Positions 1 to 64,000 of a stretch of 64,000 nucleotides of DNA are shown here, piece by piece. Source of the stretch: an uncultured Bacteroidales bacterium. GTDB taxonomy: Bacteria; Bacteroidota; Bacteroidia; Bacteroidales; CAZJKL01. Below the pieces are notes generated by a model. That model saw nothing but the letters and a program-made list of their open reading frames with translations. It did no database searches and was not told the DNA's origin. The translations under genes were made by a program, and so were the position numbers. The DNA lies in NCBI GenBank assembly GCA_964546655.1, contig CAZJKL010000005.1, forward strand, positions 8,220 to 72,219, given 5' to 3'. Within the stretch, counting starts at the first letter, position 1. Each line of letters opens with the position of its first letter.

Positions 1-49
1 ATATAAACAAATCTAAAAAAAATGAATTTAAAATCAAAAAAAAATAGAA

Positions 50-433
50 TTAATTTTTTATTTCTGTTTCAATTTTTAGTCCTGATAGCTCAGCTAAATC
101 ACTCCCAACATCTAACATATCTTCGTCTTCTGAGGTATAATACCATTTAACAAGAAATTTCACATTAGAATTATCGGTTTGTATTTGACTTAAAAGTTTA
201 AACATTCTAAGAATCATTTTTGTAGAAGCAGAATTAATGTAAGTTAATTGAAACTTTAACTCAAGTTCTCCATTATATTTAACAATATTTTCGGTTAACC
301 AATCTAAAATATTATTATAAAAATTAAAAGAATCCTCAGATCTTGACACTCCTTTGATTTCAAAAATATTATTATCTAAATCAATATTTACATTTGGATA
401 ATAACTGTCGCCTTTAAAAAAATATTTTGCCAT
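50..433 (-). CDS. SiaC-family (DUF1987) regulatory protein
   Basis: 127-aa ORF. The blocks IKGVSRSEDSFNFY..ILDWL, YINSASTK and WYYTSEDEDMLDVG match the DUF1987/SiaC partner-switch family. Lies 15 nt downstream of the OmpA-family gene on the same strand. Confidence 0.7.
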   Translation of the reverse strand: MAKYFFKGDSYYPNVNIDLDNNIFEIKGVSRSEDSFNFYNNILDWLTENIVKYNGELELKFQLTYINSASTKMILRMFKLLSQIQTDNSNVKFLVKWYYTSEDEDMLDVGSDLAELSGLKIETEIKN

Positions 434-448
434 AATAATTAATGTTTT

Positions 449-1879
449 TTATTTTTGATATACTTCAAAATCAACTCTACGATTTAAATTTTCATCTAAA
501 GATAAATATTCTGATGAGCCTTTTGCTTCAATGATAAACCTTGATTCATCAATTAAATACTTTTTAGATAAATGCTCTACAACAGCTTCGGCTCTTTTTC
601 TACTTAATTTAATGTTATAATCGTCATCACCCCTTCTGTCGGCATAACCAATAACCGATAATTTTAAATCTGGGTAACTTCTCATAATTTGTGCTATCGT
701 TGCCAATCTTTCAATATTTCTGAATGATCTAATTTTTATATCATTATAGTCGAAATAAACCGAAGGAAATGCACATGCTGAATTAGAAGTAATTCCGCCC
801 TCTCCTTTAAACATAAATGCACCAGATTGATGAATTGTTTTTCCTTGAAAATTTACTGTAATATATTCCGGTGTATTTTCTTCTGAATCTTTAGAATCAG
901 GAACACCATCTTTATCTGTATCTATTTCAACACCTGTTGAATCAACAAATGCTCCTTTATTTGAATAAATTTCATTATCTAAATAATCTGGAACTTTATC
1001 TCCATCAGTATCCAATGTTTTTCCTTGAAAATCAACAATTGCTCCTTCTGGTGTGTTTGGTTCTTTGTCGAAATAATCAACAACTCCATCATAATCGGTA
1101 TCTCTAGATAATAGCATTATTTGTTGTTTAAAAACATTGTTGTTCTTTGCTATTTCTTTATATGGACTAACCCAATCATACGAATCTTTTTTATTTCCTA
1201 TTTTATAGGTAATAGTTAAACTAGTATAACCATATTTATCTACTTTAGAGTTTGTTATAATTTTAGAATCTAATTTATCGGATTGCAAACTTCTGTTTGA
1301 TGTTTCTAAACCTAAGTCAATTTTATCAGATATTTTATATTTAAACCCTATTCCTACAGGAAAAACTACTTTATTTATTGAAGATATTTTATCTAAAGTT
1401 ATTGAATCGTATCCAAAAGTATTAACAACCACATCGTTTGAAACAGATTTTCTAATGCTTCTGAATGAAGTTAACCCTGCTCCTATATATGAGTAAATGT
1501 ATAATTTTCTTTCTTTAGTGTTTTTAGGGAAAACCAGGTTGCTTAAATTAAAATTTCCAACCAAACTAAATTCATTAAACGAGGCATTAAAATAATCTTT
1601 TAAATCGGTAGAACTTAATTTTCCTTTTAAATAATTAGCTTGTAAACCAAATACAAAATTTAAATTCTTTTTAACAGAAATACCGTAACCCAAATTAATA
1701 TATTTTGAATCATCGGGAATTAAGTCATAGCTTTGAATATCTCCATAAAAAATTAGCCCACCACCATGTAATGTTACCGAATATTGGTTTAATCCTTTGC
1801 TTTTTTGGGCATTAACTATATTATTTGATATTAAAATAAATACTGATATTACTAATAAAATTTTAATATAACTTCTCAT
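449..1879 (-). CDS. OmpA-family outer-membrane protein with thrombospondin type-3 (TSP3) repeats
   Basis: 476-aa ORF with a signal peptide and a beta-barrel-like N-terminal half. Carries DTDYDGVVD, DTDGDKVPD and DTDKDGVPD Ca-binding repeats. C-terminal OmpA peptidoglycan-binding domain (LSRKRAEAV, NRRVDFEV). Confidence 0.85.
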   Translation of the reverse strand: MRSYIKILLVISVFILISNNIVNAQKSKGLNQYSVTLHGGGLIFYGDIQSYDLIPDDSKYINLGYGISVKKNLNFVFGLQANYLKGKLSSTDLKDYFNASFNEFSLVGNFNLSNLVFPKNTKERKLYIYSYIGAGLTSFRSIRKSVSNDVVVNTFGYDSITLDKISSINKVVFPVGIGFKYKISDKIDLGLETSNRSLQSDKLDSKIITNSKVDKYGYTSLTITYKIGNKKDSYDWVSPYKEIAKNNNVFKQQIMLLSRDTDYDGVVDYFDKEPNTPEGAIVDFQGKTLDTDGDKVPDYLDNEIYSNKGAFVDSTGVEIDTDKDGVPDSKDSEENTPEYITVNFQGKTIHQSGAFMFKGEGGITSNSACAFPSVYFDYNDIKIRSFRNIERLATIAQIMRSYPDLKLSVIGYADRRGDDDYNIKLSRKRAEAVVEHLSKKYLIDESRFIIEAKGSSEYLSLDENLNRRVDFEVYQK

Positions 1880-1906
1880 GAATTTTTTGATTTTATATAA
1901 CTATAA

Positions 1907-1914
1907 CAAAAATA
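1907..1914 (-). promoter_or_regulatory. candidate Bacteroidota -7 box (TATTTTTG on minus strand)
   Basis: The plus strand reads CAAAAATA, matching TAnnTTTG on the minus strand, 28 nt upstream of the OmpA-family start. Confidence 0.35.
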
Positions 1915-2070
1915 AAAAAAATAATAGTTTTATAAAACATTAAAAGCTTTATTTACTTACAAATACTTTTTTTTCTCATTTTTTATTATTTGCATACTAA
2001 ATAAATACTGTGTATTTTATTCTTTTTATCATAGTTGATTTAAAATATTGTTTTATCATTTGATTTTTGT

Positions 2071-2078
2071 TAATTTTG
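2071..2078 (+). promoter_or_regulatory. candidate -7 box TAATTTTG
   Basis: TAnnTTTG match 38 nt upstream of the ATG at 2116. Confidence 0.35.
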
Positions 2079-2115
2079 TCAAGAACTATTAATATTTTAT
2101 TAATAATTTTAATTT

Positions 2116-2340
2116 ATGGCACACGTAATTTTAAATATCAAAGACAATAAACTTGCTTTCTTTTTTGAATTTATTAAAAACTTCAAATTCATTAAAATTG
2201 AGAAAACAATTTCTGAAAACGAACCCAACAAAGAATTAATTTTAAAAAATATAACTACTGGCTTAGAAGAAATGTGTCTATTCAAAAAAGGAAAATTAAA
2301 AACTACTTCTGCTAAAGATTTCGTAATTTATAATTCGTAA
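2116..2340 (+). CDS. hypothetical small protein (74 aa)
   Basis: ORF only, with its own -7 box. The architecture loosely recalls small Bacteroidota antitoxin-like proteins. The 3' end runs into a TTCGTAAT short-repeat tract, so the C-terminus may be altered. Confidence 0.3.
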   Translation: MAHVILNIKDNKLAFFFEFIKNFKFIKIEKTISENEPNKELILKNITTGLEEMCLFKKGKLKTTSAKDFVIYNS

Positions 2341-2350
2341 TTCGTAATTT
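2321..2350. repeat. short TTCGTAAT-unit repeat tract
   Basis: The tract tcgtaatttataattcgtaattcgtaattt has an inverted, related counterpart (attacgaatttttaattacgaattacg) at 20137-20163. Confidence 0.5.
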
Positions 2351-2394
2351 TTCAAAAAACTAAACATATTTTATGTAGCTATCATAATTATTAC

Positions 2395-2402
2395 TAATTT
2401 TG
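2395..2402 (+). promoter_or_regulatory. candidate -7 box TAATTTTG
   Basis: TAnnTTTG match 25 nt upstream of the ATG at 2427. Confidence 0.4.
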
Positions 2403-2426
2403 GTTGCATTTTTATATTAATACAAA

Positions 2427-2807
2427 ATGAAAAAGTTATTTAGTGTTTTAATAGTTTTAATTAGTCTTACAAGTTTTTCACAAGATGAAACTTTTAAACA
2501 AATTGAATTTGCTTTAAAAACAGGCAATGCTAAAGAATTGGTTAAATATTTTAATTCGTCAGTTGAGTTAACAATTGATAATGAAAGCAATTATTATAGT
2601 AAAGCTCAATCTGAAATGATTTTAAAAGATTTTTTCAATAAAAACATAACTAAATCATTTGAAATTGTGCATAAAGGAGATAAAGAAACTGCAAAATATT
2701 TAATCGGAAAACTCACAACAAGCGATAAAGCTTATAGGGTTTATATCTACCTTAAGAAAGATTCAAACAGATATATTATTCAAGAAATTTCGTTTACCAA
2801 TAATTAA
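2427..2807 (+). CDS. DUF4783 domain protein (secreted)
   Basis: 126-aa ORF with a signal peptide. IEFALKTGNAKELVKYF, SKAQSEMILKDFF and AKYLIGKLTT match my recollection of the DUF4783 pattern. Confidence 0.6.
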   Translation: MKKLFSVLIVLISLTSFSQDETFKQIEFALKTGNAKELVKYFNSSVELTIDNESNYYSKAQSEMILKDFFNKNITKSFEIVHKGDKETAKYLIGKLTTSDKAYRVYIYLKKDSNRYIIQEISFTNN

Positions 2808-2839
2808 AAAAGGAGCCTTTTTAAAGCTCCTTTTTTTTT
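2806..2839. terminator. bidirectional rho-independent terminator
   Basis: The stem aaaggagc/gctccttt is flanked by an A-run and a T9 run. It sits between the convergent genes 2427-2807 (+) and 2845-4095 (-). Confidence 0.7.
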
Positions 2840-2844
2840 ATTAG

Positions 2845-4095
2845 TTAATCTAATATACTGTGTATTATTAATCCACTTCTTAACTTTGGTTCAAACCAAG
2901 TTGTTTTTGGTGGCATTATATTGCCAGTATCAGAAATTCGAATTAACTGATCCATTGAAACAGGATAAAGAGCAAAAGCAACTTTCATCTCGCCTGAATC
3001 TACTCTTTTCTTTAATTCACCTAAACCACGAATTCCACCAACGAAATCAATTTTTTTAGACTTTCTTATGTCTTCAATTCCTAATATTTTATCTAAAATA
3101 TTATCAGTTAAAACAGTAACATCTAAACAACCAATTGGATCATTGTCATTATAAACTCCTTGTTTTGTAGTTAATTTATACCAATCACCATCTAAATACA
3201 TACTAAATGTATGAAGTTTTTCAGGACTATAAATGTTTGCACCTTTTTTCTCAACTAAAAACGGACATTCTAATTTTTTAATAAATTCTTCTTTAGTTAA
3301 TCCATTAAGGTCTTTAACAACTCTGTTATAATCAATAATTTTCAACTGATTATCTGGGAAGTTAACTGCAAGAAAATAATTATATTCTTCGGTGCCTTTA
3401 TGGTTCGGATTATTTTTCTTTCTTTCATTACCAACTAAAGCTGCAGCAGCTGTTCTGTGATGACCATCAGCAACATACAAACTTGGCGTTTCTCCAAATA
3501 ACTCAACTATACGGTTAATTTTATTTGTTTCGTTAATAATCCAAAAATGATGACCAAAACCTTCGTCAGCAACAAAATCATAAATAGGTGCATTGTTTTT
3601 AACTACTTCACTTACAATTGCATCAATTTCATTATTAGCTGGATAAGAAAAGAAAACAGGCTCATAATTAACATTACTTGTTCTTATGTGCTTCATTCTT
3701 TCTTCTTCTTTAGCAGGAAGTGTTTTTTCGTGTTTTTTAATTACATTATTCATATAATCTTCAACTGAACAACAGCCAACAATACCATATTGAGTTCTGC
3801 CTTCCATAGTTTGAGCATAAATGTATAAACATTCTTTTTCGTCTTGAATAAGAACTTTATCATTTACCATTTTAGAATAATTTTCGTATCCTTTTTCGTA
3901 AACTTCTGGAGCATATTGATCAACTGAATCATTTAAATCAATCTCTGGTTTTGTAACATGAAGAAAATGGTATGGGCTAAAATTAGCTTCTACTTTTGCT
4001 TCTTGTCTGTTTAACACATCATAAGGACGTGCAGCCACTTCTTTTGCTTTTTGTGGAATAGGTCTTATTCCTTTAAATGGTTTTAAAACTGCCAT
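2845..4095 (-). CDS. DUF1015 family protein
   Basis: 416-aa ORF with N-terminal MAVLKPFKGIRP, plus ARPYDV and the YVADGHHRTAAA motif typical of DUF1015. Lies immediately downstream of serA and serC. Confidence 0.8.
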   Translation of the reverse strand: MAVLKPFKGIRPIPQKAKEVAARPYDVLNRQEAKVEANFSPYHFLHVTKPEIDLNDSVDQYAPEVYEKGYENYSKMVNDKVLIQDEKECLYIYAQTMEGRTQYGIVGCCSVEDYMNNVIKKHEKTLPAKEEERMKHIRTSNVNYEPVFFSYPANNEIDAIVSEVVKNNAPIYDFVADEGFGHHFWIINETNKINRIVELFGETPSLYVADGHHRTAAAALVGNERKKNNPNHKGTEEYNYFLAVNFPDNQLKIIDYNRVVKDLNGLTKEEFIKKLECPFLVEKKGANIYSPEKLHTFSMYLDGDWYKLTTKQGVYNDNDPIGCLDVTVLTDNILDKILGIEDIRKSKKIDFVGGIRGLGELKKRVDSGEMKVAFALYPVSMDQLIRISDTGNIMPPKTTWFEPKLRSGLIIHSILD

Positions 4096-4109
4096 AATAT
4101 AAATTTTAA

Positions 4110-5033
4110 TTATTTATTAACTTGATATGTTTTATCGCCTTTTTCGATAAAATTTACTATTTGTTCAGCTGCTGCAATACCTGCATTAATGTTTGCTTCT
4201 TCGGTTTGAGCTCCCATTTTTTTAGGAGTAAAGAAACATCTGCTACCATATTCTGCTTCTAATTTTTCTTTACAAGCTGGTTCAATATCAGAAAGATAAT
4301 TAAAGTCTGAGCGACTTTCGAATATTTTCAATAGAGAATCTTCACAAATAACTTCTTTTCTAGCTGTATTTACTAATGTAGCTCCTTCTGGCATTAATGA
4401 TAATAATTTGTAATCAATAGTTTTTTTTGTTTTATCATTTGCCGGAATATGTAATGAAATATATTGACTTTTTGAATATAACTCTTCTACTGAATTTAAA
4501 GCAATTACACCATCTTTTTCAATATCTTTTGCATTTACAAAAGGATCATAAGCATAAACAGTCATATTAAAACCTTTAGCAATTCGAGCAACACATTTAC
4601 CAACAGCACCATAAGCATGAATACCAATAGTTTTATCTTTTAATTCAAACCCTGATTTACCATTGTATTTTCCTCTTGCAAGAAAAATCATCATTCCAAT
4701 AGCTAATTCAGCAACTGCATTAGAGTTTTGACCAGGAGTATTCATAGCAACAACACCTTTTTCGGTTGCAGCATTTAAATCAAGGTTATCATAACCTGCA
4801 CCTGCTCTAACAACTATTTTTAATTTTTCAGCTGCATCAATAACTTCTTTGTCAATAATATCACTTCTAACAATTATTGCATCTACATCAGCAACAGCTT
4901 CAATAAGTTCAGCTTTGCTTGTATATTTTTCTAATAATTTCAATTCATATTTTGCTTTATCAGCAACTTCTTTAATTTTAGAAACTGCAATTGGAGCAAA
5001 AGGTTTATCTGTTGCGATTAATATAGTTGGCAT
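4110..5033 (-). CDS. serA: D-3-phosphoglycerate dehydrogenase, short type III (Lys variant)
   Basis: 307-aa D-2-hydroxyacid dehydrogenase fold with no ACT domain. The catalytic-His position reads TPKKMGAQTEEA (Lys instead of His), as in type IIIK PGDH. Adjacent to serC. Confidence 0.8.
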   Translation of the reverse strand: MPTILIATDKPFAPIAVSKIKEVADKAKYELKLLEKYTSKAELIEAVADVDAIIVRSDIIDKEVIDAAEKLKIVVRAGAGYDNLDLNAATEKGVVAMNTPGQNSNAVAELAIGMMIFLARGKYNGKSGFELKDKTIGIHAYGAVGKCVARIAKGFNMTVYAYDPFVNAKDIEKDGVIALNSVEELYSKSQYISLHIPANDKTKKTIDYKLLSLMPEGATLVNTARKEVICEDSLLKIFESRSDFNYLSDIEPACKEKLEAEYGSRCFFTPKKMGAQTEEANINAGIAAAEQIVNFIEKGDKTYQVNK

Positions 5034-5045
5034 ATTTTTATATTT

Positions 5046-6116
5046 TTAAAGTTTGTTTTCATATTCTTTCATAGCTGTAACTAAAGCTTCAACGCTTGAT
5101 TTTGGTAAAGCATTATAAGTAGAAGCTCTGTAACCACCAACAGAACGGTGACCTTCTAATCCTAACATACCTTTAGATTTAGTATAAGCTAAGAAATCTG
5201 CTTCTTTATCTTTATATTCTGGTTTCATAACCCAACAAATATTCATTAAAGAACGATCTTCTAAATCTTTAATATTAGCTTCGAAAATTCGGCTATTATC
5301 AATTGCATTATACAATAAACCTGCTTTTTCGATATTCATTTTTTCAATAGCTTTTAAACCACCTAAACCTTTTAACCATTTTAGTGTTTGTAATGCTGCA
5401 AAAATAGGAACTACTGGAGGTGTATTAAACATTGAACCATTTTCGATATGTGTTTTATAGTTAAGCATTGTAGGTATTTTTCTTTCAACTTTACCTAATG
5501 CATCTTCTTTAACAATAATGAAAGTTACACCTGCAGGTGCAAGATTTTTTTGTGCTCCACCATAAATTGCAGTATATTTAGACACATCAATAGGGCGGCT
5601 AAAGATGTCTGATGACATATCTGCAATTAAAGGAATTTTACAATCTAAATCTTTTTTAATTTCGGTTCCATAAATAGTATTATTTGTAGTTATATGGAAA
5701 TAGTCTGCATCAGCAGGAACTACATAGTTTTTAGGAATATAATTATAAAGAGTTTCTTTTGAAGATGCAACTTCGATTACTTCTCCAAACAATTTAGCTT
5801 CTTTTTGTGCTTTATCAGCCCAAGTACCTGTGTTAAGGTAAGCCGATTTTTTATTCATAAAGTTATAAGGAATCATGCTAAATTGTAAACTTGCTCCACC
5901 ACCAACAAATATTACTTTATAATTGCTAGGTATTTCTAATAATTCTGCTAATAATTTTGTAGCTTCATCCATAACAGATTCAAACTCTTTACTTCTGTGC
6001 GAAATTTCCATTAAAGAAAGTCCTGTTCCGTAAAAATCTTTTAAAGCTTCAATTGTATTATCTATTGTGCATTGTGGCAGAATTGATGGGCCTGCATAAA
6101 AATTATGTTTTTTCAT
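5046..6116 (-). CDS. serC: phosphoserine aminotransferase
   Basis: 356 aa with [10 protein letters not shown] at the N-terminus and the PLP-lysine block [12 protein letters not shown]. Confidence 0.92.
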
Positions 6117-6160
6117 ATCTATGTTTTTTTTGGTTGTTTTTAATTAATGCTCCAAAATTG

Positions 6161-6168
6161 CAAAATTA
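6161..6168 (-). promoter_or_regulatory. candidate -7 box (TAATTTTG on minus strand)
   Basis: The plus strand reads CAAAATTA, 45 nt upstream of the serC start. Confidence 0.4.
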
Positions 6169-6360
6169 TTTTAGAATAAACAATAATTTTTCTACTGTTT
6201 TTTTTATTTTATGTTTTTTATACTAAATAAAAAATGATATTGTCAAAAAAAGTAAAATAAAAACAAAAATCGGTAGCTCTTCTCTTGTCTTTTAGTGCAG
6301 TAGCTTTTGTCACCTTGAGTTATAACGAAGGGTCTTCTACAAAAAAGGAGATGCTTCGTG

Positions 6361-6462
6361 CCTACCAATGACAAGTTTTTTAAGTGTTTGATTATCAGTT
6401 GTATTATGTTGTTATTTGTCTTCAAGCATTTTTTTAAATGTCGTGTCTCAGCAAGACAAAAA
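6361..6462. repeat. direct repeat copy A (~101 nt)
   Basis: Aligns by eye with 6586-6686 at 5 substitutions plus 1 T indel. Begins cctaccaatgacaagttttttaagtg. Confidence 0.85.
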
Positions 6463-6585
6463 AGTAAAGAGCAAAGTTCTTGTCACCCTGAGGTAACGAA
6501 GGGTCTTATATCTTCCTAAAGGAGATGCTTCACTGCCGTTCAGCATGACAAAAACCATTGCCTTGCTTGAAGCAAAAGCGAAGGG

Positions 6586-6686
6586 CCTACCAATGACAAG
6601 TTTTTTAAGTGTTTGATTATCAGTCGTATTATATTGTAATTTATCTTCAAGCATTTTTTAAATGTCATGTCTCAGCAAGACAAAAA
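6586..6686. repeat. direct repeat copy B (~101 nt)
   Basis: Second copy of 6361-6462, offset by 225 nt. Confidence 0.85.
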
Positions 6687-6736
6687 CCACAACACAAAAT
6701 TAAGACTGGTTGTTAAATAACTTAGTTCATATAAAC

Positions 6737-6781
6737 CAAGGCACGGATTACAAATCCGCGCTAGCCGAAGGTCGTGCCTTG
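6737..6781. repeat. 9-bp-stem hairpin element
   Basis: caaggcacg ... cgtgccttg encloses GGATTACAAATCCGCGC. A related half copy (caaggcacggaaaacatttccgcgcc) lies at 6914-6940. Confidence 0.6.
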
Positions 6782-7117
6782 ATAAAAAAAACTTTTTGCG
6801 TCCTTTGCACCTTTGCGTGATAAAAAAAGTATTAGCTCCGTAGGAGCGGTATTTTGGTAAAAACCAAAACATAAAAACAATACAAAGTGCCGTAGGTACG
6901 ATATTATGGTAAATCAAGGCACGGAAAACATTTCCGCGCCAGACTGAGATGCTTCACTCCGTTCAGCAGGACAAAAAACACAGCTATTAGTCATTCATAG
7001 CGTTAGCTCTTGTCACCATGAGTGATAACGAATGGTCTAATACAAAAAAAGAGATGCTTCGTTCCTCGGTATGACAAAAAGCAAAAAGCTCTCGTAACTC
7101 AGTGCAATAACCCTGTT

Positions 7118-9733
7118 TTACAACTCACTTATAATTTTCACACTTAAATCAATAACTTTTTGAAGGTTTTCGGGTTTATTGCCACCCGCTGTTGCAAAAA
7201 ACTTTTGTCCACCGCCACCGCCTTGAATTTCTTTCGAAAGTTCTCTTATTAATTTTGAAGCATCTAAATTTTTAGATTCAACTAAATCATCGGTTATCAT
7301 TAATGTTAAAAGGGCTTTATCGTTTTGAACCGAACCTATTATCATAAATAAATTATTATATTCGGTCTTTAGGTCAAATGCTATTTTTTTCGAAATTTCA
7401 GCAGATAAATCAATTATTTTTCCAATAAACTTAATTCCGTTTATCTCTTTTATTTCACTAACTAAGCTGTTTTTAACATTAATTGATCTTTCGTTATTTA
7501 AAACTTTTATTTCTTTATTTAACTGATTATTTTCTTCAATTAAATTTTCGATAGTTTTTAAAGTGTTTTTCGTGTTTAAAACCAACTGAATATTTTCTAA
7601 TTCATCTAATTTCGAATTTATATATTCATAAGCATTATTGTTAGTTACAGCTTCAATTCTTCTTATTCCTGCAGCAACACTCGATTCTGAAATTATTTTA
7701 ATTAATCCTATTTGTGAAATATTTTTAACATGAATTCCACCACAAAACTCAACCGAATAATTATCGCCAACAGATATAACTCGAACTTCGTTACCATATT
7801 TTTCGCCAAACAAAGCTATTGCTCCCATTTTTTGAGCTTCTTCAATTTTAATTGCTCTATGTTCGTTAACAATTAAACCTTCTCTAATCTTTAAATTAAT
7901 TAAGTTCTCGATTTGTTTAATTTCTTCATTCGACAATTTTTGATAATGTGAAAAGTCGAATCTTAAATTTTCTTCATTAACTAATGAACCTTTTTGCTCA
8001 ACATGAGTTCCTAAAATTGCTCTTAAAGCATTGTGTAACAAATGTGTAGCTGTATGGTTTGATGAAATATAATTTCGGTTTTTTTTATTTACTTTTAGAA
8101 TTATATTTTTTGTATCTGTTGGTATTTTTTCTGAATAATGGACAATTAAATTATTTTCTTTTTTAGTATCAAAAATAACAATTTCTTCATTTTCTGAAAT
8201 TAATAACCCCTTATCTCCTACTTGACCACCACCTTCGGGATAAAAAGGTGTTTTATCAAAAACAATCTGACAATAATTTTTCTTTTTATCACTAATATTT
8301 CTGTATTTTAAAATCGACGACTTGTATTCATCATAGTCGTATCCAATAAAAACACTTTCGTTTGTATCACTTACAATTACCCAATCTTCGGCATCAACAA
8401 CCGAAGCATTTTTAGATCTTTGTTTTTGCTCTTCAAGTTTTTCTTCAAAAACCTTCATATCAACAGTCCAATTATTTTCTTTCGCTAACAATTGAGTTAA
8501 ATCAATAGGAAATCCGTAAGTATCATAAAGTTCGAAAGCAAAAACACCATCAATAACCGATTTAGTTTTATTGTTTCTTAAATAAATATCAAATTTTTGA
8601 ATTCCGCTATCTAAAGTTTTTAAGAATGTTGTTTCTTCTTCGAAAACAACTTTTGTTGCTAACTCCTGATATTTAACTAGTTCTGGGAAATAATCCCCCA
8701 TTTTTGAAACTAAAACCGGAATAAGTTTATACATAAAAGGCTCGTTAAAACCTAAAAAAGTATAACCATATCTAATAGCTCTTCTTAAAATTCTTCTGAT
8801 AATATAACCAGCTTTTACGTTTGAAGGTAACTGACCATCGCAAATTGCAAAAGTAACCGGTCTAATATGGTCCGAAATAACTCTAATTGCAATATCTTGT
8901 TTTTCGTTAATACCATATTTAACATTTGATATTTTGCAAATTTCATTGATAATAGTCTTAAATACGTCGGTATCATAATTCGATTTTTTGTTTTGCAAAA
9001 CCATACACAAACGCTCGAACCCCATTCCTGTATCAACATGTTTATTTGGCAAAGTAGCTAAACTACCATCTTTTAGTCTGTTATATTGAATAAAAACAAG
9101 GTTCCAAACTTCGATAACAAGAGGATTATCTTTATTAACCAAAGTAGCACCATCAATTAATTTTCGGTCTTTATCGTCTCTAATATCAACGTGAATTTCG
9201 GAACAAGGACCACAAGGACCTGTATCACCCATTTCCCAAAAATTATCTTTTTTATTTCCGTTAATAATTCTATCTTTATTTATTAGCTTTGCCCATTCAT
9301 CAAAAGCTTCGGTATCTCTGTCTAAATTTTCACTTTTATCACCTTCAAAAATAGTAATATATATTCTGTCTTTATCAATTTTACATTTTTCGGTTAAAAA
9401 TTCCCAAGCCCAATTAATAGCTTCTTTTTTAAAATAATCTCCAAACGACCAATTGCCAAGCATTTCAAATAAAGTATGATGATATGAATCGTGTCCAACT
9501 TCTTCTAAATCATTATGTTTACCCGAAACTCTTAAACATTTTTGAGTATTAGCAATTCGTGGTTCTTTAATAGGAACATTATCTAAAAAAATATCTTTAA
9601 ACTGGTTCATTCCAGCATTAACAAACATCAAAGTAGGGTCGTTTTTAATAACCAAAGGAGCTGAAGGAACAATTAAGTGATTTTTTTCTTTAAAAAAATC
9701 TAAAAACAAATCTCTAATAACGCTCGATTCCAT
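7118..9733 (-). CDS. alaS: alanine--tRNA ligase
   Basis: 871 aa with FEMLGNWSFGDYFK, VWNLVFIQYN, the editing-domain HTATHLLH block and a C-terminal GGGGG. Confidence 0.97.
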   Translation of the reverse strand: MESSVIRDLFLDFFKEKNHLIVPSAPLVIKNDPTLMFVNAGMNQFKDIFLDNVPIKEPRIANTQKCLRVSGKHNDLEEVGHDSYHHTLFEMLGNWSFGDYFKKEAINWAWEFLTEKCKIDKDRIYITIFEGDKSENLDRDTEAFDEWAKLINKDRIINGNKKDNFWEMGDTGPCGPCSEIHVDIRDDKDRKLIDGATLVNKDNPLVIEVWNLVFIQYNRLKDGSLATLPNKHVDTGMGFERLCMVLQNKKSNYDTDVFKTIINEICKISNVKYGINEKQDIAIRVISDHIRPVTFAICDGQLPSNVKAGYIIRRILRRAIRYGYTFLGFNEPFMYKLIPVLVSKMGDYFPELVKYQELATKVVFEEETTFLKTLDSGIQKFDIYLRNNKTKSVIDGVFAFELYDTYGFPIDLTQLLAKENNWTVDMKVFEEKLEEQKQRSKNASVVDAEDWVIVSDTNESVFIGYDYDEYKSSILKYRNISDKKKNYCQIVFDKTPFYPEGGGQVGDKGLLISENEEIVIFDTKKENNLIVHYSEKIPTDTKNIILKVNKKNRNYISSNHTATHLLHNALRAILGTHVEQKGSLVNEENLRFDFSHYQKLSNEEIKQIENLINLKIREGLIVNEHRAIKIEEAQKMGAIALFGEKYGNEVRVISVGDNYSVEFCGGIHVKNISQIGLIKIISESSVAAGIRRIEAVTNNNAYEYINSKLDELENIQLVLNTKNTLKTIENLIEENNQLNKEIKVLNNERSINVKNSLVSEIKEINGIKFIGKIIDLSAEISKKIAFDLKTEYNNLFMIIGSVQNDKALLTLMITDDLVESKNLDASKLIRELSKEIQGGGGGQKFFATAGGNKPENLQKVIDLSVKIISEL

Positions 9734-9775
9734 ATAAATTTACTATGTTTCAAAAATTAAAAATTCTAAAAAAGG

Positions 9776-9783
9776 CAAAGTTA
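9776..9783 (-). promoter_or_regulatory. candidate -7 box (TAACTTTG on minus strand)
   Basis: The plus strand reads CAAAGTTA, 43 nt upstream of the alaS start. Confidence 0.35.
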
Positions 9784-9798
9784 ATTAATTTATTTACT

Positions 9799-9806
9799 TA
9801 AATTTG
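9799..9806 (+). promoter_or_regulatory. candidate -7 box TAAATTTG
   Basis: Lies 39 nt upstream of the ATG at 9846, in a divergent arrangement with the alaS promoter. Confidence 0.4.
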
Positions 9807-9845
9807 CAAAAATTAATTAGATAATTAGATAAAGTAAAAATTTTA

Positions 9846-10820
9846 ATGGGGAGAAAAATTAATTATAAATTTAATCCAGAAACTCTATCGTACCATAAAA
9901 TAGAGCATACAATTAAGCATAAGCTAGCAATTGCATTAAAATATCTTGCCACAGGTTTAGTTTTCGCAGTAATTATCACAATAATAGGTTGGACTTTTAT
10001 AAACTCACCTAAAGAGAAAATGCTGAAACGCGAAATAAGCGAACTTAAAATGCAATACAGTATTTTAAATGATAGACTTGATGAGATAACAAATGTCTTA
10101 GAGGTTGTTCAAGATAGAGATGATAATATTTACCGAATAATTTTCGAAGCAGATCCTATTCCTACAAATATTAGAAAATCAGGATTGGGTGGAGAAAATA
10201 GATATGCTAAATTTCAAGGATTTAATAATTCTGAGTTGATTGTAAACACAACAAAAAAATTAGATCAATTATCAAAACAAATTTATATTCAATCTAAATC
10301 TTATGATACAATTTTGCTTTTAGCTAAAAATAAGCAAAATATGTTAGCTTCTATCCCAGCTATACAGCCAATTTCTAACGGAAAGTTAAAACGAATTGCT
10401 TCGGGTTTTGGTTGGAGAATTCATCCTATTTATAAAAAAAGAATGTTTCACACTGGCCTAGATTTTACCGCTCCTATTGGAACAAAAATTTATTCAACTG
10501 GCAATGGTGTAGTTAGATTAACTCAAAATTCAAAAAGAGGCTACGGAAACCATGTTATTGTTGACCATGGTTATAGATACAAAACACTTTATGCTCACAT
10601 GAGTAAGATTACCGTAAATCCCGGCCAAAAAATTCATCGTGGAGATGTTATTGGGTATGTTGGAAACTCTGGAACTTCAACTGGTCCGCATTTGCATTAT
10701 GAGGTATGGAAAAATAACGTTAAAATTAATCCAATTAACTTCTTCTTCGAAGACTTAACACCTGCTGAATACGAACAAGTTATTGAATTGTCATCAAAAG
10801 CTAATCAAACCTTTGATTAA
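9846..10820 (+). CDS. M23 family metallopeptidase
   Basis: 324 aa with an N-terminal TM segment, HTGLDF and GNSGTSTGPHLHYEV zinc-site motifs. Confidence 0.88.
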   Translation: MGRKINYKFNPETLSYHKIEHTIKHKLAIALKYLATGLVFAVIITIIGWTFINSPKEKMLKREISELKMQYSILNDRLDEITNVLEVVQDRDDNIYRIIFEADPIPTNIRKSGLGGENRYAKFQGFNNSELIVNTTKKLDQLSKQIYIQSKSYDTILLLAKNKQNMLASIPAIQPISNGKLKRIASGFGWRIHPIYKKRMFHTGLDFTAPIGTKIYSTGNGVVRLTQNSKRGYGNHVIVDHGYRYKTLYAHMSKITVNPGQKIHRGDVIGYVGNSGTSTGPHLHYEVWKNNVKINPINFFFEDLTPAEYEQVIELSSKANQTFD

Positions 10821-10831
10821 TACTAATATTT

Positions 10832-11164
10832 ATGTTTGAATTTGATAATAATAAACTATATTATTCCATTTCAGAAGTAGCAAAACACTACGATGTTAAT
10901 ACTTCTTTAATTCGCTTTTGGGAAAAAGAATTTGATGGTTTTTTAAACTTAAAAAAGAATAATAAAGGAAATAGATTTTTCACCAAAGAAAACTTAACTA
11001 TTTTCGACTTAATTTATACCCTTATAAAAGAAAAAGGTTATACTATTGAAGGAGCTAAAAAGAAATTAAAAGACGAACAAAAAGGCACCCTTGATAAAGA
11101 AGAAATTATTAAGTCACTTAAAGAGATTAGAGAGTTTTTAATTGAACTAAAAAAAGAAATATAA
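10832..11164 (+). CDS. MerR family transcriptional regulator
   Basis: 110 aa with N-terminal HTH YSISEVAKHYDVNTSLIRFWEKEF and a C-terminal coiled coil. No C-terminal Cys sensor cluster. Confidence 0.75.
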   Translation: MFEFDNNKLYYSISEVAKHYDVNTSLIRFWEKEFDGFLNLKKNNKGNRFFTKENLTIFDLIYTLIKEKGYTIEGAKKKLKDEQKGTLDKEEIIKSLKEIREFLIELKKEI

Positions 11165-11174
11165 AATACTCATT

Positions 11175-11708
11175 ATGAAAAACTTAATGGTATTTAGTTC
11201 AAGCAATAGTAAAGCTTCAATTAATGCAAAATTAGTAAAATATTCAACAACATTTTTAAAGAACTCAAATCATAGTTATATTAATATAAACGACTATGAA
11301 ACAACAATTTATAGCATTGACAAAGAAATTGAGCAAGGCATTCCAAAAGAAATAGTTGAATTTAAAAAATTAATTGATAATTGTGATGGAATTATTATTT
11401 CATTAGCCGAACATAATAGCTCTTTTACTGTTATCTTTAAAAACATAATAGACTGGTTATCAAGAATAAACTATAAATTCTTAGCTAATAAAAAACTTTT
11501 ACTTTTAAGCACTTCGCCAGGTAAATATGGCGGAAAAAATGTGATGCAATATGCTTCGGATTTATTTCCGAAATTTAATGCAGAAATTGTAAACACCTTT
11601 TCATTACCATCTTTTCAAGATAATTTTAATGATGAAAACGGAATTATTAATGAAGATTTGAAAAATGATTTTATAAAAATTATTACTGATTTTGAAAAAA
11701 AATTATAA
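11175..11708 (+). CDS. NAD(P)H-dependent FMN reductase-like oxidoreductase
   Basis: 177 aa with a flavodoxin-like pattern: MVFSSSNSKASIN, and LAEHNSS followed by a distal SPG. Confidence 0.65.
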   Translation: MKNLMVFSSSNSKASINAKLVKYSTTFLKNSNHSYININDYETTIYSIDKEIEQGIPKEIVEFKKLIDNCDGIIISLAEHNSSFTVIFKNIIDWLSRINYKFLANKKLLLLSTSPGKYGGKNVMQYASDLFPKFNAEIVNTFSLPSFQDNFNDENGIINEDLKNDFIKIITDFEKKL

Positions 11709-11713
11709 TTGAA

Positions 11714-12346
11714 ATGTTCGAAGAATACGATATTTTATACAAGTCAATTAAAAAAGAGATTGACAATAGACTTAAAGACTTTGATAAAATAAAAAGCAAA
11801 CACAATTGGCATCAAATATATATAGAATTATGTTTTTGTGTTTTAACCCCACAATCAAAGGCTGTAAATGCTTGGAAAGCTATTGAAACTTTAGTTGAAA
11901 ACGACTTATTGTTTAAGGGAAATGCCGAACAAATTTCGGAATATTTAAACATCGTAAGATTTAAAAATAATAAAGCAAAATACTTAGTTAATTTAAGAGA
12001 TAAATATTACAATAACACCGATATTATTGATGTTCTTTATTCAAATAAAAGTATTTATGAAATTAGAGAATGGCTTATTGACAATATACAAGGCTATGGA
12101 AGAAAAGAAGCAAGTCATTTTTTGAGAAATATTGGGTTTTATGAAGATATTGCAATTTTAGACCGCCATATTCTTAAAAACTTAAACAAACTTAATGTAA
12201 TTAGCGAAATTCCTAAGTCAATTACAAAAAATTATTATTTAGAAACTGAAAAGAAAATGAAGGTATTTTCTGATAAAATAAATATTCCTATTTCACATTT
12301 AGATTTTTTATTTTGGTATAAAGAAGCTAAGAAAATTTTTAAATAA
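11714..12346 (+). CDS. N-glycosylase/DNA lyase (archaeal-type Ogg2-like, HhH-GPD)
   Basis: 210 aa. The helix-hairpin-helix block GYGRKEASHFLRNIG followed by AILDRHI matches the Ogg2 family. Confidence 0.65.
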   Translation: MFEEYDILYKSIKKEIDNRLKDFDKIKSKHNWHQIYIELCFCVLTPQSKAVNAWKAIETLVENDLLFKGNAEQISEYLNIVRFKNNKAKYLVNLRDKYYNNTDIIDVLYSNKSIYEIREWLIDNIQGYGRKEASHFLRNIGFYEDIAILDRHILKNLNKLNVISEIPKSITKNYYLETEKKMKVFSDKINIPISHLDFLFWYKEAKKIFK

Positions 12347-12347
12347 A

Positions 12348-13058
12348 ATGCAAAAAATTGACACTTTGGGCCAAGCCCTTATTGATTATTATAATAATGA
12401 AATTAAAGGAGATGTAATTGTTAATTGTTCGGTTGCAGAGCCAGAAATATTCCCTGTAGAATACTTCTTTAGAGAACATAAAGATTTAACAAAATTAGAA
12501 AAAAAAGCCATTAAATTATGTAAGGGTAAAACTCTTGATATTGGTGCCGGAACAGGCTGTCATACTTTAATTTTAAAAGATTTAGGTTTTGATGTTAATG
12601 CTCTTGATATATCACAAGAGATGATTGATTTGATGAAAAAGAGAAATATTAACGCCATTAAATCTGATATTTTTGAATATAATTCTGATAAATATGACAC
12701 ATTGCTAATGTTAATGAATGGATTAGGAATGGTAAAAACTATTAGTGGTTTAAATAAATTTTTGAAATACGTTAAGAAAAATTTATTAAACAAAGAAGGT
12801 CAAATAATTTTAAATTCAACCGATTTAAAATATGCTTTTTTAGAAGAAGACGGTTCTTTTTGCATTAATTTAAACGAGAAATACTACGGCGAAATAGTTT
12901 ATCAAATTGAGTATAATAATGAGAAAGGAAGCAAGTTTAAATGGCTTTATATTGATTTTGACACTTTGAGTTATTATGCCAATATTAATGGATTTGAAGC
13001 AAAAAAAATATTAGAAGAAGACGAATATTCTTATTTGGCAGTATTAAAAGCAGTTTAA
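12348..13058 (+). CDS. class I SAM-dependent methyltransferase
   Basis: 236 aa with SAM motif I, LDIGAGTGCH. Starts 1 nt after the preceding gene. Confidence 0.78.
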   Translation: MQKIDTLGQALIDYYNNEIKGDVIVNCSVAEPEIFPVEYFFREHKDLTKLEKKAIKLCKGKTLDIGAGTGCHTLILKDLGFDVNALDISQEMIDLMKKRNINAIKSDIFEYNSDKYDTLLMLMNGLGMVKTISGLNKFLKYVKKNLLNKEGQIILNSTDLKYAFLEEDGSFCINLNEKYYGEIVYQIEYNNEKGSKFKWLYIDFDTLSYYANINGFEAKKILEEDEYSYLAVLKAV

Positions 13059-13059
13059 T

Positions 13060-13986
13060 TTAGTTGAAAATACTCAATGCTACTGGGTTTGCTATAACTC
13101 CAAGTCGGTAAATATAAATAGATTCGTCGAAAAATAAATTATAATAATCGGCACCATAATAAAATTCGAAGAACACAAAATAATCCATCTTTTTTAACGG
13201 TCTAACCGAAAGATTTAAATTAACATTATAGGTTTTACCTTGTTTTAGTCTGTCAAGTGTAAAATTTTCAAATAATATACACGCTTTTGCTGTTAAATGA
13301 ATATCTAATGGTGAATTATTGAATGCATAAGTATCTGTTTTAGGACCTTTCCAATATTTATAATAATTATTAAAAACATGAACTTCCATTCCGGCCTGTA
13401 TATTATCAAATCTATCTTTTAAAGCATCTTCCATCTCATTTGGCATATAATATCTAGCCCAATATTTATAGCAAACCGACCATAATGTATTCTTTTTCAA
13501 TGTAATAGGTCTGGCTTTATTATAACTAACATCAATAAACATTGTATTAAACTTACCTGTTTGATAATTTATAGTACTATCTTCATTTAAAAATGGGTCA
13601 CTCATTGCATTTGTAATATAACCCGGTTTAAATTCATAATATCTCACTTTAAAATTCTTTTTTGTGAAAAGGCGGTAATAAACTGAAACATCGGGGCAAA
13701 AAGTTGGGCTTAAGGTTCTGAAATTATTTTCGAAATACATTCTTAAATAAGCTCTTGGATGAAAAGCCAAAGCAACCCTTTTATCTGCACCAAAACGGAA
13801 ATAAAAATCATTAACAACCTTCATTTCTATCGGATTGTTATTTAAATTATCATCTATATTATATAGAGAAACAAAACTTTTATCATTAGTTGCTTTAATA
13901 GCTTCGTTATGAGATATTTGACTCAACAAAGTTAAAGGCGTAGAAAATAAAATAATGTATAAAAATATTTCTTGTAAAAATTTCAA
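13060..13986 (-). CDS. hypothetical secreted/outer-membrane protein
   Basis: 308-aa ORF with an apparent TTG start and a hydrophobic signal-like N-terminus. Aromatic-rich, with alternating beta-like segments. No catalytic motif recognised. Confidence 0.4.
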   Translation of the reverse strand: MKFLQEIFLYIILFSTPLTLLSQISHNEAIKATNDKSFVSLYNIDDNLNNNPIEMKVVNDFYFRFGADKRVALAFHPRAYLRMYFENNFRTLSPTFCPDVSVYYRLFTKKNFKVRYYEFKPGYITNAMSDPFLNEDSTINYQTGKFNTMFIDVSYNKARPITLKKNTLWSVCYKYWARYYMPNEMEDALKDRFDNIQAGMEVHVFNNYYKYWKGPKTDTYAFNNSPLDIHLTAKACILFENFTLDRLKQGKTYNVNLNLSVRPLKKMDYFVFFEFYYGADYYNLFFDESIYIYRLGVIANPVALSIFN

Positions 13987-14094
13987 AATAAAAAATTTAA
14001 AATAAAATCTAATATATAAATAATAGTTAAATGAGAGTTTAATTTTAATATAAAAACTATGAATTACTTAATAAAATTTAAATTTTATGACATA

Positions 14095-14146
14095 TTGACA
14101 CACAGTTTCTGACAAATAAAATATAAGAACAATAAAAATGTGTCAA
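14095..14146. promoter_or_regulatory. inverted repeat TTGACACA-N36-TGTGTCAA upstream of dnaK
   Basis: Perfect 8-bp inverted repeat with a third TGACA at 14111-14115. Ends 19 nt upstream of the candidate dnaK -7 box. Confidence 0.3.
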
Positions 14147-14164
14147 AATTTCAACAAAACAACA

Positions 14165-14172
14165 TACATTTG
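14165..14172 (+). promoter_or_regulatory. candidate -7 box TACATTTG
   Basis: TAnnTTTG match 70 nt upstream of the dnaK ATG. Confidence 0.4.
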
Positions 14173-14241
14173 CATTGGCATAATGATTGAAAAGCACGGT
14201 TTCGAAATTCATTAAATACTAATCATTAAATAACTAAGAAA

Positions 14242-16176
14242 ATGAGTAAAATTATAGGAATCGATCTTGGCACAACTAATTCATGTGTTTCTGTAATGGA
14301 AGGAAATGAGCCTGTTGTTATACCTAATAGCGAAGGAAGAAGAACTACACCATCTATTGTAGCATTTATTGATGGCGGCGAAAGAAAAGTTGGTGATCCT
14401 GCTAAAAGACAAGCTATTACAAACCCAAAAAGAACAGTTTCATCAATAAAAAGATTTATGGGTGAAGCTTATGATAAGGTAGCTACCGAAATATCGAGAG
14501 TTACATATAGTGTTGTTAAAGGCGACAATAATACAACAAGAGTTGTTATTGATGATCGTAAATATACTCCACAAGAAATTTCGGCTATTATTTTACAAAA
14601 AATGAAAAAAACAGCTGAAGACTATTTAGGACAAGAAGTTAAAGAAGCTGTTATTACAGTTCCTGCTTATTTTAATGATTCTCAAAGACAAGCTACTTTA
14701 GAAGCTGGAGAAATTGCAGGTTTAAAAGTTAGAAGAATTATAAACGAGCCTACTGCTGCTGCATTAGCTTATGGTTTAGATAAAAAACATAAAGATCAAA
14801 AAATTGCTGTTTTCGATTTAGGTGGTGGTACTTTTGATATCTCAGTTTTAGAACTTGGAGATGGTGTTTTTGAAGTAAAATCAACTAACGGAGATACTCA
14901 TTTAGGTGGTGATGATTTTGACCAAGTTATTATTGACTGGCTTGCAGAAGAATTTAAAAAAGATGAAAACATTGATTTACGTAAAGACCCAATGGCTTTA
15001 CAAAGATTAAAAGAAGCTGCTGAAAAAGCTAAAATTGAATTATCAAGTTCAAATGCTACTGAAATTAATTTACCTTATATAATGCCAGTAGATGGTATTC
15101 CAAAACATCTTGTTAGAAATTTATCAAAAGCTAAATTTGAACAATTAGCTGATTCTTTAATTCAAAGAACTCTTGCTCCTTGCCAAAAAGCTTTAAAAGA
15201 CGCTGGTTTATCTGCATCAGAAATTGATGAAGTTATATTAGTTGGTGGTTCAACAAGAATACCTGCTATTCAAGAAATAGTTAAAAAGTTTTTCGGTAAA
15301 GAACCTTCAAAAGGAGTTAACCCAGACGAAGTTGTTGCTGTTGGTGCTGCTATTCAAGGTGGTGTTTTAACTGGTGAAGTAAAAGATGTATTATTATTAG
15401 ATGTTACTCCTCTTTCTTTAGGTATTGAAACTTTAGGTGGTGTTACAACTAAATTAATTGAATCTAATACAACTATACCAACTAAAAAAACCGAAACATT
15501 CTCTACTGCTGCCGACAATCAATCTTCTGTTGAAATACATGTATTACAAGGAGAAAGATCAATGGCGAAAGATAATAAAACCATAGGTAGATTCCATTTA
15601 GATGGTATTCCACCAGCACAAAGAGGTATTCCTAAAATTGAAGTTACTTTTGATATTGATGCTAATGGTGTTTTAAATGTTTCTGCAAAAGATCAAGGAA
15701 CAGGAAAATCACAACAAATTAGAATCGAAGCTTCTTCTGGTTTAACTGACGAGGATATTAAGAAAATGAAAGCCGAAGCAGAAGCTAATGCAGAAGCAGA
15801 TAAAAAAGCTAAAGAAGTTATTGATAAAATAAATGCGGCTGACCAAGTTATATTCCAAACAGAAAAACAATTAAAAGAATATGGCGATAAATTACCTGCT
15901 GACAAAAAAGCTCCTATCGAAGATGCTTTAAACAGATTAAAAGAAGCTCATAAAGCTCAAGACATTGAAAAAATTGATTCTATAATGAATGAAATGAATA
16001 CAATGTGGCAAAATGCTTCTCAAGAAATGTATGCTCAACAGCAACAACAACCTCAATCTGAACCTGAAAACAATGCTAATAATACTCAAAATGGCAAATC
16101 TTCAGATGATGATGCAGTTTCTGATGTTGACTTCGAAGAAGTAAAAGATGAATCTAAAGATACTGAGAAAAAATAA
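14242..16176 (+). CDS. dnaK: molecular chaperone DnaK (Hsp70)
   Basis: 644 aa with [17 protein letters not shown] and [11 protein letters not shown] signatures and an acidic Q/E-rich tail. Confidence 0.98.
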
Positions 16177-16197
16177 ATCTTAATTTATGTCTATAAA

Positions 16198-16227
16198 AAA
16201 GCGATCATTTTTTGGTCGCTTTTTTTA
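16198..16227 (+). terminator. rho-independent terminator of dnaK
   Basis: Stem agcgatca/tggtcgct followed by a T7 run, 22 nt after the stop codon. Confidence 0.75.
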
Positions 16228-16446
16228 TTTAAAGAAGGCAATGATTTTTCTAACTCTTTTTGCTTTAAAAAACATTAACTTACAGCATTCTAAAATACAA
16301 GAATAACTACAAAAAGGCCTACTAGATCTTGAATATTGTTCCCATAAACGACAGCTAAATGCATAAAAATACTATATTTAACACATTCAATATTTGTGAG
16401 AATAGAAGGATTTTTTATTTTTAATTAGTAATTAGTATTTTATTCT

Positions 16447-16454
16447 TATTTTTG
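16447..16454 (+). promoter_or_regulatory. candidate -7 box TATTTTTG
   Basis: Lies 25 nt upstream of the glyQS ATG. Confidence 0.45.
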
Positions 16455-16479
16455 CAAAAACAATTTAAAAAAGTTAACA

Positions 16480-17991
16480 ATGTCAGAAGAGGTTTTTAAG
16501 AAAATTATTGCTCATTCTAAAGAGTATGGTTTTATATTTCAATCAAGTGAAATTTATGATGGTCTTAGTGCTGTTTATGATTATGGCCAAAATGGAGTTG
16601 AATTAAAACGAAATATTAAAGAATATTGGTGGAAGTCAATGGTGCAGTTTAACGACAATATTGTTGGAATTGATTCTGCTATTTTTATGCACCCTACTGT
16701 TTGGAAGGCTTCTGGTCACGTTGATGCTTTTAATGACCCTTTAATTGATAATAAAGATTCGAAAAAAAGATATAGAGCTGACGTTTTAATCGAAGATCAT
16801 ATTCAAAAAATTGAACAAAAAATTGAGAAAGAAGTAACTAAAGCTGCTTCTCGTTTTGGCGAAAGCTTCGACAAACAAAAATTTATTGAAACTAATCAAA
16901 GAGTTGTAGAATATAACAATAAAATTAATGATATAACTAATCGATTTGCTAATTCAATGAATTCTGGTAACCTTAACGATATCAGAGACTTAATTATTGA
17001 ATTAGAAATTGTTTGTCCTGTTTCTGGTTCAAAAAATTGGACAGATGTTCGTCAATTTAATTTAATGTTTTCAACTAGTATGGGATCGGTTAGCGAAGAT
17101 TCTAATACTATTTATTTAAGACCTGAAACGGCACAAGGTATTTTTGTAAATTACTTAAATGTACAAAAAACCGGAAGAATGAAAATTCCTTTTGGTATTG
17201 CTCAAATAGGTAAGGCTTTTAGAAATGAGATTGTTGCACGACAATTTATTTTTAGAATGCGTGAATTTGAACAAATGGAAATGCAATTTTTTGTTAAACC
17301 TGGCGAAGAGCTTAAGTGGTACGAACACTGGAAAGAAGAAAGAATGAAGTGGCATCTTTCATTAGGTATTCCTGAAAATAAATACAGATTTCATGATCAC
17401 GATAAATTAGCTCATTATGCTAATGCTGCTTGTGATATCGAATTTAATTTCCCTTTCGGATTTAAAGAATTAGAAGGTATTCATTCAAGAACCGATTTTG
17501 ATTTAAATGCACATCAAAAATTTTCAGGTAAAAAAATTCAGTATTTTGATTCTGAAATGAATGAAAACTATACGCCTTATGTTGTTGAAACTTCGATAGG
17601 TCTAGACAGAACATTTTTGGCTATTTTAAGTAATTCGTATAATGAAGAAACTCTTGAAGACGGAAGCACAAGAGTTGTTCTTAATATACCTCCTATCCTA
17701 TCCCCTTGTAAATTAGGTATTTTACCTTTAATGAAAAAAGATGGTTTACCTGAAATAGGTTTGGATATTTTTAATAATTTGAAAAAATATTTCCATTGTC
17801 AATACGAAGATAAAGATTCTATTGGTAAAAGATACCGAAGACATGATGCGATTGGAACTCCTTATTGCATAACTATTGACCATGATACAATTTCTGACAA
17901 CAAAGTAACAATTCGTGAAAGAGATACAATGAAGCAAGAAAGAATTAATATTAGCGATATCAGAGAAATTATTGAAAAAAGACTATCTTAA
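16480..17991 (+). CDS. glyQS: glycine--tRNA ligase (dimeric class II)
   Basis: 503 aa with YLRPETAQGIFVNY, FRNE and SIGLDR motifs and a C-terminal anticodon-binding domain. Confidence 0.95.
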   Translation: MSEEVFKKIIAHSKEYGFIFQSSEIYDGLSAVYDYGQNGVELKRNIKEYWWKSMVQFNDNIVGIDSAIFMHPTVWKASGHVDAFNDPLIDNKDSKKRYRADVLIEDHIQKIEQKIEKEVTKAASRFGESFDKQKFIETNQRVVEYNNKINDITNRFANSMNSGNLNDIRDLIIELEIVCPVSGSKNWTDVRQFNLMFSTSMGSVSEDSNTIYLRPETAQGIFVNYLNVQKTGRMKIPFGIAQIGKAFRNEIVARQFIFRMREFEQMEMQFFVKPGEELKWYEHWKEERMKWHLSLGIPENKYRFHDHDKLAHYANAACDIEFNFPFGFKELEGIHSRTDFDLNAHQKFSGKKIQYFDSEMNENYTPYVVETSIGLDRTFLAILSNSYNEETLEDGSTRVVLNIPPILSPCKLGILPLMKKDGLPEIGLDIFNNLKKYFHCQYEDKDSIGKRYRRHDAIGTPYCITIDHDTISDNKVTIRERDTMKQERINISDIREIIEKRLS

Positions 17992-17993
17992 TT

Positions 17994-19097
17994 ATGCAAA
18001 TTAATTTGAAAAACATTTTTATTTTAATTGGAATAGCCTTAGGTCTATTTGTTTTATGGTATATTAAAATTATAATCATATACATAATTATTTCGATGGT
18101 TATTGCTCTTATAACCAAACCAATAACAAATGTTTTAGAAAAGATTAAATTTAAAAAAATCGAATTGTCAGAAGGCATGATTTCATTTCTGGCAATTTTA
18201 ATTGTTTGGTCTGTAATTTTTGTTGTTTTAAGTTTTTATATTCCGGTATTAACTAACGAAATACTGTATTTATCAAAATTAGATACTTCTAAAATCATTG
18301 AAAATTTAAATGGACCTATCAGTAAAATCGAAAGTCTTTTAATTGATTATAAAATTGATTTAAGAAGTAATAATTCGATTAAACAAATGGTTACCGAAAA
18401 ATTGATGTATTATTTTGATATAAGTTATTTTACAAGTACTATTAATTTTGTTGTTTCCATTTTAGGAAATATTTTTATTGCATTATTTTCTATCACATTT
18501 ATCACATTTTTCTTAATTAAAGATCGAGGAATTGTAACAACAACTTTATTATTAATATTTCCTAATAATCAAAAACCTCATTTAATAAACATAGTAAAAT
18601 CAGTAAAATCATTATTGTACCGATACTTTTCAGGAATAATGTTAGAAATTTTCCTGGTTTTTATATTGTCGGCAATAGGTTTAGCTTTGGTTGGAGTAGA
18701 TTTTGGCAGAGCAGTATTTATTTCGTCACTAGTATCAATATTAAACATTATACCATATATAGGCCCATTAATTGGAATGCTTTTAGGTGTTTTTTTAGGA
18801 ATTATACCAGAGTTAAGCAATAATTCATTTTATAATATTATACCGCTTGCTAGTTTGATTCTTATAGTATTCATGATAATTCATCTAATTGACAATATAA
18901 TATTTCAACCATTAATCTATTCAAACAGCGTTAAAGCACATCCTTTAGAAATATTTTTAGTAATAATGATATCAGGTACATTTATAGGAATTATCGGAAT
19001 GATTATAGCAGTGCCCATATATACTGTTTTAAGGGTAATAGCAAAAGAATATCTTAATCATAAAAAAATATTTCAAAAACTTACCGAAGATTTATAA
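17994..19097 (+). CDS. AI-2E family transporter (PerM-like permease)
   Basis: 367 aa with about 8 TM segments. The topology and a conserved IPYIGP-type block match the family. Starts 2 nt after glyQS. Confidence 0.8.
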   Translation: MQINLKNIFILIGIALGLFVLWYIKIIIIYIIISMVIALITKPITNVLEKIKFKKIELSEGMISFLAILIVWSVIFVVLSFYIPVLTNEILYLSKLDTSKIIENLNGPISKIESLLIDYKIDLRSNNSIKQMVTEKLMYYFDISYFTSTINFVVSILGNIFIALFSITFITFFLIKDRGIVTTTLLLIFPNNQKPHLINIVKSVKSLLYRYFSGIMLEIFLVFILSAIGLALVGVDFGRAVFISSLVSILNIIPYIGPLIGMLLGVFLGIIPELSNNSFYNIIPLASLILIVFMIIHLIDNIIFQPLIYSNSVKAHPLEIFLVIMISGTFIGIIGMIIAVPIYTVLRVIAKEYLNHKKIFQKLTEDL

Positions 19098-19142
19098 TAT
19101 AAGTTAAATTTATACTTTCATTAATTCTTAAACTTTATTGAT

Positions 19143-20123
19143 ATGGGTAAAATAAAAAAATTAGCTGTTTTAACTTCTGGTGGAGACTCTCCTGGTATGA
19201 ATGCTGCAATTAGAGCTGTTGTTCGTGCTTCTATTTCTCATAATATCAAGCCATTTGGTGTTTACCAAGGCTATAAAGGTTTAATTGAGGACAATATAAA
19301 AGAATTAAAAACTACAGATGTTTCTAATATAATTCAAAGAGGTGGCACTATTTTAAAGTCGGCAAGATGTATGGAATTTCATAAGAAAAACTACAGAAAA
19401 AAAGCTTATGAAAATTTAAAGAAAAGAGGAATTGATGCTTTAATTGTTATTGGTGGTGATGGAACTTTTGCTGGAGCAAGGTTATTTTCAGATGAATTTG
19501 ATATTCCTACGGTTGGTATTCCTGGAACAATTGATAATGATTTATTTGGAACAGATATGACAATAGGCTTTGATACTGCTTTAAACACAGTTATGGAAGC
19601 TGTTGATAAAATTAGAGATACAGCAAGTTCACATGACAGATTATTTTTTGTTGAAGTTATGGGTCGTGATGCTGGTTTTATTGCTTTAAGAAGTGCTATT
19701 GCTTGTGGAGCCGAAGCTGTTTTAGTTCCTGAAGTTCCTACCCTACTCGAAGATTTAAGAAAAAATTTAGAAGGAAATTATAAAAGGAAAAAAACCAGTA
19801 ATATTATTATTGTAGCTGAAGGTGAAAGAGAAGGCGGAGCTGTTGCTTTAGCAGAAAAAATGCAGAAAGAGTTTCCTGATTATAGCATGAGAGTTGCAAT
19901 TTTAGGGCATATTCAAAGAGGTGGTTCTCCTAGTATATATGACAGATACCTTGCAAGCCGCTTAGGTGTAGGTGCTGTAGAAGCTTTAATTGAAGGTCAA
20001 AAAAGTGTTATGATTGGATATGTAGATAAACAAGTTGTTCATGTAACTTTCTCAAAAACAATTAAACATCATAAAGATATTAATCGTAAACTTCTTGAGA
20101 TTGTTAATATTTTAAATACTTAA
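19143..20123 (+). CDS. pfkA: ATP-dependent 6-phosphofructokinase
   Basis: 326 aa with TSGGDSPGMNAAIR, GGDGT, PGTIDND and MGR motifs. Confidence 0.96.
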   Translation: MGKIKKLAVLTSGGDSPGMNAAIRAVVRASISHNIKPFGVYQGYKGLIEDNIKELKTTDVSNIIQRGGTILKSARCMEFHKKNYRKKAYENLKKRGIDALIVIGGDGTFAGARLFSDEFDIPTVGIPGTIDNDLFGTDMTIGFDTALNTVMEAVDKIRDTASSHDRLFFVEVMGRDAGFIALRSAIACGAEAVLVPEVPTLLEDLRKNLEGNYKRKKTSNIIIVAEGEREGGAVALAEKMQKEFPDYSMRVAILGHIQRGGSPSIYDRYLASRLGVGAVEALIEGQKSVMIGYVDKQVVHVTFSKTIKHHKDINRKLLEIVNILNT

Positions 20124-20136
20124 TAGCTTAGAAAAA

Positions 20137-20163
20137 ATTACGAATTTTTAATTACGAATTACG
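20137..20163. repeat. short ATTACGAA-unit repeat tract
   Basis: attacgaatttttaattacgaattacg is the reverse-complement relative of the tract at 2321-2350. Both tracts lie at or just after plus-strand stop codons. Confidence 0.5.
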
Positions 20164-20167
20164 TTAA

Positions 20168-20196
20168 AAGGCTTCAACTAAAATGAAGCCTTTTTT
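20168..20196 (+). terminator. rho-independent terminator of pfkA
   Basis: aaggcttca (loop actaaaa) tgaagcctt followed by a T-run. Confidence 0.75.
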
Positions 20197-20388
20197 ATAT
20201 ATAGTTTATTCAATTTGCATCACTATATTTTTATTTATAACGAAGTTTTATTGTCTAACTTCCTTGTTTAGCTAATTAAAGTTATTTTTCTAAACTAAAA
20301 TTCAAAGATTGTCTTTCTCATTTACAAGATGTAAAAATCATTATTATGTGGATGTAAAAAGATATTTTATTGAATAGTCTCTAAACTT

Positions 20389-21312
20389 CTATTTTTTAAA
20401 CCATTCAATAATCTCACTCTCTTCAATATCATTGGGATGTACTATCTTTTCCACATAAGAATTATTTATTAGAAAGATTCTTGGAAGAGTATTTCCAGCT
20501 AAAAGCAATAATGGTTTTGCTTGCAGAATACTATGAGGAACATGTGCCGATTTTGTTAGATTATGAAATTTTTTTAAGTCATTTTTGTCTCCGTTAATAA
20601 AAAAATAAATAGATTTATCAGGATTTCTTTTTGCAATTAATTGAAGATTATATGCTGCCACAATACAATGTTGGCAACTAGAACTTAAAAATGTTACTAA
20701 ATGCTTCCCTTTCCTTAAATCAATTTTGGGCTTTTCCACATTTGGATTAGAATACAAAATAGAAAAATCCATTAGAAAAGGCTTATTTAAATTGTATTCA
20801 TACTTTGATTTAGAATATGAAATTGGGTTTGCAATAAAAGGGATTAAAATAGATATTAAAAAAATTAATACAATAAATATAATTTCTTTAGGATATTTTA
20901 TCGCTTTGTTCTGAAAATAAAGCAAACATATTATAATTAATAAAACTAAATTTTTAATAATAGATTCAATTGGATTCATTACCATAAATAATCCAAAACA
21001 ATTACAATTAACATCTTTTCCCTGAAAAATCAGAATATAAATAAGGTAAATTGTGAAAACAATCAAACTTAAAGCAGTTAATGTTGAAATAATTTTTGGT
21101 TTGATATTCAGAATTAAAGATAAACCAAAAAAAAACTCAGATGCAATTATTAAGCGAGCAATTATTGGAGAAAGAGACCAATTAATTAACCCTGTTTCAA
21201 CAGTAGCAATTTCTAAAATTTCAATTGGGAACAGTTTTACATAAGCAGAAATTAAGAAAAACACACCAATCAATATTGATATAAATCGTATTGTAAATAT
21301 CTTATATTTCAT
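20389..21312 (-). CDS. MauE/DoxX-like membrane domain fused to a thioredoxin-like (CxxC) domain
   Basis: The N-terminal half has about 5 TM segments and the C-terminal half carries the SSSCQHC redox motif (TlpA-like). I prefer the ATG at 21312 over the track's TTG at 21327, because a -7 box overlaps the latter. Confidence 0.6.
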   Translation of the reverse strand: MKYKIFTIRFISILIGVFFLISAYVKLFPIEILEIATVETGLINWSLSPIIARLIIASEFFFGLSLILNIKPKIISTLTALSLIVFTIYLIYILIFQGKDVNCNCFGLFMVMNPIESIIKNLVLLIIICLLYFQNKAIKYPKEIIFIVLIFLISILIPFIANPISYSKSKYEYNLNKPFLMDFSILYSNPNVEKPKIDLRKGKHLVTFLSSSCQHCIVAAYNLQLIAKRNPDKSIYFFINGDKNDLKKFHNLTKSAHVPHSILQAKPLLLLAGNTLPRIFLINNSYVEKIVHPNDIEESEIIEWFKK

Positions 21313-21324
21313 ATTTTTTTTTCG

Positions 21325-21332
21325 CAAATATA
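21325..21332 (-). promoter_or_regulatory. candidate -7 box (TATATTTG on minus strand)
   Basis: The plus strand reads CAAATATA, 13 nt upstream of the ATG at 21312. Confidence 0.35.
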
Positions 21333-21411
21333 TAAAGAACTATTTTAAAAATTCACATAAACTAAAAACAATATTTTTTTGTAAAATTTTTATTTTTAAT
21401 ATATATATGTA

Positions 21412-21419
21412 TATATTTG
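21412..21419 (+). promoter_or_regulatory. candidate -7 box TATATTTG
   Basis: Lies 34 nt upstream of the ATG at 21453. Confidence 0.4.
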
Positions 21420-21452
21420 TATCGTAATTAATAACCATAAAAAATATATATT

Positions 21453-21674
21453 ATGAAAAAATCAATTGCTATTTTATCTTTAGTTGCGTTTTCAACTATT
21501 TTCATGAGTTCTTGTAAAAAGGATTACACATGCGAATGTGTTTTTACTAATGGAACACCAACAATATCATTACCTATCGAAAAAGCTAAAAAAGGTGATG
21601 CTGAAGATACTTGCGACGCAGCAAAATCAACATACACATTAGCAGATCCTGCTGTAAGTTGTAAATTGAAATAA
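21453..21674 (+). CDS. small Cys-rich lipoprotein (73 aa)
   Basis: Lipobox FMSSC followed by four further Cys (TCEC, TCD, SCK). It has its own -7 box and terminator. Confidence 0.55.
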   Translation: MKKSIAILSLVAFSTIFMSSCKKDYTCECVFTNGTPTISLPIEKAKKGDAEDTCDAAKSTYTLADPAVSCKLK

Positions 21675-21691
21675 ATTAAAAAATTTGCTAA

Positions 21692-21727
21692 AAAAAACCT
21701 TTTGTTAAAACAAAAGGTTTTTTTTTA
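21692..21727 (+). terminator. rho-independent terminator
   Basis: aaccttttg (loop ttaaaa) caaaaggtt followed by a T9 run. Confidence 0.75.
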
Positions 21728-21953
21728 CCCCACACCTTAAATTATCAATTTAATATAAACTAAAAAACTTTTCGTATTATAAGTTGAGTTTAATTTATAT
21801 AATAACCTAAAATCCAAAACAAAATATCTGTAAATTAGGACTTTGCTTTAATCGTTTTTAAGTTTAAAATTTATTAGCTGATTTAGCTTGTTTTTAGCCT
21901 TTTCATTTTCAAGGGATATTTAAAGAAATTTTGGGCGAAAGTCCAAATGCAAT

Positions 21954-21991
21954 ACAAAAAAAGGCTTCATTTTATTTGAAGCCTTTTTTTG
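21954..21991. terminator. orphan bidirectional terminator-like hairpin
   Basis: An A-run, then aaggcttca (loop ttttatt) tgaagcctt, then a T7 run. The stem is identical to the pfkA terminator. No annotated gene ends here. Confidence 0.5.
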
Positions 21992-22075
21992 TTAATATAT
22001 AGTATAATTTGTATAGAGAAAGAATCGTAAATTATTTCTTCAATTTAACTTTTGTGTAAAATAGTATTAAACACA

Positions 22076-22112
22076 TAAAAAAATAGGGTTTCACTTTTTG
22101 TAAAACCCTATT
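22076..22112 (-). terminator. rho-independent terminator of the aminotransferase gene
   Basis: Stem aatagggttt/aaaccctatt with a T-run on the minus strand (plus-strand A-run at 22078-22083). Confidence 0.65.
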
Positions 22113-22136
22113 CATATATTAATTAAAATGCTTTAG

Positions 22137-23336
22137 TTAAATTGTTCTTCCAGGATAAACTTTAACGGCTACTTGTAAACATTTCATAGCTTTTTCAAGT
22201 TCTTCTACTTTTAAAACATAACCTATTCTTATTTCGTTTTTACCTAAACCTTTAGTTGCATAAAATCCTGACAAAGGAGCTAACATAACCGTTTCGTTGT
22301 TATATTCGAAATCTTCTAATAACCATTTGCAAAATTTATCACAATCATCAATTGGAAGACGAGCAGGTGCATAAAAAGCTCCTTTAGGTATTGGACATAA
22401 AGCTCCTTCAATTTTTCTTAAACCTTCAACAACCACATTTCTTCTTTTTAAATATTCTTCTATAACATTGTCAAAATAAGATTGTGGTGTATCAATAGCA
22501 GCTTCACCTATAATTTGTCCGTAAGAAGGCGGACTTAATCTTGCCTGAGCAAATTTTAAAACAGCAGTTAAAATTTCTTTATTTTTTGTAATTAAAGCCC
22601 CTATTCTTGCTCCACATGCACTATATCTTTTTGAAATTGAATCCATTACAACAACTTTATCTTCAATTCCTTGTAACGATAAAGCAGAAATAAATTTTGC
22701 TCCATCATAAGCAAATTCTTTATAAACTTCATCTGCAAATAAATACAAATCTTTTTCTAAAACTATTTTACGTAAAGCTTCCATTTCTTCTTTCGAATAC
22801 AAATAACCTGTAGGATTATTAGGATTACAAATTAAGATAGCTTTAGTTTTTGGAGTAATTAATTTTTCCATTTCTGAAATTGGAGGTAAAGCAAAACCGT
22901 CTTCAATTTTAGCTGTAACAGGAACAATATTTACTCCTGCATTAACTGCAAAACCGTTATAGTTTGCATAAAAAGGTTCTGGGATAATAACTTCATCACC
23001 AGGATTTAAGCATGTCATAAAAGCAAATATAATAGCTTCTGAGCCTCCGGTTGTAATTATAATATTTGTATAATCAATATTAAAATTGTATGCATTATAA
23101 TAATCAGCTAATTTTCTTCTATAGCTTTCATTTCCAGCAGAATGGCTATATTCAACAACTTTAATATCAGAACTTGCTAATTTTTTTCTAGCTACTTCTG
23201 GAGTTTCAATATCTGGTTGACCAATATTTAAATGATAAATTTTACGACCTTTTCTTTTTGCTTCTTCTGCATAAGGAACTAGTTTTCTTATTGGTGATTC
23301 GGGCATTTGCGAAGCCCTATTTGATAAATTTGGCAT
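22137..23336 (-). CDS. pyridoxal-phosphate-dependent aminotransferase (class I/II, aspartate/aromatic type)
   Basis: Carries MPESPIRKL near the N-terminus and the SISKRYSACGARIG PLP-lysine block. The start is moved to MPNLSNR (23336), because a -7 box covers the upstream ATG at 23376-23378. Confidence 0.9.
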   Translation of the reverse strand: MPNLSNRASQMPESPIRKLVPYAEEAKRKGRKIYHLNIGQPDIETPEVARKKLASSDIKVVEYSHSAGNESYRRKLADYYNAYNFNIDYTNIIITTGGSEAIIFAFMTCLNPGDEVIIPEPFYANYNGFAVNAGVNIVPVTAKIEDGFALPPISEMEKLITPKTKAILICNPNNPTGYLYSKEEMEALRKIVLEKDLYLFADEVYKEFAYDGAKFISALSLQGIEDKVVVMDSISKRYSACGARIGALITKNKEILTAVLKFAQARLSPPSYGQIIGEAAIDTPQSYFDNVIEEYLKRRNVVVEGLRKIEGALCPIPKGAFYAPARLPIDDCDKFCKWLLEDFEYNNETVMLAPLSGFYATKGLGKNEIRIGYVLKVEELEKAMKCLQVAVKVYPGRTI

Positions 23337-23375
23337 ATCTATATTTTTTAAATTAATATTATTAAATTTTGAGTG

Positions 23376-23383
23376 CAAAATTA
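23376..23383 (-). promoter_or_regulatory. candidate -7 box (TAATTTTG on minus strand)
   Basis: The plus strand reads CAAAATTA, 40 nt upstream of the ATG at 23336. Confidence 0.4.
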
Positions 23384-23472
23384 ATAAATTAAATTATTAA
23401 TTAGGTTTTATTTAAGAAATTTTGAAATTAAACTATTGTGTGAAAAATTGGATGAAAATTTTAAAAAAAATA

Positions 23473-24606
23473 TTATTTTATCCAATTCTCAAAATTATTA
23501 GAAGTTATTACTTCGAAACTTGCTTCAGGATAAGTTTTTAACCATTGAGAAGGGGCTTTAAATTTAGAGTCTTTCCACTTAAATTCATAACCATATAATG
23601 AGCCATCTCGCTCTTCAACCCAATCTATTTCTTGTTTATCATATGTTCGCCAAAAGTAATTATTTGAAGAAAATCGTTTGTATTCAATGTATTTGATTCT
23701 TTCGCTTATCATATAATTTTCCCATAATTGACCAATATCATTTCTTGAAGAAATATCATTGAAATTTGCAATTATAGCATTTCTAATTCCATTATCAAAA
23801 AAATACCATCTAGCATTTTTTGTAATTTCTTTTCTATGATTTCTACTAAAACCTTCTACTTTGTGAAGAATGTAAACTTTACTTAATAAATCAAGATATT
23901 TCTCAACAGTATTTTTACTTATCGAAAGTTGGCTACCCAATTCTTGTAATGAAACCTCGCCTCCTATTTGAAATGCTATTAAACGTAGCAGATTAAATAT
24001 TTTTTGAGAGTTTTTTATATTATCATATACAAGAATATCTTTAAGTAAATATGAACTTACAATCTCATTAAGATAATCTATCTTGTCTTTACGGTCAGGT
24101 AAATGTATTAGCTCTGGATAATTACCATAAATAAGTCTTTCTTTTACTTTATCTAGTTTTGAAATTGAATTTTCAATTTGATTATATTCTCTTTCTGAAA
24201 ATGGAAATAAATTAATTGAATATTTTCTACCTGTAAGTGGTTCTCCTGCATCTTTATGTATATCAAAAGACGAAGAACCAGAAATAATTATTTTTAATCC
24301 TTCTATCTCATCAACCATTAATTTTAGTTTAAGTCCAATTTCTGGTATTTTTTGAGCTTCATCAATATATAACAATTTATTTGTTCCAATTATTTGTTTA
24401 TAATTTTCAACTGTTTTAATTGATAATTTATCATGAACATTAATATCATCGCCATTAAGTGATAAATATGGTTCATTAATTTTATTTAATATTTCTTTAA
24501 CAAGAACGGTTTTCCCTACCCTTCTTGCTCCAAAAACTATTACAACTTTATTCGGTTGAAGTTTTTTTATAATATTTTCTGATACTTCTCTAATTAAAAA
24601 ATCCAT
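23473..24606 (-). CDS. COG1373-type AAA+ ATPase with DUF4143 (PD-(D/E)xK-like) C-terminal domain
   Basis: 377 aa with Walker A GARRVGKT, Walker B LLYIDEAQ, a wHTH-like SISKNTVEKYLDLL block and a C-terminal QEIDWVE...YEFKW motif. Paralog of 31825-32952. Confidence 0.85.
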   Translation of the reverse strand: MDFLIREVSENIIKKLQPNKVVIVFGARRVGKTVLVKEILNKINEPYLSLNGDDINVHDKLSIKTVENYKQIIGTNKLLYIDEAQKIPEIGLKLKLMVDEIEGLKIIISGSSSFDIHKDAGEPLTGRKYSINLFPFSEREYNQIENSISKLDKVKERLIYGNYPELIHLPDRKDKIDYLNEIVSSYLLKDILVYDNIKNSQKIFNLLRLIAFQIGGEVSLQELGSQLSISKNTVEKYLDLLSKVYILHKVEGFSRNHRKEITKNARWYFFDNGIRNAIIANFNDISSRNDIGQLWENYMISERIKYIEYKRFSSNNYFWRTYDKQEIDWVEERDGSLYGYEFKWKDSKFKAPSQWLKTYPEASFEVITSNNFENWIK

Positions 24607-24750
24607 AATTCAGTCTTAAGCTTGACGCAATTTATACAAATTCAGTCAAACTACAAAATATTTTTAGAATTTTTTATTATTAAAAGTATGTATTAACAGT
24701 AAATATGGCTTTTAAAAAGATATTCTCTTTGGTTAATTTTTTAGCTCATA

Positions 24751-24797
24751 TTTAAAATAAATACGGCTCAAATTTCAAACAAAATGAGCCGTATTTT
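24751..24797. terminator. hairpin terminator downstream of ddl
   Basis: Stem atacggctca/tgagccgtat, flanked by aaaataa and ttttaatttt. Confidence 0.5.
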
Positions 24798-24821
24798 AAT
24801 TTTAAATGAGCCACAAGTAGT

Positions 24822-25802
24822 TTAAATATTTTTAAGCATTAAATTAAATAGTTCTTTTAAAGAAATACCTTTTTCTTTTGCTTGTTGTGGTAAAATACTT
24901 GCTTCTGATAAGCCCGGAATTGTATTTATTTCGATAAAATATGGCACATCATTTTTAATGATATAATCTATTCTTGAAACGCCTTTACATCTAAATTTTT
25001 TGAAAACAAATACCGATAATTCCTGAATTTTTTTTGTTAGTTCTTGTGAAATTCGTGCTGGTGTAATTTCTTCTGATAATGCGCTGTTGTATTTTGCTTC
25101 ATAATCAAAAAACTCTTTTTTACTAACTACTTCGGTTATTGGTAATGCCATTATTTCATTGTCTTTTTGCAAAACGCCACAAGTTACTTCTGTCCCTTTT
25201 AAAAATTCTTCTATCTGAACTTCATCGTCTTCTTTAAATGCAATTTCTATAGCTTCTTTCAATAAACTTTTATCGTTTACCTTAGACATTCCTATGCTTG
25301 AACCGCCATTATTTGGCTTTACAAAACAAGGTAATCCAACTGTATTTAATATTTCATCTATATTATAACTTTCGTTTTTATATAATAACACCGATTTTGC
25401 TACATTTAAGCCATGATATTTTGCTAAAATTTGTGTTATGCTTTTATTAAATGTAATTGCTGATGTTAATAGTGATGATGCGGTATATGGTATTTTTAAT
25501 AAGTCGAAATAACCTTGTAACAAACCATTTTCGCCAGGATTTCCGTGAATAATCATAAATACTTTATCGAAAAGTATTTTTTCATTATTATAAGTTAATG
25601 AAAAATCATTCTTATCTATAGCATATTCTTTATTATCTATGTTTGCTTTCCAATTATTATCATTTATAATTATTAAATAAGAATTGTATAAATCTTTATC
25701 AATATTTTCACACACTATTTTTGCACTTCTTACTGATATAACTGACTCTTTAGAAAAACCTCCTGTTACTACTGCTACATTTTGTTTACTCATTGTTCTC
25801 AT
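24822..25802 (-). CDS. ddl: D-alanine--D-alanine ligase
   Basis: 326 aa with an ATP-grasp fold. Carries VAVVTGGFSKE, HGNPGENG, GGSSIGMS and EINTIPG blocks. The start could alternatively be M4 at 25793. Confidence 0.92.
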   Translation of the reverse strand: MRTMSKQNVAVVTGGFSKESVISVRSAKIVCENIDKDLYNSYLIIINDNNWKANIDNKEYAIDKNDFSLTYNNEKILFDKVFMIIHGNPGENGLLQGYFDLLKIPYTASSLLTSAITFNKSITQILAKYHGLNVAKSVLLYKNESYNIDEILNTVGLPCFVKPNNGGSSIGMSKVNDKSLLKEAIEIAFKEDDEVQIEEFLKGTEVTCGVLQKDNEIMALPITEVVSKKEFFDYEAKYNSALSEEITPARISQELTKKIQELSVFVFKKFRCKGVSRIDYIIKNDVPYFIEINTIPGLSEASILPQQAKEKGISLKELFNLMLKNI

Positions 25803-25807
25803 TTGTT

Positions 25808-26512
25808 TTATATATTTTTATTAATGGTTCCTTTTGTTTGTGTTGTTGCTACAAAATCTTTCAAATAATATGGTTCAAAATATGCAACATCTTCAAACTC
25901 TTTTCTTTTAAACTTTTCTAATGACAAATTAACCATATCATTTGCCGAAGGGAAAATATCTTTAATAAATATCGCATTCTCGTTTTCAATAATGTCTTTA
26001 AATTTATCACTTCCGTCTCCGAAAAAGTAAATTTTACTAGTTTTTAAATGATTTGAAAATGATTCATTTGTAAGTATTTCGGCATTTGTATTTGACACAT
26101 AATTTAGCTTATTATTAAACAATGCTGTGTAAACTTCCATTCTACGAGCATCTATCATTGGGCAAAGCAAACTATTTTCTTCAATTTTATTCGAATTTAT
26201 AATTCCGTTTGCCATAATTTTTAATGAATTAATAGCAATAAGCGGAATGTTTTGACTATAACATAAACCTTTAGCCGTTGAAACACCAATTCTTAAGCCT
26301 GTATATGAACCTGGCCCTTTTGATATAGCAATTGCATCAATATTTTTAAATTCAATCTTACTGCTATCAATAACTTCTTTAATAAAAACATTTATTTTAG
26401 AAGAATGTTCTTTAACAAATAAAGATTCGCGATTTTCAATAATATTACCATCTATTGCAAGTGAAACCGAGCTTTTACTCGTTGATGTATCTATATTTAA
26501 AATTACTGCCAT
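25808..26512 (-). CDS. tsaB: tRNA t6A biosynthesis protein TsaB
   Basis: 234 aa with ILNIDTST at the N-terminus and the GPGSYTGLRIG block. Confidence 0.85.
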   Translation of the reverse strand: MAVILNIDTSTSKSSVSLAIDGNIIENRESLFVKEHSSKINVFIKEVIDSSKIEFKNIDAIAISKGPGSYTGLRIGVSTAKGLCYSQNIPLIAINSLKIMANGIINSNKIEENSLLCPMIDARRMEVYTALFNNKLNYVSNTNAEILTNESFSNHLKTSKIYFFGDGSDKFKDIIENENAIFIKDIFPSANDMVNLSLEKFKRKEFEDVAYFEPYYLKDFVATTQTKGTINKNI

Positions 26513-26515
26513 TAT

Positions 26516-27829
26516 TTAATATGTATATAATTCATCTTCTTTAACTTTTTTTACTTTTACTCCATTATACAAATCTTTTGATATAGCAGTATAAGGTGCA
26601 TTTATTATTTCATCATTATTTTTTAATCCTTGAATTATTTGAATATAGTCTTGATCTTGAATACCTGTTACAACTTTTTGAAGTTTTACCTTGCCGTCTT
26701 TATAAATAAATACACATTCGAAAAGCTCGGTTTTATTGTCTTTTTTAATTATTTTTTTTAGCGAAGAAGTATCATCTCTTGTTGTAACACTTTGAATAGG
26801 AACGGATAATGCTTTAAAAACAGTTTTTGTGTTTATTTCAACCGAAGCCGACATTCCTGGTTTAAATGGTGAAATATGTTTTGGAAGTTTTAACTGCAAA
26901 TCTTTATATGATTCGGGTAAAATTCGTATTTCGACATTAAAATTAGTTACTTGCTCTGTTGTAGTTCCTGTTATATTTGCAGAACTTGAAATTTCGGTTA
27001 CTACTCCTAAAAATTTACGATTTAAATATGCATCTATTTCTATTTTTGCTGTATCGCCAATATTAACTTTTAAAATATCATTTTCGTTAATTTTTGTTTT
27101 AACTATCATATTTTGCAAATTAGCAATTTTTAGTATTTCGGTTCCTGCAAATTGTGTTGTTCCCACTACCCTTTCTCCTTTTTCTACTAACAGTGAAGAT
27201 ATTGTTCCATCAGCAGGTGAGAATATGTTGGTTTTCAGTAAATTATCATTTGATTCTTTTAATGAAGCTGCTGTACTTTTAACCGAAAATTGTGCCGATA
27301 ATACATTTTGATAATTTGCATCTACTTCTGATTTTGATGAAAGATATTGTGATTCGGCTACCTCAAATTCTTCTTTTGATATTAGCTTTTCGTACCATAA
27401 TTGTTCTTTTCTTTTATACGATAAACTATCGCTTTTAAATTTTGCTTTTGCCTGAATATATCTTGCTTTTGAACTTCCTAAATTTGATTTAGCATTATTT
27501 AAAGTTGCTTCCATCTTTTCGGACATTGCTAAATAAGCTTCTGGTTTTATTTTCACAAGTAACTGTCCTTTAGTTACTTTATCGCCTTCTTTAATATTTA
27601 ATTCAACTATTTCTCCCGAGACATCTGGCGAAATTTTAATTTGAGTTTCGGGTTCTATTGTTCCGTTTGCTGAAATTGTTTCGGTTATTGTTCTTAATTT
27701 TGCTACTTCGGTTGAAACTGAAATTGTTTCGCCTGTTTCAATAAATCCTTGTTTTTTTGCTATTAACAATCCAATAATCACTATAACTAAGGCTATTACT
27801 GAATATTTAATTACTTTTTTATTATTCAT
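26516..27829 (-). CDS. efflux periplasmic adaptor subunit (HlyD/MacA-like membrane fusion protein)
   Basis: 437 aa with an N-terminal TM anchor, a lipoyl-like G.I.E..+KEGD.V.KGQ.L block, a long coiled-coil hairpin and a beta-barrel C-terminus. Confidence 0.85.
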   Translation of the reverse strand: MNNKKVIKYSVIALVIVIIGLLIAKKQGFIETGETISVSTEVAKLRTITETISANGTIEPETQIKISPDVSGEIVELNIKEGDKVTKGQLLVKIKPEAYLAMSEKMEATLNNAKSNLGSSKARYIQAKAKFKSDSLSYKRKEQLWYEKLISKEEFEVAESQYLSSKSEVDANYQNVLSAQFSVKSTAASLKESNDNLLKTNIFSPADGTISSLLVEKGERVVGTTQFAGTEILKIANLQNMIVKTKINENDILKVNIGDTAKIEIDAYLNRKFLGVVTEISSSANITGTTTEQVTNFNVEIRILPESYKDLQLKLPKHISPFKPGMSASVEINTKTVFKALSVPIQSVTTRDDTSSLKKIIKKDNKTELFECVFIYKDGKVKLQKVVTGIQDQDYIQIIQGLKNNDEIINAPYTAISKDLYNGVKVKKVKEDELYTY

Positions 27830-27852
27830 TTGGTGTATATTTTTTATAAATA

Positions 27853-29268
27853 TTATAATTTCAATTCTTTACCAGTATAAAATTCTAATATTTTTATTTT
27901 AAAAACAAAATCATATTTTGATTGAATCATATCCGATTCAATATTTTTTAAATTATTCCAAGCTTCATTGTATTCAACCGCACTTATAATGCCTTTATCA
28001 TATTTTTCATTCGCAAATTTAAACGATTCTTCGTAAGCTATTAATGCCTTATACGAAGCATTGTATCGCTTAATAGCTAATTTAGCATCGGTATAAACTT
28101 GTTGAATTTTTTTACTAATTTCTAATTTATTGCTTTCATAATTATATTGTGCTTGTAAAATATCAATTTTCGACAATGATATTGAGCTATTTATTTGCAT
28201 TTTGTTAAAAATTGGTATCGACAAATAAATTCCAAATGATTGGTTTAAATTGTCATCTAACTGATTCTGAAAAGGCTTTTTTCTATAAGTATAATCAATT
28301 GAAGGAACATAAACAATGTCTCCTTTATTGGTATATCCTATTTCTTGCAAAATATTGGTTGATGAAATAACTTCATTGCTAGCTCCCGAATATCCTGTTC
28401 CATAAGAACCACTCATTGTAAGCATCGGATATCTGTCTCCTCTTGCCCTTGATAATTCAACAATATTAGCAAATAAATTATTTTCGGCACTTTTAATTTC
28501 AGGTAAATTTTTTAACGATTGACTTAAAACTTCGTTTTCATCTAATAAAATATAATCTTCGGGTATTTCAATATTTTGAGGTGTTTCTATACTAAAATTA
28601 GCTGTATCATTAATATCTAATAACTGTTTTAGTGTTAATCTCGAAATTTCTAAATTGTTTTCGGCTTCTATTACCGATAATTCTTGTGATGCAACCTGAG
28701 CATTATAATCATATAAATTACTTTGAGCTAAACTACCAAGCTCTACAAGTCTTTTAATTTTATCTTTCTTTTCGGTAATTGTACTTAATTGATTATTTGC
28801 TTTATTTAAAATTTCGATATTATATAAAATTTGTAAATAAGCTGAAGCTACACTCAATATAATATCATTCTTAATTTTTTCAACATCAAATTTACTGGCT
28901 TTATAAAGATAATTGTTTTTCTTAATATTGTTTATTGCCTTAAAACCATTAAAAATAACAACCGAACTTGAAATAGAAAATGTATTTGATCTAACTTGTT
29001 CCGAAGCAAATGTATTTGTAAAAGGATCTATTGTTTTTCCAAAATTATAAATATTTGTGGCATTTGCATTTAAGTTAGGAAATAAATTAACCTTGCTTTG
29101 ACTTAAAACTTCTTTAGATGCATCGGTTTTTAATTGATATTGTTTAATTGAAATATTATTTTCTAAAGCATAATTTATGCATTTATCTAATGACCATTTT
29201 TCTTGCGAAAACAGAGATGAATTTATTGTTAAAATGGCTATTAAAAGTATAATAATTTTATTATTCAT
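27853..29268 (-). CDS. TolC-family outer-membrane efflux protein
   Basis: 471 aa with a signal peptide and two tandem OEP-type repeats. Lies directly upstream of the adaptor gene. Confidence 0.85.
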   Translation of the reverse strand: MNNKIIILLIAILTINSSLFSQEKWSLDKCINYALENNISIKQYQLKTDASKEVLSQSKVNLFPNLNANATNIYNFGKTIDPFTNTFASEQVRSNTFSISSSVVIFNGFKAINNIKKNNYLYKASKFDVEKIKNDIILSVASAYLQILYNIEILNKANNQLSTITEKKDKIKRLVELGSLAQSNLYDYNAQVASQELSVIEAENNLEISRLTLKQLLDINDTANFSIETPQNIEIPEDYILLDENEVLSQSLKNLPEIKSAENNLFANIVELSRARGDRYPMLTMSGSYGTGYSGASNEVISSTNILQEIGYTNKGDIVYVPSIDYTYRKKPFQNQLDDNLNQSFGIYLSIPIFNKMQINSSISLSKIDILQAQYNYESNKLEISKKIQQVYTDAKLAIKRYNASYKALIAYEESFKFANEKYDKGIISAVEYNEAWNNLKNIESDMIQSKYDFVFKIKILEFYTGKELKL

Positions 29269-29382
29269 CTATTTTTATTTTATTTAATTCGATAAAAAAT
29301 AAATTAACATTTTGTTTAAGTTTTATAATAAAAAATGAAATCAAAGTTAGTAATATTTTCACACATGTCAATTTAAATATTT

Positions 29383-29390
29383 TATATTTG
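29383..29390 (+). promoter_or_regulatory. candidate -7 box TATATTTG
   Basis: Lies 24 nt upstream of the hemL ATG. Confidence 0.45.
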
Positions 29391-29413
29391 TGTAATTAAA
29401 AAATCAAAATAAT

Positions 29414-30703
29414 ATGAACCGAGAAAAAAGTATTTTTGAACATAACAAAGCAAAAAACATAATACCTGGTGGTGTTAACTCGCCTGTTAGGGCGTTTAAA
29501 AGTGTTGGTGGCAACCCTATTTTAATTAATAAAGGCAAGGGTTCTAAAATATTTGATATTGATGGGAATGAATATATAGACTATGTTAGCTCTTGGGGAC
29601 CTTTAATTTTTGGTCATGCTTTTGAACCTATTATTGAAGCTATAAAAAAACAAGCTGAACTTGGAACTAGCTACGGTGCTCCTACTGTTTTAGAAAATAA
29701 AATGGCTGAATTAATTATAGAAATGGTGCCTTCTATTGAAATGGTTCGTATGGTTAATTCTGGTACCGAAGCTACAATGAGTGCTGTTCGCTTGGCAAGA
29801 GGTTATACTGGTAAAAATAAAATTATAAAATTTGCTGGTTGTTATCATGGTCATGGTGATAGTTTTTTAATTAAAGCTGGTTCTGGTGCTGTTACTTTGG
29901 GTTTACCCGATAGTCCTGGTGTTACCGAAAACATCGCTAAAGATACTCTTACTGCCGACTATAATGATTTGCTTTCGGTTGAAAAATTATTTGAACAATA
30001 TAATAATGATATTGCTGCTATTATTGTTGAACCTGTTGCCGGAAATATGGGTGTTGTTTTACCTAAACCTAATTTCTTAAAAGGTCTTAGAGATTTGGCA
30101 AATAAATATAATTCTCTTTTAATTTTTGATGAAGTTATTACTGGTTTTAGATTAAGTATGGGTGGTGCTCAAGAATATTATGGCATAAAACCAGATATTA
30201 CTACTTTAGGTAAAATTATAGGTGGCGGACTTCCTGTTGGGGCTTATGGTGGACGAAAAGAAATTATGGAAAAACTTGCTCCTGTTGGTCCAATTTATCA
30301 GGCTGGTACTCTTTCTGGTAATCCTTTAGCTATGGCTGCCGGAATTGCTATGTTAGAGAATATAAAAAGCAATTCAAATTTCTACAAAATTCTTGATGAA
30401 AAGGCTTGTAAACTTGAAAATGGTTTATTAAATAATCTTAAAAAGGCTGGCGTTAATGGTATTGTTAATCGAGTTGGTTCTTTAATGACTATGTTTTTTA
30501 ATGATTTATCTAAAATTGAATCTTATGATGATGTAATGAGCTCTGATAGAGATAAATATGGCAAATATTTTAATTTATCTTTAGATGCTGGAATTTACCT
30601 AGCTCCTTCTCAATTCGAAGCGGCTTTTATTTCTTATGCTCACTCTGATGAAGATATTGAAAAAACCATTGAAGCTAGTTATTCAGCAATGTTGAAACTA
30701 TAA
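29414..30703 (+). CDS. hemL: glutamate-1-semialdehyde 2,1-aminomutase
   Basis: 429 aa with [19 protein letters not shown], the [12 protein letters not shown]-lysine block and AGTLSGNP. Confidence 0.95.
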
Positions 30704-30705
30704 TT

Positions 30706-31740
30706 ATGCAAGATTCTATATTTTTAAAAGCCTTAAATGGCGAAAAATGCAATAGACCTCCTGTTTGGTTTATGCGACAAGCAGGGCGTGTTTTACCTTC
30801 TTATATGAAATTAAGGGAGCAGTATTCTTTTAAAGAACTTATGAATACTCCTGAATTAGCTGCTAAAGTTACTTTATTACCTGTTTATGACTTAGATGTT
30901 GATGCGGCTATTTTGTTTTCGGATATTTTGGTTATTCCTGAAGCTTTGGGTATGAATGTAAATTTTACCGATAAAGGTCCTATTTTCGATACTCCTATTA
31001 AAAATAATTATGACAATATTAATAAGTTAAAAGCTGATACAAATAAGCTTAATCATATTTATTCGGCTATTGAAATTATTAATGAAACCAAACCTAAAAA
31101 TATTCCTTTAATCGGATTTTGCGGAGCTCCATTTACAACATTTTGCTATATGGTGCAAGGTAATAGCATTAACCATTCTTTTAATGATGCTATTAATTTA
31201 ATTTATAATGACATTGAAAAAGCTAAAAAGCTACTCGAAATTATCACCGAACTTTCAATAGAATATGCTGTTAATCAGGTTAAACATGGTATTAATGTTT
31301 TTCAACTATTCGAAACTCATGCAGGTTTATTGCCTTATAAATTGTATTTAGAACTTATTTTACCTTATGTAAATAAAATTTTAAATGCTGTAAGAAGTTT
31401 AAATTGCCCTACTATTTTCTTTCCAAAAGGATTGGGACTTGGAGTAACAAAAATTGATTATAATATAACCGATTTTTTAAGTGTTGATTGGCAATCTTGT
31501 ATTTATGATACACGTAAAATTGTAGATAAAAAGGTTGGTTTACAGGGCAATCTCGACCCTAGAATATTTAATGTAACCGATAAAAAGCTTTTATTTAATG
31601 AATTAGAAAAATTTATTGCCTTTGGATCAGAAAACCATAACTGGATTTTTAATGTTGGTCATGGCTTATCGCCAGAAAACTCATTTGATAATGTAAAAGC
31701 TACCGTTAATTGGATTAAAACTACTGATTGGAAAAGGTAA
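30706..31740 (+). CDS. hemE: uroporphyrinogen decarboxylase
   Basis: 344 aa with the PPVWFMRQAGR signature and GNLDP. Starts 2 nt after hemL. Confidence 0.93.
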   Translation: MQDSIFLKALNGEKCNRPPVWFMRQAGRVLPSYMKLREQYSFKELMNTPELAAKVTLLPVYDLDVDAAILFSDILVIPEALGMNVNFTDKGPIFDTPIKNNYDNINKLKADTNKLNHIYSAIEIINETKPKNIPLIGFCGAPFTTFCYMVQGNSINHSFNDAINLIYNDIEKAKKLLEIITELSIEYAVNQVKHGINVFQLFETHAGLLPYKLYLELILPYVNKILNAVRSLNCPTIFFPKGLGLGVTKIDYNITDFLSVDWQSCIYDTRKIVDKKVGLQGNLDPRIFNVTDKKLLFNELEKFIAFGSENHNWIFNVGHGLSPENSFDNVKATVNWIKTTDWKR

Positions 31741-31749
31741 TATTCTTAA

Positions 31750-31805
31750 AAATATCATAATATTTTTCGGTTTGAATCACAAAATATTATAATAATTTGT
31801 GATTT
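31750..31805. repeat. 56-bp perfect direct repeat, copy 1
   Basis: aaatatcataatatttttcggtttgaatcacaaaatattataataatttgtgattt is identical base for base to 33002-33057. It contains a 9-bp-stem hairpin. Confidence 0.95.
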
Positions 31806-31813
31806 CGTTTTTT
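31775..31813 (+). terminator. hairpin terminator after hemE (inside repeat copy 1)
   Basis: aatcacaaa (12-nt loop) tttgtgatt followed by tcgtttttt. Confidence 0.55.
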
Positions 31814-31824
31814 AATTTAACTTA

Positions 31825-32952
31825 TTAGTTTATTAAAAATTCTTCGTAATTATCTGGATTAACAATTTTTACAATATCTGGATTATATGCATTTGTAAAT
31901 GTACTAGATATTTTAACTTTTTTATTAGGATTCCATTTGAATTCAAAAGCACATATTTTTTCATTTTCAACTTCAATATAATCAATTTCTTGTTGTTGTG
32001 TTGTTCTCCAAAAATATGAATTTGTATCCTTATTTAAATAAGCATTCAACTTTAATCTTTCACTAATAAGATAGTTTTCCCATATAACTCCGGCGTCTGT
32101 TCTATGTTTAATATCTGTAAAATTACCTATAACAGCATTTCTTATCCCGTTATCCCAAAAATATATTTTCATTGATTTTTTTAATTCATTTCTAATATTT
32201 TTACTATATGAATTTAGACGAAAAATTATAAATGATTTTTCAAGAATATCAATATATTTTTCTATTGTAGATTTGTCTGCACCTAATAATTTTGACAATT
32301 CATAGTAAGATACCTCACTTCCTATTTGCAAAGCAAGTGCTTTTGTTAACCTTTCAACAAGTACTGGTTTTTTTATATTTTCTAAACTTAAAATATCTCT
32401 ATATAAATAACTTGATGTTAATGATTTTAGCAATATTTTTGAATAATTGTTTTTACTAACAATTTCCGGATAAGAGCCAAAAATTAAACGGTGTTCTAAC
32501 ATTCGTTTTTCATCGAGCAGTCCATTACTTTTCACTAATTCAGAGAAGCTAAATGGATATAAAACAAATTCTATTTTTCTTCCCGTCATTGATTCTTTTG
32601 TGTAATTTGCAATATCAAATGAGGACGATCCTGTTACTATAAGTTGTACTTCTTTAATATTGTCGCTAATGAGTTTAACTATATTACCAATTTCAGGTAT
32701 TTTTTGAGCCTCATCAATTACAACAATTTTTTTGTCTCCAATAATATTTTTAAGTAAATCTGTTCCTGCATTTTCAAACAAACTTCTTACATCTGGTTCG
32801 TCTCCATTAAGTATTATAGACTCTTTTAAATATTGTTTTATTAGCTGATTGACTAAGGTTGTTTTACCAACTTGACGTGCTCCATATATAATTATTGTTT
32901 TTTTTATTGAAAAAAAATCCAATATACTATTTTCAATTATTCGTTTTATCAT
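31825..32952 (-). CDS. COG1373-type AAA+ ATPase with DUF4143 (PD-(D/E)xK-like) C-terminal domain
   Basis: 375 aa with Walker A GARQVGKT, Walker B VVIDEAQ, a wHTH-like DKSTIEKYIDIL block and a C-terminal QEIDYIE...FEFKW motif. Confidence 0.85.
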   Translation of the reverse strand: MIKRIIENSILDFFSIKKTIIIYGARQVGKTTLVNQLIKQYLKESIILNGDEPDVRSLFENAGTDLLKNIIGDKKIVVIDEAQKIPEIGNIVKLISDNIKEVQLIVTGSSSFDIANYTKESMTGRKIEFVLYPFSFSELVKSNGLLDEKRMLEHRLIFGSYPEIVSKNNYSKILLKSLTSSYLYRDILSLENIKKPVLVERLTKALALQIGSEVSYYELSKLLGADKSTIEKYIDILEKSFIIFRLNSYSKNIRNELKKSMKIYFWDNGIRNAVIGNFTDIKHRTDAGVIWENYLISERLKLNAYLNKDTNSYFWRTTQQQEIDYIEVENEKICAFEFKWNPNKKVKISSTFTNAYNPDIVKIVNPDNYEEFLIN

Positions 32953-32968
32953 AATAAATATTTTAATA

Positions 32969-32976
32969 CAAAGATA
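32969..32976 (-). promoter_or_regulatory. candidate -7 box (TATCTTTG on minus strand)
   Basis: The plus strand reads CAAAGATA, 17 nt upstream of the ATPase ATG. It lies inside the segment bounded by the 56-bp repeats. Confidence 0.4.
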
Positions 32977-33001
32977 CTTTATATTTCAATTGTATTCACT
33001 T

Positions 33002-33057
33002 AAATATCATAATATTTTTCGGTTTGAATCACAAAATATTATAATAATTTGTGATTT
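33002..33057. repeat. 56-bp perfect direct repeat, copy 2
   Basis: Identical to 31750-31805. It overlaps the last 19 nt (including the stop) of the gene at 33039-33452. Confidence 0.95.
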
Positions 33058-33452
33058 AAGTCTATTATTCCAAGCCAATTTAATGTATATTCAATGGTTG
33101 AAAACACTTTATATTCAATAGATTTATTTTCAAATAACTTATACAATAAAGCCCCAACAACTTGTGAAGGTGAATTAGTAATAATAGCTACTTTTATTTT
33201 TGTATTAAAAAGCTGAACGGGCTTAATATTATCTGCGTACTCTTTAATTGTTTTTTCTGAAATATTACTCTCTTCTATATTTCTAATATCTATAATTATA
33301 TTAAAATTTGGATTGTAATCAGCATCTTCTATTTGTAATTGTTTCAGATTTAAATATTCAACAAAATCAAAACTTCCACTCAAAACCTCAATAATCAGAC
33401 TCTTATCTTTAATTATATAATATTTATATTGATTTTTTTTCATGGTTTTCAA
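33039..33452 (-). CDS. hypothetical protein (137 aa; possibly STAS/SpoIIAA-like fold)
   Basis: ORF only, 18 nt downstream of the methyltransferase gene on the same strand. The fold guess rests on the alternating beta/alpha pattern and is weak. Confidence 0.4.
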   Translation of the reverse strand: MKTMKKNQYKYYIIKDKSLIIEVLSGSFDFVEYLNLKQLQIEDADYNPNFNIIIDIRNIEESNISEKTIKEYADNIKPVQLFNTKIKVAIITNSPSQVVGALLYKLFENKSIEYKVFSTIEYTLNWLGIIDLNHKLL

Positions 33453-33470
33453 AAAAATATTCTTGCAATA

Positions 33471-34340
33471 TTATTTCTTAACAAAATACGCTTTTATTGT
33501 ATCTCCTTTTCCTAAAATAGAAAGTTTAAGGTTTATTATATTTTTAATTAATTTCAAAAAAATATTTTCTTCTGCTTTAATCCTTATTTTCTCGTCATCA
33601 GAAGAATTTGAAATTAGTTTTTGACTGCTCTTATTTAAACTTTTTTTATATCTTGTTAAGCTTATTCCTGTGGTTAATATGCATTTTTTAACAAAGCCAT
33701 TATTTGACAATAAGCTATTTATGGTTTTTTTGGTATAATAACTTAAATGTTCGGGGTAATAAATAATGCTCCATTTATCTTTTAAAATATCTCGTGAAAA
33801 TGAGTTAAAGTTTGGTGTTGTTAAATACAATAACCCGCCTTTTCTTAACAAATAATTAAACTTTTTTGCTTCTTCCTGAGGATTATAAATATGTTCAATT
33901 ACTTCAAATGAAGTAACTACATCAAAAGAACCTTCTTCAAAATCACTAATATTTAATTCGCCATGATAAATATTAATTCCTTTTTGTTTGCAAATTTCTA
34001 CTGCTTTATCGGTCATTTCAGTACCATAAACTTCCCACCCTCTTTTTTTTGCTTCTTCTAAAAAGTATCCTATACCACAACCAACGTCAATTAATTTATT
34101 TGTTTTTCTGTATTTTTCTAATTTATCTAAAATTTCATTATATCTTTTTATTGTAATTGGCGACAAATAATCATTTCTGCCATAGCCATCGTAATGAGAA
34201 ATTAATTCTTCGTTTGTAGGTATTTTTTTTGAAAAAACAAAACCACAATCGTTACATTTAACTAAATATGCTCTATTATAGCTAGTTAAAGTGTATAAAT
34301 TATCGCTATTACAAATTAAACATTTTTGATGAAAACTCAT
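33471..34340 (-). CDS. class I SAM-dependent methyltransferase with N-terminal zinc-ribbon
   Basis: 289 aa with CLICNS...CNDCGF (4-Cys ribbon) and SAM motif I, LIDVGCGIGYF. Confidence 0.8.
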   Translation of the reverse strand: MSFHQKCLICNSDNLYTLTSYNRAYLVKCNDCGFVFSKKIPTNEELISHYDGYGRNDYLSPITIKRYNEILDKLEKYRKTNKLIDVGCGIGYFLEEAKKRGWEVYGTEMTDKAVEICKQKGINIYHGELNISDFEEGSFDVVTSFEVIEHIYNPQEEAKKFNYLLRKGGLLYLTTPNFNSFSRDILKDKWSIIYYPEHLSYYTKKTINSLLSNNGFVKKCILTTGISLTRYKKSLNKSSQKLISNSSDDEKIRIKAEENIFLKLIKNIINLKLSILGKGDTIKAYFVKK

Positions 34341-34359
34341 TTTTTTTATTTTGAATAAA

Positions 34360-34367
34360 CAAAATTA
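34360..34367 (-). promoter_or_regulatory. candidate -7 box (TAATTTTG on minus strand)
   Basis: The plus strand reads CAAAATTA, 20 nt upstream of the ATG at 34340. Confidence 0.4.
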
Positions 34368-34850
34368 AAAAAAATATGCACTAATTTGATTCTATATATA
34401 ATTAATTATTTACAAGTATTCTTACTCAAAATAAATTTAAGTGTAAATTGTTTAATATAAATACTATTTATATGTCTTCTTATTAAAATAAAAAAGCATT
34501 TAATAAATAACTTAAATAACTATCTATCAAAACAATACACAAAACAACTAAATCATAGATTTAATTGTTTTTTATCACTAATAATAGGAGAATCTTTACT
34601 ATATTGGATTAATTTTTATACTCCAAAAAAGAAATTAAAATAGTTTCTATCAGTATTTTATTTCATATTTAAACCAACATTTTATATTGTATATGGTAAT
34701 TTTCTAATTATCATTACTGTTTCTTAAATTCTAAAATTCATCAATTATTAGCTTTTCTTAATTTGATTGGGTTAAAGTAAATTGAATTGTATATTATCAC
34801 TACTGCTTCAGGAGAACTTACACGATAACTCAGAATCAATTATTTATTTG

Positions 34851-35372
34851 TTAAGAAGGATATATTGTAAAAAGAATTATGTACTTTTCACCAATATTAT
34901 ATCTTTTTTTAGATGTTAATTTTAAAATCGAGCCAACTGAAAAAGGAATAATTCCACCCATAATAGAGAGTAATCCCGACATTTCTAGTCCATTATATTT
35001 ATTATTCTCCACTAACCCAACACCAATCGTAATACCGCCACAAAGAAATAAAGCTGTTCCAATACCCAATAAAATATTAGCATTTTTTAAACGAGAAGAG
35101 TTTGTTATTATAATTTTATTAACTTCACTAAACTTAATTTCATTGTCATTTATAAAAATCGAAGAATCAGTAATATTGCTTACCCAACCATTAAAATCTA
35201 AATTTGAATCATTTAAAATTATTTTTATTTTATCGTCAGTTTTTATAATAACTTTCTTTTTACCGCATTTCTTCTTAATTACCAATTGTGGTTTAAAAAA
35301 ATCTGTTTGAGAAAATAGACTATTAGAAAAAGAGCTTAGAATTAAAATAATTACAACTATTATTATTTTCAT
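34851..35372 (-). CDS. hypothetical membrane/secreted protein (173 aa)
   Basis: Signal-like N-terminus and two Gly-rich TM segments near the C-terminus. Preferred over the antisense ORF 34879-35310, which looks like low-complexity mirror sequence. Confidence 0.4.
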   Translation of the reverse strand: MKIIIVVIILILSSFSNSLFSQTDFFKPQLVIKKKCGKKKVIIKTDDKIKIILNDSNLDFNGWVSNITDSSIFINDNEIKFSEVNKIIITNSSRLKNANILLGIGTALFLCGGITIGVGLVENNKYNGLEMSGLLSIMGGIIPFSVGSILKLTSKKRYNIGEKYIILFTIYPS

Positions 35373-35435
35373 AAAATATATAAATAAAACAGATTTAATT
35401 TTTAGTTGAAAACCAATATTTTAGATTGTATTAAC

Positions 35436-35465
35436 GCAAAAAGAGAGACATAAAGCCTCTCTTTT
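35436..35465 (-). terminator. rho-independent terminator of tRNA-Lys
   Basis: The minus strand reads aagagag (loop) ctctctt followed by ttttt, immediately 3' of the tRNA. Confidence 0.6.
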
Positions 35466-35468
35466 CTG

Positions 35469-35541
35469 TGATTCCTCTGGGATTCGAACCCAGGACCCCA
35501 TCCTTAAAAGGGATGTGCTCTACCTGCTGAGCTAAGAAATC
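35469..35541 (-). tRNA. tRNA-Lys (anticodon UUU)
   Basis: The minus strand reads GATTTCTTAGCTCAGCAGGTAGAGCACATCCCTTTTAAGGATGGGGTCCTGGGTTCGAATCCCAGAGGAATCA. It folds by hand into a cloverleaf with a 7-bp acceptor stem, anticodon loop CTTTTAA and a GGTTCGAATCC T-arm. No CCA is encoded. Confidence 0.92.
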
Positions 35542-35562
35542 ATTATTTCATCAAAACGAGTG

Positions 35563-35570
35563 CAAAGATA
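35563..35570 (-). promoter_or_regulatory. candidate -7 box (TATCTTTG on minus strand) for tRNA-Lys
   Basis: The plus strand reads CAAAGATA, 22 nt upstream of the tRNA 5' end. Confidence 0.45.
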
Positions 35571-35728
35571 TAATCATATTTTTTTTTACAAAACATTTAT
35601 GCAAGTTTTTTTTGAAAAATATTATAAATTTCTGATTTACAGACAATTTAAAATTCCTTAATTTTTATATTTTTCTTTAAATAAAAACTAGTAAATTGCA
35701 CCAATTTATCACATATAATATATTATTT

Positions 35729-36544
35729 ATGAATAGTCTTAAAAATAAAGTTATAATAATTACTGGAGCTTCTTCGGGTATTGGTGAAGCTTGTGCTTAT
35801 GAATTTGCTAATCAGGGGTGTAAAATTGTTTTAGCTGCTCGTAATATCGAAAAATTAAAAGTTATTGAAAACGATTTATTGAAAAAAAACATTGAGGTTT
35901 TATCAGTTAAAACAGATGTTGAAAAAGAAGAAGATTGCAAAAACCTTATCGAAAAAACTATTGAAAAGTTCGGCCATATAGATATTATGCTAAATAATGC
36001 AGGTATTTCAATGAGAGCATTATTTAATGAAGTTGATTTAAATGTTCTTAAAAAAGTCATGGATATAAATTTTTGGGGTACAGTTTATTGTACAAAATAT
36101 GCCCTTCCTTATGTCTTAGAACAAAAAGGCTCTATTATAGGCGTGTCTTCAATCGCAGGATATAAAGGTTTACCTGGTAGAACAGGTTATTCGGCTTCAA
36201 AATTTGCTATGCATGGCTTTCTAGAAACTATTAGAATTGAAAATTTAAATAATGGATTACACGTTTTAATTGCTTGTCCTGGTTTTACTGCCTCAAATAT
36301 TAGAAATACTGCTTTAAATAAAGAAGGCAATATGCAAGGTGAATCGCCTCGAGACGAAGATAAAATGATGTCATCAGAAGAAGTTGCAAAACACTTTGTT
36401 AATGCCATATTAAAACGAAAAATAAAATTGGTTTTAACTACTCAAGGAAAATTATTAGTGTTTTTAAATAAATTCTTCCCTAAATTAGTTGATAAACTAG
36501 TTTATAGCCACATGGCAAAAGAAAAAAATGCTCCTATTAAATAA
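35729..36544 (+). CDS. SDR family oxidoreductase
   Basis: Carries TGASSGIG (cofactor), NNAG and YSASK (catalytic) motifs. The start is set at ATG 35729 (MNSLKNKVIIITG) rather than the upstream TTG at 35696. Confidence 0.9.
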   Translation: MNSLKNKVIIITGASSGIGEACAYEFANQGCKIVLAARNIEKLKVIENDLLKKNIEVLSVKTDVEKEEDCKNLIEKTIEKFGHIDIMLNNAGISMRALFNEVDLNVLKKVMDINFWGTVYCTKYALPYVLEQKGSIIGVSSIAGYKGLPGRTGYSASKFAMHGFLETIRIENLNNGLHVLIACPGFTASNIRNTALNKEGNMQGESPRDEDKMMSSEEVAKHFVNAILKRKIKLVLTTQGKLLVFLNKFFPKLVDKLVYSHMAKEKNAPIK

Positions 36545-36556
36545 AATCAGAAAAAA

Positions 36557-37063
36557 ATGAGAATATTTTTAATTGGTTATATGGGTTCAGGTAAAACAAC
36601 TTTAGGAAATCTGTTGGCATTAACCGTAAAATATAAATTTATTGATTTAGATAAATATATTGAAAATAAAACTAATAAATCAATTGCTAAAATATTCGAA
36701 GAAAACGGAGAAAATTATTTCAGAGATATTGAAAAAAAATATCTTCACGAAGCTTGTGATACAGATAATATTATTATTTCAACCGGAGGTGGAACTCCTT
36801 GCTTTTTTGACAATATTGATTTTATGAATAAAAATGGAATATCTATTTATTTAAAAGTAAAACCCGAAGTTCTAATAACCCGATTAAAAAACGAAAAAAA
36901 CAAAAGACCGTTAATAAAAGATAAATCTGATGAAGAATTATTAATTTTTATTAATGAAATGCTTAATAAACGCGAATTGTATTACAATAAAGCTACTTAT
37001 ATAATTAATGGAGAAACCCCTAATATTAATAGTATAATAAATTTATTAAATATAGAATCTTAA
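36557..37063 (+). CDS. aroK: shikimate kinase
   Basis: 168 aa with Walker A GYMGSGKTT, a D..IE block and STGGG. Confidence 0.9.
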   Translation: MRIFLIGYMGSGKTTLGNLLALTVKYKFIDLDKYIENKTNKSIAKIFEENGENYFRDIEKKYLHEACDTDNIIISTGGGTPCFFDNIDFMNKNGISIYLKVKPEVLITRLKNEKNKRPLIKDKSDEELLIFINEMLNKRELYYNKATYIINGETPNINSIINLLNIES

Positions 37064-37101
37064 CTATTTATTTAATTTTAATAGTCTTAATATTATTTTT
37101 T

Positions 37102-37109
37102 TATATTTG
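37102..37109 (+). promoter_or_regulatory. candidate -7 box TATATTTG
   Basis: Lies 25 nt upstream of the ATG at 37134. It overlaps the track's TTG start at 37107, which argues for the later start. Confidence 0.45.
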
Positions 37110-37133
37110 CAAAAACTTTTAAAAAATATACTT

Positions 37134-38600
37134 ATGAAAAATGCAATTTTAATTCTCATTATTTTTTTAATTCCCTTCATTTCTTTTTCACAAGATACTG
37201 CTAAGGTTGAGAAAAAGCCTAAACTTAGCAAAGAAGAAAAGCTAAGAATTAAAGAAGAAAAGTTAAAAGCTAAATCAGAAAAAATTAAAGCAAAACAAAC
37301 TGCTTTAGAAGAAAAGAAACAAAAAAACAATGATAAAAGTACTGAAACAGCTAAGCCGGTTACTGCCGATGCTCCTAAGCCTGGAATTACTTTTAGCGGA
37401 TATGTTAAAAATGATGTTTATTATGATACAAGACAAGTTATAGCTTTAAGAGAAGGGTTCTTATTACTATATCCAACTGACGCTTCTTATGATGCTAATA
37501 AGAAAGATATAAATAATACTCCAAATTTAAATATGTTGGCTATTCAAACAAGACTTACAGGTAAAATTACTGGACCTGATGCTTTTGGTGCAAAAACTTC
37601 TGGAGTTATTGAAGCTGAATTTTTAGGAACAACTGAAGCCGACATTAATGGTTTTAGATTAAGACATGCGTATGCAAAATTAACTTGGAAAAAAGCTGAA
37701 TTATTAGCTGGTCAAACATGGAATGGTTTCTTTAATATCGATTGTTTCCCTGGTTCAATCTCATTTAATACAGGTGTTCCTATTAAACCTTTTTCAAGAA
37801 ACCCACAAATTAGATTAACAAGATATTTTGGTAAATTTAGCGTTGCTGGTTTAGCTTTATCTCAAAGAGATTTTTCTAGTAGCGGACCTTTAGGTTCTAG
37901 TTCAAATTATTTAAGAAATTCTGTTTTACCAATTCTTCAATTAAATGCTCAATATAAATCAGAAAAATTCTTAATTGGTGTTCATGGCGAGTACAAATCT
38001 TTAACTCCTAGATTAATTACCGATAGTGCTATTTATACAAATAAAAAAATAAATAGTGTTGCTTTTTCTGGTTATATTAAAGTAAAAACTAAACCTATTA
38101 CTATTAAAGCTGAAGGATGTTGGGGTCAAAACATGACAGATCTTCTTATGTTAGGTGGTTATGCTAAGAAAAACTGGAATAATGGCGATTTAACTGTATC
38201 TGCAGATGAACTAGCTGATTCAACTAATATTGCAACTAAAAACGATTTTGAATATACTAACCTATCTACGGTTGCTGGTTGGATTGATATTAATACAAAT
38301 GGAACTAAATATATTTTTGGATTGTTTGGTGGCTACACACAAAATTTAGGTTCTCTAAGTAATATTTTAGACTGGAATAATTCAAGCTCTTACTATTCAA
38401 GAGGTAACAATATAAAATATATTTATAGAGTTGCTCCAAGATTTGAATACGTTTCAGGAAAAACTACTTTAGCTTTTGAAACTGAATATACTGTTGCTGC
38501 TTATGGAAAAGTTTCAGAATTAAACAGCATTGGCGTAGTTCAAAATGCTAAAGAAATTGGTAACTTTAGACTTTTAGGTTCTATAATTTATAAATTTTAA
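37134..38600 (+). CDS. putative porin with N-terminal coiled coil (DcaP-like)
   Basis: Signal peptide, then a Lys/Glu coiled coil (KEEKLRIKEEKLKAKSEKIKAKQ), then about 400 aa of alternating beta-strand pattern ending in an aromatic residue (IYKF). Confidence 0.55.
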   Translation: MKNAILILIIFLIPFISFSQDTAKVEKKPKLSKEEKLRIKEEKLKAKSEKIKAKQTALEEKKQKNNDKSTETAKPVTADAPKPGITFSGYVKNDVYYDTRQVIALREGFLLLYPTDASYDANKKDINNTPNLNMLAIQTRLTGKITGPDAFGAKTSGVIEAEFLGTTEADINGFRLRHAYAKLTWKKAELLAGQTWNGFFNIDCFPGSISFNTGVPIKPFSRNPQIRLTRYFGKFSVAGLALSQRDFSSSGPLGSSSNYLRNSVLPILQLNAQYKSEKFLIGVHGEYKSLTPRLITDSAIYTNKKINSVAFSGYIKVKTKPITIKAEGCWGQNMTDLLMLGGYAKKNWNNGDLTVSADELADSTNIATKNDFEYTNLSTVAGWIDINTNGTKYIFGLFGGYTQNLGSLSNILDWNNSSSYYSRGNNIKYIYRVAPRFEYVSGKTTLAFETEYTVAAYGKVSELNSIGVVQNAKEIGNFRLLGSIIYKF

Positions 38601-38618
38601 TATTATAAAAAGAAATAA

Positions 38619-39050
38619 GTGAAAACCATTATTCCTCTAAACATAGCTAAAATAGATAATGATGGGTTTCACTTATTTATTAATGTTACCATTAATCGTA
38701 AAAAAGTTAATGTTGTTATTGACACAGGTGCATCTCAATCAGCTTTTGATGAAGATAAAATAGCTGAAATTATTTCTAAAAAAAACAAAATCAACGATTT
38801 AGATAAACTATCAACAGGTCTTGGTTCAAATACCCTCTCGGTAAAAACTACAGTTTTAAAAAGTCTTAAAGTAGGAAAATTATCTTTAATAAATTATAAT
38901 GCAATAGTTCTTGATATGTCACATATTAATTCTTCTTACGAAAAAATTAATATGCCTCATATTACGGGTGTTATTGGTGGTGATATTTTATTTAATTATA
39001 ATGCTGTTATTGATTACAAAAATAAAAAACTAATATTAGAAGACATTTAA
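38619..39050 (+). CDS. retropepsin-like (clan AA) aspartic protease
   Basis: 143 aa with a GTG start, the VIDTGAS active-site motif and a C-terminal GVIGGDIL flap-like block. Confidence 0.7.
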   Translation: MKTIIPLNIAKIDNDGFHLFINVTINRKKVNVVIDTGASQSAFDEDKIAEIISKKNKINDLDKLSTGLGSNTLSVKTTVLKSLKVGKLSLINYNAIVLDMSHINSSYEKINMPHITGVIGGDILFNYNAVIDYKNKKLILEDI

Positions 39051-39061
39051 CTTTTTCTACC

Positions 39062-40882
39062 ATGCTTAATAAAAGTTACTTCCACTATATTCTTATCTCA
39101 TTAATTGCTATTGTATTTTATGCTCAAACATTTAATTATGGTTATGTTTTAGACGATTTTATTGTTATAACAGGGAATAATTACACTCTCAAAGGTGTTG
39201 ATGGATTTTATGATATTTTTTCTAATGATGCTTTTAAGGGAGCTTATGGCGAACAACTTGATTTAACAGGTGGCAGATACCGACCTCTTTCAATTTTTAC
39301 TTTTGCTTTAGGTTACGACATGTGGGGCTTAAATCCTATGCCTGAGCATATTATAAATGTTTTGTTATTTGCTTTAACTGGTATTTTAATTTATATATTT
39401 ATAAGAAAAATTGATTCTGAAAACAATTATTGGCTTGCCTTAATTACTGCTGTTTTATTTGTCTCTCATCCTATTCATACCGAAGTTGTAGCAAATATTA
39501 AAAGCCGTGACGAAATTCTCGTCCTTATTTTTGGATTATTAACATTGTATTTTATTCTTAGTAAAAGCCGTTTCTCATTCTATTTAAGTTTAATAACTTT
39601 TATTTTTGGAATCTTTTCTAAAGAAAACTTTATTACTCTTATTGCTATTATTCCTATTGTTTTATATCTGTTTTCTAATTATTCAAATAAAGAAATAATT
39701 TTTAAATCTTCTGTTTTTTTAGGAATAACTATTTTGTTTTTAATTTTAAGAAATAATTTGGTTGGTATTGTCGGAGATAAGGGTGCAACTCAATTAATAG
39801 ATAACCCTTATTTATTAGCTTCTTTTAACGAAAAAACAGCTACAATTTTTTATACTTTAGGTAAGTATATTCAACTTCTTTTTTACCCTCATCCCCTATC
39901 TTCCGATTATTCTTTTAATTCTATACCTTTAATTAATTGGACTTCTTTTAAAGCAATCTTTTCTTTGTTACTTAATATTTCTTTGTTTATTTATGGAATA
40001 TATTTAATTGTTAAGAAAAAACATAAGGTTATTGCATTTGGAATTTTATTCTATTTTATTACTCTTTCAATAGCGTCTAATTTAGTTTTTAATATTGGAA
40101 CCTCTATGGGCGAACGTTTTATTTATTTGTCATCTTTTGGTTTTTGTATAGCTATTGCAAGTTTATTTCAGACTTATTTTAAATTTCTTTCGCAGAAATC
40201 TATTGAATTTAATTTTAAATGGATTTTACCTGTATTGCTAATTGTTATTATATTTTTCAATAAAACTTATAGTCGAAACAAGGCTTGGGAAAGCAATTAT
40301 ACTTTATATAAAACCGACTCTAAAATTGTTCCTAATAGTGCAAGAGTTCGTTTGTTTTATGGAATTGAATTAATAAATAGATACGATAAATATAAGAATA
40401 TCGAAGATATTAACAAAGCTATTAGCGAGATTACAGTAGCCGCTCAAATTGAACCTAATTTTTTTCATTCTCATTATAACTTAGGCGTTGCTTATCAAAA
40501 AATTGAAAACTATGATATGGCAATAAAATCATTTACCAGAGTTTTAGAAATTCAACCTTATCATATTCAATCAACCGTTGAGCTTGGAGTATGTTATGGC
40601 AAAGGTAAAGGTGATGCAAAAAATGCAATTTTTTACCTTAAAAAAGCTATTTTTGAATACAAACAAAACAAACCCGAATATTATGACTATCTTGGTATTT
40701 CATATAGTTTAAATGGTGAATTCGAAAAATCTATAAATACTTTTTCAGAAGGCATTAAAATGTATCCAGAAAGTGCTTCATTATATCGGAATTTAGCTGT
40801 AACTTATTATAATATAAACCAACCTGATAAAGGTGATTTTTATATAAATAAAGCTAAATTATTAGATCCTAATATTAAGTAA
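39062..40882 (+). CDS. TMTC/PMT_2-like GT-C membrane glycosyltransferase with C-terminal TPR repeats
   Basis: 606 aa. The N-terminal block LDDF...GGRYRPLS...H..NV is followed by about 10 TM segments and then TPR repeats. A paralog begins at 63643. Confidence 0.6.
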   Translation: MLNKSYFHYILISLIAIVFYAQTFNYGYVLDDFIVITGNNYTLKGVDGFYDIFSNDAFKGAYGEQLDLTGGRYRPLSIFTFALGYDMWGLNPMPEHIINVLLFALTGILIYIFIRKIDSENNYWLALITAVLFVSHPIHTEVVANIKSRDEILVLIFGLLTLYFILSKSRFSFYLSLITFIFGIFSKENFITLIAIIPIVLYLFSNYSNKEIIFKSSVFLGITILFLILRNNLVGIVGDKGATQLIDNPYLLASFNEKTATIFYTLGKYIQLLFYPHPLSSDYSFNSIPLINWTSFKAIFSLLLNISLFIYGIYLIVKKKHKVIAFGILFYFITLSIASNLVFNIGTSMGERFIYLSSFGFCIAIASLFQTYFKFLSQKSIEFNFKWILPVLLIVIIFFNKTYSRNKAWESNYTLYKTDSKIVPNSARVRLFYGIELINRYDKYKNIEDINKAISEITVAAQIEPNFFHSHYNLGVAYQKIENYDMAIKSFTRVLEIQPYHIQSTVELGVCYGKGKGDAKNAIFYLKKAIFEYKQNKPEYYDYLGISYSLNGEFEKSINTFSEGIKMYPESASLYRNLAVTYYNINQPDKGDFYINKAKLLDPNIK

Positions 40883-40890
40883 TTAGTATT

Positions 40891-41793
40891 CTACTTTACA
40901 AACTCTTCTATTAAATGATATTTACTTGGGTGAACAAAGAAACAGTTTCTTACACCATTATCTTCTTTTCTTATTATACTTTCAAATTTTACTAATCCTT
41001 TATCTTCTATATGATTGTAAAATTCATATCCATAAGATTTAAATATACGTTCTAAATCAGCTTCAATTGTATTAAACAAAGTTTCGCATATAATTATAGG
41101 CTTCATCTCCCCTAAAACTATATTTGCATTTTCTAAAATTAAATTTTCAGTGCCTTCAGTATCAATTTTCACTAAATCGATTTTGTTTTCATTTGCTTTA
41201 GTTATATACTGATCAAAAGTTGTTGTTTTAACTTCGTTTGGAATATAATTTCTTCCTATTGTTTTTGTGCCGGCATTACTTTCTCCGGCTAAATTGTGTG
41301 TTAAATATTTATATTTTTTATTCTTAATTTCATAAAAAGTAATTTCACCTTCTTTATGAGATAATGCTAATGATTCTACATTAATATTTTTAAAATCATT
41401 TATCATAACATTTTCCATAAAATAATACAATGGGCCTGTAGCTGGTTCAAAACCAACTACTTTTATGTTTTTATTTTCAAATGCAGCAAGCAATGAATAA
41501 TAACCGATGTTTGCTCCAATATCATAAAAAACATTAACTTTTTTTATAAGTTTTACGAAAATATCGGTATATTCAAAGTTGAGATATCCATTCCAAAAAA
41601 CTAATTGTGTTAAATAATTAGTTTGGTTTGTTTTTATTTTAAGTGTTTTGCCTTCTTCGTTTTTAATTTTAAGAATTCCTGTTGGCGGAATTCTTAGTTT
41701 TTCAGGTAAAATTGGTTTAAATATTTTACTAATATTTCTGAGCAATATATTAATATTGTTATTGTAAATAATTTTATAAAAAATTTGTATCAT
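40891..41793 (-). CDS. FkbM family methyltransferase
   Basis: 300 aa with the FYDIGANIGYYSL SAM motif and a later IDLVKIDTEG block. Confidence 0.8.
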   Translation of the reverse strand: MIQIFYKIIYNNNINILLRNISKIFKPILPEKLRIPPTGILKIKNEEGKTLKIKTNQTNYLTQLVFWNGYLNFEYTDIFVKLIKKVNVFYDIGANIGYYSLLAAFENKNIKVVGFEPATGPLYYFMENVMINDFKNINVESLALSHKEGEITFYEIKNKKYKYLTHNLAGESNAGTKTIGRNYIPNEVKTTTFDQYITKANENKIDLVKIDTEGTENLILENANIVLGEMKPIIICETLFNTIEADLERIFKSYGYEFYNHIEDKGLVKFESIIRKEDNGVRNCFFVHPSKYHLIEEFVK

Positions 41794-41821
41794 ATTATTC
41801 TAGATTTTTTTTTAACAAATC

Positions 41822-41829
41822 CAAAACTA
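41822..41829 (-). promoter_or_regulatory. candidate -7 box (TAGTTTTG on minus strand)
   Basis: The plus strand reads CAAAACTA, 29 nt upstream of the FkbM ATG. Confidence 0.35.
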
Positions 41830-41929
41830 AAACAATTATTTTAATTCTCCAAATGTGTATAAAAATGAAATATTTTAAAAAACATATAAATCAATTCTAG
41901 TTTTAATTTATCGATTAAAATAAATAAAT

Positions 41930-41937
41930 TATATTTG
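41930..41937 (+). promoter_or_regulatory. candidate -7 box TATATTTG
   Basis: Lies 21 nt upstream of the ATG at 41958. Confidence 0.45.
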
Positions 41938-41957
41938 AATTATAAAAATATAAAATC

Positions 41958-42920
41958 ATGAAAAGAGCAACATTAATTTTAACTTTTATTGCTATTATTC
42001 TATCAGTAAAATCGCAAGAAAAAATTTACTTAAACTATTTCAGTACCGAGAATGTATATTGGGAATATCAGAGTAGTGTAACAAAAATATTCAAAAATTT
42101 TATAATAAACGAAGGAAAATATTCGGTTATTATTCCAGAAAAAACCGATTCTATTTATCCCGATGAACCTTTTGAAATAACTAAACAAAAAGCACAAGTA
42201 GCAGAAGCAAAATATTTTATAATTGGAGAATTAAATGCATTAAATGAAGTTTTAATTTTTTCAATAACAATGTACAATACATCAGATGGAACAAAGGTAT
42301 GGAGCGATATATTAAAAGCTAAGTCACCTGACGACCTTGACCCTATTTTAACTAAAATAGCCAAAACACTAGGAACCGAAAACAAATCATCGCAAGATGG
42401 AGACATTTATAATGTAACTAATTATGAAGCTGAACAATTAAAAAAAGTTGAAGCAACTTTAAATTACGGATTGACTATTAATGGAGGGTATTGTTATATA
42501 GAAGGCGTTAAAAACATGTTTCTTTCTGGGTTTGGAGGAATAGTTAGTTATGATTTAAGAGATATTATAGCTGATATTGAAGGTAATATTTATTTGGGAG
42601 ATGTAGATATTTATTACATTTCTATTAATGGCCTTTATCCTTTTAAATACAGTAAAAATACTCCATTTTTAGGAGGTGGCGTTTCGTTTAGCTCTATATG
42701 CTACGAAAAAGAAGTTAAAAAGAATTCTCTTTATGAAGATTATTACTATACAAGTCATATTTCATCAAAAGGCTTGGCTTTTATTGTAAAAGGTGGTTAT
42801 ATTTTTAACCGTATTGGAAATACAAATTTAAGATTATCTGGCTCTTTAATAATTCCAACTTACGAAGTAGGAACAAGATACCCTTTAGGATTTGGCATTG
42901 GAGCAACTATATTATTTTAA
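41958..42920 (+). CDS. hypothetical secreted protein (LpoB/CsgG-like N-domain plus beta-barrel-like C-half)
   Basis: 320 aa with a signal peptide. AKYFIIGELNALNEVLIFSITMYNTSDGTKVWSD resembles LpoB/CsgG-type folds. The C-terminus is Gly/aromatic-rich and ends ILF. Confidence 0.4.
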   Translation: MKRATLILTFIAIILSVKSQEKIYLNYFSTENVYWEYQSSVTKIFKNFIINEGKYSVIIPEKTDSIYPDEPFEITKQKAQVAEAKYFIIGELNALNEVLIFSITMYNTSDGTKVWSDILKAKSPDDLDPILTKIAKTLGTENKSSQDGDIYNVTNYEAEQLKKVEATLNYGLTINGGYCYIEGVKNMFLSGFGGIVSYDLRDIIADIEGNIYLGDVDIYYISINGLYPFKYSKNTPFLGGGVSFSSICYEKEVKKNSLYEDYYYTSHISSKGLAFIVKGGYIFNRIGNTNLRLSGSLIIPTYEVGTRYPLGFGIGATILF

Positions 42921-42924
42921 ATAA

Positions 42925-43320
42925 ATGCAAAATACAATTAAAATAATATTGTTTTTATTAATAATTTCTTTTTCATATAGTTGTGGACAGACTTTAATTA
43001 TTGCAAATAATAAAAATCATGAAATATATGTAAATAATGTTTGCAAAGGTAAAGGCGAAGCAAAAATAATAAGAACAGGGACCCCTAAAAAAATTATTAT
43101 AGAAGCACGAGATAATGGGACGGTTGTTTCTCGTAAAATTGTTAAAAGAAAATTTAAGTTTTCAACTTTTTTAATTGGATATTGCACCTATGGTGTAGGA
43201 GCTTTATTTGCATTGAAATACCCTGAACAAATTCTATTAATAGAGAGTAATAACATTATTCCAGCTACAAAAAACACGAGTATATGGAAAAAACCTTCTC
43301 AAAATTGGAATAAAAAATAA
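42925..43320 (+). CDS. hypothetical lipoprotein with one C-terminal TM segment
   Basis: 131 aa with lipobox SYSCG, a short PEGA-like beta segment and the TM segment FLIGYCTYGVGALFAL. Confidence 0.4.
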   Translation: MQNTIKIILFLLIISFSYSCGQTLIIANNKNHEIYVNNVCKGKGEAKIIRTGTPKKIIIEARDNGTVVSRKIVKRKFKFSTFLIGYCTYGVGALFALKYPEQILLIESNNIIPATKNTSIWKKPSQNWNKK

Positions 43321-43348
43321 TTTCACTAGAAATAATATCTAAAATATT

Positions 43349-44431
43349 ATGAATAAACGCAAATTAAAAAAAGCATTAACAAGAATAATAAACCTACCTC
43401 TTAATAAATATTTGTTTTTATATATTATAAATAAACTTAAGCACTTTTATTTTAAAGCTATAAAATCTACTAAAGTAGCTTACCCTTCAACTATAATGTT
43501 AGAATTGACTAACCAATGTAATCTTGCTTGTACTATTTGCCCTAGAGAATACGAGTATGGTAAGTCGATGGATAAAGGACAAATGAACGTTGAATCAGCA
43601 AAAAAAATTATAGATGAATTATGGCCTTATTTAGATTCTATTGGATTAACCGGAATGGGTGAAACATTTTTATATAAAGAAATTGAAGAAGTTGTTGATT
43701 ATATAAAGATGAAAAACAAAGGGATTATAATTTCAGTATCAACTAATGCTGTTTTACCAGATTTTATTGAAAAAGTTTCTGGTTTGATTGGAAAAATTGA
43801 CACAATTCAAATATCAATTGATGGTTTAAATAATGTTTACGAAAGCATTAGAAAAAATGCTACTTTCAAAAAATTAGACGAGAACTTGCGATTGCTGTCG
43901 AAAATATCAACAAACAAAGGAACCGATTTAATGTTGAATATGGTTGTAACAAAAGAGAATTATATTCACATGCCTTTATTAGTTAAATATGCCGAAGAAG
44001 TTGGAATTAAATATATGGATTTCACTTTATTTAACCTTGCTTCTGTAACAAACATAGACCGTTCTTATTATGATTTTTATAAATCTATAGAATTCTCGAA
44101 TGTTCTTAGTGAATTAGAAGAAACAATAAACAATACTCCTAATGTTTTAGTTACTGAACGAAATTTTAGAACAGATAACAGTTTTAAAAAATGCCCTTTC
44201 CCTTGGACACATTTTTATATTTGTTGGAATGGATTTATTACTCCTTGCTGTGCTAAACCTTTCCCTAAAGAATTAAATTTTGGAAATGTATTTAACGATA
44301 AAGTTATTAATGTTTTAAATAGTTCTAGCTATAGAAAATTTAGAACTTTATGGTATGAGAATAAGACTCCTGACTTTTGTAATAAATGCCATTTTATTGA
44401 CATAGAACCAATAAATGATTGTTCTGTATAA
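43349..44431 (+). CDS. radical SAM / SPASM-domain protein
   Basis: 360 aa with CNLACTIC (CxxxCxxC) and a C-terminal Cys cluster (CPFPW...C....PCC...FCNKC) typical of SPASM/twitch auxiliary Fe-S domains. Confidence 0.85.
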   Translation: MNKRKLKKALTRIINLPLNKYLFLYIINKLKHFYFKAIKSTKVAYPSTIMLELTNQCNLACTICPREYEYGKSMDKGQMNVESAKKIIDELWPYLDSIGLTGMGETFLYKEIEEVVDYIKMKNKGIIISVSTNAVLPDFIEKVSGLIGKIDTIQISIDGLNNVYESIRKNATFKKLDENLRLLSKISTNKGTDLMLNMVVTKENYIHMPLLVKYAEEVGIKYMDFTLFNLASVTNIDRSYYDFYKSIEFSNVLSELEETINNTPNVLVTERNFRTDNSFKKCPFPWTHFYICWNGFITPCCAKPFPKELNFGNVFNDKVINVLNSSSYRKFRTLWYENKTPDFCNKCHFIDIEPINDCSV

Positions 44432-44469
44432 CTTATTTGAAATATAGCATTATGTAGCTTTTCTTTTTT

Positions 44470-44709
44470 CTGACTTCCTAAAATTAACACCCAAAATTAA
44501 TCAAATGAGACCGTTGTTAAATCCTTTACTCTTCGTTACTTTAAAAATTTAATCTCCTCATTAACAGATGTTAACTCCGGGATTAAATTATTAAAAAGCC
44601 TCGATTAAAGAATTTTGCAACAGTCTCCAAATATTTTTTTTTAACATGTTAATTGTCTGATGTTTATAAAAAAACAATCTCTTAAATTTAGAAAATGTGC
44701 GGAAGTCAG
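44470..44709. repeat. ~240-bp long imperfect palindrome (MITE-like or structured element)
   Basis: Perfect 9-bp termini ctgacttcc/ggaagtcag. Internal arms gagaccgttgttaaatcctttactcttcg versus the reverse complement gagactgttgcaaaattctttaatcgagg. Central pairing ttaatc(tc)c/gggattaa surrounds ttaacagatgttaac. The right arm carries about 46 extra nt. Confidence 0.7.
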
Positions 44710-44734
44710 GAGAAATATCTTCACTTACTTGAAA

Positions 44735-44776
44735 AATAAATTTAATAGGGGAGTGTGAATTATTTTATTCCCTTAA
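44735..44776 (-). terminator. possible terminator of the exopolysaccharide-like operon
   Basis: On the minus strand, taaggga/tccccta forms a 7-bp stem with 1 mismatch, followed by a T-rich tract, 22 nt after the stop at 44798. Confidence 0.3.
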
Positions 44777-44797
44777 TATAGATTGATATTTAAAAAA

Positions 44798-47344
44798 TTA
44801 TTCTTTTATAATTTTAAAAAATTCAAATTTTTCTTCAAATTGTAATACTAAATAATATTGTCCGGTATTTAAATAAGATAAATTTAAATTATAATTGTTA
44901 TTATTTATACTTTTATTTTCAACAATTTTACCATTTATATCAAATACTTTAAGTCCTTCAAACTTTGATTTAGCATCAATACTTATTTCAGAGCTAAATG
45001 GGTTTGGGTAAAGAGATACAATTTTATTTTGATTTAATGATAAATCGGCTATACCATTATTGCCTTCAATTTTAAAAATTGCTTTATTTGCTGAAGACAA
45101 ACTATATCCGTCATAAATACAATATTTAATAGAGTCTATTCCATTGAAATTTTGATATGGATAGTATTCAAAAGAACCATCATTATTCAAATTAATATGT
45201 CCGTTTACCGGTGGTTCAATTATTAAAGCAATCATATTGTTCCCATCTAAATCAAAATCATTTTTTAAAAGACCGTCATTTGCAGAAACAGTTATTGGAT
45301 ATATTTCATCTGCAAAATTGAATGAATCTAAAATAGCTATAGCAGGAGTATTAAATTTTTGTAGATTATCTTTCATTACAAAATATGATTTTTTTAAACT
45401 CTCGTTTACTGTTGAATTTGTAACATTTACCCAAGGCTCCCAATTAAAACGTTTTTGAGAACTGTGCCATTTATCTTTATACAAAACAGAAATTGCAAAT
45501 CCATCAGAAATTGTATCTTCTTTTTCTGGTGTATTTCTATAATCATTAAATACTTTCATCTGATCAGGTGCAACAACATTTAAGTAGAACCAAGGTATTT
45601 TAACTATAATTTTATCGTCAAAAATGGTTACTGCATCTTTAGAAGACTCTGGCTGAAAACCATAATTTACTTGTAAATTTCCAATATATTGAACATCAGA
45701 ATGGAAAGAATTATTTCTTACTCGAACAATATTCCATGGAGCCCCATCTGTAGAAATAGAATGATATAATTGCTTTGGTTCTGAAATATTATGCCAAATA
45801 CCAAATATATCGTATGCTTCTGTTACTAATAATTTAGCCGAATAGTTGGTTAAATGTAATGCAAATTCGGAACGAGAAGGAATTGTATCGCCAGTAGGCA
45901 AAATAGATTCTCCTTTATTTGCTAAATAAGTATCAAGAGAAATCCAAAGTTCATCAGGAATATCCAAAGGATTTTTAATACCAATTTCTAATTGAAAAAA
46001 TGAATAATTAACTTCACAATTTAAATAAGTTATATCAGTATTATTATTTAAGGGAATTAAAGTATCGTTATAAATATCTTTTCCATAAGAAACTAAACCA
46101 TAATTTTGTTCGGCAGCTGAGCTATTGTGCCATAATATTCTACTATCAGGAATATAATCAATAGGATCTGTTATCCATGTTTTTTTAAACCATTCATCAA
46201 TCCATGCAAATTGAATCCCTCCACCACATCCAACATTTTTAATATTTTCAAGTAAACGTAAATTTGTTAGCCCTTGATTGTAGTCGTCAAAACCACCATG
46301 ATTCATTCCAGAAGAAGAATAATGAGCAATAGCCCAGCTTGAAGGAACTCCATATTCAGCAATTATCAATGGATATTTAGTATAATGTGATTTCAATTCA
46401 GTTAAATATCCCAAATAACTATTAGGACCAATTTTATCAGAATAAGATTGATAAGAAGATTGTAAGCTAATAAAATCAGGATAATAAGGATAAGCATGAT
46501 AACTTATAAATAATCCGGCTGGAGCATTAACAATTTCAATTTTAGATAAATCAAGTGAAGCTGTATCTTCTTCAGAATTAGCCTCTTCAATGTGAACTAT
46601 TGGGTCTAATGTTGGCCAACTTGAATTACTTACTGGTCTTTCGGTATTATATTCTGTTTTTTGATATTCTACTGTATAGTCTAACATGCTTGTAAACCAT
46701 GATTCAGCAGCACTTGCATTTGTAATTGAAAAATGATTTCCAGAAAAAGAGTTTATATTTGAGTTCATTGAATTAGTTGTTAAAACTTCAATTGGATAAA
46801 CTTCTCTTCCAATTATAAAAGCCAAACACCATTTTGAAACATCAACAGAATAATTGCCATAGGCTTTTCCTAAACGAGACGATATTGTCCTATTTCCATG
46901 AACACAATCAATATTTTCTTCAATTTCTTGTTTAAAAATATTAGTTAAAAAATATAAATCATGGTTATATCCATTTACTTCTTCTTCGAGCCATACCCCC
47001 TGAATAAATAATAATGGATTTTGCTGATTTGCATTATTAAATGAATCAAGCACTTCGTAAAATCTTGGATAATGGAGCGTATATAATCTTATACAATTAA
47101 ATCCTGCTTCTTTTATCTGTGCAAACCATCTAGAATAATCATTTCTACTTGCAGCCATTTCGCCTGGAAATGTACCTGGTATGGCAACTCCAAGATTAAT
47201 CCCTTTTATGAAAAATGGTAAATACTCTGTGCCATTCCAAATAGTTAGGTTAGTTTTGTTTGTTGAATATGGAATGTTTTGACCAAAAGTAAACTTATAA
47301 AATGATAAAATTATGAAAACACAAATTATTGCCTTATATCTCAT
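44798..47344 (-). CDS. secreted clan-GH-A-like glycoside hydrolase with cadherin-like domain and T9SS type-A C-terminal sorting domain
   Basis: 848 aa with a signal peptide. The TIM-barrel-like N-half has FIKGINLG, GFNCIRLY, IIGREV (candidate acid/base) and LIIAEYG (candidate nucleophile). A DGLLKNDFDLDGN...NDGSFEYYP Ig/cadherin-like module follows. The C-terminus reads LYPNPFSSEISI...GQYYLVL (Por secretion tail). Confidence 0.6.
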   Translation of the reverse strand: MRYKAIICVFIILSFYKFTFGQNIPYSTNKTNLTIWNGTEYLPFFIKGINLGVAIPGTFPGEMAASRNDYSRWFAQIKEAGFNCIRLYTLHYPRFYEVLDSFNNANQQNPLLFIQGVWLEEEVNGYNHDLYFLTNIFKQEIEENIDCVHGNRTISSRLGKAYGNYSVDVSKWCLAFIIGREVYPIEVLTTNSMNSNINSFSGNHFSITNASAAESWFTSMLDYTVEYQKTEYNTERPVSNSSWPTLDPIVHIEEANSEEDTASLDLSKIEIVNAPAGLFISYHAYPYYPDFISLQSSYQSYSDKIGPNSYLGYLTELKSHYTKYPLIIAEYGVPSSWAIAHYSSSGMNHGGFDDYNQGLTNLRLLENIKNVGCGGGIQFAWIDEWFKKTWITDPIDYIPDSRILWHNSSAAEQNYGLVSYGKDIYNDTLIPLNNNTDITYLNCEVNYSFFQLEIGIKNPLDIPDELWISLDTYLANKGESILPTGDTIPSRSEFALHLTNYSAKLLVTEAYDIFGIWHNISEPKQLYHSISTDGAPWNIVRVRNNSFHSDVQYIGNLQVNYGFQPESSKDAVTIFDDKIIVKIPWFYLNVVAPDQMKVFNDYRNTPEKEDTISDGFAISVLYKDKWHSSQKRFNWEPWVNVTNSTVNESLKKSYFVMKDNLQKFNTPAIAILDSFNFADEIYPITVSANDGLLKNDFDLDGNNMIALIIEPPVNGHINLNNDGSFEYYPYQNFNGIDSIKYCIYDGYSLSSANKAIFKIEGNNGIADLSLNQNKIVSLYPNPFSSEISIDAKSKFEGLKVFDINGKIVENKSINNNNYNLNLSYLNTGQYYLVLQFEEKFEFFKIIKE

Positions 47345-47346
47345 AG

Positions 47347-47745
47347 TTATTTGTTTTGTAAATAATTAACAACAGTATCACCGTATTTTTTATCAGTATT
47401 TAAGATATGAGACAAAAACCACTTTTTCATAAAATCAATTAGCTTTTTATATAACATTGGATTGTTATAATCAAGCTCTAGCTTCATTTTATTTATTCTA
47501 TCAATAAAATAAATATGCTGAGCTTTATGATTTTCAATATCATCATATCCCGACAATTCAAGTAATCTCTCTTCGGTATTAAAATGCTCATTTAAATAAT
47601 TTTCTAAAAAAAGTATAAATTTCGACAGATCTTTATTATTATTATCACCATCTTTAATTTCATTTTCAATTATTTTAAAGAACCCTCTATGTTGTTCGTC
47701 TATTATTTCAATATTTAATAAATATTTATTTTCCCAATCGTTCAT
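47347..47745 (-). CDS. bacteriohemerythrin
   Basis: 132 aa with ID.QH, HF..EE, H..QH and SHIL..D iron-ligand spacing (H, HxxxE, HxxxH, HxxxxD). Confidence 0.85.
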   Translation of the reverse strand: MNDWENKYLLNIEIIDEQHRGFFKIIENEIKDGDNNNKDLSKFILFLENYLNEHFNTEERLLELSGYDDIENHKAQHIYFIDRINKMKLELDYNNPMLYKKLIDFMKKWFLSHILNTDKKYGDTVVNYLQNK

Positions 47746-47760
47746 AATTTTAATTATATT

Positions 47761-49182
47761 TTAATTTGATTTATCAAAAGCAGTTCTAGTCATTTTTCCC
47801 CAACCTTTTTTATCACCTTTTATAAAATATGAATAATTTCCGACTATTGAAAAATACACATTTAATGGATGATATATTATAATTTCAAGTATCGAGATGA
47901 ATATTACAGAAAACAAAAATTTATATCCTTTATATCTGTTGAAAATTAAAGTTTCGTAAAAAATTGCGAATGATGAAAAAAATAGAGAAAATGAAAAAAC
48001 AAAAAGTAATAGTATTAAAAATATTTCAACATTAATACTTGCAAAGGTTAACATTATAAAGAAATAGATTAAACCTAAAGTTTCAATAATTGGTGCAAGC
48101 CATTCAAAAGCAACCCAATAAGGAAAACTCAACAACCCCATTTTACCGTATTTAGGATTAAATAGCATATTTTTATGTTTTAAAACGGTGTCTATAGAGC
48201 CTCTGGTCCAACGATTTCTTTGATTTTTTAATGTTTGTAACTTTGATGGAACTTCGGTCCAACATAATGGGTCTGGGATAAATGCTACTTTGTATTTTTG
48301 TTTAGTTTTTTCGTGCATATATTTTCGCATACGAATAACAAGTTCAAAATCTTCACCCACAGTTGTTCTGTCGTAACCTCCAACAGCCATTGCAATTTTT
48401 TTATCAAACAATCCAAAAGCACCCGAAATAATTAGCAACCCATTTATTCTACTCCAAGCCATTCTTCCTAATGTAAAAGCTCTAAAATACTCAAGTACTT
48501 GAAATTTTGCCCAAATATTTTTTGGAAAGTTTACATTTACAACTCGACCATCTTTAATTTCGCAAGAATTAGCAACTCTAACTACACCGCCAGCAGCAAT
48601 TACCTTTTTTTTATCTTCTTCAATAAATGGTTTTACCATTTTTAAAATTGCATCAGGTTCAATAATGCAATCTACATCAATTGCTAAAAACAATTCAGAA
48701 CGAGAGATGTTAATTCCTGCATTTAAGGCATCTGCTTTTCCACCATTTTCTTTATCAACATAAATTAAATTTAAATAAGCAACATTTGTTGATTTATAAA
48801 TGCCTCTAATTTTTTCTGTATCAATATTCTGCTTAAAAGCATAGTCAACCTTAGCCAAACTATAATAATCAATAACCTTTTGTAAGCTATTATCTTTACT
48901 TCCATCATTAACTACAATAACTTCAACTTTAGGATAATCTAATGACAATAAACTTCTAATATTCTGAATAATACTTGCTTCTTCGTTATAAGCTGGGGCA
49001 ATAATTGAAATTGAAGGCAAAACTTTATATTCTTTAATTGTTTTAAATCTAAAATGTTTCGATTTTTTAGTGTAAAAAGACAAATCTATTGATGAAATAA
49101 TAGCCATAAACATATAGCTTAAAAATAGTAATGAGCCATAAATCAAAAAAAAGAAATTTAAAATATCGTAAAAATTATTCAT
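47761..49182 (-). CDS. processive family-2 glycosyltransferase (PgaC/IcaA/BcsA-like synthase)
   Basis: 473 aa with an N-terminal TM segment, VVNDGSKD, AIDVDCI (DxD), VGEDFEL, QRNRWTRG (QxxRW) and a C-terminal 3-4 TM bundle. Confidence 0.85.
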   Translation of the reverse strand: MNNFYDILNFFFLIYGSLLFLSYMFMAIISSIDLSFYTKKSKHFRFKTIKEYKVLPSISIIAPAYNEEASIIQNIRSLLSLDYPKVEVIVVNDGSKDNSLQKVIDYYSLAKVDYAFKQNIDTEKIRGIYKSTNVAYLNLIYVDKENGGKADALNAGINISRSELFLAIDVDCIIEPDAILKMVKPFIEEDKKKVIAAGGVVRVANSCEIKDGRVVNVNFPKNIWAKFQVLEYFRAFTLGRMAWSRINGLLIISGAFGLFDKKIAMAVGGYDRTTVGEDFELVIRMRKYMHEKTKQKYKVAFIPDPLCWTEVPSKLQTLKNQRNRWTRGSIDTVLKHKNMLFNPKYGKMGLLSFPYWVAFEWLAPIIETLGLIYFFIMLTFASINVEIFLILLLFVFSFSLFFSSFAIFYETLIFNRYKGYKFLFSVIFISILEIIIYHPLNVYFSIVGNYSYFIKGDKKGWGKMTRTAFDKSN

Positions 49183-49192
49183 ATCAATTTAA

Positions 49193-50431
49193 TTAAATAC
49201 TTAAATATACATTTGAAATTTCGTTGTAAACCATTTTTATTTCTTTATTCTCAGAATTTTCATATGAATATAGAATTGAAAAATCATTTTCATATAATAG
49301 CTTCATAATTTCAATTTTAACTAACAATGATTGCTCTTCCAAGATATTTTTAAGAAATTCAATATACCTATCTGTTATTATTATTCTTGAATTTCTTACA
49401 ATTGTTAATTTTATTTCATCAGGTTGATTTTCAAAACCTTGAATTATTATATCAATAGCATCATCTTCAGGAATTATATTTAGCAATGAATCCCATCCTA
49501 ATTGTCGTAAATTTAAATCATTACTTTCAATAAAATTAATTATTAATGTAAGATTTTGAATGTTTTTTCTGAACCTATATTTGGCTAATAAAAGTCCAAT
49601 AATATTTTTTTGAGTATTTTTTGATGCAAGTAATGCTCTGTAATCAATATTCATTTTATTATTTTTGAGCACGGCGTTAACAATAATATTTGCATCAAGC
49701 ACCGATAATGTGTTTTTATCTCCAATAAATCTAGTAAGATCTTCTCCTGTTTCAACTAATCTTATTAAAGAAACATATGCCTCTGTTCTTAATGCTATAT
49801 TATTACTATTTGAATATTTAACTATAAGTTTCGTAAACGATTTTATGCGCAAATATGAAATAATTTTCATTGCAATAATTTTATCATCAAAATTTCGGTT
49901 ATATATTATTCTTGCAATCTTTTTATTAAGATTAAGATCATTAATTAAAATTTTAAAGTAATTGCTTAAATCAACAGATAAAACTTCTTGAATATGTAAA
50001 TAAGTATCAATAAATGATAACAATTGAATTCTTGTTCTTAAAAATTGTTTTATTGTTTTATAAAAATTATTCTTTGATTCTTGAGTTTTATAGTGTTCTG
50101 AAATAAAATAATCAGATAAAAGGGCTGCAAATATTTTATCGTATTTTAATTTCAATATAGCATTTCTGTTTCTTTTAATTGTATAATAAAGACTTAAAGG
50201 TATAAAAATTAAAACACAAATAATAGATAATGCAATAAAACAAAAAACAAGGTAAATCCAAATTGGAAAACTTGTAATAAAATTATAAAATGGATTTATT
50301 ATTATGTAATTATTAAGTATAACTTCTTGTTGCTGAAAAAAATAAACAATAACAAAAAATAAAACTACAAGGCTCAATAAAAAAAATTTTAAAAGCAATC
50401 TAGGCAAATAAAATAATATTGTATAAATCAT
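49193..50431 (-). CDS. membrane protein with cytoplasmic HEAT/ARM-like repeats
   Basis: 412 aa with 2-3 N-terminal TM helices, then about 300 aa of repeated helical units (NIALRTEAYVSLIRL, LRQLGWDSLLNI, LLVKIEIMKLLYE). No PilZ, GGDEF or MshEN motifs seen. Confidence 0.45.
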   Translation of the reverse strand: MIYTILFYLPRLLLKFFLLSLVVLFFVIVYFFQQQEVILNNYIIINPFYNFITSFPIWIYLVFCFIALSIICVLIFIPLSLYYTIKRNRNAILKLKYDKIFAALLSDYFISEHYKTQESKNNFYKTIKQFLRTRIQLLSFIDTYLHIQEVLSVDLSNYFKILINDLNLNKKIARIIYNRNFDDKIIAMKIISYLRIKSFTKLIVKYSNSNNIALRTEAYVSLIRLVETGEDLTRFIGDKNTLSVLDANIIVNAVLKNNKMNIDYRALLASKNTQKNIIGLLLAKYRFRKNIQNLTLIINFIESNDLNLRQLGWDSLLNIIPEDDAIDIIIQGFENQPDEIKLTIVRNSRIIITDRYIEFLKNILEEQSLLVKIEIMKLLYENDFSILYSYENSENKEIKMVYNEISNVYLSI

Positions 50432-50434
50432 TAT

Positions 50435-51664
50435 TTAAAGTTTAAATTTCATTATTAGTTCTAATGTAAATCGATTTCTAAAGTTATTTTTCATAAACTC
50501 TTCGTAAGAATATCCTATTGATAAATTTATTTCGTGATATTTATATAGCCGAGTGTTTTTTGCAAGTTTAAATTTATAATTACTTAAAAGCAATTGTTCT
50601 GAAGTTTGTGAAATAGAATAACGTTCATCGGGTGAATTTCCGTAAACAAGCTCAATTCCCCAATAATTTATCGGATTTTTTTGATAATATCTACTAGTTA
50701 AAATTGTAGTAAAAGATTTTTTTGATCCTTTGATTACATAAAAAGGGCGAAACATAAACCACATATTTTTTACATATGTATTAATATTTCCAGTAAATAT
50801 CAAAATATTACTTGTATCTGCATTAAAAAAACGTCCTCCTAAAGATATTTCGGTTGATTTTAATATTGGTAAATAAAATTCCAATCCTGCTTTATATTCC
50901 GGATATAGAGTTTTATTTATTCCTATTCCCAAATTACTATACAAATAAAGTTTTTTGTTGAAAAAATGATAGTAATCTACTTCTGGCTGAAAATCATCTA
51001 AATTAAATTTATTCACATAATTAAGACGTGGAATTAAAATATGTTTTTTAATTTTTATAGCATAATCAATAAATGAAATATATTGTGTATTGGTTACATT
51101 ATCATCAAAAAAGTCTAATGAGGAATAAAAAGAAATTATATTTGATTTTTTCAGACTTCGCATTTCAATATATAATTGCTTTATTGCTGTTGAATCTAAA
51201 AATGTTTTATTTTCTTCAATAAAGTTAATTCCTTTTTCAAATTCATTAGTATTTTTAAAAGCAATAGTTTTTTTCAAAATAATATTATAGTTATTATTAT
51301 AATTATTTTTTTTAGCTATTTCGCATACTTCAAAAAGTTTCTTATAATCTGATTTCCAAAGCAAAATATTAAGCCAAGTATCGTATAATTCGTTACTTAT
51401 AGGGTTAAGCATATATGCTTTTTCAATATCAAGAAGTGCTTTATCATATTCGCCTTTCCATGCCTTAATATTTGCAGCATATACAATAACATCATATCTA
51501 TTGGGTTGCATTTGCAAAATATTATCCACCTTTAACAAAGCTTCATCATATTTTTTATTACGAGCATCATTAATTGCAGAATTAAAAAGTGAATCTGAAT
51601 TAACTTGCGAAAATAATTCATTAATTAATAAAATAAATGAAATAAATATATATATAGTTTTCAT
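50435..51664 (-). CDS. TPR-repeat plus YaiO-like outer-membrane beta-barrel protein
   Basis: 409 aa with a signal peptide, about 170 aa of TPR-like repeats, then about 230 aa of alternating aromatic beta-strand pattern. The architecture resembles PgaA/NfrA. Overlaps the upstream receiver gene by 4 nt. Confidence 0.55.
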   Translation of the reverse strand: MKTIYIFISFILLINELFSQVNSDSLFNSAINDARNKKYDEALLKVDNILQMQPNRYDVIVYAANIKAWKGEYDKALLDIEKAYMLNPISNELYDTWLNILLWKSDYKKLFEVCEIAKKNNYNNNYNIILKKTIAFKNTNEFEKGINFIEENKTFLDSTAIKQLYIEMRSLKKSNIISFYSSLDFFDDNVTNTQYISFIDYAIKIKKHILIPRLNYVNKFNLDDFQPEVDYYHFFNKKLYLYSNLGIGINKTLYPEYKAGLEFYLPILKSTEISLGGRFFNADTSNILIFTGNINTYVKNMWFMFRPFYVIKGSKKSFTTILTSRYYQKNPINYWGIELVYGNSPDERYSISQTSEQLLLSNYKFKLAKNTRLYKYHEINLSIGYSYEEFMKNNFRNRFTLELIMKFKL

Positions 51665-52050
51665 GCATTATTCGTTTTATCGATATTCGATTTGAAAAGT
51701 TCTATTGCTTGTTCTGGATTAAATGGTTTGTTAATAAAGTAATTAGCTCCAATTAAAATTGCTTTTCTTTCACTGTCATGTTCTTTTACGCCAAAATAAA
51801 TAATAGGACACTTTATTTTTATATTTTCTCTTAAAAAAGAGATAAGTTCATAACTTGAAGTTCCTATTATTAAATCGTCAATTAAAACCAAATCAATATC
51901 ATCATTCTTAGATAGTTCATTTGCCTCTGAAAATGAATCAAACACTTTAAATTTAACTTCACTGAAACACTTTTCTAATAATTTTTTAATAATTTCAGAA
52001 AGCACAATATCGCAGGTAAAAAGAATAATATTGGGGGTATTTGAATTCAT
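51661..52050 (-). CDS. stand-alone response-regulator receiver domain (atypical)
   Basis: 129 aa with a CheY-like fold pattern. LVLID (phospho-Asp position) and NKPF (Lys) are conserved, but the acidic pair reads CD and the Thr/Ser position reads G. Confidence 0.7.
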   Translation of the reverse strand: MNSNTPNIILFTCDIVLSEIIKKLLEKCFSEVKFKVFDSFSEANELSKNDDIDLVLIDDLIIGTSSYELISFLRENIKIKCPIIYFGVKEHDSERKAILIGANYFINKPFNPEQAIELFKSNIDKTNNA

Positions 52051-52133
52051 TATTTTTTTATGTTATGTATTAATAGCGTCCTAAATGTAAAAAAAAAAGA
52101 AAAAATAAGAGAAAGAAATTAAGTATCTCAAAT

Positions 52134-52141
52134 TATCTTTG
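52134..52141 (+). promoter_or_regulatory. candidate -7 box TATCTTTG (IS-internal promoter)
   Basis: Lies 29 nt upstream of the transposase ATG at 52170. Confidence 0.35.
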
Positions 52142-52169
52142 AGTTCACACAACAAAATAACTTTCTCTT

Positions 52170-52637
52170 ATGACAAATATAACTTTGTTTTCACAAATAA
52201 TTTCAAAATTAGATAGAATAAATTTTTCAAAACTTGTAAAATCTAAGCAAACAGATAAGCACCACAAGGGTTACAATAGTTGGACTCACTTGGTGTCTAT
52301 GTTATTTTGCCATTTTGCAAAAAGTCAATCTGTAAGAGATATCAGTAATGGTCTTCGTTCAGCTACAGGCAACCTAAATCATCTTGGTATCGCAAAGGCT
52401 CCATCTAAATCCACTATCAGTTATCAGAACAAACATCGCAACTGGGAACTGTTTAGAGAGTACTATTATCAGTTATTTGGAAGTTTAGGACAGCAAGTTG
52501 GGTTTAAGCAAGTAAAGTTTAAAATTAAGAGCAAAATATTTCTTTTAGATTCCACTACTATCAGTTTGTGTTTATCTCTTTTTGATTGGGCAAAATACAA
52601 GACCTCTAAAGGAGCTGTAAAAATGTGTTTTGGGTAG
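52170..52637 (+). pseudogene. IS4-family transposase, N-terminal (DUF4372) fragment only
   Basis: The 155-aa ORF matches the conserved N-terminus of Bacteroidota IS4-family transposases (LFSQIISKL, SWTHLVSMLFC, VRDISNGL, GNLNHLGI, LDSTTISLCLSLFDWA). It stops at GAVKMCFG*, where full-length proteins continue into the DDE domain (about 380-400 aa from memory). Confidence 0.8.
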
Positions 52638-52638
52638 T

Positions 52639-53256
52639 TTACTTTTTATTTTCAATTAGTGCTCTCAATTTTAAAAAGATGCGATATATTGATTCTATTT
52701 TCTCTCTATCAAAAAGCCAGTCTTGAATTAAATATATTCCAATATTTGAAGTGTCTTTTAGTGATGTTTCAAAATTGTTTCTCAAGTCATTTAATCCTAT
52801 TCTTAATCTTTCATCTATTTTAAACAAGTCTAAAATTAGGCCTTGTATTTCATAGTCATTAAGAAAGTTTATCTCTTGGTTCTCTGATGTGTCTGATTCT
52901 ATAAGTATTTCTTTATCAAAGTTGTTACCTATTGTTATTAGTCCTTTTTTACTTTGAAATATGTTTATTCTATGTATTAAATACTTCTTTTTTATTGTTA
53001 TTCTTTTCTGATTTAACTTGTCTATGTTTGAAAAAACACCAGAATAAAAATTCCTTTCTGAAAATCCTTTGGGGTCATAATAACTTAAGAACAAATCTCT
53101 TTTTTCTAAATCCATTGGTATTAAGACTGTTCGTTTCTGGTAAACTACTCTTTCTACAAAGTTTGAGGGATATGGTATTTCTTTATATTCAATTTCTCGT
53201 CCTGTAGATTTTGCAAAATCTATATAAAACGCTATTGAACTTGATATTTCTGTCAT
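52639..53256 (-). CDS. hypothetical protein (205 aa), no recognisable family
   Basis: ATG-initiated ORF. Its stop lies 1 nt from the end of the truncated transposase ORF. Spot G+C count is 15/60 at 52741-52800, similar to the AT-rich background. Confidence 0.45.
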   Translation of the reverse strand: MTEISSSIAFYIDFAKSTGREIEYKEIPYPSNFVERVVYQKRTVLIPMDLEKRDLFLSYYDPKGFSERNFYSGVFSNIDKLNQKRITIKKKYLIHRINIFQSKKGLITIGNNFDKEILIESDTSENQEINFLNDYEIQGLILDLFKIDERLRIGLNDLRNNFETSLKDTSNIGIYLIQDWLFDREKIESIYRIFLKLRALIENKK

Positions 53257-53439
53257 AATTTTATTTTTTAATCTTTTCTCTAATTTTATCTAAGTTAGGT
53301 GTCAAACTACCAACAACGGAGTTTTTTACCAAAGTTGGCAGAAACTTTATTTTCTTATTAAACCGCGACAAATAGTGTTGTGCTTTTCGTTGTTTTTGAT
53401 TTTGTAGTTTTGTACTTACACCTTTTTTGTTGTTTTTAA

Positions 53440-54321
53440 TTAGTTATTTTCTTCGTAATAATAAGAGTAATCAATCCCTTTCATAAACATTTCTCTGTCA
53501 TTTATTTTTGTAGTGATTACTTTTTCTAAAAGAGATTTTAGAACACTGCTTTTGGTTGGACTTAGCATCATTGCGTTCATGTAATCTTGCTTACTTATTT
53601 TACTCCAATCAACGCATTTTTCTAAGCGTTTTTTCAGTATCAAATCTAACCATATTCTGGTGCTTCTACCATTACCTTCCATAAAAGGGTGTGCAATATT
53701 CATTTCTACATATTTGTTTACGATTTCGTCAAATGTAGTTTCGGGCATTGCTTCTATTTGCTTTAATGTGTCGCCTAAAAATCGTGATACGGCAAATTGA
53801 AATCCTCCTTTTGAAATATTTTTTTGTCTAATTTGTCCCGCAAAATCATATAAACCTCCAAACAAATATGCATGTATTTGTTGCAAACCTTTTGTTGTAC
53901 CTACTTCTATGCTATTTATAAAAGAACTTTCAAACATTGCATAAGCTTTTGTTTTACTTTTTCCATCTATGCTTTCATCACTGTATGTAAACCATTCAAT
54001 AAATCGGTTGGCCTTTTTACCAGGAAATTCTTTACCTAAAGCAATTATACCGTTATAATCGAGCATATCGGCTAAACGCTTTTTACTGTCTGGTGCAAGA
54101 AATTTCAACTGGGTAGTAGCACTAACCACTTGACTGTTTTCTTTCTTTAACTTAGCTTTAAGATATTTCCAATAGTTTCGGGTTTTAGCGTAGTCGTCTT
54201 GGTCGGTAAGCAAAGCTACAATATCCAACACACTAAACCACCATTTTGAGTTTTGTTCGTCCCAAACGGCTCGCACTTCGCGATCGTCAAAAAAACGTAT
54301 GGATATTTTTGCATTACTCAT
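53440..54321 (-). CDS. Bro-N domain / Fic (Fido) domain fusion protein
   Basis: 293 aa. The N-terminus [32 protein letters not shown]...[12 protein letters not shown] is Bro-N-like. The C-terminal half has [11 protein letters not shown] and the canonical Fic motif [12 protein letters not shown]. Confidence 0.85.
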
Positions 54322-54411
54322 AATATTTTTCTATTCGCAAATTGTATTGTAACTGTTTAATTTGGATATTATTAAAACAAAAAAGGGGATGTCTAAAAAG
54401 GACATTTTTTT

Positions 54412-54479
54412 GTCATTTTGAACGAAGTGAAAAATCTTAACACATTTAATGTTAGATTCTTCGCTTCGCTCAGAAAGAC
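54412..54479. repeat. REP-like palindromic element
   Basis: gtcattttgaacgaagtgaaaaatc, a 19-nt spacer, then gattcttcgcttcgctcagaaagac. The arms are reverse complements at about 80 percent. Same GTCA..CTGA.CGAAG family as the units at 6309-7075. Confidence 0.75.
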
Positions 54480-54536
54480 ACATTTTCGTTTTTTCGGACA
54501 ACCTCTTTGAATTATTACAATAAAAAATGGTTTATC

Positions 54537-55403
54537 TTATTGAATATTTATTTTATTAACAGACTGATATTCACTATTATAAACTTTTACAAAATACATT
54601 CCTGATGATAAATTTGAAACGTTTATAGTTTTATTTAATTCACCATTTTGAATTTGTGAGTTATATACAATTTGTCCGTTTAAATTAACAATTTGAATTT
54701 TAGTATCGGTATTGTTATTTTCTAAATTAACAAACAAATAATTATCAGCATTTGTTGGAAAAACTTTAACATTATTTTCTTCAATATTTTCTAATCCTAA
54801 AGCATTTCCTTCTGCTGATAATTCATCTATTGTAAAAGTACTACCTGGTTTAGTCGCATTAGTTTTTGAAGAATAAAATGTTATTATTATTTTATCTGGT
54901 TGAATATAATTAGAGTAACTTAAATTAACTTCAAATTTAGTCCAAACATCAACATTTCCACTGCTAGTAAATTCACCTGTAGCAATATCAGATCCTCCGT
55001 TTTGCAATCTAACTTTAACAATAGCATCATCTGTTATTGAATCTGTATGATATTTAAACCAACCAACTATTTTTTCTGGGGTATCTGTAAAAGCAGCACC
55101 TCCTGTTGGATCTCCCATTCCAATTGTGCCACAAGTTAAAACACCAGTAAAAGGAGTTCTAATACTATCCAGTCCTTGAAAAATAGGAGGAATAACTAAA
55201 TTTTTAGAAACAATATTTACTGAGGAACTTCCTGCATAAGGAGAAGTAGTTTTTTGCATAACACTGCCAGCTATTGTACCGTTTAATGAGTTCCAACTAG
55301 TTGGATTTCCATCTGTCCAATTTTCAAAACCTGGATTTGGAATTTGTGCATTTGAAATTATTGCAAATGATAGTAAAGTAATTAATGTGTAGATTTTTTT
55401 CAT
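54537..55403 (-). CDS. T9SS-secreted protein (PCMD/CBM-like beta-sandwich plus type-A sorting domain)
   Basis: 288 aa with a signal peptide, IPNPGFENWTDGNPTSWNS near the N-terminus, and a C-terminal VFPTNADNYLFV...SGMYFVKV Por secretion tail. Confidence 0.7.
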   Translation of the reverse strand: MKKIYTLITLLSFAIISNAQIPNPGFENWTDGNPTSWNSLNGTIAGSVMQKTTSPYAGSSSVNIVSKNLVIPPIFQGLDSIRTPFTGVLTCGTIGMGDPTGGAAFTDTPEKIVGWFKYHTDSITDDAIVKVRLQNGGSDIATGEFTSSGNVDVWTKFEVNLSYSNYIQPDKIIITFYSSKTNATKPGSTFTIDELSAEGNALGLENIEENNVKVFPTNADNYLFVNLENNNTDTKIQIVNLNGQIVYNSQIQNGELNKTINVSNLSSGMYFVKVYNSEYQSVNKINIQ

Positions 55404-55439
55404 AATATCTTATATTTAATTGTTAGAAATTTAATGGTG

Positions 55440-55447
55440 CAAATATA
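55440..55447 (-). promoter_or_regulatory. candidate -7 box (TATATTTG on minus strand)
   Basis: The plus strand reads CAAATATA, 37 nt upstream of the ATG at 55403. Confidence 0.4.
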
Positions 55448-55487
55448 ATGTTTTCAGGATATTATAAAAAATAATTTCAATATTTAA

Positions 55488-58400
55488 CTAATGCTTTATA
55501 ACTATTTTTTGAACTATGTAATTATTTTCTGAATTAATCTTTAAGAAATAAATTCCTGATGAAATATTGTCGGTGTTTATTTTTAATTCATTTATTCCTA
55601 TTTTATTTAATAAAACATTCTTATAATAAAAAACTTCGCCTTTAATATTAATAATTTCAATATCAACACTAGTATTATCATAAGCATTTAAACTCAAATT
55701 AAGTTCACTATTGCAAGGGTTTGGATAAACTTCGAACAAACTAAAATCAGTAATTTCAGCAATATTATTATATCCAATTATAGCCATAGTATCTATAAAA
55801 CAATCGTTGCTATCAGTAACAATAACTGAATAATAACCCGAACACAAATTATAAATACTATCAGTACTTTCACTTGTTCCCCATAAATAATAATATGGTG
55901 GTGTTCCTCCAAAAATATTTACTTTTGCATTACCATCACACAATAAATGCGATGTTTCATCATTAATTTGTAGTGTTAAATAAAGTGAATCTGGACTATT
56001 TATAATTGTATCAGAAGATGTTATACATCCTTTTGCATCTGTAACTTGAACTATATTAGAACCTTTACATAATCGATAAGCCGTTATGCTTGTTTCCTGA
56101 GAACTATTCCATAAATAAGAATATGGCATTGTTCCTCCAACTGCAATAACTGTTGCTTTACCATTACATTCATTATTACATTTAATATCTTCTTTTAATG
56201 AAATAAATGAAAATAAAGAGTCGGGTTGTGAAAGAACAATTACGGTATCAATAACACAATTTTTATTATCAATTAAATTAAGCCTATAAATACCTGATGA
56301 TAAGTTATTTATAGAAGAAGCATTTTGATTTAAAGGTGTCCATAAATACTGTATAGGTTGCTGTGCATTATTTGCAATAACATTAATACTTCCATCTGAA
56401 TATTTAAAACAACTAGGATCTTGTATAGTTAAATTCACATTTAAACAATTAGTACTTGTGATATTAACACTTTTATTTTTAGTACAACCATTTGCATCAG
56501 TAACAGTAACAGTGTAATTTCCTATACATAAACCAAATGAAGTATCGTTAGCTTGAGCTAAATTATCGTTCCATAAATAATTATAAGGCTGTGTACCTCC
56601 CAACGCTAGAACAATAGCCTTAGCATCACAATACTTGCAACACGATTCTGCCAAGAAAGATGTTGATAAAGATAGTTTTGCAGGTTCAATAATTTCAATT
56701 GTATCTATAGATAAACATCCTTTAGCATCAAAAACAGTTAAATAGTATTCGCCTTTACATAAATTTGATATAACTGTGGTATTATTTCCAACACTATTCC
56801 AAGTATAAGTTACAGGTTCAATTCCATTAGTTTTAACTCTAACCGCTCCATCACATAATCCAAAACAAGAAATATGTTTAACCGAATCAAAATCAATAAT
56901 AATAGTATCATGTTTAATAATATTAATTGTATCAATAAACACACACCCTAAATTATCAGATAAAGTATATGAATAAACTCCTTCACATAAATTTTCCCGA
57001 ACCGAATCCGTAGAAGCATCATTCCAAGAAAAACTATATGGCTTCTCCCCTCCTTTTAATTGCAAGTTTATAGTACCACTACAATTTTGAGTACATCCAA
57101 TAATAGTATCACCAGTAAAAATTGTTCTTAATGCTTTAGAATTATCAAGAACAACAGTATCGCTAACAATACAATTATTAAAATCGGTAATATTAACTAT
57201 ATATTCACCTAAAAAAAGTTTTGTAGCTAAAGCTGTAGTTTGATTTTCTGAATCATTCCATAAATAATTATAAGGACTGGTTCCTCCGGTAACAATAGAT
57301 TGAATAGTAGCATTAGTATCAGATAAACACTTAATATCATTAATTAAAAATGAAATATTTAAAGTATCAGGACTAGTAATTTGAATAGAATCAACAATAG
57401 AAATACCTAAGGAATCTGTAACTGTCAGATAATATAATCCTTCACATAAACCTGTTGCAATGTTTGTTGTTTGAGCATTAGCATCACTCCACAAATAGCT
57501 ATAAGGTTGAACACCACCTATTACATTAGCAGTAGCAGAACCATCACAATTATAAGAACAAGATTTATTATTTACATTATTAAAAGTCATTTTTAAATTA
57601 TAGCTTGAATTTGCTATTCGAGTATTAGTTTTTAATTCTGTTAAAGAACTTCCGCAAACAATTGCAAAAGCTAATGTAATTGAATCTCCAGCATTTAAGT
57701 TTAAAGGCTCACAAGAAATTGATTGAGATATATCATTAGTATCTGCAGTTAATTTATTTGTTGACAGCATATTATACTTTTCAATTCCAGAAAAATTATC
57801 ATATAAATTTAAGCTTCCGTTAACGCCAGGGTTTTCATTAATCCATGCTTTTGCATTTTGTTGAGTTAATAACGAAACTCCTGCAAAAACAGCTTGAGTT
57901 GAAGGGTAAGTATATATAAGTTTATTAGTTGAATTATAATTACCTATATTATTAGAATATTGATCAATATCAAAATCACAAAACAATCCGGCACTAAAAC
58001 CATTAAGAGCAGAAGCACCGTTATTAATAATTTTATATTCAACAATATAAAAATTCTTTTTAGGGTCATTTTCCCAAAAATAACTTTTATGTTTAACCTT
58101 AACATTTAACTTATTTGCAGCAGCATTATCATCATTAAATTCGCCATAAGTCTCATAATCACATTTATTAGAATTTACTTTCTTAATAACTTTTACAATA
58201 TTAAAATCTGCATCATAAGGATTAACTGAAGAGCTACCATAAGTCATATCCGAAACCTTAGAATCTGAAGTTCCAACCATTAAACTTCCAGCAAAAATTA
58301 AATTATTATTATTATATTCTAATCCTAACCCTTGAGTATTTGCAGAATTATTATATCCAATCATTCCTTTGCTTGTAACCGAAGTAGATATGTTGTTAAT

Positions 58401-60128
58401 ATCTACATCAATATAGTTTTTATTAGCTACAAAACTGATATATTCAAATCCTCGATAATCACCTTCTAAATATTCAATTTTCAAATAGATAGTTGTTAAC
58501 TCTGGCGTTGTATTTAAAATTTTTATTGAAAAAGGATCATTATTATTATCTTTAATCTGATACGTTCCAATTTCACCAATATTAGTTGAATCATCTATAA
58601 TTTGAATATATGGAGATTCTGAAGTAATATTAATAACCATATTAGTTGCTGGTTTAAGAAAATTAATAAATTCACCTCTTAAAAAAACTGTATCACCAAG
58701 TGAAAAAACATCTCCATGATTATCTGTTAAAGAATAATCTATAATTTTTAAAGATGGCTTTGAAACAGTTAATGCTTTGTATAAATTTATTCTTCCGTAA
58801 CCAAGTTGGTCTTTGTATGCAGCATTTCCAGGAAGATTATCAATAACATCAGCAGAAATCTTCAATTGTTCTCCTGCCTGAACAGCTGTAAAACTTGGAT
58901 AATATGAGCGAACTATAGCTGCACACCCTGCTGTAAAAGGAGATGACATTGATGTTCCAAAGGCTTTACGATAACCACCTCCGTTTTCGGTTGTATAAAG
59001 ATCATATCCTGGAGCACAAACATCAACATATTTTCCATAACTTGAACCAATTGGAGGAATAACTTTTATATCTGACTGATTTGTGTTTGCAACACTTAAA
59101 ACATAATGATAAGAAGCAGGATAAAAAGGAACATCATCATTATTATTTCCTGCTGCTGCAACAACTAAAGCATCCTTTGTAAGCGTAGCATAATAAATTA
59201 CATCTTGGTTATATTGGCTTGGGGTACCGGTGCTTCCCCATGAACAATTAATAACCTTGCAACCTCTATCGGCTGCATATACAATAGCAGTGTAGCTATT
59301 TACCATGCTTCCTGCTGTATTCATAATTTTGAGAGGCAATACTTTACATTTATATCCTGAACCTGCAGTTCCTATTGTATTATTTGTTGTAGCAGCACAT
59401 AAACCTTGCGTGTGAACACCATGTGCATTTGTTTCGCATTGGGTTGTATTATCTGAATTTCCAAAATCCCAACCAGTAAAATCATCAATTAAACCATTAC
59501 CATCATCATCAACTCCATTTATAGGGTCACTATAATTCTTTTTCACATTATTAACTAAATCTGGGTGGTCTATATCTGAGCCTGTATCGGTAAGTCCTAT
59601 TACAACATTAGTGTCGCCAGTAGAAATATCCCAACCTTCAAATACTTTACATAAAGTTAATGCATAATTATAGTTAGGTGCATTTGCTGCCTTTGCTCCT
59701 GGATCATTTGGAATAAATAAAGGTTCGTTTTCATATTCAGGTTCAATATATTCAAAAATTTTTAAACTATATAATGAATTAATTACTTCTTCAATGCTTT
59801 TCTCTGAAGTATATTCTATTTTATAAATTAAAGTTAAATCAATAAACTTTCCCCCTATTAATTCTGATTTCTGAAATAAATCATATTCTTTATTAATATC
59901 TTTATTCGGAAAAATTTTACCTAACTTAACTGTTCCTAATTCTGAAAAATAATTATTTAACCTTTCAAAATTTATATTATTAGCACTGCAATTATCACGA
60001 TATTCGGGCTTTACTTTTAATATAACTGTTTTAGGAATATATTTATCATTCGAACCCAATCTAAAATACTGTGCATTAGATAAATAAGTGAATAAAAATA
60101 ATATTGATAATGTTAAAATTAATCTCAT
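55488..60128 (-). CDS. S8 (subtilisin-family) serine peptidase with eight SprB-repeat modules and T9SS type-A sorting domain
   Basis: 1546 aa with catalytic D (GLTDTGSDIDHPD), H (AHGVHTQG) and S (GTSMSSPFTAG). Eight modules of about 77 aa carry C..C.G.a.v...GG..PY.YLW. The C-terminus is VYPNPCNSELNL...SGIYFLKI. Confidence 0.9.
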   Translation of the reverse strand: MRLILTLSILFLFTYLSNAQYFRLGSNDKYIPKTVILKVKPEYRDNCSANNINFERLNNYFSELGTVKLGKIFPNKDINKEYDLFQKSELIGGKFIDLTLIYKIEYTSEKSIEEVINSLYSLKIFEYIEPEYENEPLFIPNDPGAKAANAPNYNYALTLCKVFEGWDISTGDTNVVIGLTDTGSDIDHPDLVNNVKKNYSDPINGVDDDGNGLIDDFTGWDFGNSDNTTQCETNAHGVHTQGLCAATTNNTIGTAGSGYKCKVLPLKIMNTAGSMVNSYTAIVYAADRGCKVINCSWGSTGTPSQYNQDVIYYATLTKDALVVAAAGNNNDDVPFYPASYHYVLSVANTNQSDIKVIPPIGSSYGKYVDVCAPGYDLYTTENGGGYRKAFGTSMSSPFTAGCAAIVRSYYPSFTAVQAGEQLKISADVIDNLPGNAAYKDQLGYGRINLYKALTVSKPSLKIIDYSLTDNHGDVFSLGDTVFLRGEFINFLKPATNMVINITSESPYIQIIDDSTNIGEIGTYQIKDNNNDPFSIKILNTTPELTTIYLKIEYLEGDYRGFEYISFVANKNYIDVDINNISTSVTSKGMIGYNNSANTQGLGLEYNNNNLIFAGSLMVGTSDSKVSDMTYGSSSVNPYDADFNIVKVIKKVNSNKCDYETYGEFNDDNAAANKLNVKVKHKSYFWENDPKKNFYIVEYKIINNGASALNGFSAGLFCDFDIDQYSNNIGNYNSTNKLIYTYPSTQAVFAGVSLLTQQNAKAWINENPGVNGSLNLYDNFSGIEKYNMLSTNKLTADTNDISQSISCEPLNLNAGDSITLAFAIVCGSSLTELKTNTRIANSSYNLKMTFNNVNNKSCSYNCDGSATANVIGGVQPYSYLWSDANAQTTNIATGLCEGLYYLTVTDSLGISIVDSIQITSPDTLNISFLINDIKCLSDTNATIQSIVTGGTSPYNYLWNDSENQTTALATKLFLGEYIVNITDFNNCIVSDTVVLDNSKALRTIFTGDTIIGCTQNCSGTINLQLKGGEKPYSFSWNDASTDSVRENLCEGVYSYTLSDNLGCVFIDTINIIKHDTIIIDFDSVKHISCFGLCDGAVRVKTNGIEPVTYTWNSVGNNTTVISNLCKGEYYLTVFDAKGCLSIDTIEIIEPAKLSLSTSFLAESCCKYCDAKAIVLALGGTQPYNYLWNDNLAQANDTSFGLCIGNYTVTVTDANGCTKNKSVNITSTNCLNVNLTIQDPSCFKYSDGSINVIANNAQQPIQYLWTPLNQNASSINNLSSGIYRLNLIDNKNCVIDTVIVLSQPDSLFSFISLKEDIKCNNECNGKATVIAVGGTMPYSYLWNSSQETSITAYRLCKGSNIVQVTDAKGCITSSDTIINSPDSLYLTLQINDETSHLLCDGNAKVNIFGGTPPYYYLWGTSESTDSIYNLCSGYYSVIVTDSNDCFIDTMAIIGYNNIAEITDFSLFEVYPNPCNSELNLSLNAYDNTSVDIEIINIKGEVFYYKNVLLNKIGINELKINTDNISSGIYFLKINSENNYIVQKIVIKH
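55780..57570 (-). repeat. intragenic tandem array of 8 SprB-type modules (~230 nt period)
   Basis: The protein-level repeats GGVQPYSYLW, GGTSPYNYLW, GGEKPYSFSW, GIEPVTYTW, GGTQPYNYLW, AQQPIQYLW, GGTMPYSYLW and GGTPPYYYLW are each preceded by a Cys pair. Boundaries are approximate. Confidence 0.8.
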
Positions 60129-60197
60129 TTGCGTTAGATAATTTATTATTATTTAGACGATGATATATTGTTAAAGTTGCATTTTTTAGTTTGAAAT

Positions 60198-61034
60198 TTA
60201 TATTAAATTTTTAATTAATAATGGCTCTTTCATTTTATATCCTTTTTCGGTTTTTTGAATATAACAACACTCATTATTTAAATCGTGTTCAAATATTAAT
60301 ATATAATTATTATTAACTGCTTCGTTTAAAAATGCTTCCTTTTCTGAAATAGCTAATAAAGGATTATTGTCATAACTTGCAACAACTGGCAAATGAATAT
60401 GAAATGCAGATGGAATAAAATCGGCAGTATATACAAATGTTTTGTCGTTATTTTTCATATAAGTTATTATTTGACCTTCGGTGTGACCGTAAGAAAATTT
60501 TAATAAAATATTCTCATCTATAAAAGTTTCTTTTTCTATTAGTTTTAATAATTTATAGTTATTTAAAGGTTCTATGTTTTCTTTTAGAATTGACGCTTTT
60601 TCTCTAATATTAGGATTAAACGACATATCCCATTGCTTCTTACTAATCCAATAATTTGCATTTTTAAAAGTTGGAACTATCTCATTATTTTCTATAGTTA
60701 AAGCTCCGCCAATATGATCAAAGTGAAGATGTGTTATAATTAAATCTGTTACATCGTCAAAACTAAATCCTAATTCTTTAAATGATTTTTCTAAGCTATA
60801 ATCACTATTTAAATAAAAATATTTCAAATATTTTTCATCTTGTTTATTTCCAATTCCAGCATCTATTAGAATAAGTTTTTCAGAAGTTTTTATTAATAAA
60901 CACCTATTAACAACTTCAATCATATTGTTTTCATCTGGAATACTTTCTCTGCACCATATTGTTTTTGGAACCACTCCAAAACACGCTCCTCCATCTAACT
61001 TAAATTTATCTGTAATAATCGGATATAATTGCAT
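60198..61034 (-). CDS. MBL-fold metallo-hydrolase
   Basis: 278 aa with the THLHFDHIGG zinc-binding motif and later H/D ligands. Confidence 0.85.
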   Translation of the reverse strand: MQLYPIITDKFKLDGGACFGVVPKTIWCRESIPDENNMIEVVNRCLLIKTSEKLILIDAGIGNKQDEKYLKYFYLNSDYSLEKSFKELGFSFDDVTDLIITHLHFDHIGGALTIENNEIVPTFKNANYWISKKQWDMSFNPNIREKASILKENIEPLNNYKLLKLIEKETFIDENILLKFSYGHTEGQIITYMKNNDKTFVYTADFIPSAFHIHLPVVASYDNNPLLAISEKEAFLNEAVNNNYILIFEHDLNNECCYIQKTEKGYKMKEPLLIKNLI

Positions 61035-61107
61035 AGGTCTAATTTAACTCATTTTTTAAAGTATAAAATTAGTTTAATTTAATATACTATCCAAAAGAAA
61101 ATAATTT

Positions 61108-62259
61108 TTATCGATTTACTGTTATCGATTTACTTATTGGAGGTAAATGATAATTGCCTATACCAGTAGCTGAAATCATATAAAAATAAACTCCATTAGG
61201 CACTTCGTTACCTTTCATATCTTTACCATCCCAAAAGTCATCTATTTGTTTTGATTCAAATACTTTTCGGCCATTTCTGTCAACAATAAATATAAAGAAG
61301 CTTTCGATATTTTTATATTCATATTCAAATTTATCATTGTTTCCGTCGTAGTTTGGAGTAAAAATATTGCATTTTGGTTCTATATATGAATTTACTTTAG
61401 CGGTTATATGAATAGTATCTACTGAATAATTTTCTTGTTCATCATAACCACATACTTTAACAATATAATTACCGGGTTTTTCGAATGTATATGAAATATT
61501 ATTGCCTTCTATTTTTTTCCCGTTAATTTCCCAAACCGATTTATAAACATGATTTACATTAAATAAAACAGTATTTAATGGTGCCGTTCCTGATTTTTTT
61601 GCTGTTTCTATTTTAGCATAATTATAATTTACACTTTTTGTTTTATTGCAATTTTCAACAATTTCTTTTTCATTGTTTTTAGAACTACAATTTTTAGTAT
61701 TAACAATTGAATTGCTTGTTTGAGCTAAATTTTGTTGGCTTAAAACTATATTTTCATTTGTTTTGTAATTACTAACTGTTTGTTTATTTAACAATGCTCC
61801 CGAAATGCTTTCATTTTTATTATTTAATTTTGGTTCATTTGTTTTACTTAAATTTTCTGTTTCTTTTAAGTTTACATTATTATTATTATCAACTTTATTT
61901 TCTTCATTATTAATTACATTTATTTCATTATTTATATTTTCCGAGTTATCATTATTATCTTTTATTGAATCGTTTATAACCGAAACAATTTCAGTATTTG
62001 GTTCAATATTATTTTGAATATTATTAGAATTAACAATATTGTATATTACTACTGTTGTAGCAATTATACCTATTGACGACAATGTGTATGATATTGTCTT
62101 TATATTCTTTAATAAGAAGTCTTTAACGGAATTTGTATTATTAAAATTAGGTTTATTTGATATGTTATTGTTAATATTTTCCCAAATAGATGGGTCTATA
62201 TCAGCTTCAAACTTATCAAATTTATTTTTAATAATATCTTCAAAATTATTTATACTCAT
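61108..62259 (-). CDS. putative anti-sigma factor: N-terminal cytoplasmic segment, one TM, Asn-rich linker, PKD-like domain, T9SS type-B (gliding-motility CHU_C) C-terminal domain
   Basis: 383 aa, overlapping the ECF sigma gene by 4 nt. The TM segment is ISYTLSSIGIIATTVVIYNIV, with PGNYIVKVCGYD (PKD-like) downstream. The C-terminus FTPNYDGNNDKF...VDRNGRKVF...WDGKDMKGNEVPNGVYFY matches the type-B CTD consensus. Confidence 0.6.
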   Translation of the reverse strand: MSINNFEDIIKNKFDKFEADIDPSIWENINNNISNKPNFNNTNSVKDFLLKNIKTISYTLSSIGIIATTVVIYNIVNSNNIQNNIEPNTEIVSVINDSIKDNNDNSENINNEINVINNEENKVDNNNNVNLKETENLSKTNEPKLNNKNESISGALLNKQTVSNYKTNENIVLSQQNLAQTSNSIVNTKNCSSKNNEKEIVENCNKTKSVNYNYAKIETAKKSGTAPLNTVLFNVNHVYKSVWEINGKKIEGNNISYTFEKPGNYIVKVCGYDEQENYSVDTIHITAKVNSYIEPKCNIFTPNYDGNNDKFEYEYKNIESFFIFIVDRNGRKVFESKQIDDFWDGKDMKGNEVPNGVYFYMISATGIGNYHLPPISKSITVNR

Positions 62260-62795
62260 TTCATTACTATATTTTCACTTATTAATATCTTTTGTAAATA
62301 ACCTTTTGCTTTTGAATATTGTGATTTAGATGTATTTTCGGATATCATTAATTTATCAGCAATTTCTTTATGAGAATACCCTTCTATCGCAAATAAATTA
62401 AAAACAGTTTTATACCCCATTGGCATTTCTTGAATAATTTTCAAAATTGTTTCAGCCGATATATCATTTATTGCCGACTCTGCTTCATCTGTTAAATAAC
62501 CTATATCATCAATATTTAAATTGTTTTTTATATTTTTATTTTTTCTATGATAATCTATTGCAGTATTAATAAATATTCGTTTCATCCAACCTTCTATTGC
62601 TAAGGTGTTTTTGCAGTTCTTTATATTATCAAATATTTTAATAAACCCATCTTGAAGTATATCCTTGGCTTCATCGTAATCATTGCAATATCTTAAACAA
62701 ACACCCATCATTTTTTTAGAATACAGATCAAACAGCATCTTTTGTGCTGAATTATTGTTTTTTATACAATTCTCTATTATGCTATCAATATTCAT
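62256..62795 (-). CDS. ECF-type RNA polymerase sigma-70 factor
   Basis: 179 aa with region 2 (LFDLYSKKMMGVCLRY...DILQDGFIKIF) and the region 4 HTH (GYSHKEIADKLMISENTSKSQYSKAK). Confidence 0.88.
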   Translation of the reverse strand: MNIDSIIENCIKNNNSAQKMLFDLYSKKMMGVCLRYCNDYDEAKDILQDGFIKIFDNIKNCKNTLAIEGWMKRIFINTAIDYHRKNKNIKNNLNIDDIGYLTDEAESAINDISAETILKIIQEMPMGYKTVFNLFAIEGYSHKEIADKLMISENTSKSQYSKAKGYLQKILISENIVMK

Positions 62796-62937
62796 TTATA
62801 AAATAAAGCTTTTTGCTTTTTAAGCTAATGACGATTACTTTTAATTAAAGGTTGCCTGATATCTTAATTTTTATTAAAATTACTAAAAAAAATAATAATT
62901 AAATAATTATTACTTTTTTTATTGTTGTTTTTTTAAT

Positions 62938-62945
62938 TACATTTG
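62938..62945 (+). promoter_or_regulatory. candidate -7 box TACATTTG
   Basis: Lies 27 nt upstream of the ATG at 62972. Confidence 0.4.
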
Positions 62946-62971
62946 CTTCAAGGAAAATTTAAAGTTATATT

Positions 62972-63526
62972 ATGAAAAAAACGGATTACAGCTTAGAAAA
63001 TTGGACTATTGTGCCAGTAAAAGGATTAAAAATCAGAAAACAATATCAGATATCTGATTTCGGAAGAATAAGATGCAAAGACAAAAAAACTGACGATTGG
63101 AAAATTGTTAAGCAGAGTGCTAATAAAGGTTATTTTTTGTACACTTTTACAACAGACGACAAACTGAAACCTACTATCACAAAAGCTGTTCATAAATTAG
63201 TTGCTGAATTGTTTTGCAAAAAGAAATCTAATGATGTTAAATTTGTTATTCATTTAGATTTTGACAAATCTAATAATCATATTGATAATTTAAAATGGGT
63301 AAATCGTAAAGACCTTGTTTTACATCATAGAAATAGCCCTTCATACGAAAACAGAAGATTTAGAAACGCTAAACTTTCGATTGAAGATGTTATAAAATTA
63401 AAAAAGAAATTACTTAAAGGTGATATGAAATTATACAAATTAGCGAGAGAATTTGGTATAACTCACACACAATTAAATAGAATTCGCTCTGGTGAAAATT
63501 GGGGTAATGTTACTTTAGACAAATAA
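62972..63526 (+). CDS. NUMOD4-motif / HNH_3 homing-endonuclease-like protein with C-terminal HTH
   Basis: 184 aa with ENWTIVP..YQISDFGRIR (NUMOD4), VHKLVAELF...HLDFDKSNNHIDNLKWV (HNH_3) and KLAREFGITHTQLNRIRSGENW (HTH). Confidence 0.75.
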   Translation: MKKTDYSLENWTIVPVKGLKIRKQYQISDFGRIRCKDKKTDDWKIVKQSANKGYFLYTFTTDDKLKPTITKAVHKLVAELFCKKKSNDVKFVIHLDFDKSNNHIDNLKWVNRKDLVLHHRNSPSYENRRFRNAKLSIEDVIKLKKKLLKGDMKLYKLAREFGITHTQLNRIRSGENWGNVTLDK

Positions 63527-63550
63527 AAAAGGGCTTTTAAGCCCTTTTTT
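63527..63550 (+). terminator. rho-independent terminator
   Basis: aaaagggc (loop tttta) agccctttt followed by a T-run, immediately after the stop codon. Confidence 0.7.
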
Positions 63551-63642
63551 ATTTGTCTATTTTGCTTAAATTTTTCTGTGAAATTATTTTTATTATTAAT
63601 TTTTAAGGTATATTTAAATCCTGTTTTAAAAAAATCAAAACA

Positions 63643-64000
63643 ATGAATTTGAAATTAAATATAGCTTTAAATTTAATAATAGTATTGCTAGGTTTAACCT
63701 TATATTATAATACTCTTGATAATGAATATGCTTTAGATGATAAAGCAATAATAACTCAAAATAAATTTACTAAAAAAGGATTTGATGGTATTTCGGATTT
63801 ATTAACTACCTCTTACTGGGAAGGTATTGATAAAAACGTTAGAAGTTACAGACCATTAGCCCCAGTTACTTTTGCTGTTGAAGTTGGGTTATTGGGTTTT
63901 AAACCAGAAATTAGCCATTTTTTTAATATTGTTATTTACATAATAACTGGTCTCTTTTTATTTTTATTATTAAAGAAACTATTAAAAAATTTATTTACAA
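63643..64000 (+). CDS. TMTC/PMT_2-like GT-C membrane protein, 5' partial (runs off the window)
   Basis: An open frame runs from ATG 63643 to the window end. LDDKAIITQNKF...SYRPLAPVTFA...HFFNIVIY parallels the N-terminus of the protein at 39062-40882. Confidence 0.6.
   Translation, partial: MNLKLNIALNLIIVLLGLTLYYNTLDNEYALDDKAIITQNKFTKKGFDGISDLLTTSYWEGIDKNVRSYRPLAPVTFAVEVGLLGFKPEISHFFNIVIYIITGLFLFLLLKKLLKNLFT

Follow-up and report, generated by a model that had tools for sequence, protein, structure and literature searches.

The locus examined here raises the question of why a single chromosomal ATPase gene should be enclosed by two copies of a direct repeat of 56-65 bp, a length above 30 bp, in a unit that carries neither transposase nor integrase. 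It belongs to an uncultured Bacteroidales bacterium whose draft genome comprises 2.96 Mb in 127 contigs with 27.5% G+C, and the window, meaning the whole stretch of DNA analysed, has a length of 64,000 nucleotides and corresponds to positions 8220-72219 of contig C5. A preliminary description had taken the locus for a one-gene cassette inserted at, or recombined through, a terminator hairpin located between hemE and the end of the next gene. The features of the locus are collected in Table 1.

Table 1. Features of the ATPase locus and its neighbours, in positions of the window.
Feature	Position	Strand	Basis
hemE (uroporphyrinogen decarboxylase)	30706..31740	+	Pfam URO-D, E 4e-96
Downstream two-unit array copy	31741..31805	-	Identity to upstream copy; perfect part 31750-31805
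ATPase-nuclease, 375 aa, AAA_14 + DUF4143 (PADLOC PDC-S01, COG1373)	31825..32952	-	Pfam, PADLOC
-7 promoter box TATCTTTG, Bacteroidota-type	32969..32976	-	Read from sequence
Upstream (promoter-proximal) two-unit array copy	32993..33057	-	32-nt self-offset, orthologue conservation; perfect part 33002-33057
DUF7793-like gene, 134/137 aa	33039..33452	-	Weak Pfam DUF7793 match

The repeat pair and its setting

Positions 31750-31805 and 33002-33057 are identical at 56 of 56 bases, as had been described, and the random expectation for a match of 56 nt is zero even when 3 mismatches are allowed (none in 100 dinucleotide shuffles). The similarity runs on to 65 nt (31741-31805 and 32993-33057) with 4 mismatches, corresponding to two 2-nt indels at the hemE-proximal/promoter-proximal end. 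In the 2.96-Mb genome the 65-mer is present in two copies only, both bracketing the AAA_14/DUF4143 ATPase gene. No further copy, solo copies included, was identified genome-wide, the weak matches being AT-rich chance matches within coding regions. The sole ORF between the copies is that of the ATPase (31825-32952, minus strand), accompanied by its own -7 box, which agrees with the preliminary description.

The same order of hemE, repeat, ATPase, repeat and neighbouring gene was recovered, with one SNP, in a MEGAHIT k141 contig from an independent ENA assembly (L034). A Logan k31 contig from another run stops exactly at repeat position 30, as expected from a branch point at a repeat. The k141 contig together with the k31 break point indicates that the arrangement is real DNA and not an artefact of the assembler.

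A dyad of 9-10 bp (AAATCACAAA/TTTGTGATT) is located inside the repeat and corresponds to the hairpin with a 9-bp stem reported earlier; the stem itself was thus recovered, as the dyad of the first array unit, whereas its role as a terminator was not, given that the consensus scan for Rho-independent terminators identified none within 31500-33600. The stem contains one or two G-C pairs only and a T run (TCGTTTTTT) follows the first copy but not the second, so that a weak terminator role of the first copy for hemE is possible. No Rfam family was identified across the region.

The two neighbouring genes differ in how they meet the repeat. hemE is intact, with a C-terminus (...NWIKTTDWKR, then stop) that agrees with its homologues and a stop codon directly abutting the downstream array. 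The ORF at 33039-33452 has its last 19 nt, including the stop, inside the repeat, as claimed before; unit 1 of the upstream array encodes the last 6 codons and the stop of this 134-aa gene (NHKLL-stop), with the stop codon sitting in the TTATTATAA centre of the unit. The homologues of the 134-aa protein, encoded in unrelated genomic contexts, finish in ...IDLKGIDLT, ...IDFGKIDFYKKV, ...NWLGISEIDLKGIDLT or similar before the stop, whereas the protein of the window finishes in ...NWLGIIDLNHKLL, and the similarity to the homologues ceases exactly at the array boundary. Since the tail is atypical exactly from the start of the repeat, the end of the gene was borrowed from the repeat and not the reverse, contrary to the earlier proposal that the first copy is a displaced duplicate of this gene end. 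The unit 31741-33057 is located between the hemE stop and the truncated 3' end of the 134-aa gene, which now terminates in the array.

The protein encoded between the copies

The ATPase comprises an N-terminal P-loop domain (AAA_14, PF13173, E 7e-31) and a C-terminal DUF4143 domain (PF13635, E 1e-40), and the PADLOC PDC-S01 profile PDLC04789 covers residues 1-373 of its 375 (E 1.2e-157). Invariant in 20 homologues are G29 and K30, D80 and E81 (Walker A/B), and D324, E337 and K339, which form the D...ExK motif of PD-(D/E)XK type. The AF2 model (pLDDT 88.9) presents an AAA+ core, a lid, a winged helix and a C-terminal PD-(D/E)XK-type domain, and Foldseek searched with this model returned SSO1545 (an archaeal AAA+ protein), RuvB and ORC/Cdc6. 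These are AAA+ plus winged-helix proteins, many of them assembling on DNA. A sequence search of the PDB identified no relative of the ATPase.

The COG1373-type family is reported to be very abundant and to consist of an ATPase fused to a PD-(D/E)XK domain (PMC12988326, PMC3424549); it appears among the PD-(D/E)XK members without an assigned function (PMC3424549). PDC-S01/COG1373 is reported to come fourth in frequency among the defence candidates of prokaryotes, with validation pending (PMC12988326). From its sequence, the ATPase of the window is a candidate anti-phage protein. In the papers searched, PDC-S01 is treated as a protein only, and neither phased arrays, nor their presence at both ends of the gene, nor the gain and loss of a cassette were found described.

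Structure of the arrays

The 65-nt repeat is formed by two tandem dyad-symmetric units with an offset of 32 nt, its best self-offset. Each unit comprises a half-site, an AT-rich centre and the inverted half-site, and the units stand about three helical turns apart. The upstream array contains unit 1 AAATCACAAATTATTATAATATTTTGTGATTC (33057 to 33026) and unit 2 AAACCGAAAAATATTATGATATTTAAGTGAATA (33025 to 32993), and the -7 box follows 16 nt downstream of it. In the orientation of the gene, the downstream array begins 20 nt past the ATPase stop, with unit 1 at 31805 to 31774 and unit 2 at 31773 to 31741, and matches the upstream array with a score of 112, the best in-locus control reaching 37.

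Taken alone, the self-similarity of this gene's array at 32 nt is modest (17 of 22, shuffle p about 0.1), and the case therefore rests on the comparative pattern. Nearly all homologues present 2-4 tandem dyad units of about 32 nt upstream of the gene, in an array that ends at a TAnnTTTG -7 box, located directly after the array as in the window. Within the 150 nt upstream, the best self-offset is 32 or 33 nt for this gene and for 18 of the 19 genome homologues (P about 2e-27, assuming a uniform choice of offset), and the same offset was identified in 9 of 12 metagenome homologues (P about 1e-11, again for a uniform choice of offset). Exceptions are four of the five closest paralogues in the genome, without clear phasing, among which C28 has a weak peak at 31 nt (p 0.27). 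The repeats at three other paralogues (C26, C12 and C4) are terminator-like or REP-like and not promoter arrays.

The half-site varies with the protein lineage: it is AATCACAAA in this gene, L045 and L046, ATATCAAA in Flavobacterium, and TCCGAAAA, AATCCAAAAA and AATCGCAAA in other lineages. Such covariation of the dyad arms would be expected of an operator bound by a protein dimer and, no less, of a recombination site that folds into a hairpin. The AT-rich core is of low complexity in a 27% GC genome, and its PWM, with 56 scattered genomic matches, was rejected as an array finder for being too unspecific.

Arrays beside orthologous ATPases

The locus was compared with 23 loci of ATPase relatives (42-74% amino acid identity) and with 17 more (up to 76%), whose neighbourhoods have no protein in common with the window except the ATPase. 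Across 210 kb of these loci the repeat is matched significantly only at about 30-125 nt from ATPase genes: 24 of 25 nt at L046 (E 2e-6), 35 nt at 89% upstream of the gene at L045 (E 4e-5) and 26 nt at 92%, also upstream, at L048 (E 1e-4). Repeat-like sequence adjoins orthologous ATPases (70-76% amino acid identity) in unrelated gene neighbourhoods, a distribution at odds with the supposed ancestral order of hemE, terminator and gene end duplicated on insertion.

The clade at 70% identity or more comprises six genes, five of them with arrays on both sides. These are the gene of the window, with its 56 of 56 identical positions, and L107, L108, L044 (the same as L109) and L046, where the two copies are roughly 70-96% alike by eye; the preliminary description had regarded this very arrangement, with diverged repeats in relatives, as contrary to its reading. 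The exception is L045, without downstream array, where the next gene begins 8 nt past the stop. In the wider set, the 250 nt downstream of the gene surpass every in-locus control window as a match to the upstream array at 7 of 19 loci, the other 12 having the upstream array only; downstream arrays were identified in L044, L046, L107, L108, L055 and L112. The paralogues of three other genomes add more two-sided cases, with 81-100% identity between copies, and elsewhere long direct repeats flank about a third of the homologues.

Because orthologues contain diverged copies on both sides, the downstream copy is not a fresh target duplication and the duplication predates this site. Comparison of these loci shows array-promoter-gene-array as the ancestral architecture of the orthologue clade, and shows an array that moves with the ATPase gene between unrelated genomic contexts.

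Site states at an analogous locus

No close relative of the source genome was identified in the collections searched, GTDB containing only genomes of the same order, and the nearest hemE, 72% identical at the amino acid level, has further hem genes after it. JGI metagenomes scanned for an exact 32-nt match gave none. The states of a site were followed instead at L055, from a Candidatus Aphodosoma MAG, where a perfect 64-nt repeat is that locus's own two-unit array; 40 relatives were searched with the joined flanks and the matches were aligned.

Three states were identified. The site is occupied (array, gene, array) in G041. It contains a solo array without the gene in G060 and G050, with two units, and in G058, with one, all three conserving the 42-nt and 25-nt outer flanks. 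Finally, it is empty in G061, G046 and G062, with neither array nor outer flanks. In G066 and G049 one unit and the right flank are conserved, but the left side differs. The empty sites being without array, the array arrives with the cassette, and the three states indicate that the gene can vanish, and possibly return, via recombination between arrays.

Other repeat-flanked units in the genome

The genome contains 20 DUF4143 genes, and three other genomes contain 9-18. In this genome 16 DUF4143 genes could be assessed, and 4 of them lie between exact direct repeats of 30 nt or more; among the other ORFs of 250 aa or longer the figure is 10 of 1319 (Fisher p=1.3e-5). Flanking repeats at other COG1373 copies, anticipated in the preliminary description, were thus found. 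The paralogues of the genome are at most 55% identical at the amino acid level, too diverged for a comparison of flanks at the DNA level.

Bracketing by repeats is not specific to COG1373. Self-BLAST identified about twenty small accessory units with locus-specific repeats of 40-430 nt, named here as read from the translated sequences: RhuM, Fic and KilA-N genes, AbiEi/AbiEii, MNT/HEPN and VapBC pairs, an Rpn-like nuclease, a methyltransferase and two T9SS proteins. At C4 (63686-66411) a repeat-plus-cassette unit of 1,310 nt is present in 2.08 tandem copies. Among 16 repeat-flanked cassettes, with repeats of 40-427 nt, no shared termini were identified. A transposon or IS reading was rejected, there being no shared termini, no transposase and no fixed length of target duplication. 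Folding is significant in 3 of 12 repeat pairs around the cassettes, most being without hairpin, which speaks against the targeting of hairpins by recombination, as once proposed.

In the RhuM, KilA-N and methyltransferase cassettes the flanks are duplicated host-gene ends, and these units fit insertion with long target duplication. Insertion of this kind was reportedly described for restriction-modification units by Nobusato in 2000. It has been published for such units by Furuta 2010 (PMC2853133).

Interpretation and rival explanations

The repeat of the window is probably formed by the ATPase gene's own operator or iteron-like docking arrays, permitting precise loss and gain of the gene, and not by duplicated target DNA. 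The arrays would be docking or operator sites for the ORC/Cdc6-like AAA+/winged-helix module of the ATPase. The copy on the promoter side may serve autorepression, and the downstream copy could provide a further platform, where looping or handcuffing would take place as at rep genes flanked by iterons; alternatively, it may act as a roadblock insulating a potentially toxic nuclease gene from hemE read-through. As the arrays are identical direct repeats, precise loss and gain of the gene are made possible: if the two recombined, the 1,252-bp unit would be lost and one array would stay behind as a solo array, at which the gene would be regained by the opposite event. The 56 of 56 identity points to copies that recently recombined or underwent gene conversion, and could instead come from recent duplication.

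The reading closest to the preliminary description starts from hemE, one hairpin terminator and the end of gene 33039, into which a 1.2-kb cassette would have inserted with duplication of 56 bp. Such a mode exists, both for restriction-modification units (PMC2853133) and elsewhere in this genome, and the repeat does contain the present stop codon of gene 33039. We consider it very improbable here, as the repeat is conserved beside orthologous ATPases elsewhere and equals the family's phased promoter array, the tail of the neighbouring gene becomes atypical exactly where the repeat begins, orthologous cassettes have diverged copies on both sides, and the empty L055 site is without a repeat copy. 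From the earlier view there remains a compact promoter-ATPase unit between long direct repeats, hence a one-gene cassette, whereas the repeat is not host DNA. Less credible still is an artefact of assembly, or the collapse of an empty site and a free 1,252-bp circle into one path. The genome is a draft of 127 contigs, and with k below the repeat length the same k-mers would result from repeat-gene-repeat and from empty site plus circle, but the k=141 MEGAHIT contig spans hemE-repeat-ATPase and ATPase-repeat-gene in k-mers longer than the 56-bp repeat.

Recombination, with regulation secondary, might also be the role of the arrays: as attL/attR- or attC-like sites they would bound a mobile cassette of one gene and be cut or synapsed by its own AAA+/PD-(D/E)XK protein or by a trans-acting recombinase. 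The three site states at the Aphodosoma locus leave room for an attL/attR-like role, and the same direction is indicated by the number of DUF4143 genes in this and three other genomes, the non-syntenic contexts of the orthologues, a dyad structure kept while its sequence varies, as in attC, and the intact nuclease motif. We nevertheless hold this to be doubtful, because the fixed distance from array to -7 box and the helical phasing are typical of operators, 12 of 19 homologues have the upstream array only, conserved cassette termini, a fixed target duplication and an adjacent recombinase gene are all absent, and RecA acting on repeats of 56-64 bp suffices for loss to a solo array. Its more specific form, in which PDC-S01 genes are integrase-free one-gene mobile cassettes whose ATPase-nuclease assembles on both arrays, represses itself, synapses or cuts the arrays, excises the gene as a small circle and re-inserts it at solo arrays or new sites, is somewhat more doubtful; if true, self-mobilisation would explain the abundance of PDC-S01 and its patchy spread in bacteria and archaea. 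A remnant of local tandem duplication, in which a head-to-tail doubling of the array-ATPase segment was followed by deletion of the second gene, so that its array stayed as an orphan without function or mobility, is improbable. Amplification of a repeat-flanked cassette did occur in this genome (the C4 locus) and identical copies point to a recent event; against this, the orphan array is downstream, the deletion would need bounds exactly at the array end and the hemE stop, and array-gene-array with diverged copies in five of six orthologues would require unlikely independent accidents of duplication and deletion.

With the repeats read as arrays belonging to the ATPase gene, the locus adds three elements: the phased promoter array of the family recurs behind the gene, an arrangement that is ancestral; the long direct repeats seen around these genes consist of this array and not of host DNA; and among related species they are associated with sites that are occupied, solo or empty. 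There is also a caution for annotators, since what seem to be target duplications or terminator hairpins beside such genes may be their operators; at this locus one array provides the stop codon of the neighbouring gene.

Comparison with known systems

Three known systems resemble the locus in part. The restriction-modification units with long target duplication are likewise small defence-type units without mobility genes, enclosed by direct repeats above 30 bp, and amplification via repeats is seen in this genome as well (C4 locus). In that mode the repeat is a host target, present once in the empty site, whereas here it belongs to the inserted unit.

Integron cassettes with their attC sites share with this locus the one-gene unit, the imperfect palindromes, a structure more conserved than the sequence, and the states of gain, loss and solo site. 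Unlike them, the ATPase cassette has its own promoter, with the TATCTTTG -7 box, and its repeats are helically phased at that promoter. By eye the GTTRRRY core of attC is absent from the 56-mer, whose sole GTT precedes TGA, no intI is apparent among the adjacent ORFs, and the locus contains no cassette array, the neighbours being hemE and the DUF7793-like gene.

The third system is that of the iteron-flanked plasmid initiator genes, such as incC-repA-incA of P1 and incB-repE-incC of F. The differences are that the ATPase has a nuclease domain and is not a Rep protein, with no evidence of replication or of an origin at this locus, and that the arrays comprise 2-4 units of 32 bp with internal dyads at a chromosomal, multi-copy locus. 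As in the iteron systems, phased direct repeats overlap the promoter of the gene for their predicted binder, a second array is located just downstream of the gene, and the modelled fold of the ATPase, AAA+ plus winged helix, is initiator-like.

Other repeat-flanked genes in the genome

The genome under study (G000) contains other single-gene units between direct repeats, with KilA-N, methyltransferase and Fic genes. The KilA-N and methyltransferase repeats duplicate 3' ends of host genes next to these units.

A RhuM-like gene is located immediately left of the window and is bounded on both sides by a repeat which is a copy of the promoter and 5' part of a 165-aa host gene. A further 75-nt match shows that the second copy once spanned 693 nt or more and that an internal stretch of 269 nt was later deleted from it; a tRNA gene end directly adjoins this copy. 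This unit looks like an insertion with long target duplication.

The unit amplified in tandem on contig C4 comprises an AbiEi-like gene and a small ORF. Its arrangement is R-X-R-X-R, as expected of unequal recombination between cassette-flanking repeats.

Features identified in G000 (contigs C3 to C40) and in locus L061
Feature	Location	Repeat
KilA-N unit	C3:36358-37714	89 nt, ~95-99% identity range
Methyltransferase unit	C40:24195-25624	69 nt, ~95-99% identity range
Fic unit	C24:5715-7202	78 nt, ~95-99% identity range
RhuM-like gene	C5:2910-5193	349 nt, 98%
AbiEi-like tandem	C4:63686-66411	2.08 copies of 1,310 nt, 99.3% identity
Second DUF4143 paralogue	window 23473-24606	
Longer-type DUF4143 gene	C26:5533-7332	40 nt, perfect
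REP/MITE-like members	window ~6360 and ~7080 (C5:14582, 15299); ~25 other sites genome-wide	
L061 repeat copies	221-270 and 1492-1541	50 nt, perfect

DUF4143 paralogues and palindromic repeats

The second DUF4143 paralogue of the window shares 40% amino acid identity with the ATPase studied; it lacks flanking repeats, and its upstream region is without 32-nt phasing (best offset 16 nt). The longer-type gene on C26 lies between two copies of a strong hairpin (z = -6.7), whose 12-bp stem includes G-U pairs on the strand of the gene, adjoined by short repeats of CGTAATT type. The upstream copy is ~190 nt from the gene and the downstream copy ~160 nt. This repeat is not a promoter array.

A REP/MITE-like palindromic family (TTGTCCTGCTGAGGCACGAAGCATCTC ... 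AGACCCTTCG..CTCAGGGTGACAAG) is frequently tandem and frequently found at contig ends. Several DUF4143 genes (C4, C26, C28 and C7) have a member nearby.

Loci in other genomes

At L105 (G050:C24), from one of the Aphodosoma relatives with an array but no ATPase gene, ~1.17 kb of extra DNA lies 69 nt right of this solo array. Its flanks overlap by 5-6 nt, and this hotspot may have received a further small insertion here.

Locus L061, from a Candidatus Moraniibacteriota MAG, presents a 43%-identical ATPase between repeat copies that lie outside the phased array, at -140 to -91 from the start codon and +7 to +56 past the stop. This repeat may be a true target duplication, unlike the one at the ATPase locus studied.

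Follow-up and report, generated by a model that had tools for sequence, protein, structure and literature searches.

The stretch of DNA analysed (64,000 nucleotides from an uncultured Bacteroidales bacterium, hereafter the window) carries on its minus strand six open reading frames between positions 44798 and 52050, which on re-reading have exactly the coordinates and the spacings (−4, 3, 10, 15 and 2 nt) given in the initial annotation. In order they encode a receiver (REC) of 129 amino acids (51661–52050), the stop of which overlaps by 4 nt with the start of the following gene, a TPR-YaiO barrel protein of 409 amino acids that is a putative outer-membrane exporter (50435–51664), a TM-HEAT protein of 412 amino acids (49193–50431), a processive-type GT2 polymer synthase of 473 amino acids (47761–49182), a single-domain bacteriohemerythrin of 132 amino acids (47347–47745) and a GH-like T9SS protein of 848 amino acids (44798–47344). 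From the spacing of the genes, which lie in DNA with 26% GC, we infer that they are co-transcribed. Nearly every domain identity proposed earlier for the six genes was upheld.

The GT2 matches the profiles PF00535, PF13641 and PF13632, with a single TM segment at the N-terminus and three or more at the C-terminus. The DxD, GED and QRNRW motifs and the C-terminal TM bundle that had been claimed for it can all be read in the sequence: D93, D169xD171 (DVD169–171), G276ED (GED276–278) and Q321RNRW (QRNRW321–325). Among relatives from the same clade the GT2 is 62–85% identical. Its best NCBIfam match is PgaC_IcaA (E = 1.8e-43), residues 258–387 give a profile match to BcsA, weaker matches are to NodC and chitin synthase models, and there is no significant similarity to NfrB. 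One could read the locus as a divergent pga/ica-type system, with the GT2 as PgaC orthologue and source of poly-beta-1,6-GlcNAc (PNAG), the barrel protein as a short PgaA and the GH-like protein as a dispersin-like hydrolase. Indeed, homologues of the GT2 are named “poly-beta-1,6-GlcNAc synthase” in several databases, and BLASTP aligns it with PgaC from E. coli over 368 residues (24% identity, E = 4e-30). We nevertheless consider this very unlikely. With 149 bits, far under the equivalog cutoff of 422, with just 24% identity to PgaC and unrelated to NfrB, the GT2 does not fall within a characterised clade; the operon has no PgaD, no CE4 deacetylase and no GH153 domain (PgaB), and the obligatory HEAT partner is without counterpart in pga or ica.

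The 409-residue protein is composed of a signal peptide, a TPR-like region (approximately residues 20–170) and a YaiO-family beta-barrel (approximately residues 175–409; PF19413, E = 1.9e-39; TIGR04390, 116.7 bits versus a cutoff of 32, E = 1.5e-33). Its N-terminus is hydrophobic and its N-terminal region gives weak matches to TPR_2, TPR_19 and PgaA-TPR. The last of these could be taken as a point in favour of PNAG, but the barrel is YaiO-type, and the PgaA model scores just 17.8 bits versus a cutoff of 366. It should be noted that the barrel, with about 230 residues, is below the size of known EPS porins, which counts against an exporter role, and that no member of the YaiO family is known as a glycan exporter.

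A Pfam search with the TM-HEAT protein of the window yielded no match of its own. Its distant relatives match PF13646 (HEAT_2), and its AlphaFold model (pLDDT 83) has two TM helices and an alpha-solenoid (residues 117–410), for which the Foldseek matches are ARM/HEAT proteins. Of the initial description as a protein with two to three TM helices plus HEAT-like repeats, the repeats thus stand and the third helix does not. Directly after TM2 there are six Lys/Arg residues, and none is found in the short uncharged periplasmic loop; according to the positive-inside rule the HEAT solenoid is predicted to be cytoplasmic. Neither the HEAT protein nor the barrel protein turned out to belong to an unrelated characterised family.

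Residues 1–660 of the 848-residue protein (signal peptide, clan GH-A-like barrel and beta-sandwich; 45365–47344) have no Pfam, NCBIfam or PDB sequence match. The AlphaFold model of the GH-like domain (pLDDT 77), a clan GH-A (beta/alpha)8 barrel with a beta-sandwich, has as its top Foldseek match GH157 (E = 9e-9), followed by GH2, GH66, GH5, GH164 and GH17, in agreement with the clan-GH-A-like fold predicted at the outset. E181, E330, H283, Y285 and R86 are invariant in 13 of 13 GH-like sequences, homologues from Firmicutes and Deinococcus included, and on strands 4 and 7 of the model Glu181 is the candidate acid/base and Glu330 the candidate nucleophile. That the domain is near GH157, GH2 and GH5, and not near GH153 or GH20, speaks once more against PNAG. 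A cadherin-like/Big_9 domain follows (residues 665–760; 45065–45352; PF17892, E = 2.9e-11; PF17963, E = 1.7e-9), and the predicted T9SS tail proved to be a type A C-terminal sorting domain (residues 778–848, with the stop codon 44798–45013; PF18962, 45.8 bits versus a cutoff of 27; TIGR04183, 37.9 versus 23). Further T9SS cargo genes are found near the operon.

The receiver belongs to PF00072 (39.1 bits versus a cutoff of 30.2). Aligned with CheY and with canonical receivers, it is seen to have kept Lys108 and the acceptor Asp58, while Thr-Cys stands in the place of the acidic Mg-binding pair; near position T87 the alignment is unstable in that two alignments disagree. The acidic pair is gone in 20 of 20 orthologues of the window clade, 4 of which have also lost the acceptor Asp. 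Because the acidic Mg pocket is lost in the clade, the protein, judged from its residues, may be a pseudo-receiver. The hemerythrin (TIGR02481, 104 bits, E = 4e-30; NF033749, 97.7 bits) contains exactly five His (19, 54, 73, 77 and 113) plus E58 and D118, and thus all seven iron ligands. The diiron ligands are kept in 17 of 18 orthologues. It is a cytoplasmic protein with a complete diiron site, and we propose it as a sensor of O2, redox state or iron, although it may instead buffer O2 or iron and simply be co-transcribed.

The receptors of c-di-GMP-controlled synthase systems are PilZ, PgaD, PelD or MshEN. Profile searches of the six operon proteins found no PilZ, GGDEF, EAL, MshEN or deacetylase domain, as had been claimed, and none of these, nor a histidine kinase or Hpt domain, was found in the scanned open reading frames of at least 150 amino acids (plus one of 131) between 26.5 and 63.5 kb. 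Bacteroidetes are reported to possess neither enzymes nor receptors for c-di-GMP (PMC9259658).

The order REC, TPR-YaiO barrel, TM-HEAT, GT2, hemerythrin, GH-like T9SS protein is found again in about 25 related Bacteroidales loci, which are independent of each other, so the arrangement is not due to chance; co-conservation in related genomes, set beforehand as a test, is strong. The TM-HEAT gene directly precedes the GT2 gene in 25/25 loci, with the YaiO gene upstream of it in nearly all, and the GT2 gene adjoins a downstream hemerythrin gene in 18/18 loci (gaps of 10–50 nt, GT2 identity down to 62%). The GH-like gene comes after the hemerythrin gene in 10 of 16 informative neighbourhoods and is absent from 4; it is frequent, though the neighbourhood can do without it. 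A seventh gene (approximately 396 amino acids), common in the relatives and in many of them located 5′ of REC, is missing from the window, the operon of which is not the full gene set.

Beyond the clade, TM-HEAT is encoded 5′ of the GT2 in loci of Bacteroidota, Firmicutes, Deinococcota, Alphaproteobacteria and haloarchaea, and the pair occurs also in Flavobacteriia and on plasmids of Emticicia and Bacteroides finegoldii. For example, the Mesorhizobium locus reads kinase, response regulator, response regulator, YaiO, HEAT, GT2, with an Hpt gene on the opposite strand, that of Haloarcula response regulator, HEAT, GT2, GAF kinase, and those of Christensenellaceae and Deinococcus GH homologue, HEAT, GT2. 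The receivers from Mesorhizobium and Haloarcula are canonical, unlike that of the window clade. This GT2 clade thus has TM-HEAT as its universal partner, and REC-(YaiO)-HEAT-GT2 is an old module to which the hemerythrin is a clade-specific addition. Since TM-HEAT precedes the GT2 across phyla, a clade-specific regulator is a less likely role for it than that of an adaptor or obligate co-subunit of the synthase. There appears to be no earlier study of a HEAT-partnered synthase system.

The presence of the module in archaea and monoderms, both of which have no outer membrane, the NodC and chitin synthase matches of the GT2 and the lack of the GH-like gene from some neighbourhoods would fit a GT2 without secreted polymer, functioning in lipid glycosylation, in synthesis of a periplasmic or cell-wall glycan or in that of a NodC-like oligosaccharide signal, with unrelated envelope or nutritional functions for YaiO protein and T9SS glycosidase. 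This is improbable, however: processive synthases that also translocate typically show QxxRW, a C-terminal TM bundle and a region like that of BcsA, all of which the GT2 has, and in Bacteroidota as well as Alphaproteobacteria this GT2 clade is found with YaiO barrels. Moreover, linkage of a GH homologue to HEAT-GT2 extends over three phyla, and the lipobox-like N-terminal signal of the Christensenellaceae homologue and the T9SS tail in Bacteroidota place the protein outside the cytoplasmic membrane in both.

It is by their association with the module that regulatory roles are suggested for receiver and hemerythrin. Both could be stress or housekeeping passengers (for example an O2/iron buffer and a decayed receiver), co-transcribed with a conserved unit consisting of HEAT-GT2, with or without the porin, but not controlling the synthase directly, regulation then being transcriptional or absent. 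The hemerythrin is limited to one clade, the receiver is degenerate throughout that clade, versions from Flavobacterium and Firmicutes are without hemerythrin and some without a nearby receiver, and the hemerythrin-regulator operons of P. gingivalis and B. thetaiotaomicron are iron-responsive (PMC10434189). We regard this as rather unlikely in view of the invariable GT2-hemerythrin adjacency and the selection on the diiron ligands; that a receiver gene lies 5′ of HEAT-GT2 not just in Bacteroidota but also in an alphaproteobacterium and in a haloarchaeon is likewise hard to square with a passenger.

Taken as a whole, the locus is best explained, with moderate confidence, as a c-di-GMP-independent polysaccharide synthesis and export system of the synthase-dependent type. 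It is a variant of synthase-dependent exopolysaccharide systems; which polymer it makes, which signal it obeys and which proteins regulate it are matters of inference. As domains and gene order suggest, the membrane-embedded GT2 would use a common nucleotide sugar to build processively a chain, probably with beta linkages, and let it pass through its own C-terminal TM bundle; the most likely guess is a GlcNAc- or Glc-based beta-glycan. The partner of the GT2 would be the two-TM protein with its solenoid facing the cytoplasm, the TPR-YaiO protein would carry the chain through the outer membrane, and the clan GH-A-like enzyme, after export by the T9SS, would trim, release or remodel it on the cell surface. 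The HEAT solenoid might further serve as a docking platform for small cytoplasmic proteins that control the activity of the synthase post-translationally, in place of the c-di-GMP receptors. The input in distant relatives would be a phosphorylatable CheY-like receiver fed by adjacent kinases. In the window clade the Mg pair of the receiver is lost, no kinase is nearby and a hemerythrin whose diiron site is intact has joined the operon. Hence the hemerythrin there probably supplies the input by sensing O2, redox state or iron, and the receiver would be a structural adaptor. Of the initial proposal of an EPS machine controlled by receiver, hemerythrin and HEAT protein, the machine without c-di-GMP module and its T9SS-routed glycosidase are retained as the best reading, and for HEAT a role as co-subunit or adaptor is preferred.

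With pgaABCD and icaADBC the locus shares a processive GT2 with D, DxD, (T/G)ED and QxxRW (PgaC is the nearest named relative), a membrane co-subunit of small or medium size (a proposed one here) on which activity depends, an exporter combining TPR and beta-barrel, and an associated glycoside hydrolase activity. It differs in the low similarity of the GT2 and the barrel type already mentioned, in being without PgaD, without a c-di-GMP interface and without a deacetylase, and in that its hydrolase is a separate clan GH-A-like protein exported by the T9SS rather than the periplasmic GH153 domain of PgaB. The nfrB-nfrA-ybcH genes of E. coli, which specify a glycan that phage N4 requires and that c-di-GMP activates (PMC8669469, PMC8669472), likewise form a compact set of GT2, TPR/outer-membrane protein and TIM-barrel-like auxiliary (YbcH, DUF4434). 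However, the window GT2 does not resemble NfrB and has no MshEN domain, HEAT protein, receiver and hemerythrin are all absent from nfr, and NfrA, to which BLASTP finds no similarity, has PF13283 (NfrA_C) instead of a YaiO barrel, so that nfrAB, named initially among the synthase-dependent systems, is an analogy and not a homology. BcsA-BcsB-BcsC-BcsZ offers a membrane-embedded, product-translocating GT2, with which the GT2 studied here aligns in its catalytic and interface region, a TPR-porin exporter, a dedicated glycosidase and a signal-binding module in the cytoplasm that gates the synthase post-translationally, as proposed here. The operon has neither PilZ domain nor BcsB; its gate, if any, would be TM-HEAT, a protein of its own partnered by receiver and hemerythrin, and its glycosidase is T9SS-routed to the surface rather than a periplasmic GH8. 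In E. coli the founding YaiO barrel is encoded in the uncharacterised yaiS-yaiP-yaiX-yaiO cluster, on one strand together with the GT2 YaiP, a deacetylase and an acyltransferase split by IS2, and YaiO-family barrels are thus found beside GT2 genes elsewhere, too. YaiP is just 26% identical over the N-terminal half, YaiO has no TPR extension, and genes for HEAT, receiver, hemerythrin and GH proteins are all absent from the cluster.

For REC input replacing c-di-GMP there is a precedent in EpsW-EpsZ from Myxococcus xanthus, where a single-domain response regulator binds a glycosyltransferase and activates polysaccharide synthesis post-translationally (PMC12802240), although there the pathway is Wzx/Wzy, the target is a phosphoglycosyl transferase, a HEAT adaptor is not involved, and the receiver of the window clade appears non-canonical. 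Bacteriohemerythrins as O2, redox or iron inputs to biofilm or regulatory outputs have precedents as well, and their pairing with response regulators is known in Bacteroidota. In Bhr-DGC from V. cholerae the hemerythrin acts through a diguanylate cyclase. In the hemerythrin-CdhR operon of P. gingivalis it acts through a DNA-binding regulator (PMC10434189). The hemerythrin of the window, in contrast, stands alone, and its gene lies directly 3′ of that of the synthase.

The six minus-strand genes between 44798 and 52050 were found exactly where the initial annotation had placed them, with spacings of −4, 3, 10, 15, and 2 nt. They encode, in order, a receiver-only protein (129 aa), a TPR-YaiO barrel protein (409 aa), a TM-HEAT protein (412 aa), a family 2 glycosyltransferase (GT2; 473 aa), a hemerythrin (132 aa), and an 848-aa GH-like protein. 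Most of the domain calls made at that time were upheld by profile searches of the six proteins, and the finding is real and non-trivial. As judged from sequence, the locus belongs to a large, so far uncharacterised family of GT2 systems with a HEAT partner. The initial picture of a variant exopolysaccharide operon with receiver, HEAT protein, hemerythrin, and T9SS-exported glycosidase holds in the main, with four changes: the HEAT protein belongs to the core and is universal, in this clade the receiver is probably a pseudo-receiver, hemerythrin and GH-like protein are lineage-specific or accessory, and a component common in relatives is absent from this copy. Promoter and terminator prediction with a tool that has no Bacteroidota promoter model was uninformative, with 76 promoter-like sites (65 expected) and 1 terminator (1.8 expected).

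The GT2 displays D93, D169-V-D171 (DVD), G276-E-D (GED), and Q321-R-N-R-W (QRNRW) on direct reading, and hydrophobic/TM segments lie at both ends (one at the N-terminus, three or more at the C-terminus), which fits a predicted membrane-embedded, processive, polymer-translocating glycosyltransferase as found in synthase-dependent systems. Its closest named relative is PgaC from Escherichia coli (24% identity, E 4e-30, BLASTP). A search of solved structures with the GT2 profile yielded nothing beyond N-termini of generic GT-A type and a weak match to BcsA, and there is therefore no close solved relative; the catalytic and interface region of BcsA is the sole part of a solved structure that aligns with the GT2. 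The second protein had been described as TPR plus YaiO-like barrel. The YaiO barrel scores well above the cutoffs (PF19413, E 2e-39, 135.8 bits versus 23.9; TIGR04390, 116.7 bits versus 32), whereas the TPR signal is only weak and lies in the N-terminal part, which also carries a signal peptide. The protein has the features of a periplasmic TPR plus outer-membrane barrel exporter and is here regarded as the putative exporter.

For the TM-HEAT protein of the window, searches of Pfam, NCBIfam, and PDB sequences gave no match. In its AlphaFold model (pLDDT 83) two TM helices lead into a helical solenoid (residues 117–410), and a Foldseek search with the model retrieved only ARM/HEAT proteins (the PP2A A subunit, importin-alpha, and designed ARM proteins). 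The modelled paired-helix solenoid is that of a HEAT/ARM alpha-solenoid protein, and homologues at the same genomic position match PF13646. Of the "2–3 TM plus HEAT-like" description in the initial annotation the HEAT-like part thus holds, and the number of TM helices is two. There is no Lys or Arg in the loop between the TM helices and there are six after TM2, from which the solenoid should be cytoplasmic. In the longer relatives in the HEAT family (530–606 aa) the domains found were HEAT_2 and a single SPOR domain, and no fusion to a sensor was seen.

Scanning genomes with the GT2 uncovered three Bacteroidales MAG loci that share all six genes and their order. In a fourth such locus the last gene is broken into fragments, and Ancylomarina has its GH-like gene relocated to an upstream position. 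The fragments in the fourth locus are short (L004:10847–11912) and reflect a pseudogene or faulty assembly; its five remaining genes are intact. Twenty-one further loci were obtained from homologue contigs and from a metagenome scan with the TM-HEAT alignment. The neighborhood comparison bears out the expected co-conservation of the operon genes across relatives: TM-HEAT lies directly 5′ of GT2 in all 25 informative loci, hemerythrin directly 3′ of GT2 in 18 of 18, and YaiO 5′ of TM-HEAT in every locus but one. The GH-like gene directly follows hemerythrin in 10 of 16 loci; of the other six, four lack it, one has it relocated, and one has it degraded. Identity among relatives is 62–85% for the GT2 versus 27–60% for the partner proteins. 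In a metagenomic locus (L046:1195–2903) receiver and TM-HEAT are separated by a gap of 144 nt without an intervening YaiO gene.

Many relatives carry a seventh gene (X395; approximately 396 aa, one N-terminal TM helix), which is found directly 5′ of the receiver gene in at least nine loci. Full-length examples 5′ of the receiver are L003:5922–7112, L026:5213–6391, L027:3462–4649, L029:472–1662, L035:5167–6357, L036:4703–5893, and L042:5140–6330, and shortened remnants are present in L002, L030, and L034. The gene product has no match in Pfam, NCBIfam, or PDB, even by profile search. It is missing from the window (5′ of 52050) and from L001, L004, and L019, and by this comparison the window's copy of the operon lacks a common component. 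The spot is occupied by the truncated N-terminus of an IS4-like transposase (52170–52637, plus strand; DUF4372, E 9e-24), which abuts the 5′ end of the operon. The adjoining 205-aa ORF (52639–53256, minus strand), which belongs to no family, was considered as a remnant of the seventh gene and rejected for want of similarity. Farther 5′ of the operon follow, on the minus strand, genes for a Fic/Bro-N protein (53440–54321), a PCMD-like T9SS-tailed protein (54537–55403), a 1546-aa T9SS-tailed S8 peptidase with SprB repeats (55488–60128), and, as the third of these T9SS-tailed proteins, a CHU_C-tailed one (61108–62259). An ECF-type sigma factor is encoded at 62256–62795. The other flank carries, on the plus strand, genes for a radical SAM/SPASM protein (43349–44431) and a TMTC-like TPR protein (39062–40882; PF08409 match). 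Neither these two nor the Fic/Bro-N gene are conserved beside the operon in relatives.

The pairing of HEAT protein and GT2 extends well beyond this clade. In Flavobacteriia the GT2 is 45–52% identical, preceded by a 356–404-aa protein that matches PF13646 HEAT_2 and/or the TM-HEAT profile, and followed by a YaiO protein; canonical receivers are nearby in some loci. The gene order is RR, HEAT-like, GT2, TPR, YaiO, and LtaS-family gene on an Emticicia plasmid; HEAT, GT2, and DUF4838 protein on a Bacteroides finegoldii plasmid; and RR, HEAT, GT2, and GAF kinase on a Haloarcula halophila plasmid. On a plasmid of Mesorhizobium ciceri the order is kinase, RR, RR, YaiO, HEAT, and GT2, and an Hpt gene lies on the other strand; here an alphaproteobacterium shows the gene order seen in the window. 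In Deinococcus radiophilus and in Christensenellaceae a GH homologue precedes HEAT and GT2; these homologues are 28–30% identical over approximately residues 40–660 and retain the catalytic Glu. The one from D. radiophilus is a plasmid-encoded 808-aa protein (L051:1391–3817) annotated as "tetratricopeptide repeat protein", which aligns with the GH-like domain of the window over residues 43–663 (28% identity, E 4e-82). Because the pairing persists outside the clade, TM-HEAT plus GT2 is taken to be the core module, with the HEAT protein, on these comparisons, as the universal core partner of the GT2. A single-domain receiver often stands 5′ of this core, diderms add a YaiO barrel, and the GH family joins it repeatedly. 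The hemerythrin and the gene of approximately 396 aa are additions specific to the Bacteroidales/Marinilabiliales-type clade, and hemerythrin and GH-like gene are by the same comparisons lineage-specific or accessory.

In some HEAT-GT2-YaiO variants a protein of the sulfatase/LtaS superfamily (PF00884; in one case with TPR) is encoded as well. It is found at L010:6638–9028 in Flavobacterium sp. LB2P44, which has two tandem HEAT-GT2-YaiO sets, and at L047:8649–10616 on the Emticicia plasmid. This superfamily includes BcsG, the cellulose phosphoethanolamine transferase, and by this analogy the polymer of these variants may be decorated.

The initial annotation had also stated that PilZ, GGDEF, EAL, and MshEN are absent. 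Indeed, Pfam and NCBIfam searches detected none of these, nor a kinase or Hpt domain, in the six proteins or in the ORFs scanned between 26.5 and 63.5 kb of the window (those of 150 aa or more and one of 131 aa). By these profiles, a c-di-GMP-binding domain or subunit (PilZ, PgaD, PelD, or MshEN) would thus not be part of the system. Bacteroidetes have been stated to possess neither c-di-GMP enzymes nor receptors (PMC9259658), and a different control mechanism is therefore to be expected. In Myxococcus a single-domain response regulator was demonstrated to activate an exopolysaccharide glycosyltransferase by direct binding (PMC12802240), and Porphyromonas gingivalis and Bacteroides thetaiotaomicron have operons in which hemerythrin is paired with a regulator (PMC10434189).

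The receiver-only protein of the window (PF00072, 39 bits) has Thr-Cys in place of the acidic pair and retains the acceptor Asp and the Lys. At the positions of CheY D12/D13 all 20 orthologues of the window's clade have Ser or Thr and a mostly hydrophobic residue; the acceptor Asp is replaced by Asn in 4 of 20 and the Lys is retained in 19 of 20. Measured against CheY (D12/D13, Asp57, Thr/Ser87, Lys109) the protein lacks the predicted features of a phosphorylatable receiver, the T87 column being left aside as unreliable because it aligned inconsistently between alignments, and the receiver of this clade is probably a pseudo-receiver. The receivers linked with HEAT-GT2 in Mesorhizobium, Haloarcula, and Flavobacterium are canonical. 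The 132-aa protein has the sequence characteristics of a bacteriohemerythrin (TIGR02481, E 4e-30, 104 bits versus a cutoff of 51.75; NF033749, 97.7 versus 84), with exactly five His (19, 54, 73, 77, 113) that together with E58 and D118 make up the full diiron ligand set, and the ligands are intact in 17 of 18 orthologues. The loss of phosphorylation chemistry and of a nearby kinase and the gain of hemerythrin suggest that in the window's clade O2, redox state, or iron has replaced a phosphorelay as the input. One could also regard hemerythrin and receiver as passengers that do not directly control the synthase; given the linkage and the conserved ligands described here, we hold this to be unlikely.

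The 848-aa protein has a signal-like N-terminus, and its residues 22–660 matched no sequence family (Pfam, NCBIfam, PDB sequences). This part is modelled by AlphaFold as a (β/α)8 barrel plus β-sandwich (pLDDT 77, pTM 0.76), for which the best PDB matches in Foldseek are GH157, GH2, GH66, GH5, GH164, and GH17 at 8–13% identity. Glu181 at the end of strand 4 and Glu330 at the end of strand 7 are invariant, as are R86, H283, and Y285, and the modelled fold with the two Glu fits clan GH-A. The residue before the candidate acid/base Glu is Arg (Ile in the Christensenellaceae homologue) and not the usual Asn. A cadherin-like/Big_9 domain (residues 665–760) and a T9SS type A sorting domain (residues 778–848; PF18962, 45.8 bits versus a cutoff of 27; TIGR04183, 37.9 versus 23) complete the protein, which is thus a predicted T9SS type A cargo. 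With its clan GH-A-like fold, conserved catalytic Glu, and linkage to HEAT-GT2 in three phyla it is a candidate polymer-acting enzyme.

From domains and conserved linkage we consider it rather probable that the membrane GT2 synthase is partnered with the two-TM HEAT protein, that the TPR-YaiO protein would serve as the outer-membrane conduit, and that the secreted clan GH-A-like enzyme would act on the polymer outside the cell, being routed by the T9SS here and probably by a lipoprotein anchor in the Christensenellaceae homologue. Going one step further, the cytoplasmic HEAT solenoid would be the platform on which the receiver, and in the window's clade also the hemerythrin, gate the synthase post-translationally. 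That the product is not secreted, and that barrel and GH-like protein serve unrelated functions, seems very improbable beside this linkage. The conserved block has no precursor genes, the GT2 is inverting, and its partner resembles a retaining β-glycanase, which together point to a β-linked homopolymer of a housekeeping UDP-sugar as the likely product of the secreting machinery. The most far-reaching reading is put forward tentatively and is less likely than not: REC-HEAT-GT2 would be an unrecognised class of glycan synthases in Bacteria and Archaea, in which a membrane-anchored HEAT adaptor couples the synthase to a CheY-like receiver and replaces the c-di-GMP receptors. Anaerobic Bacteroidales would have given up phosphorylation of the receiver and taken on a hemerythrin, so that O2, redox state, or iron directly switches polysaccharide production, and the 848-aa enzyme, exported by the T9SS to act on the polymer at the surface of the cell, would represent a new GH family.

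To our knowledge no synthase-dependent system has been characterised in Bacteroidota, and for this gap in biofilm biology the locus offers a concrete, widely conserved candidate with a testable candidate control chain of HEAT adaptor plus receiver and/or hemerythrin. Since the HEAT-GT2 core occurs with a receiver in rhizobia and haloarchaea and without an adjacent one in a Deinococcus, one characterised example would annotate many genes whose only label at present is "glycosyltransferase family 2" or "HEAT repeat protein". It would also assign a function to YaiO-family barrels and define a new glycosidase family, which could serve to degrade the biofilm matrix in anaerobic digesters, in sediments, and of gut Bacteroidales. 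In the literature searched we found no description of such a system, and no paper that links YaiO, HEAT proteins, or hemerythrin to a GT2 synthase; work on the lipocone superfamily and on EmbRS looked promising and had no bearing on the locus.

That c-di-GMP targets synthase-dependent exopolysaccharide systems (cellulose, PNAG, Pel, alginate, Nfr) is textbook knowledge. The GT2 falls in none of the characterised clades in which the initial annotation allowed that it might: it stays far below the cutoff of the PgaC_IcaA equivalog TIGR03937 (149 versus 422 bits) and has no significant similarity to NfrB. A divergent PNAG system, to which the PgaC similarity might lead one, is very unlikely, and PNAG orthology was dismissed because the equivalog score is too low and the partners are missing. 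PgaD, PgaB (CE4 plus GH153), and a PgaA-type barrel are all lacking, the operon has no deacetylase or PgaD-like gene, and the PgaA model scores 17.8 bits on the YaiO protein versus a cutoff of 366. Homology to Nfr was likewise discarded, the BLASTP comparisons with NfrB and NfrA not being significant; the E. coli proteins carry MshEN (NfrB, C-terminal) and NfrA_C PF13283 (NfrA), whereas the window proteins carry neither. E. coli YbcH is a DUF4434 protein. The founding yaiO gene of E. coli K-12 clusters on one strand with yaiS (deacetylase), yaiP (GT2), and yaiX (acyltransferase, split by IS2) (L025, 380069–384616), so that there too the YaiO family adjoins a GT2 gene; from its gene content this cluster looks like a decayed polysaccharide locus with the same barrel family. 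The barrel of the present operon, a YaiO protein, is unlike the PgaA, BcsC, PelB, and AlgE barrels of the known systems, and the GH-like protein is predicted to be surface-exposed, whereas their modifying or hydrolysing enzyme is periplasmic. By its predicted parts the locus is best filed with the synthase-dependent exopolysaccharide machinery, as a novel variant.
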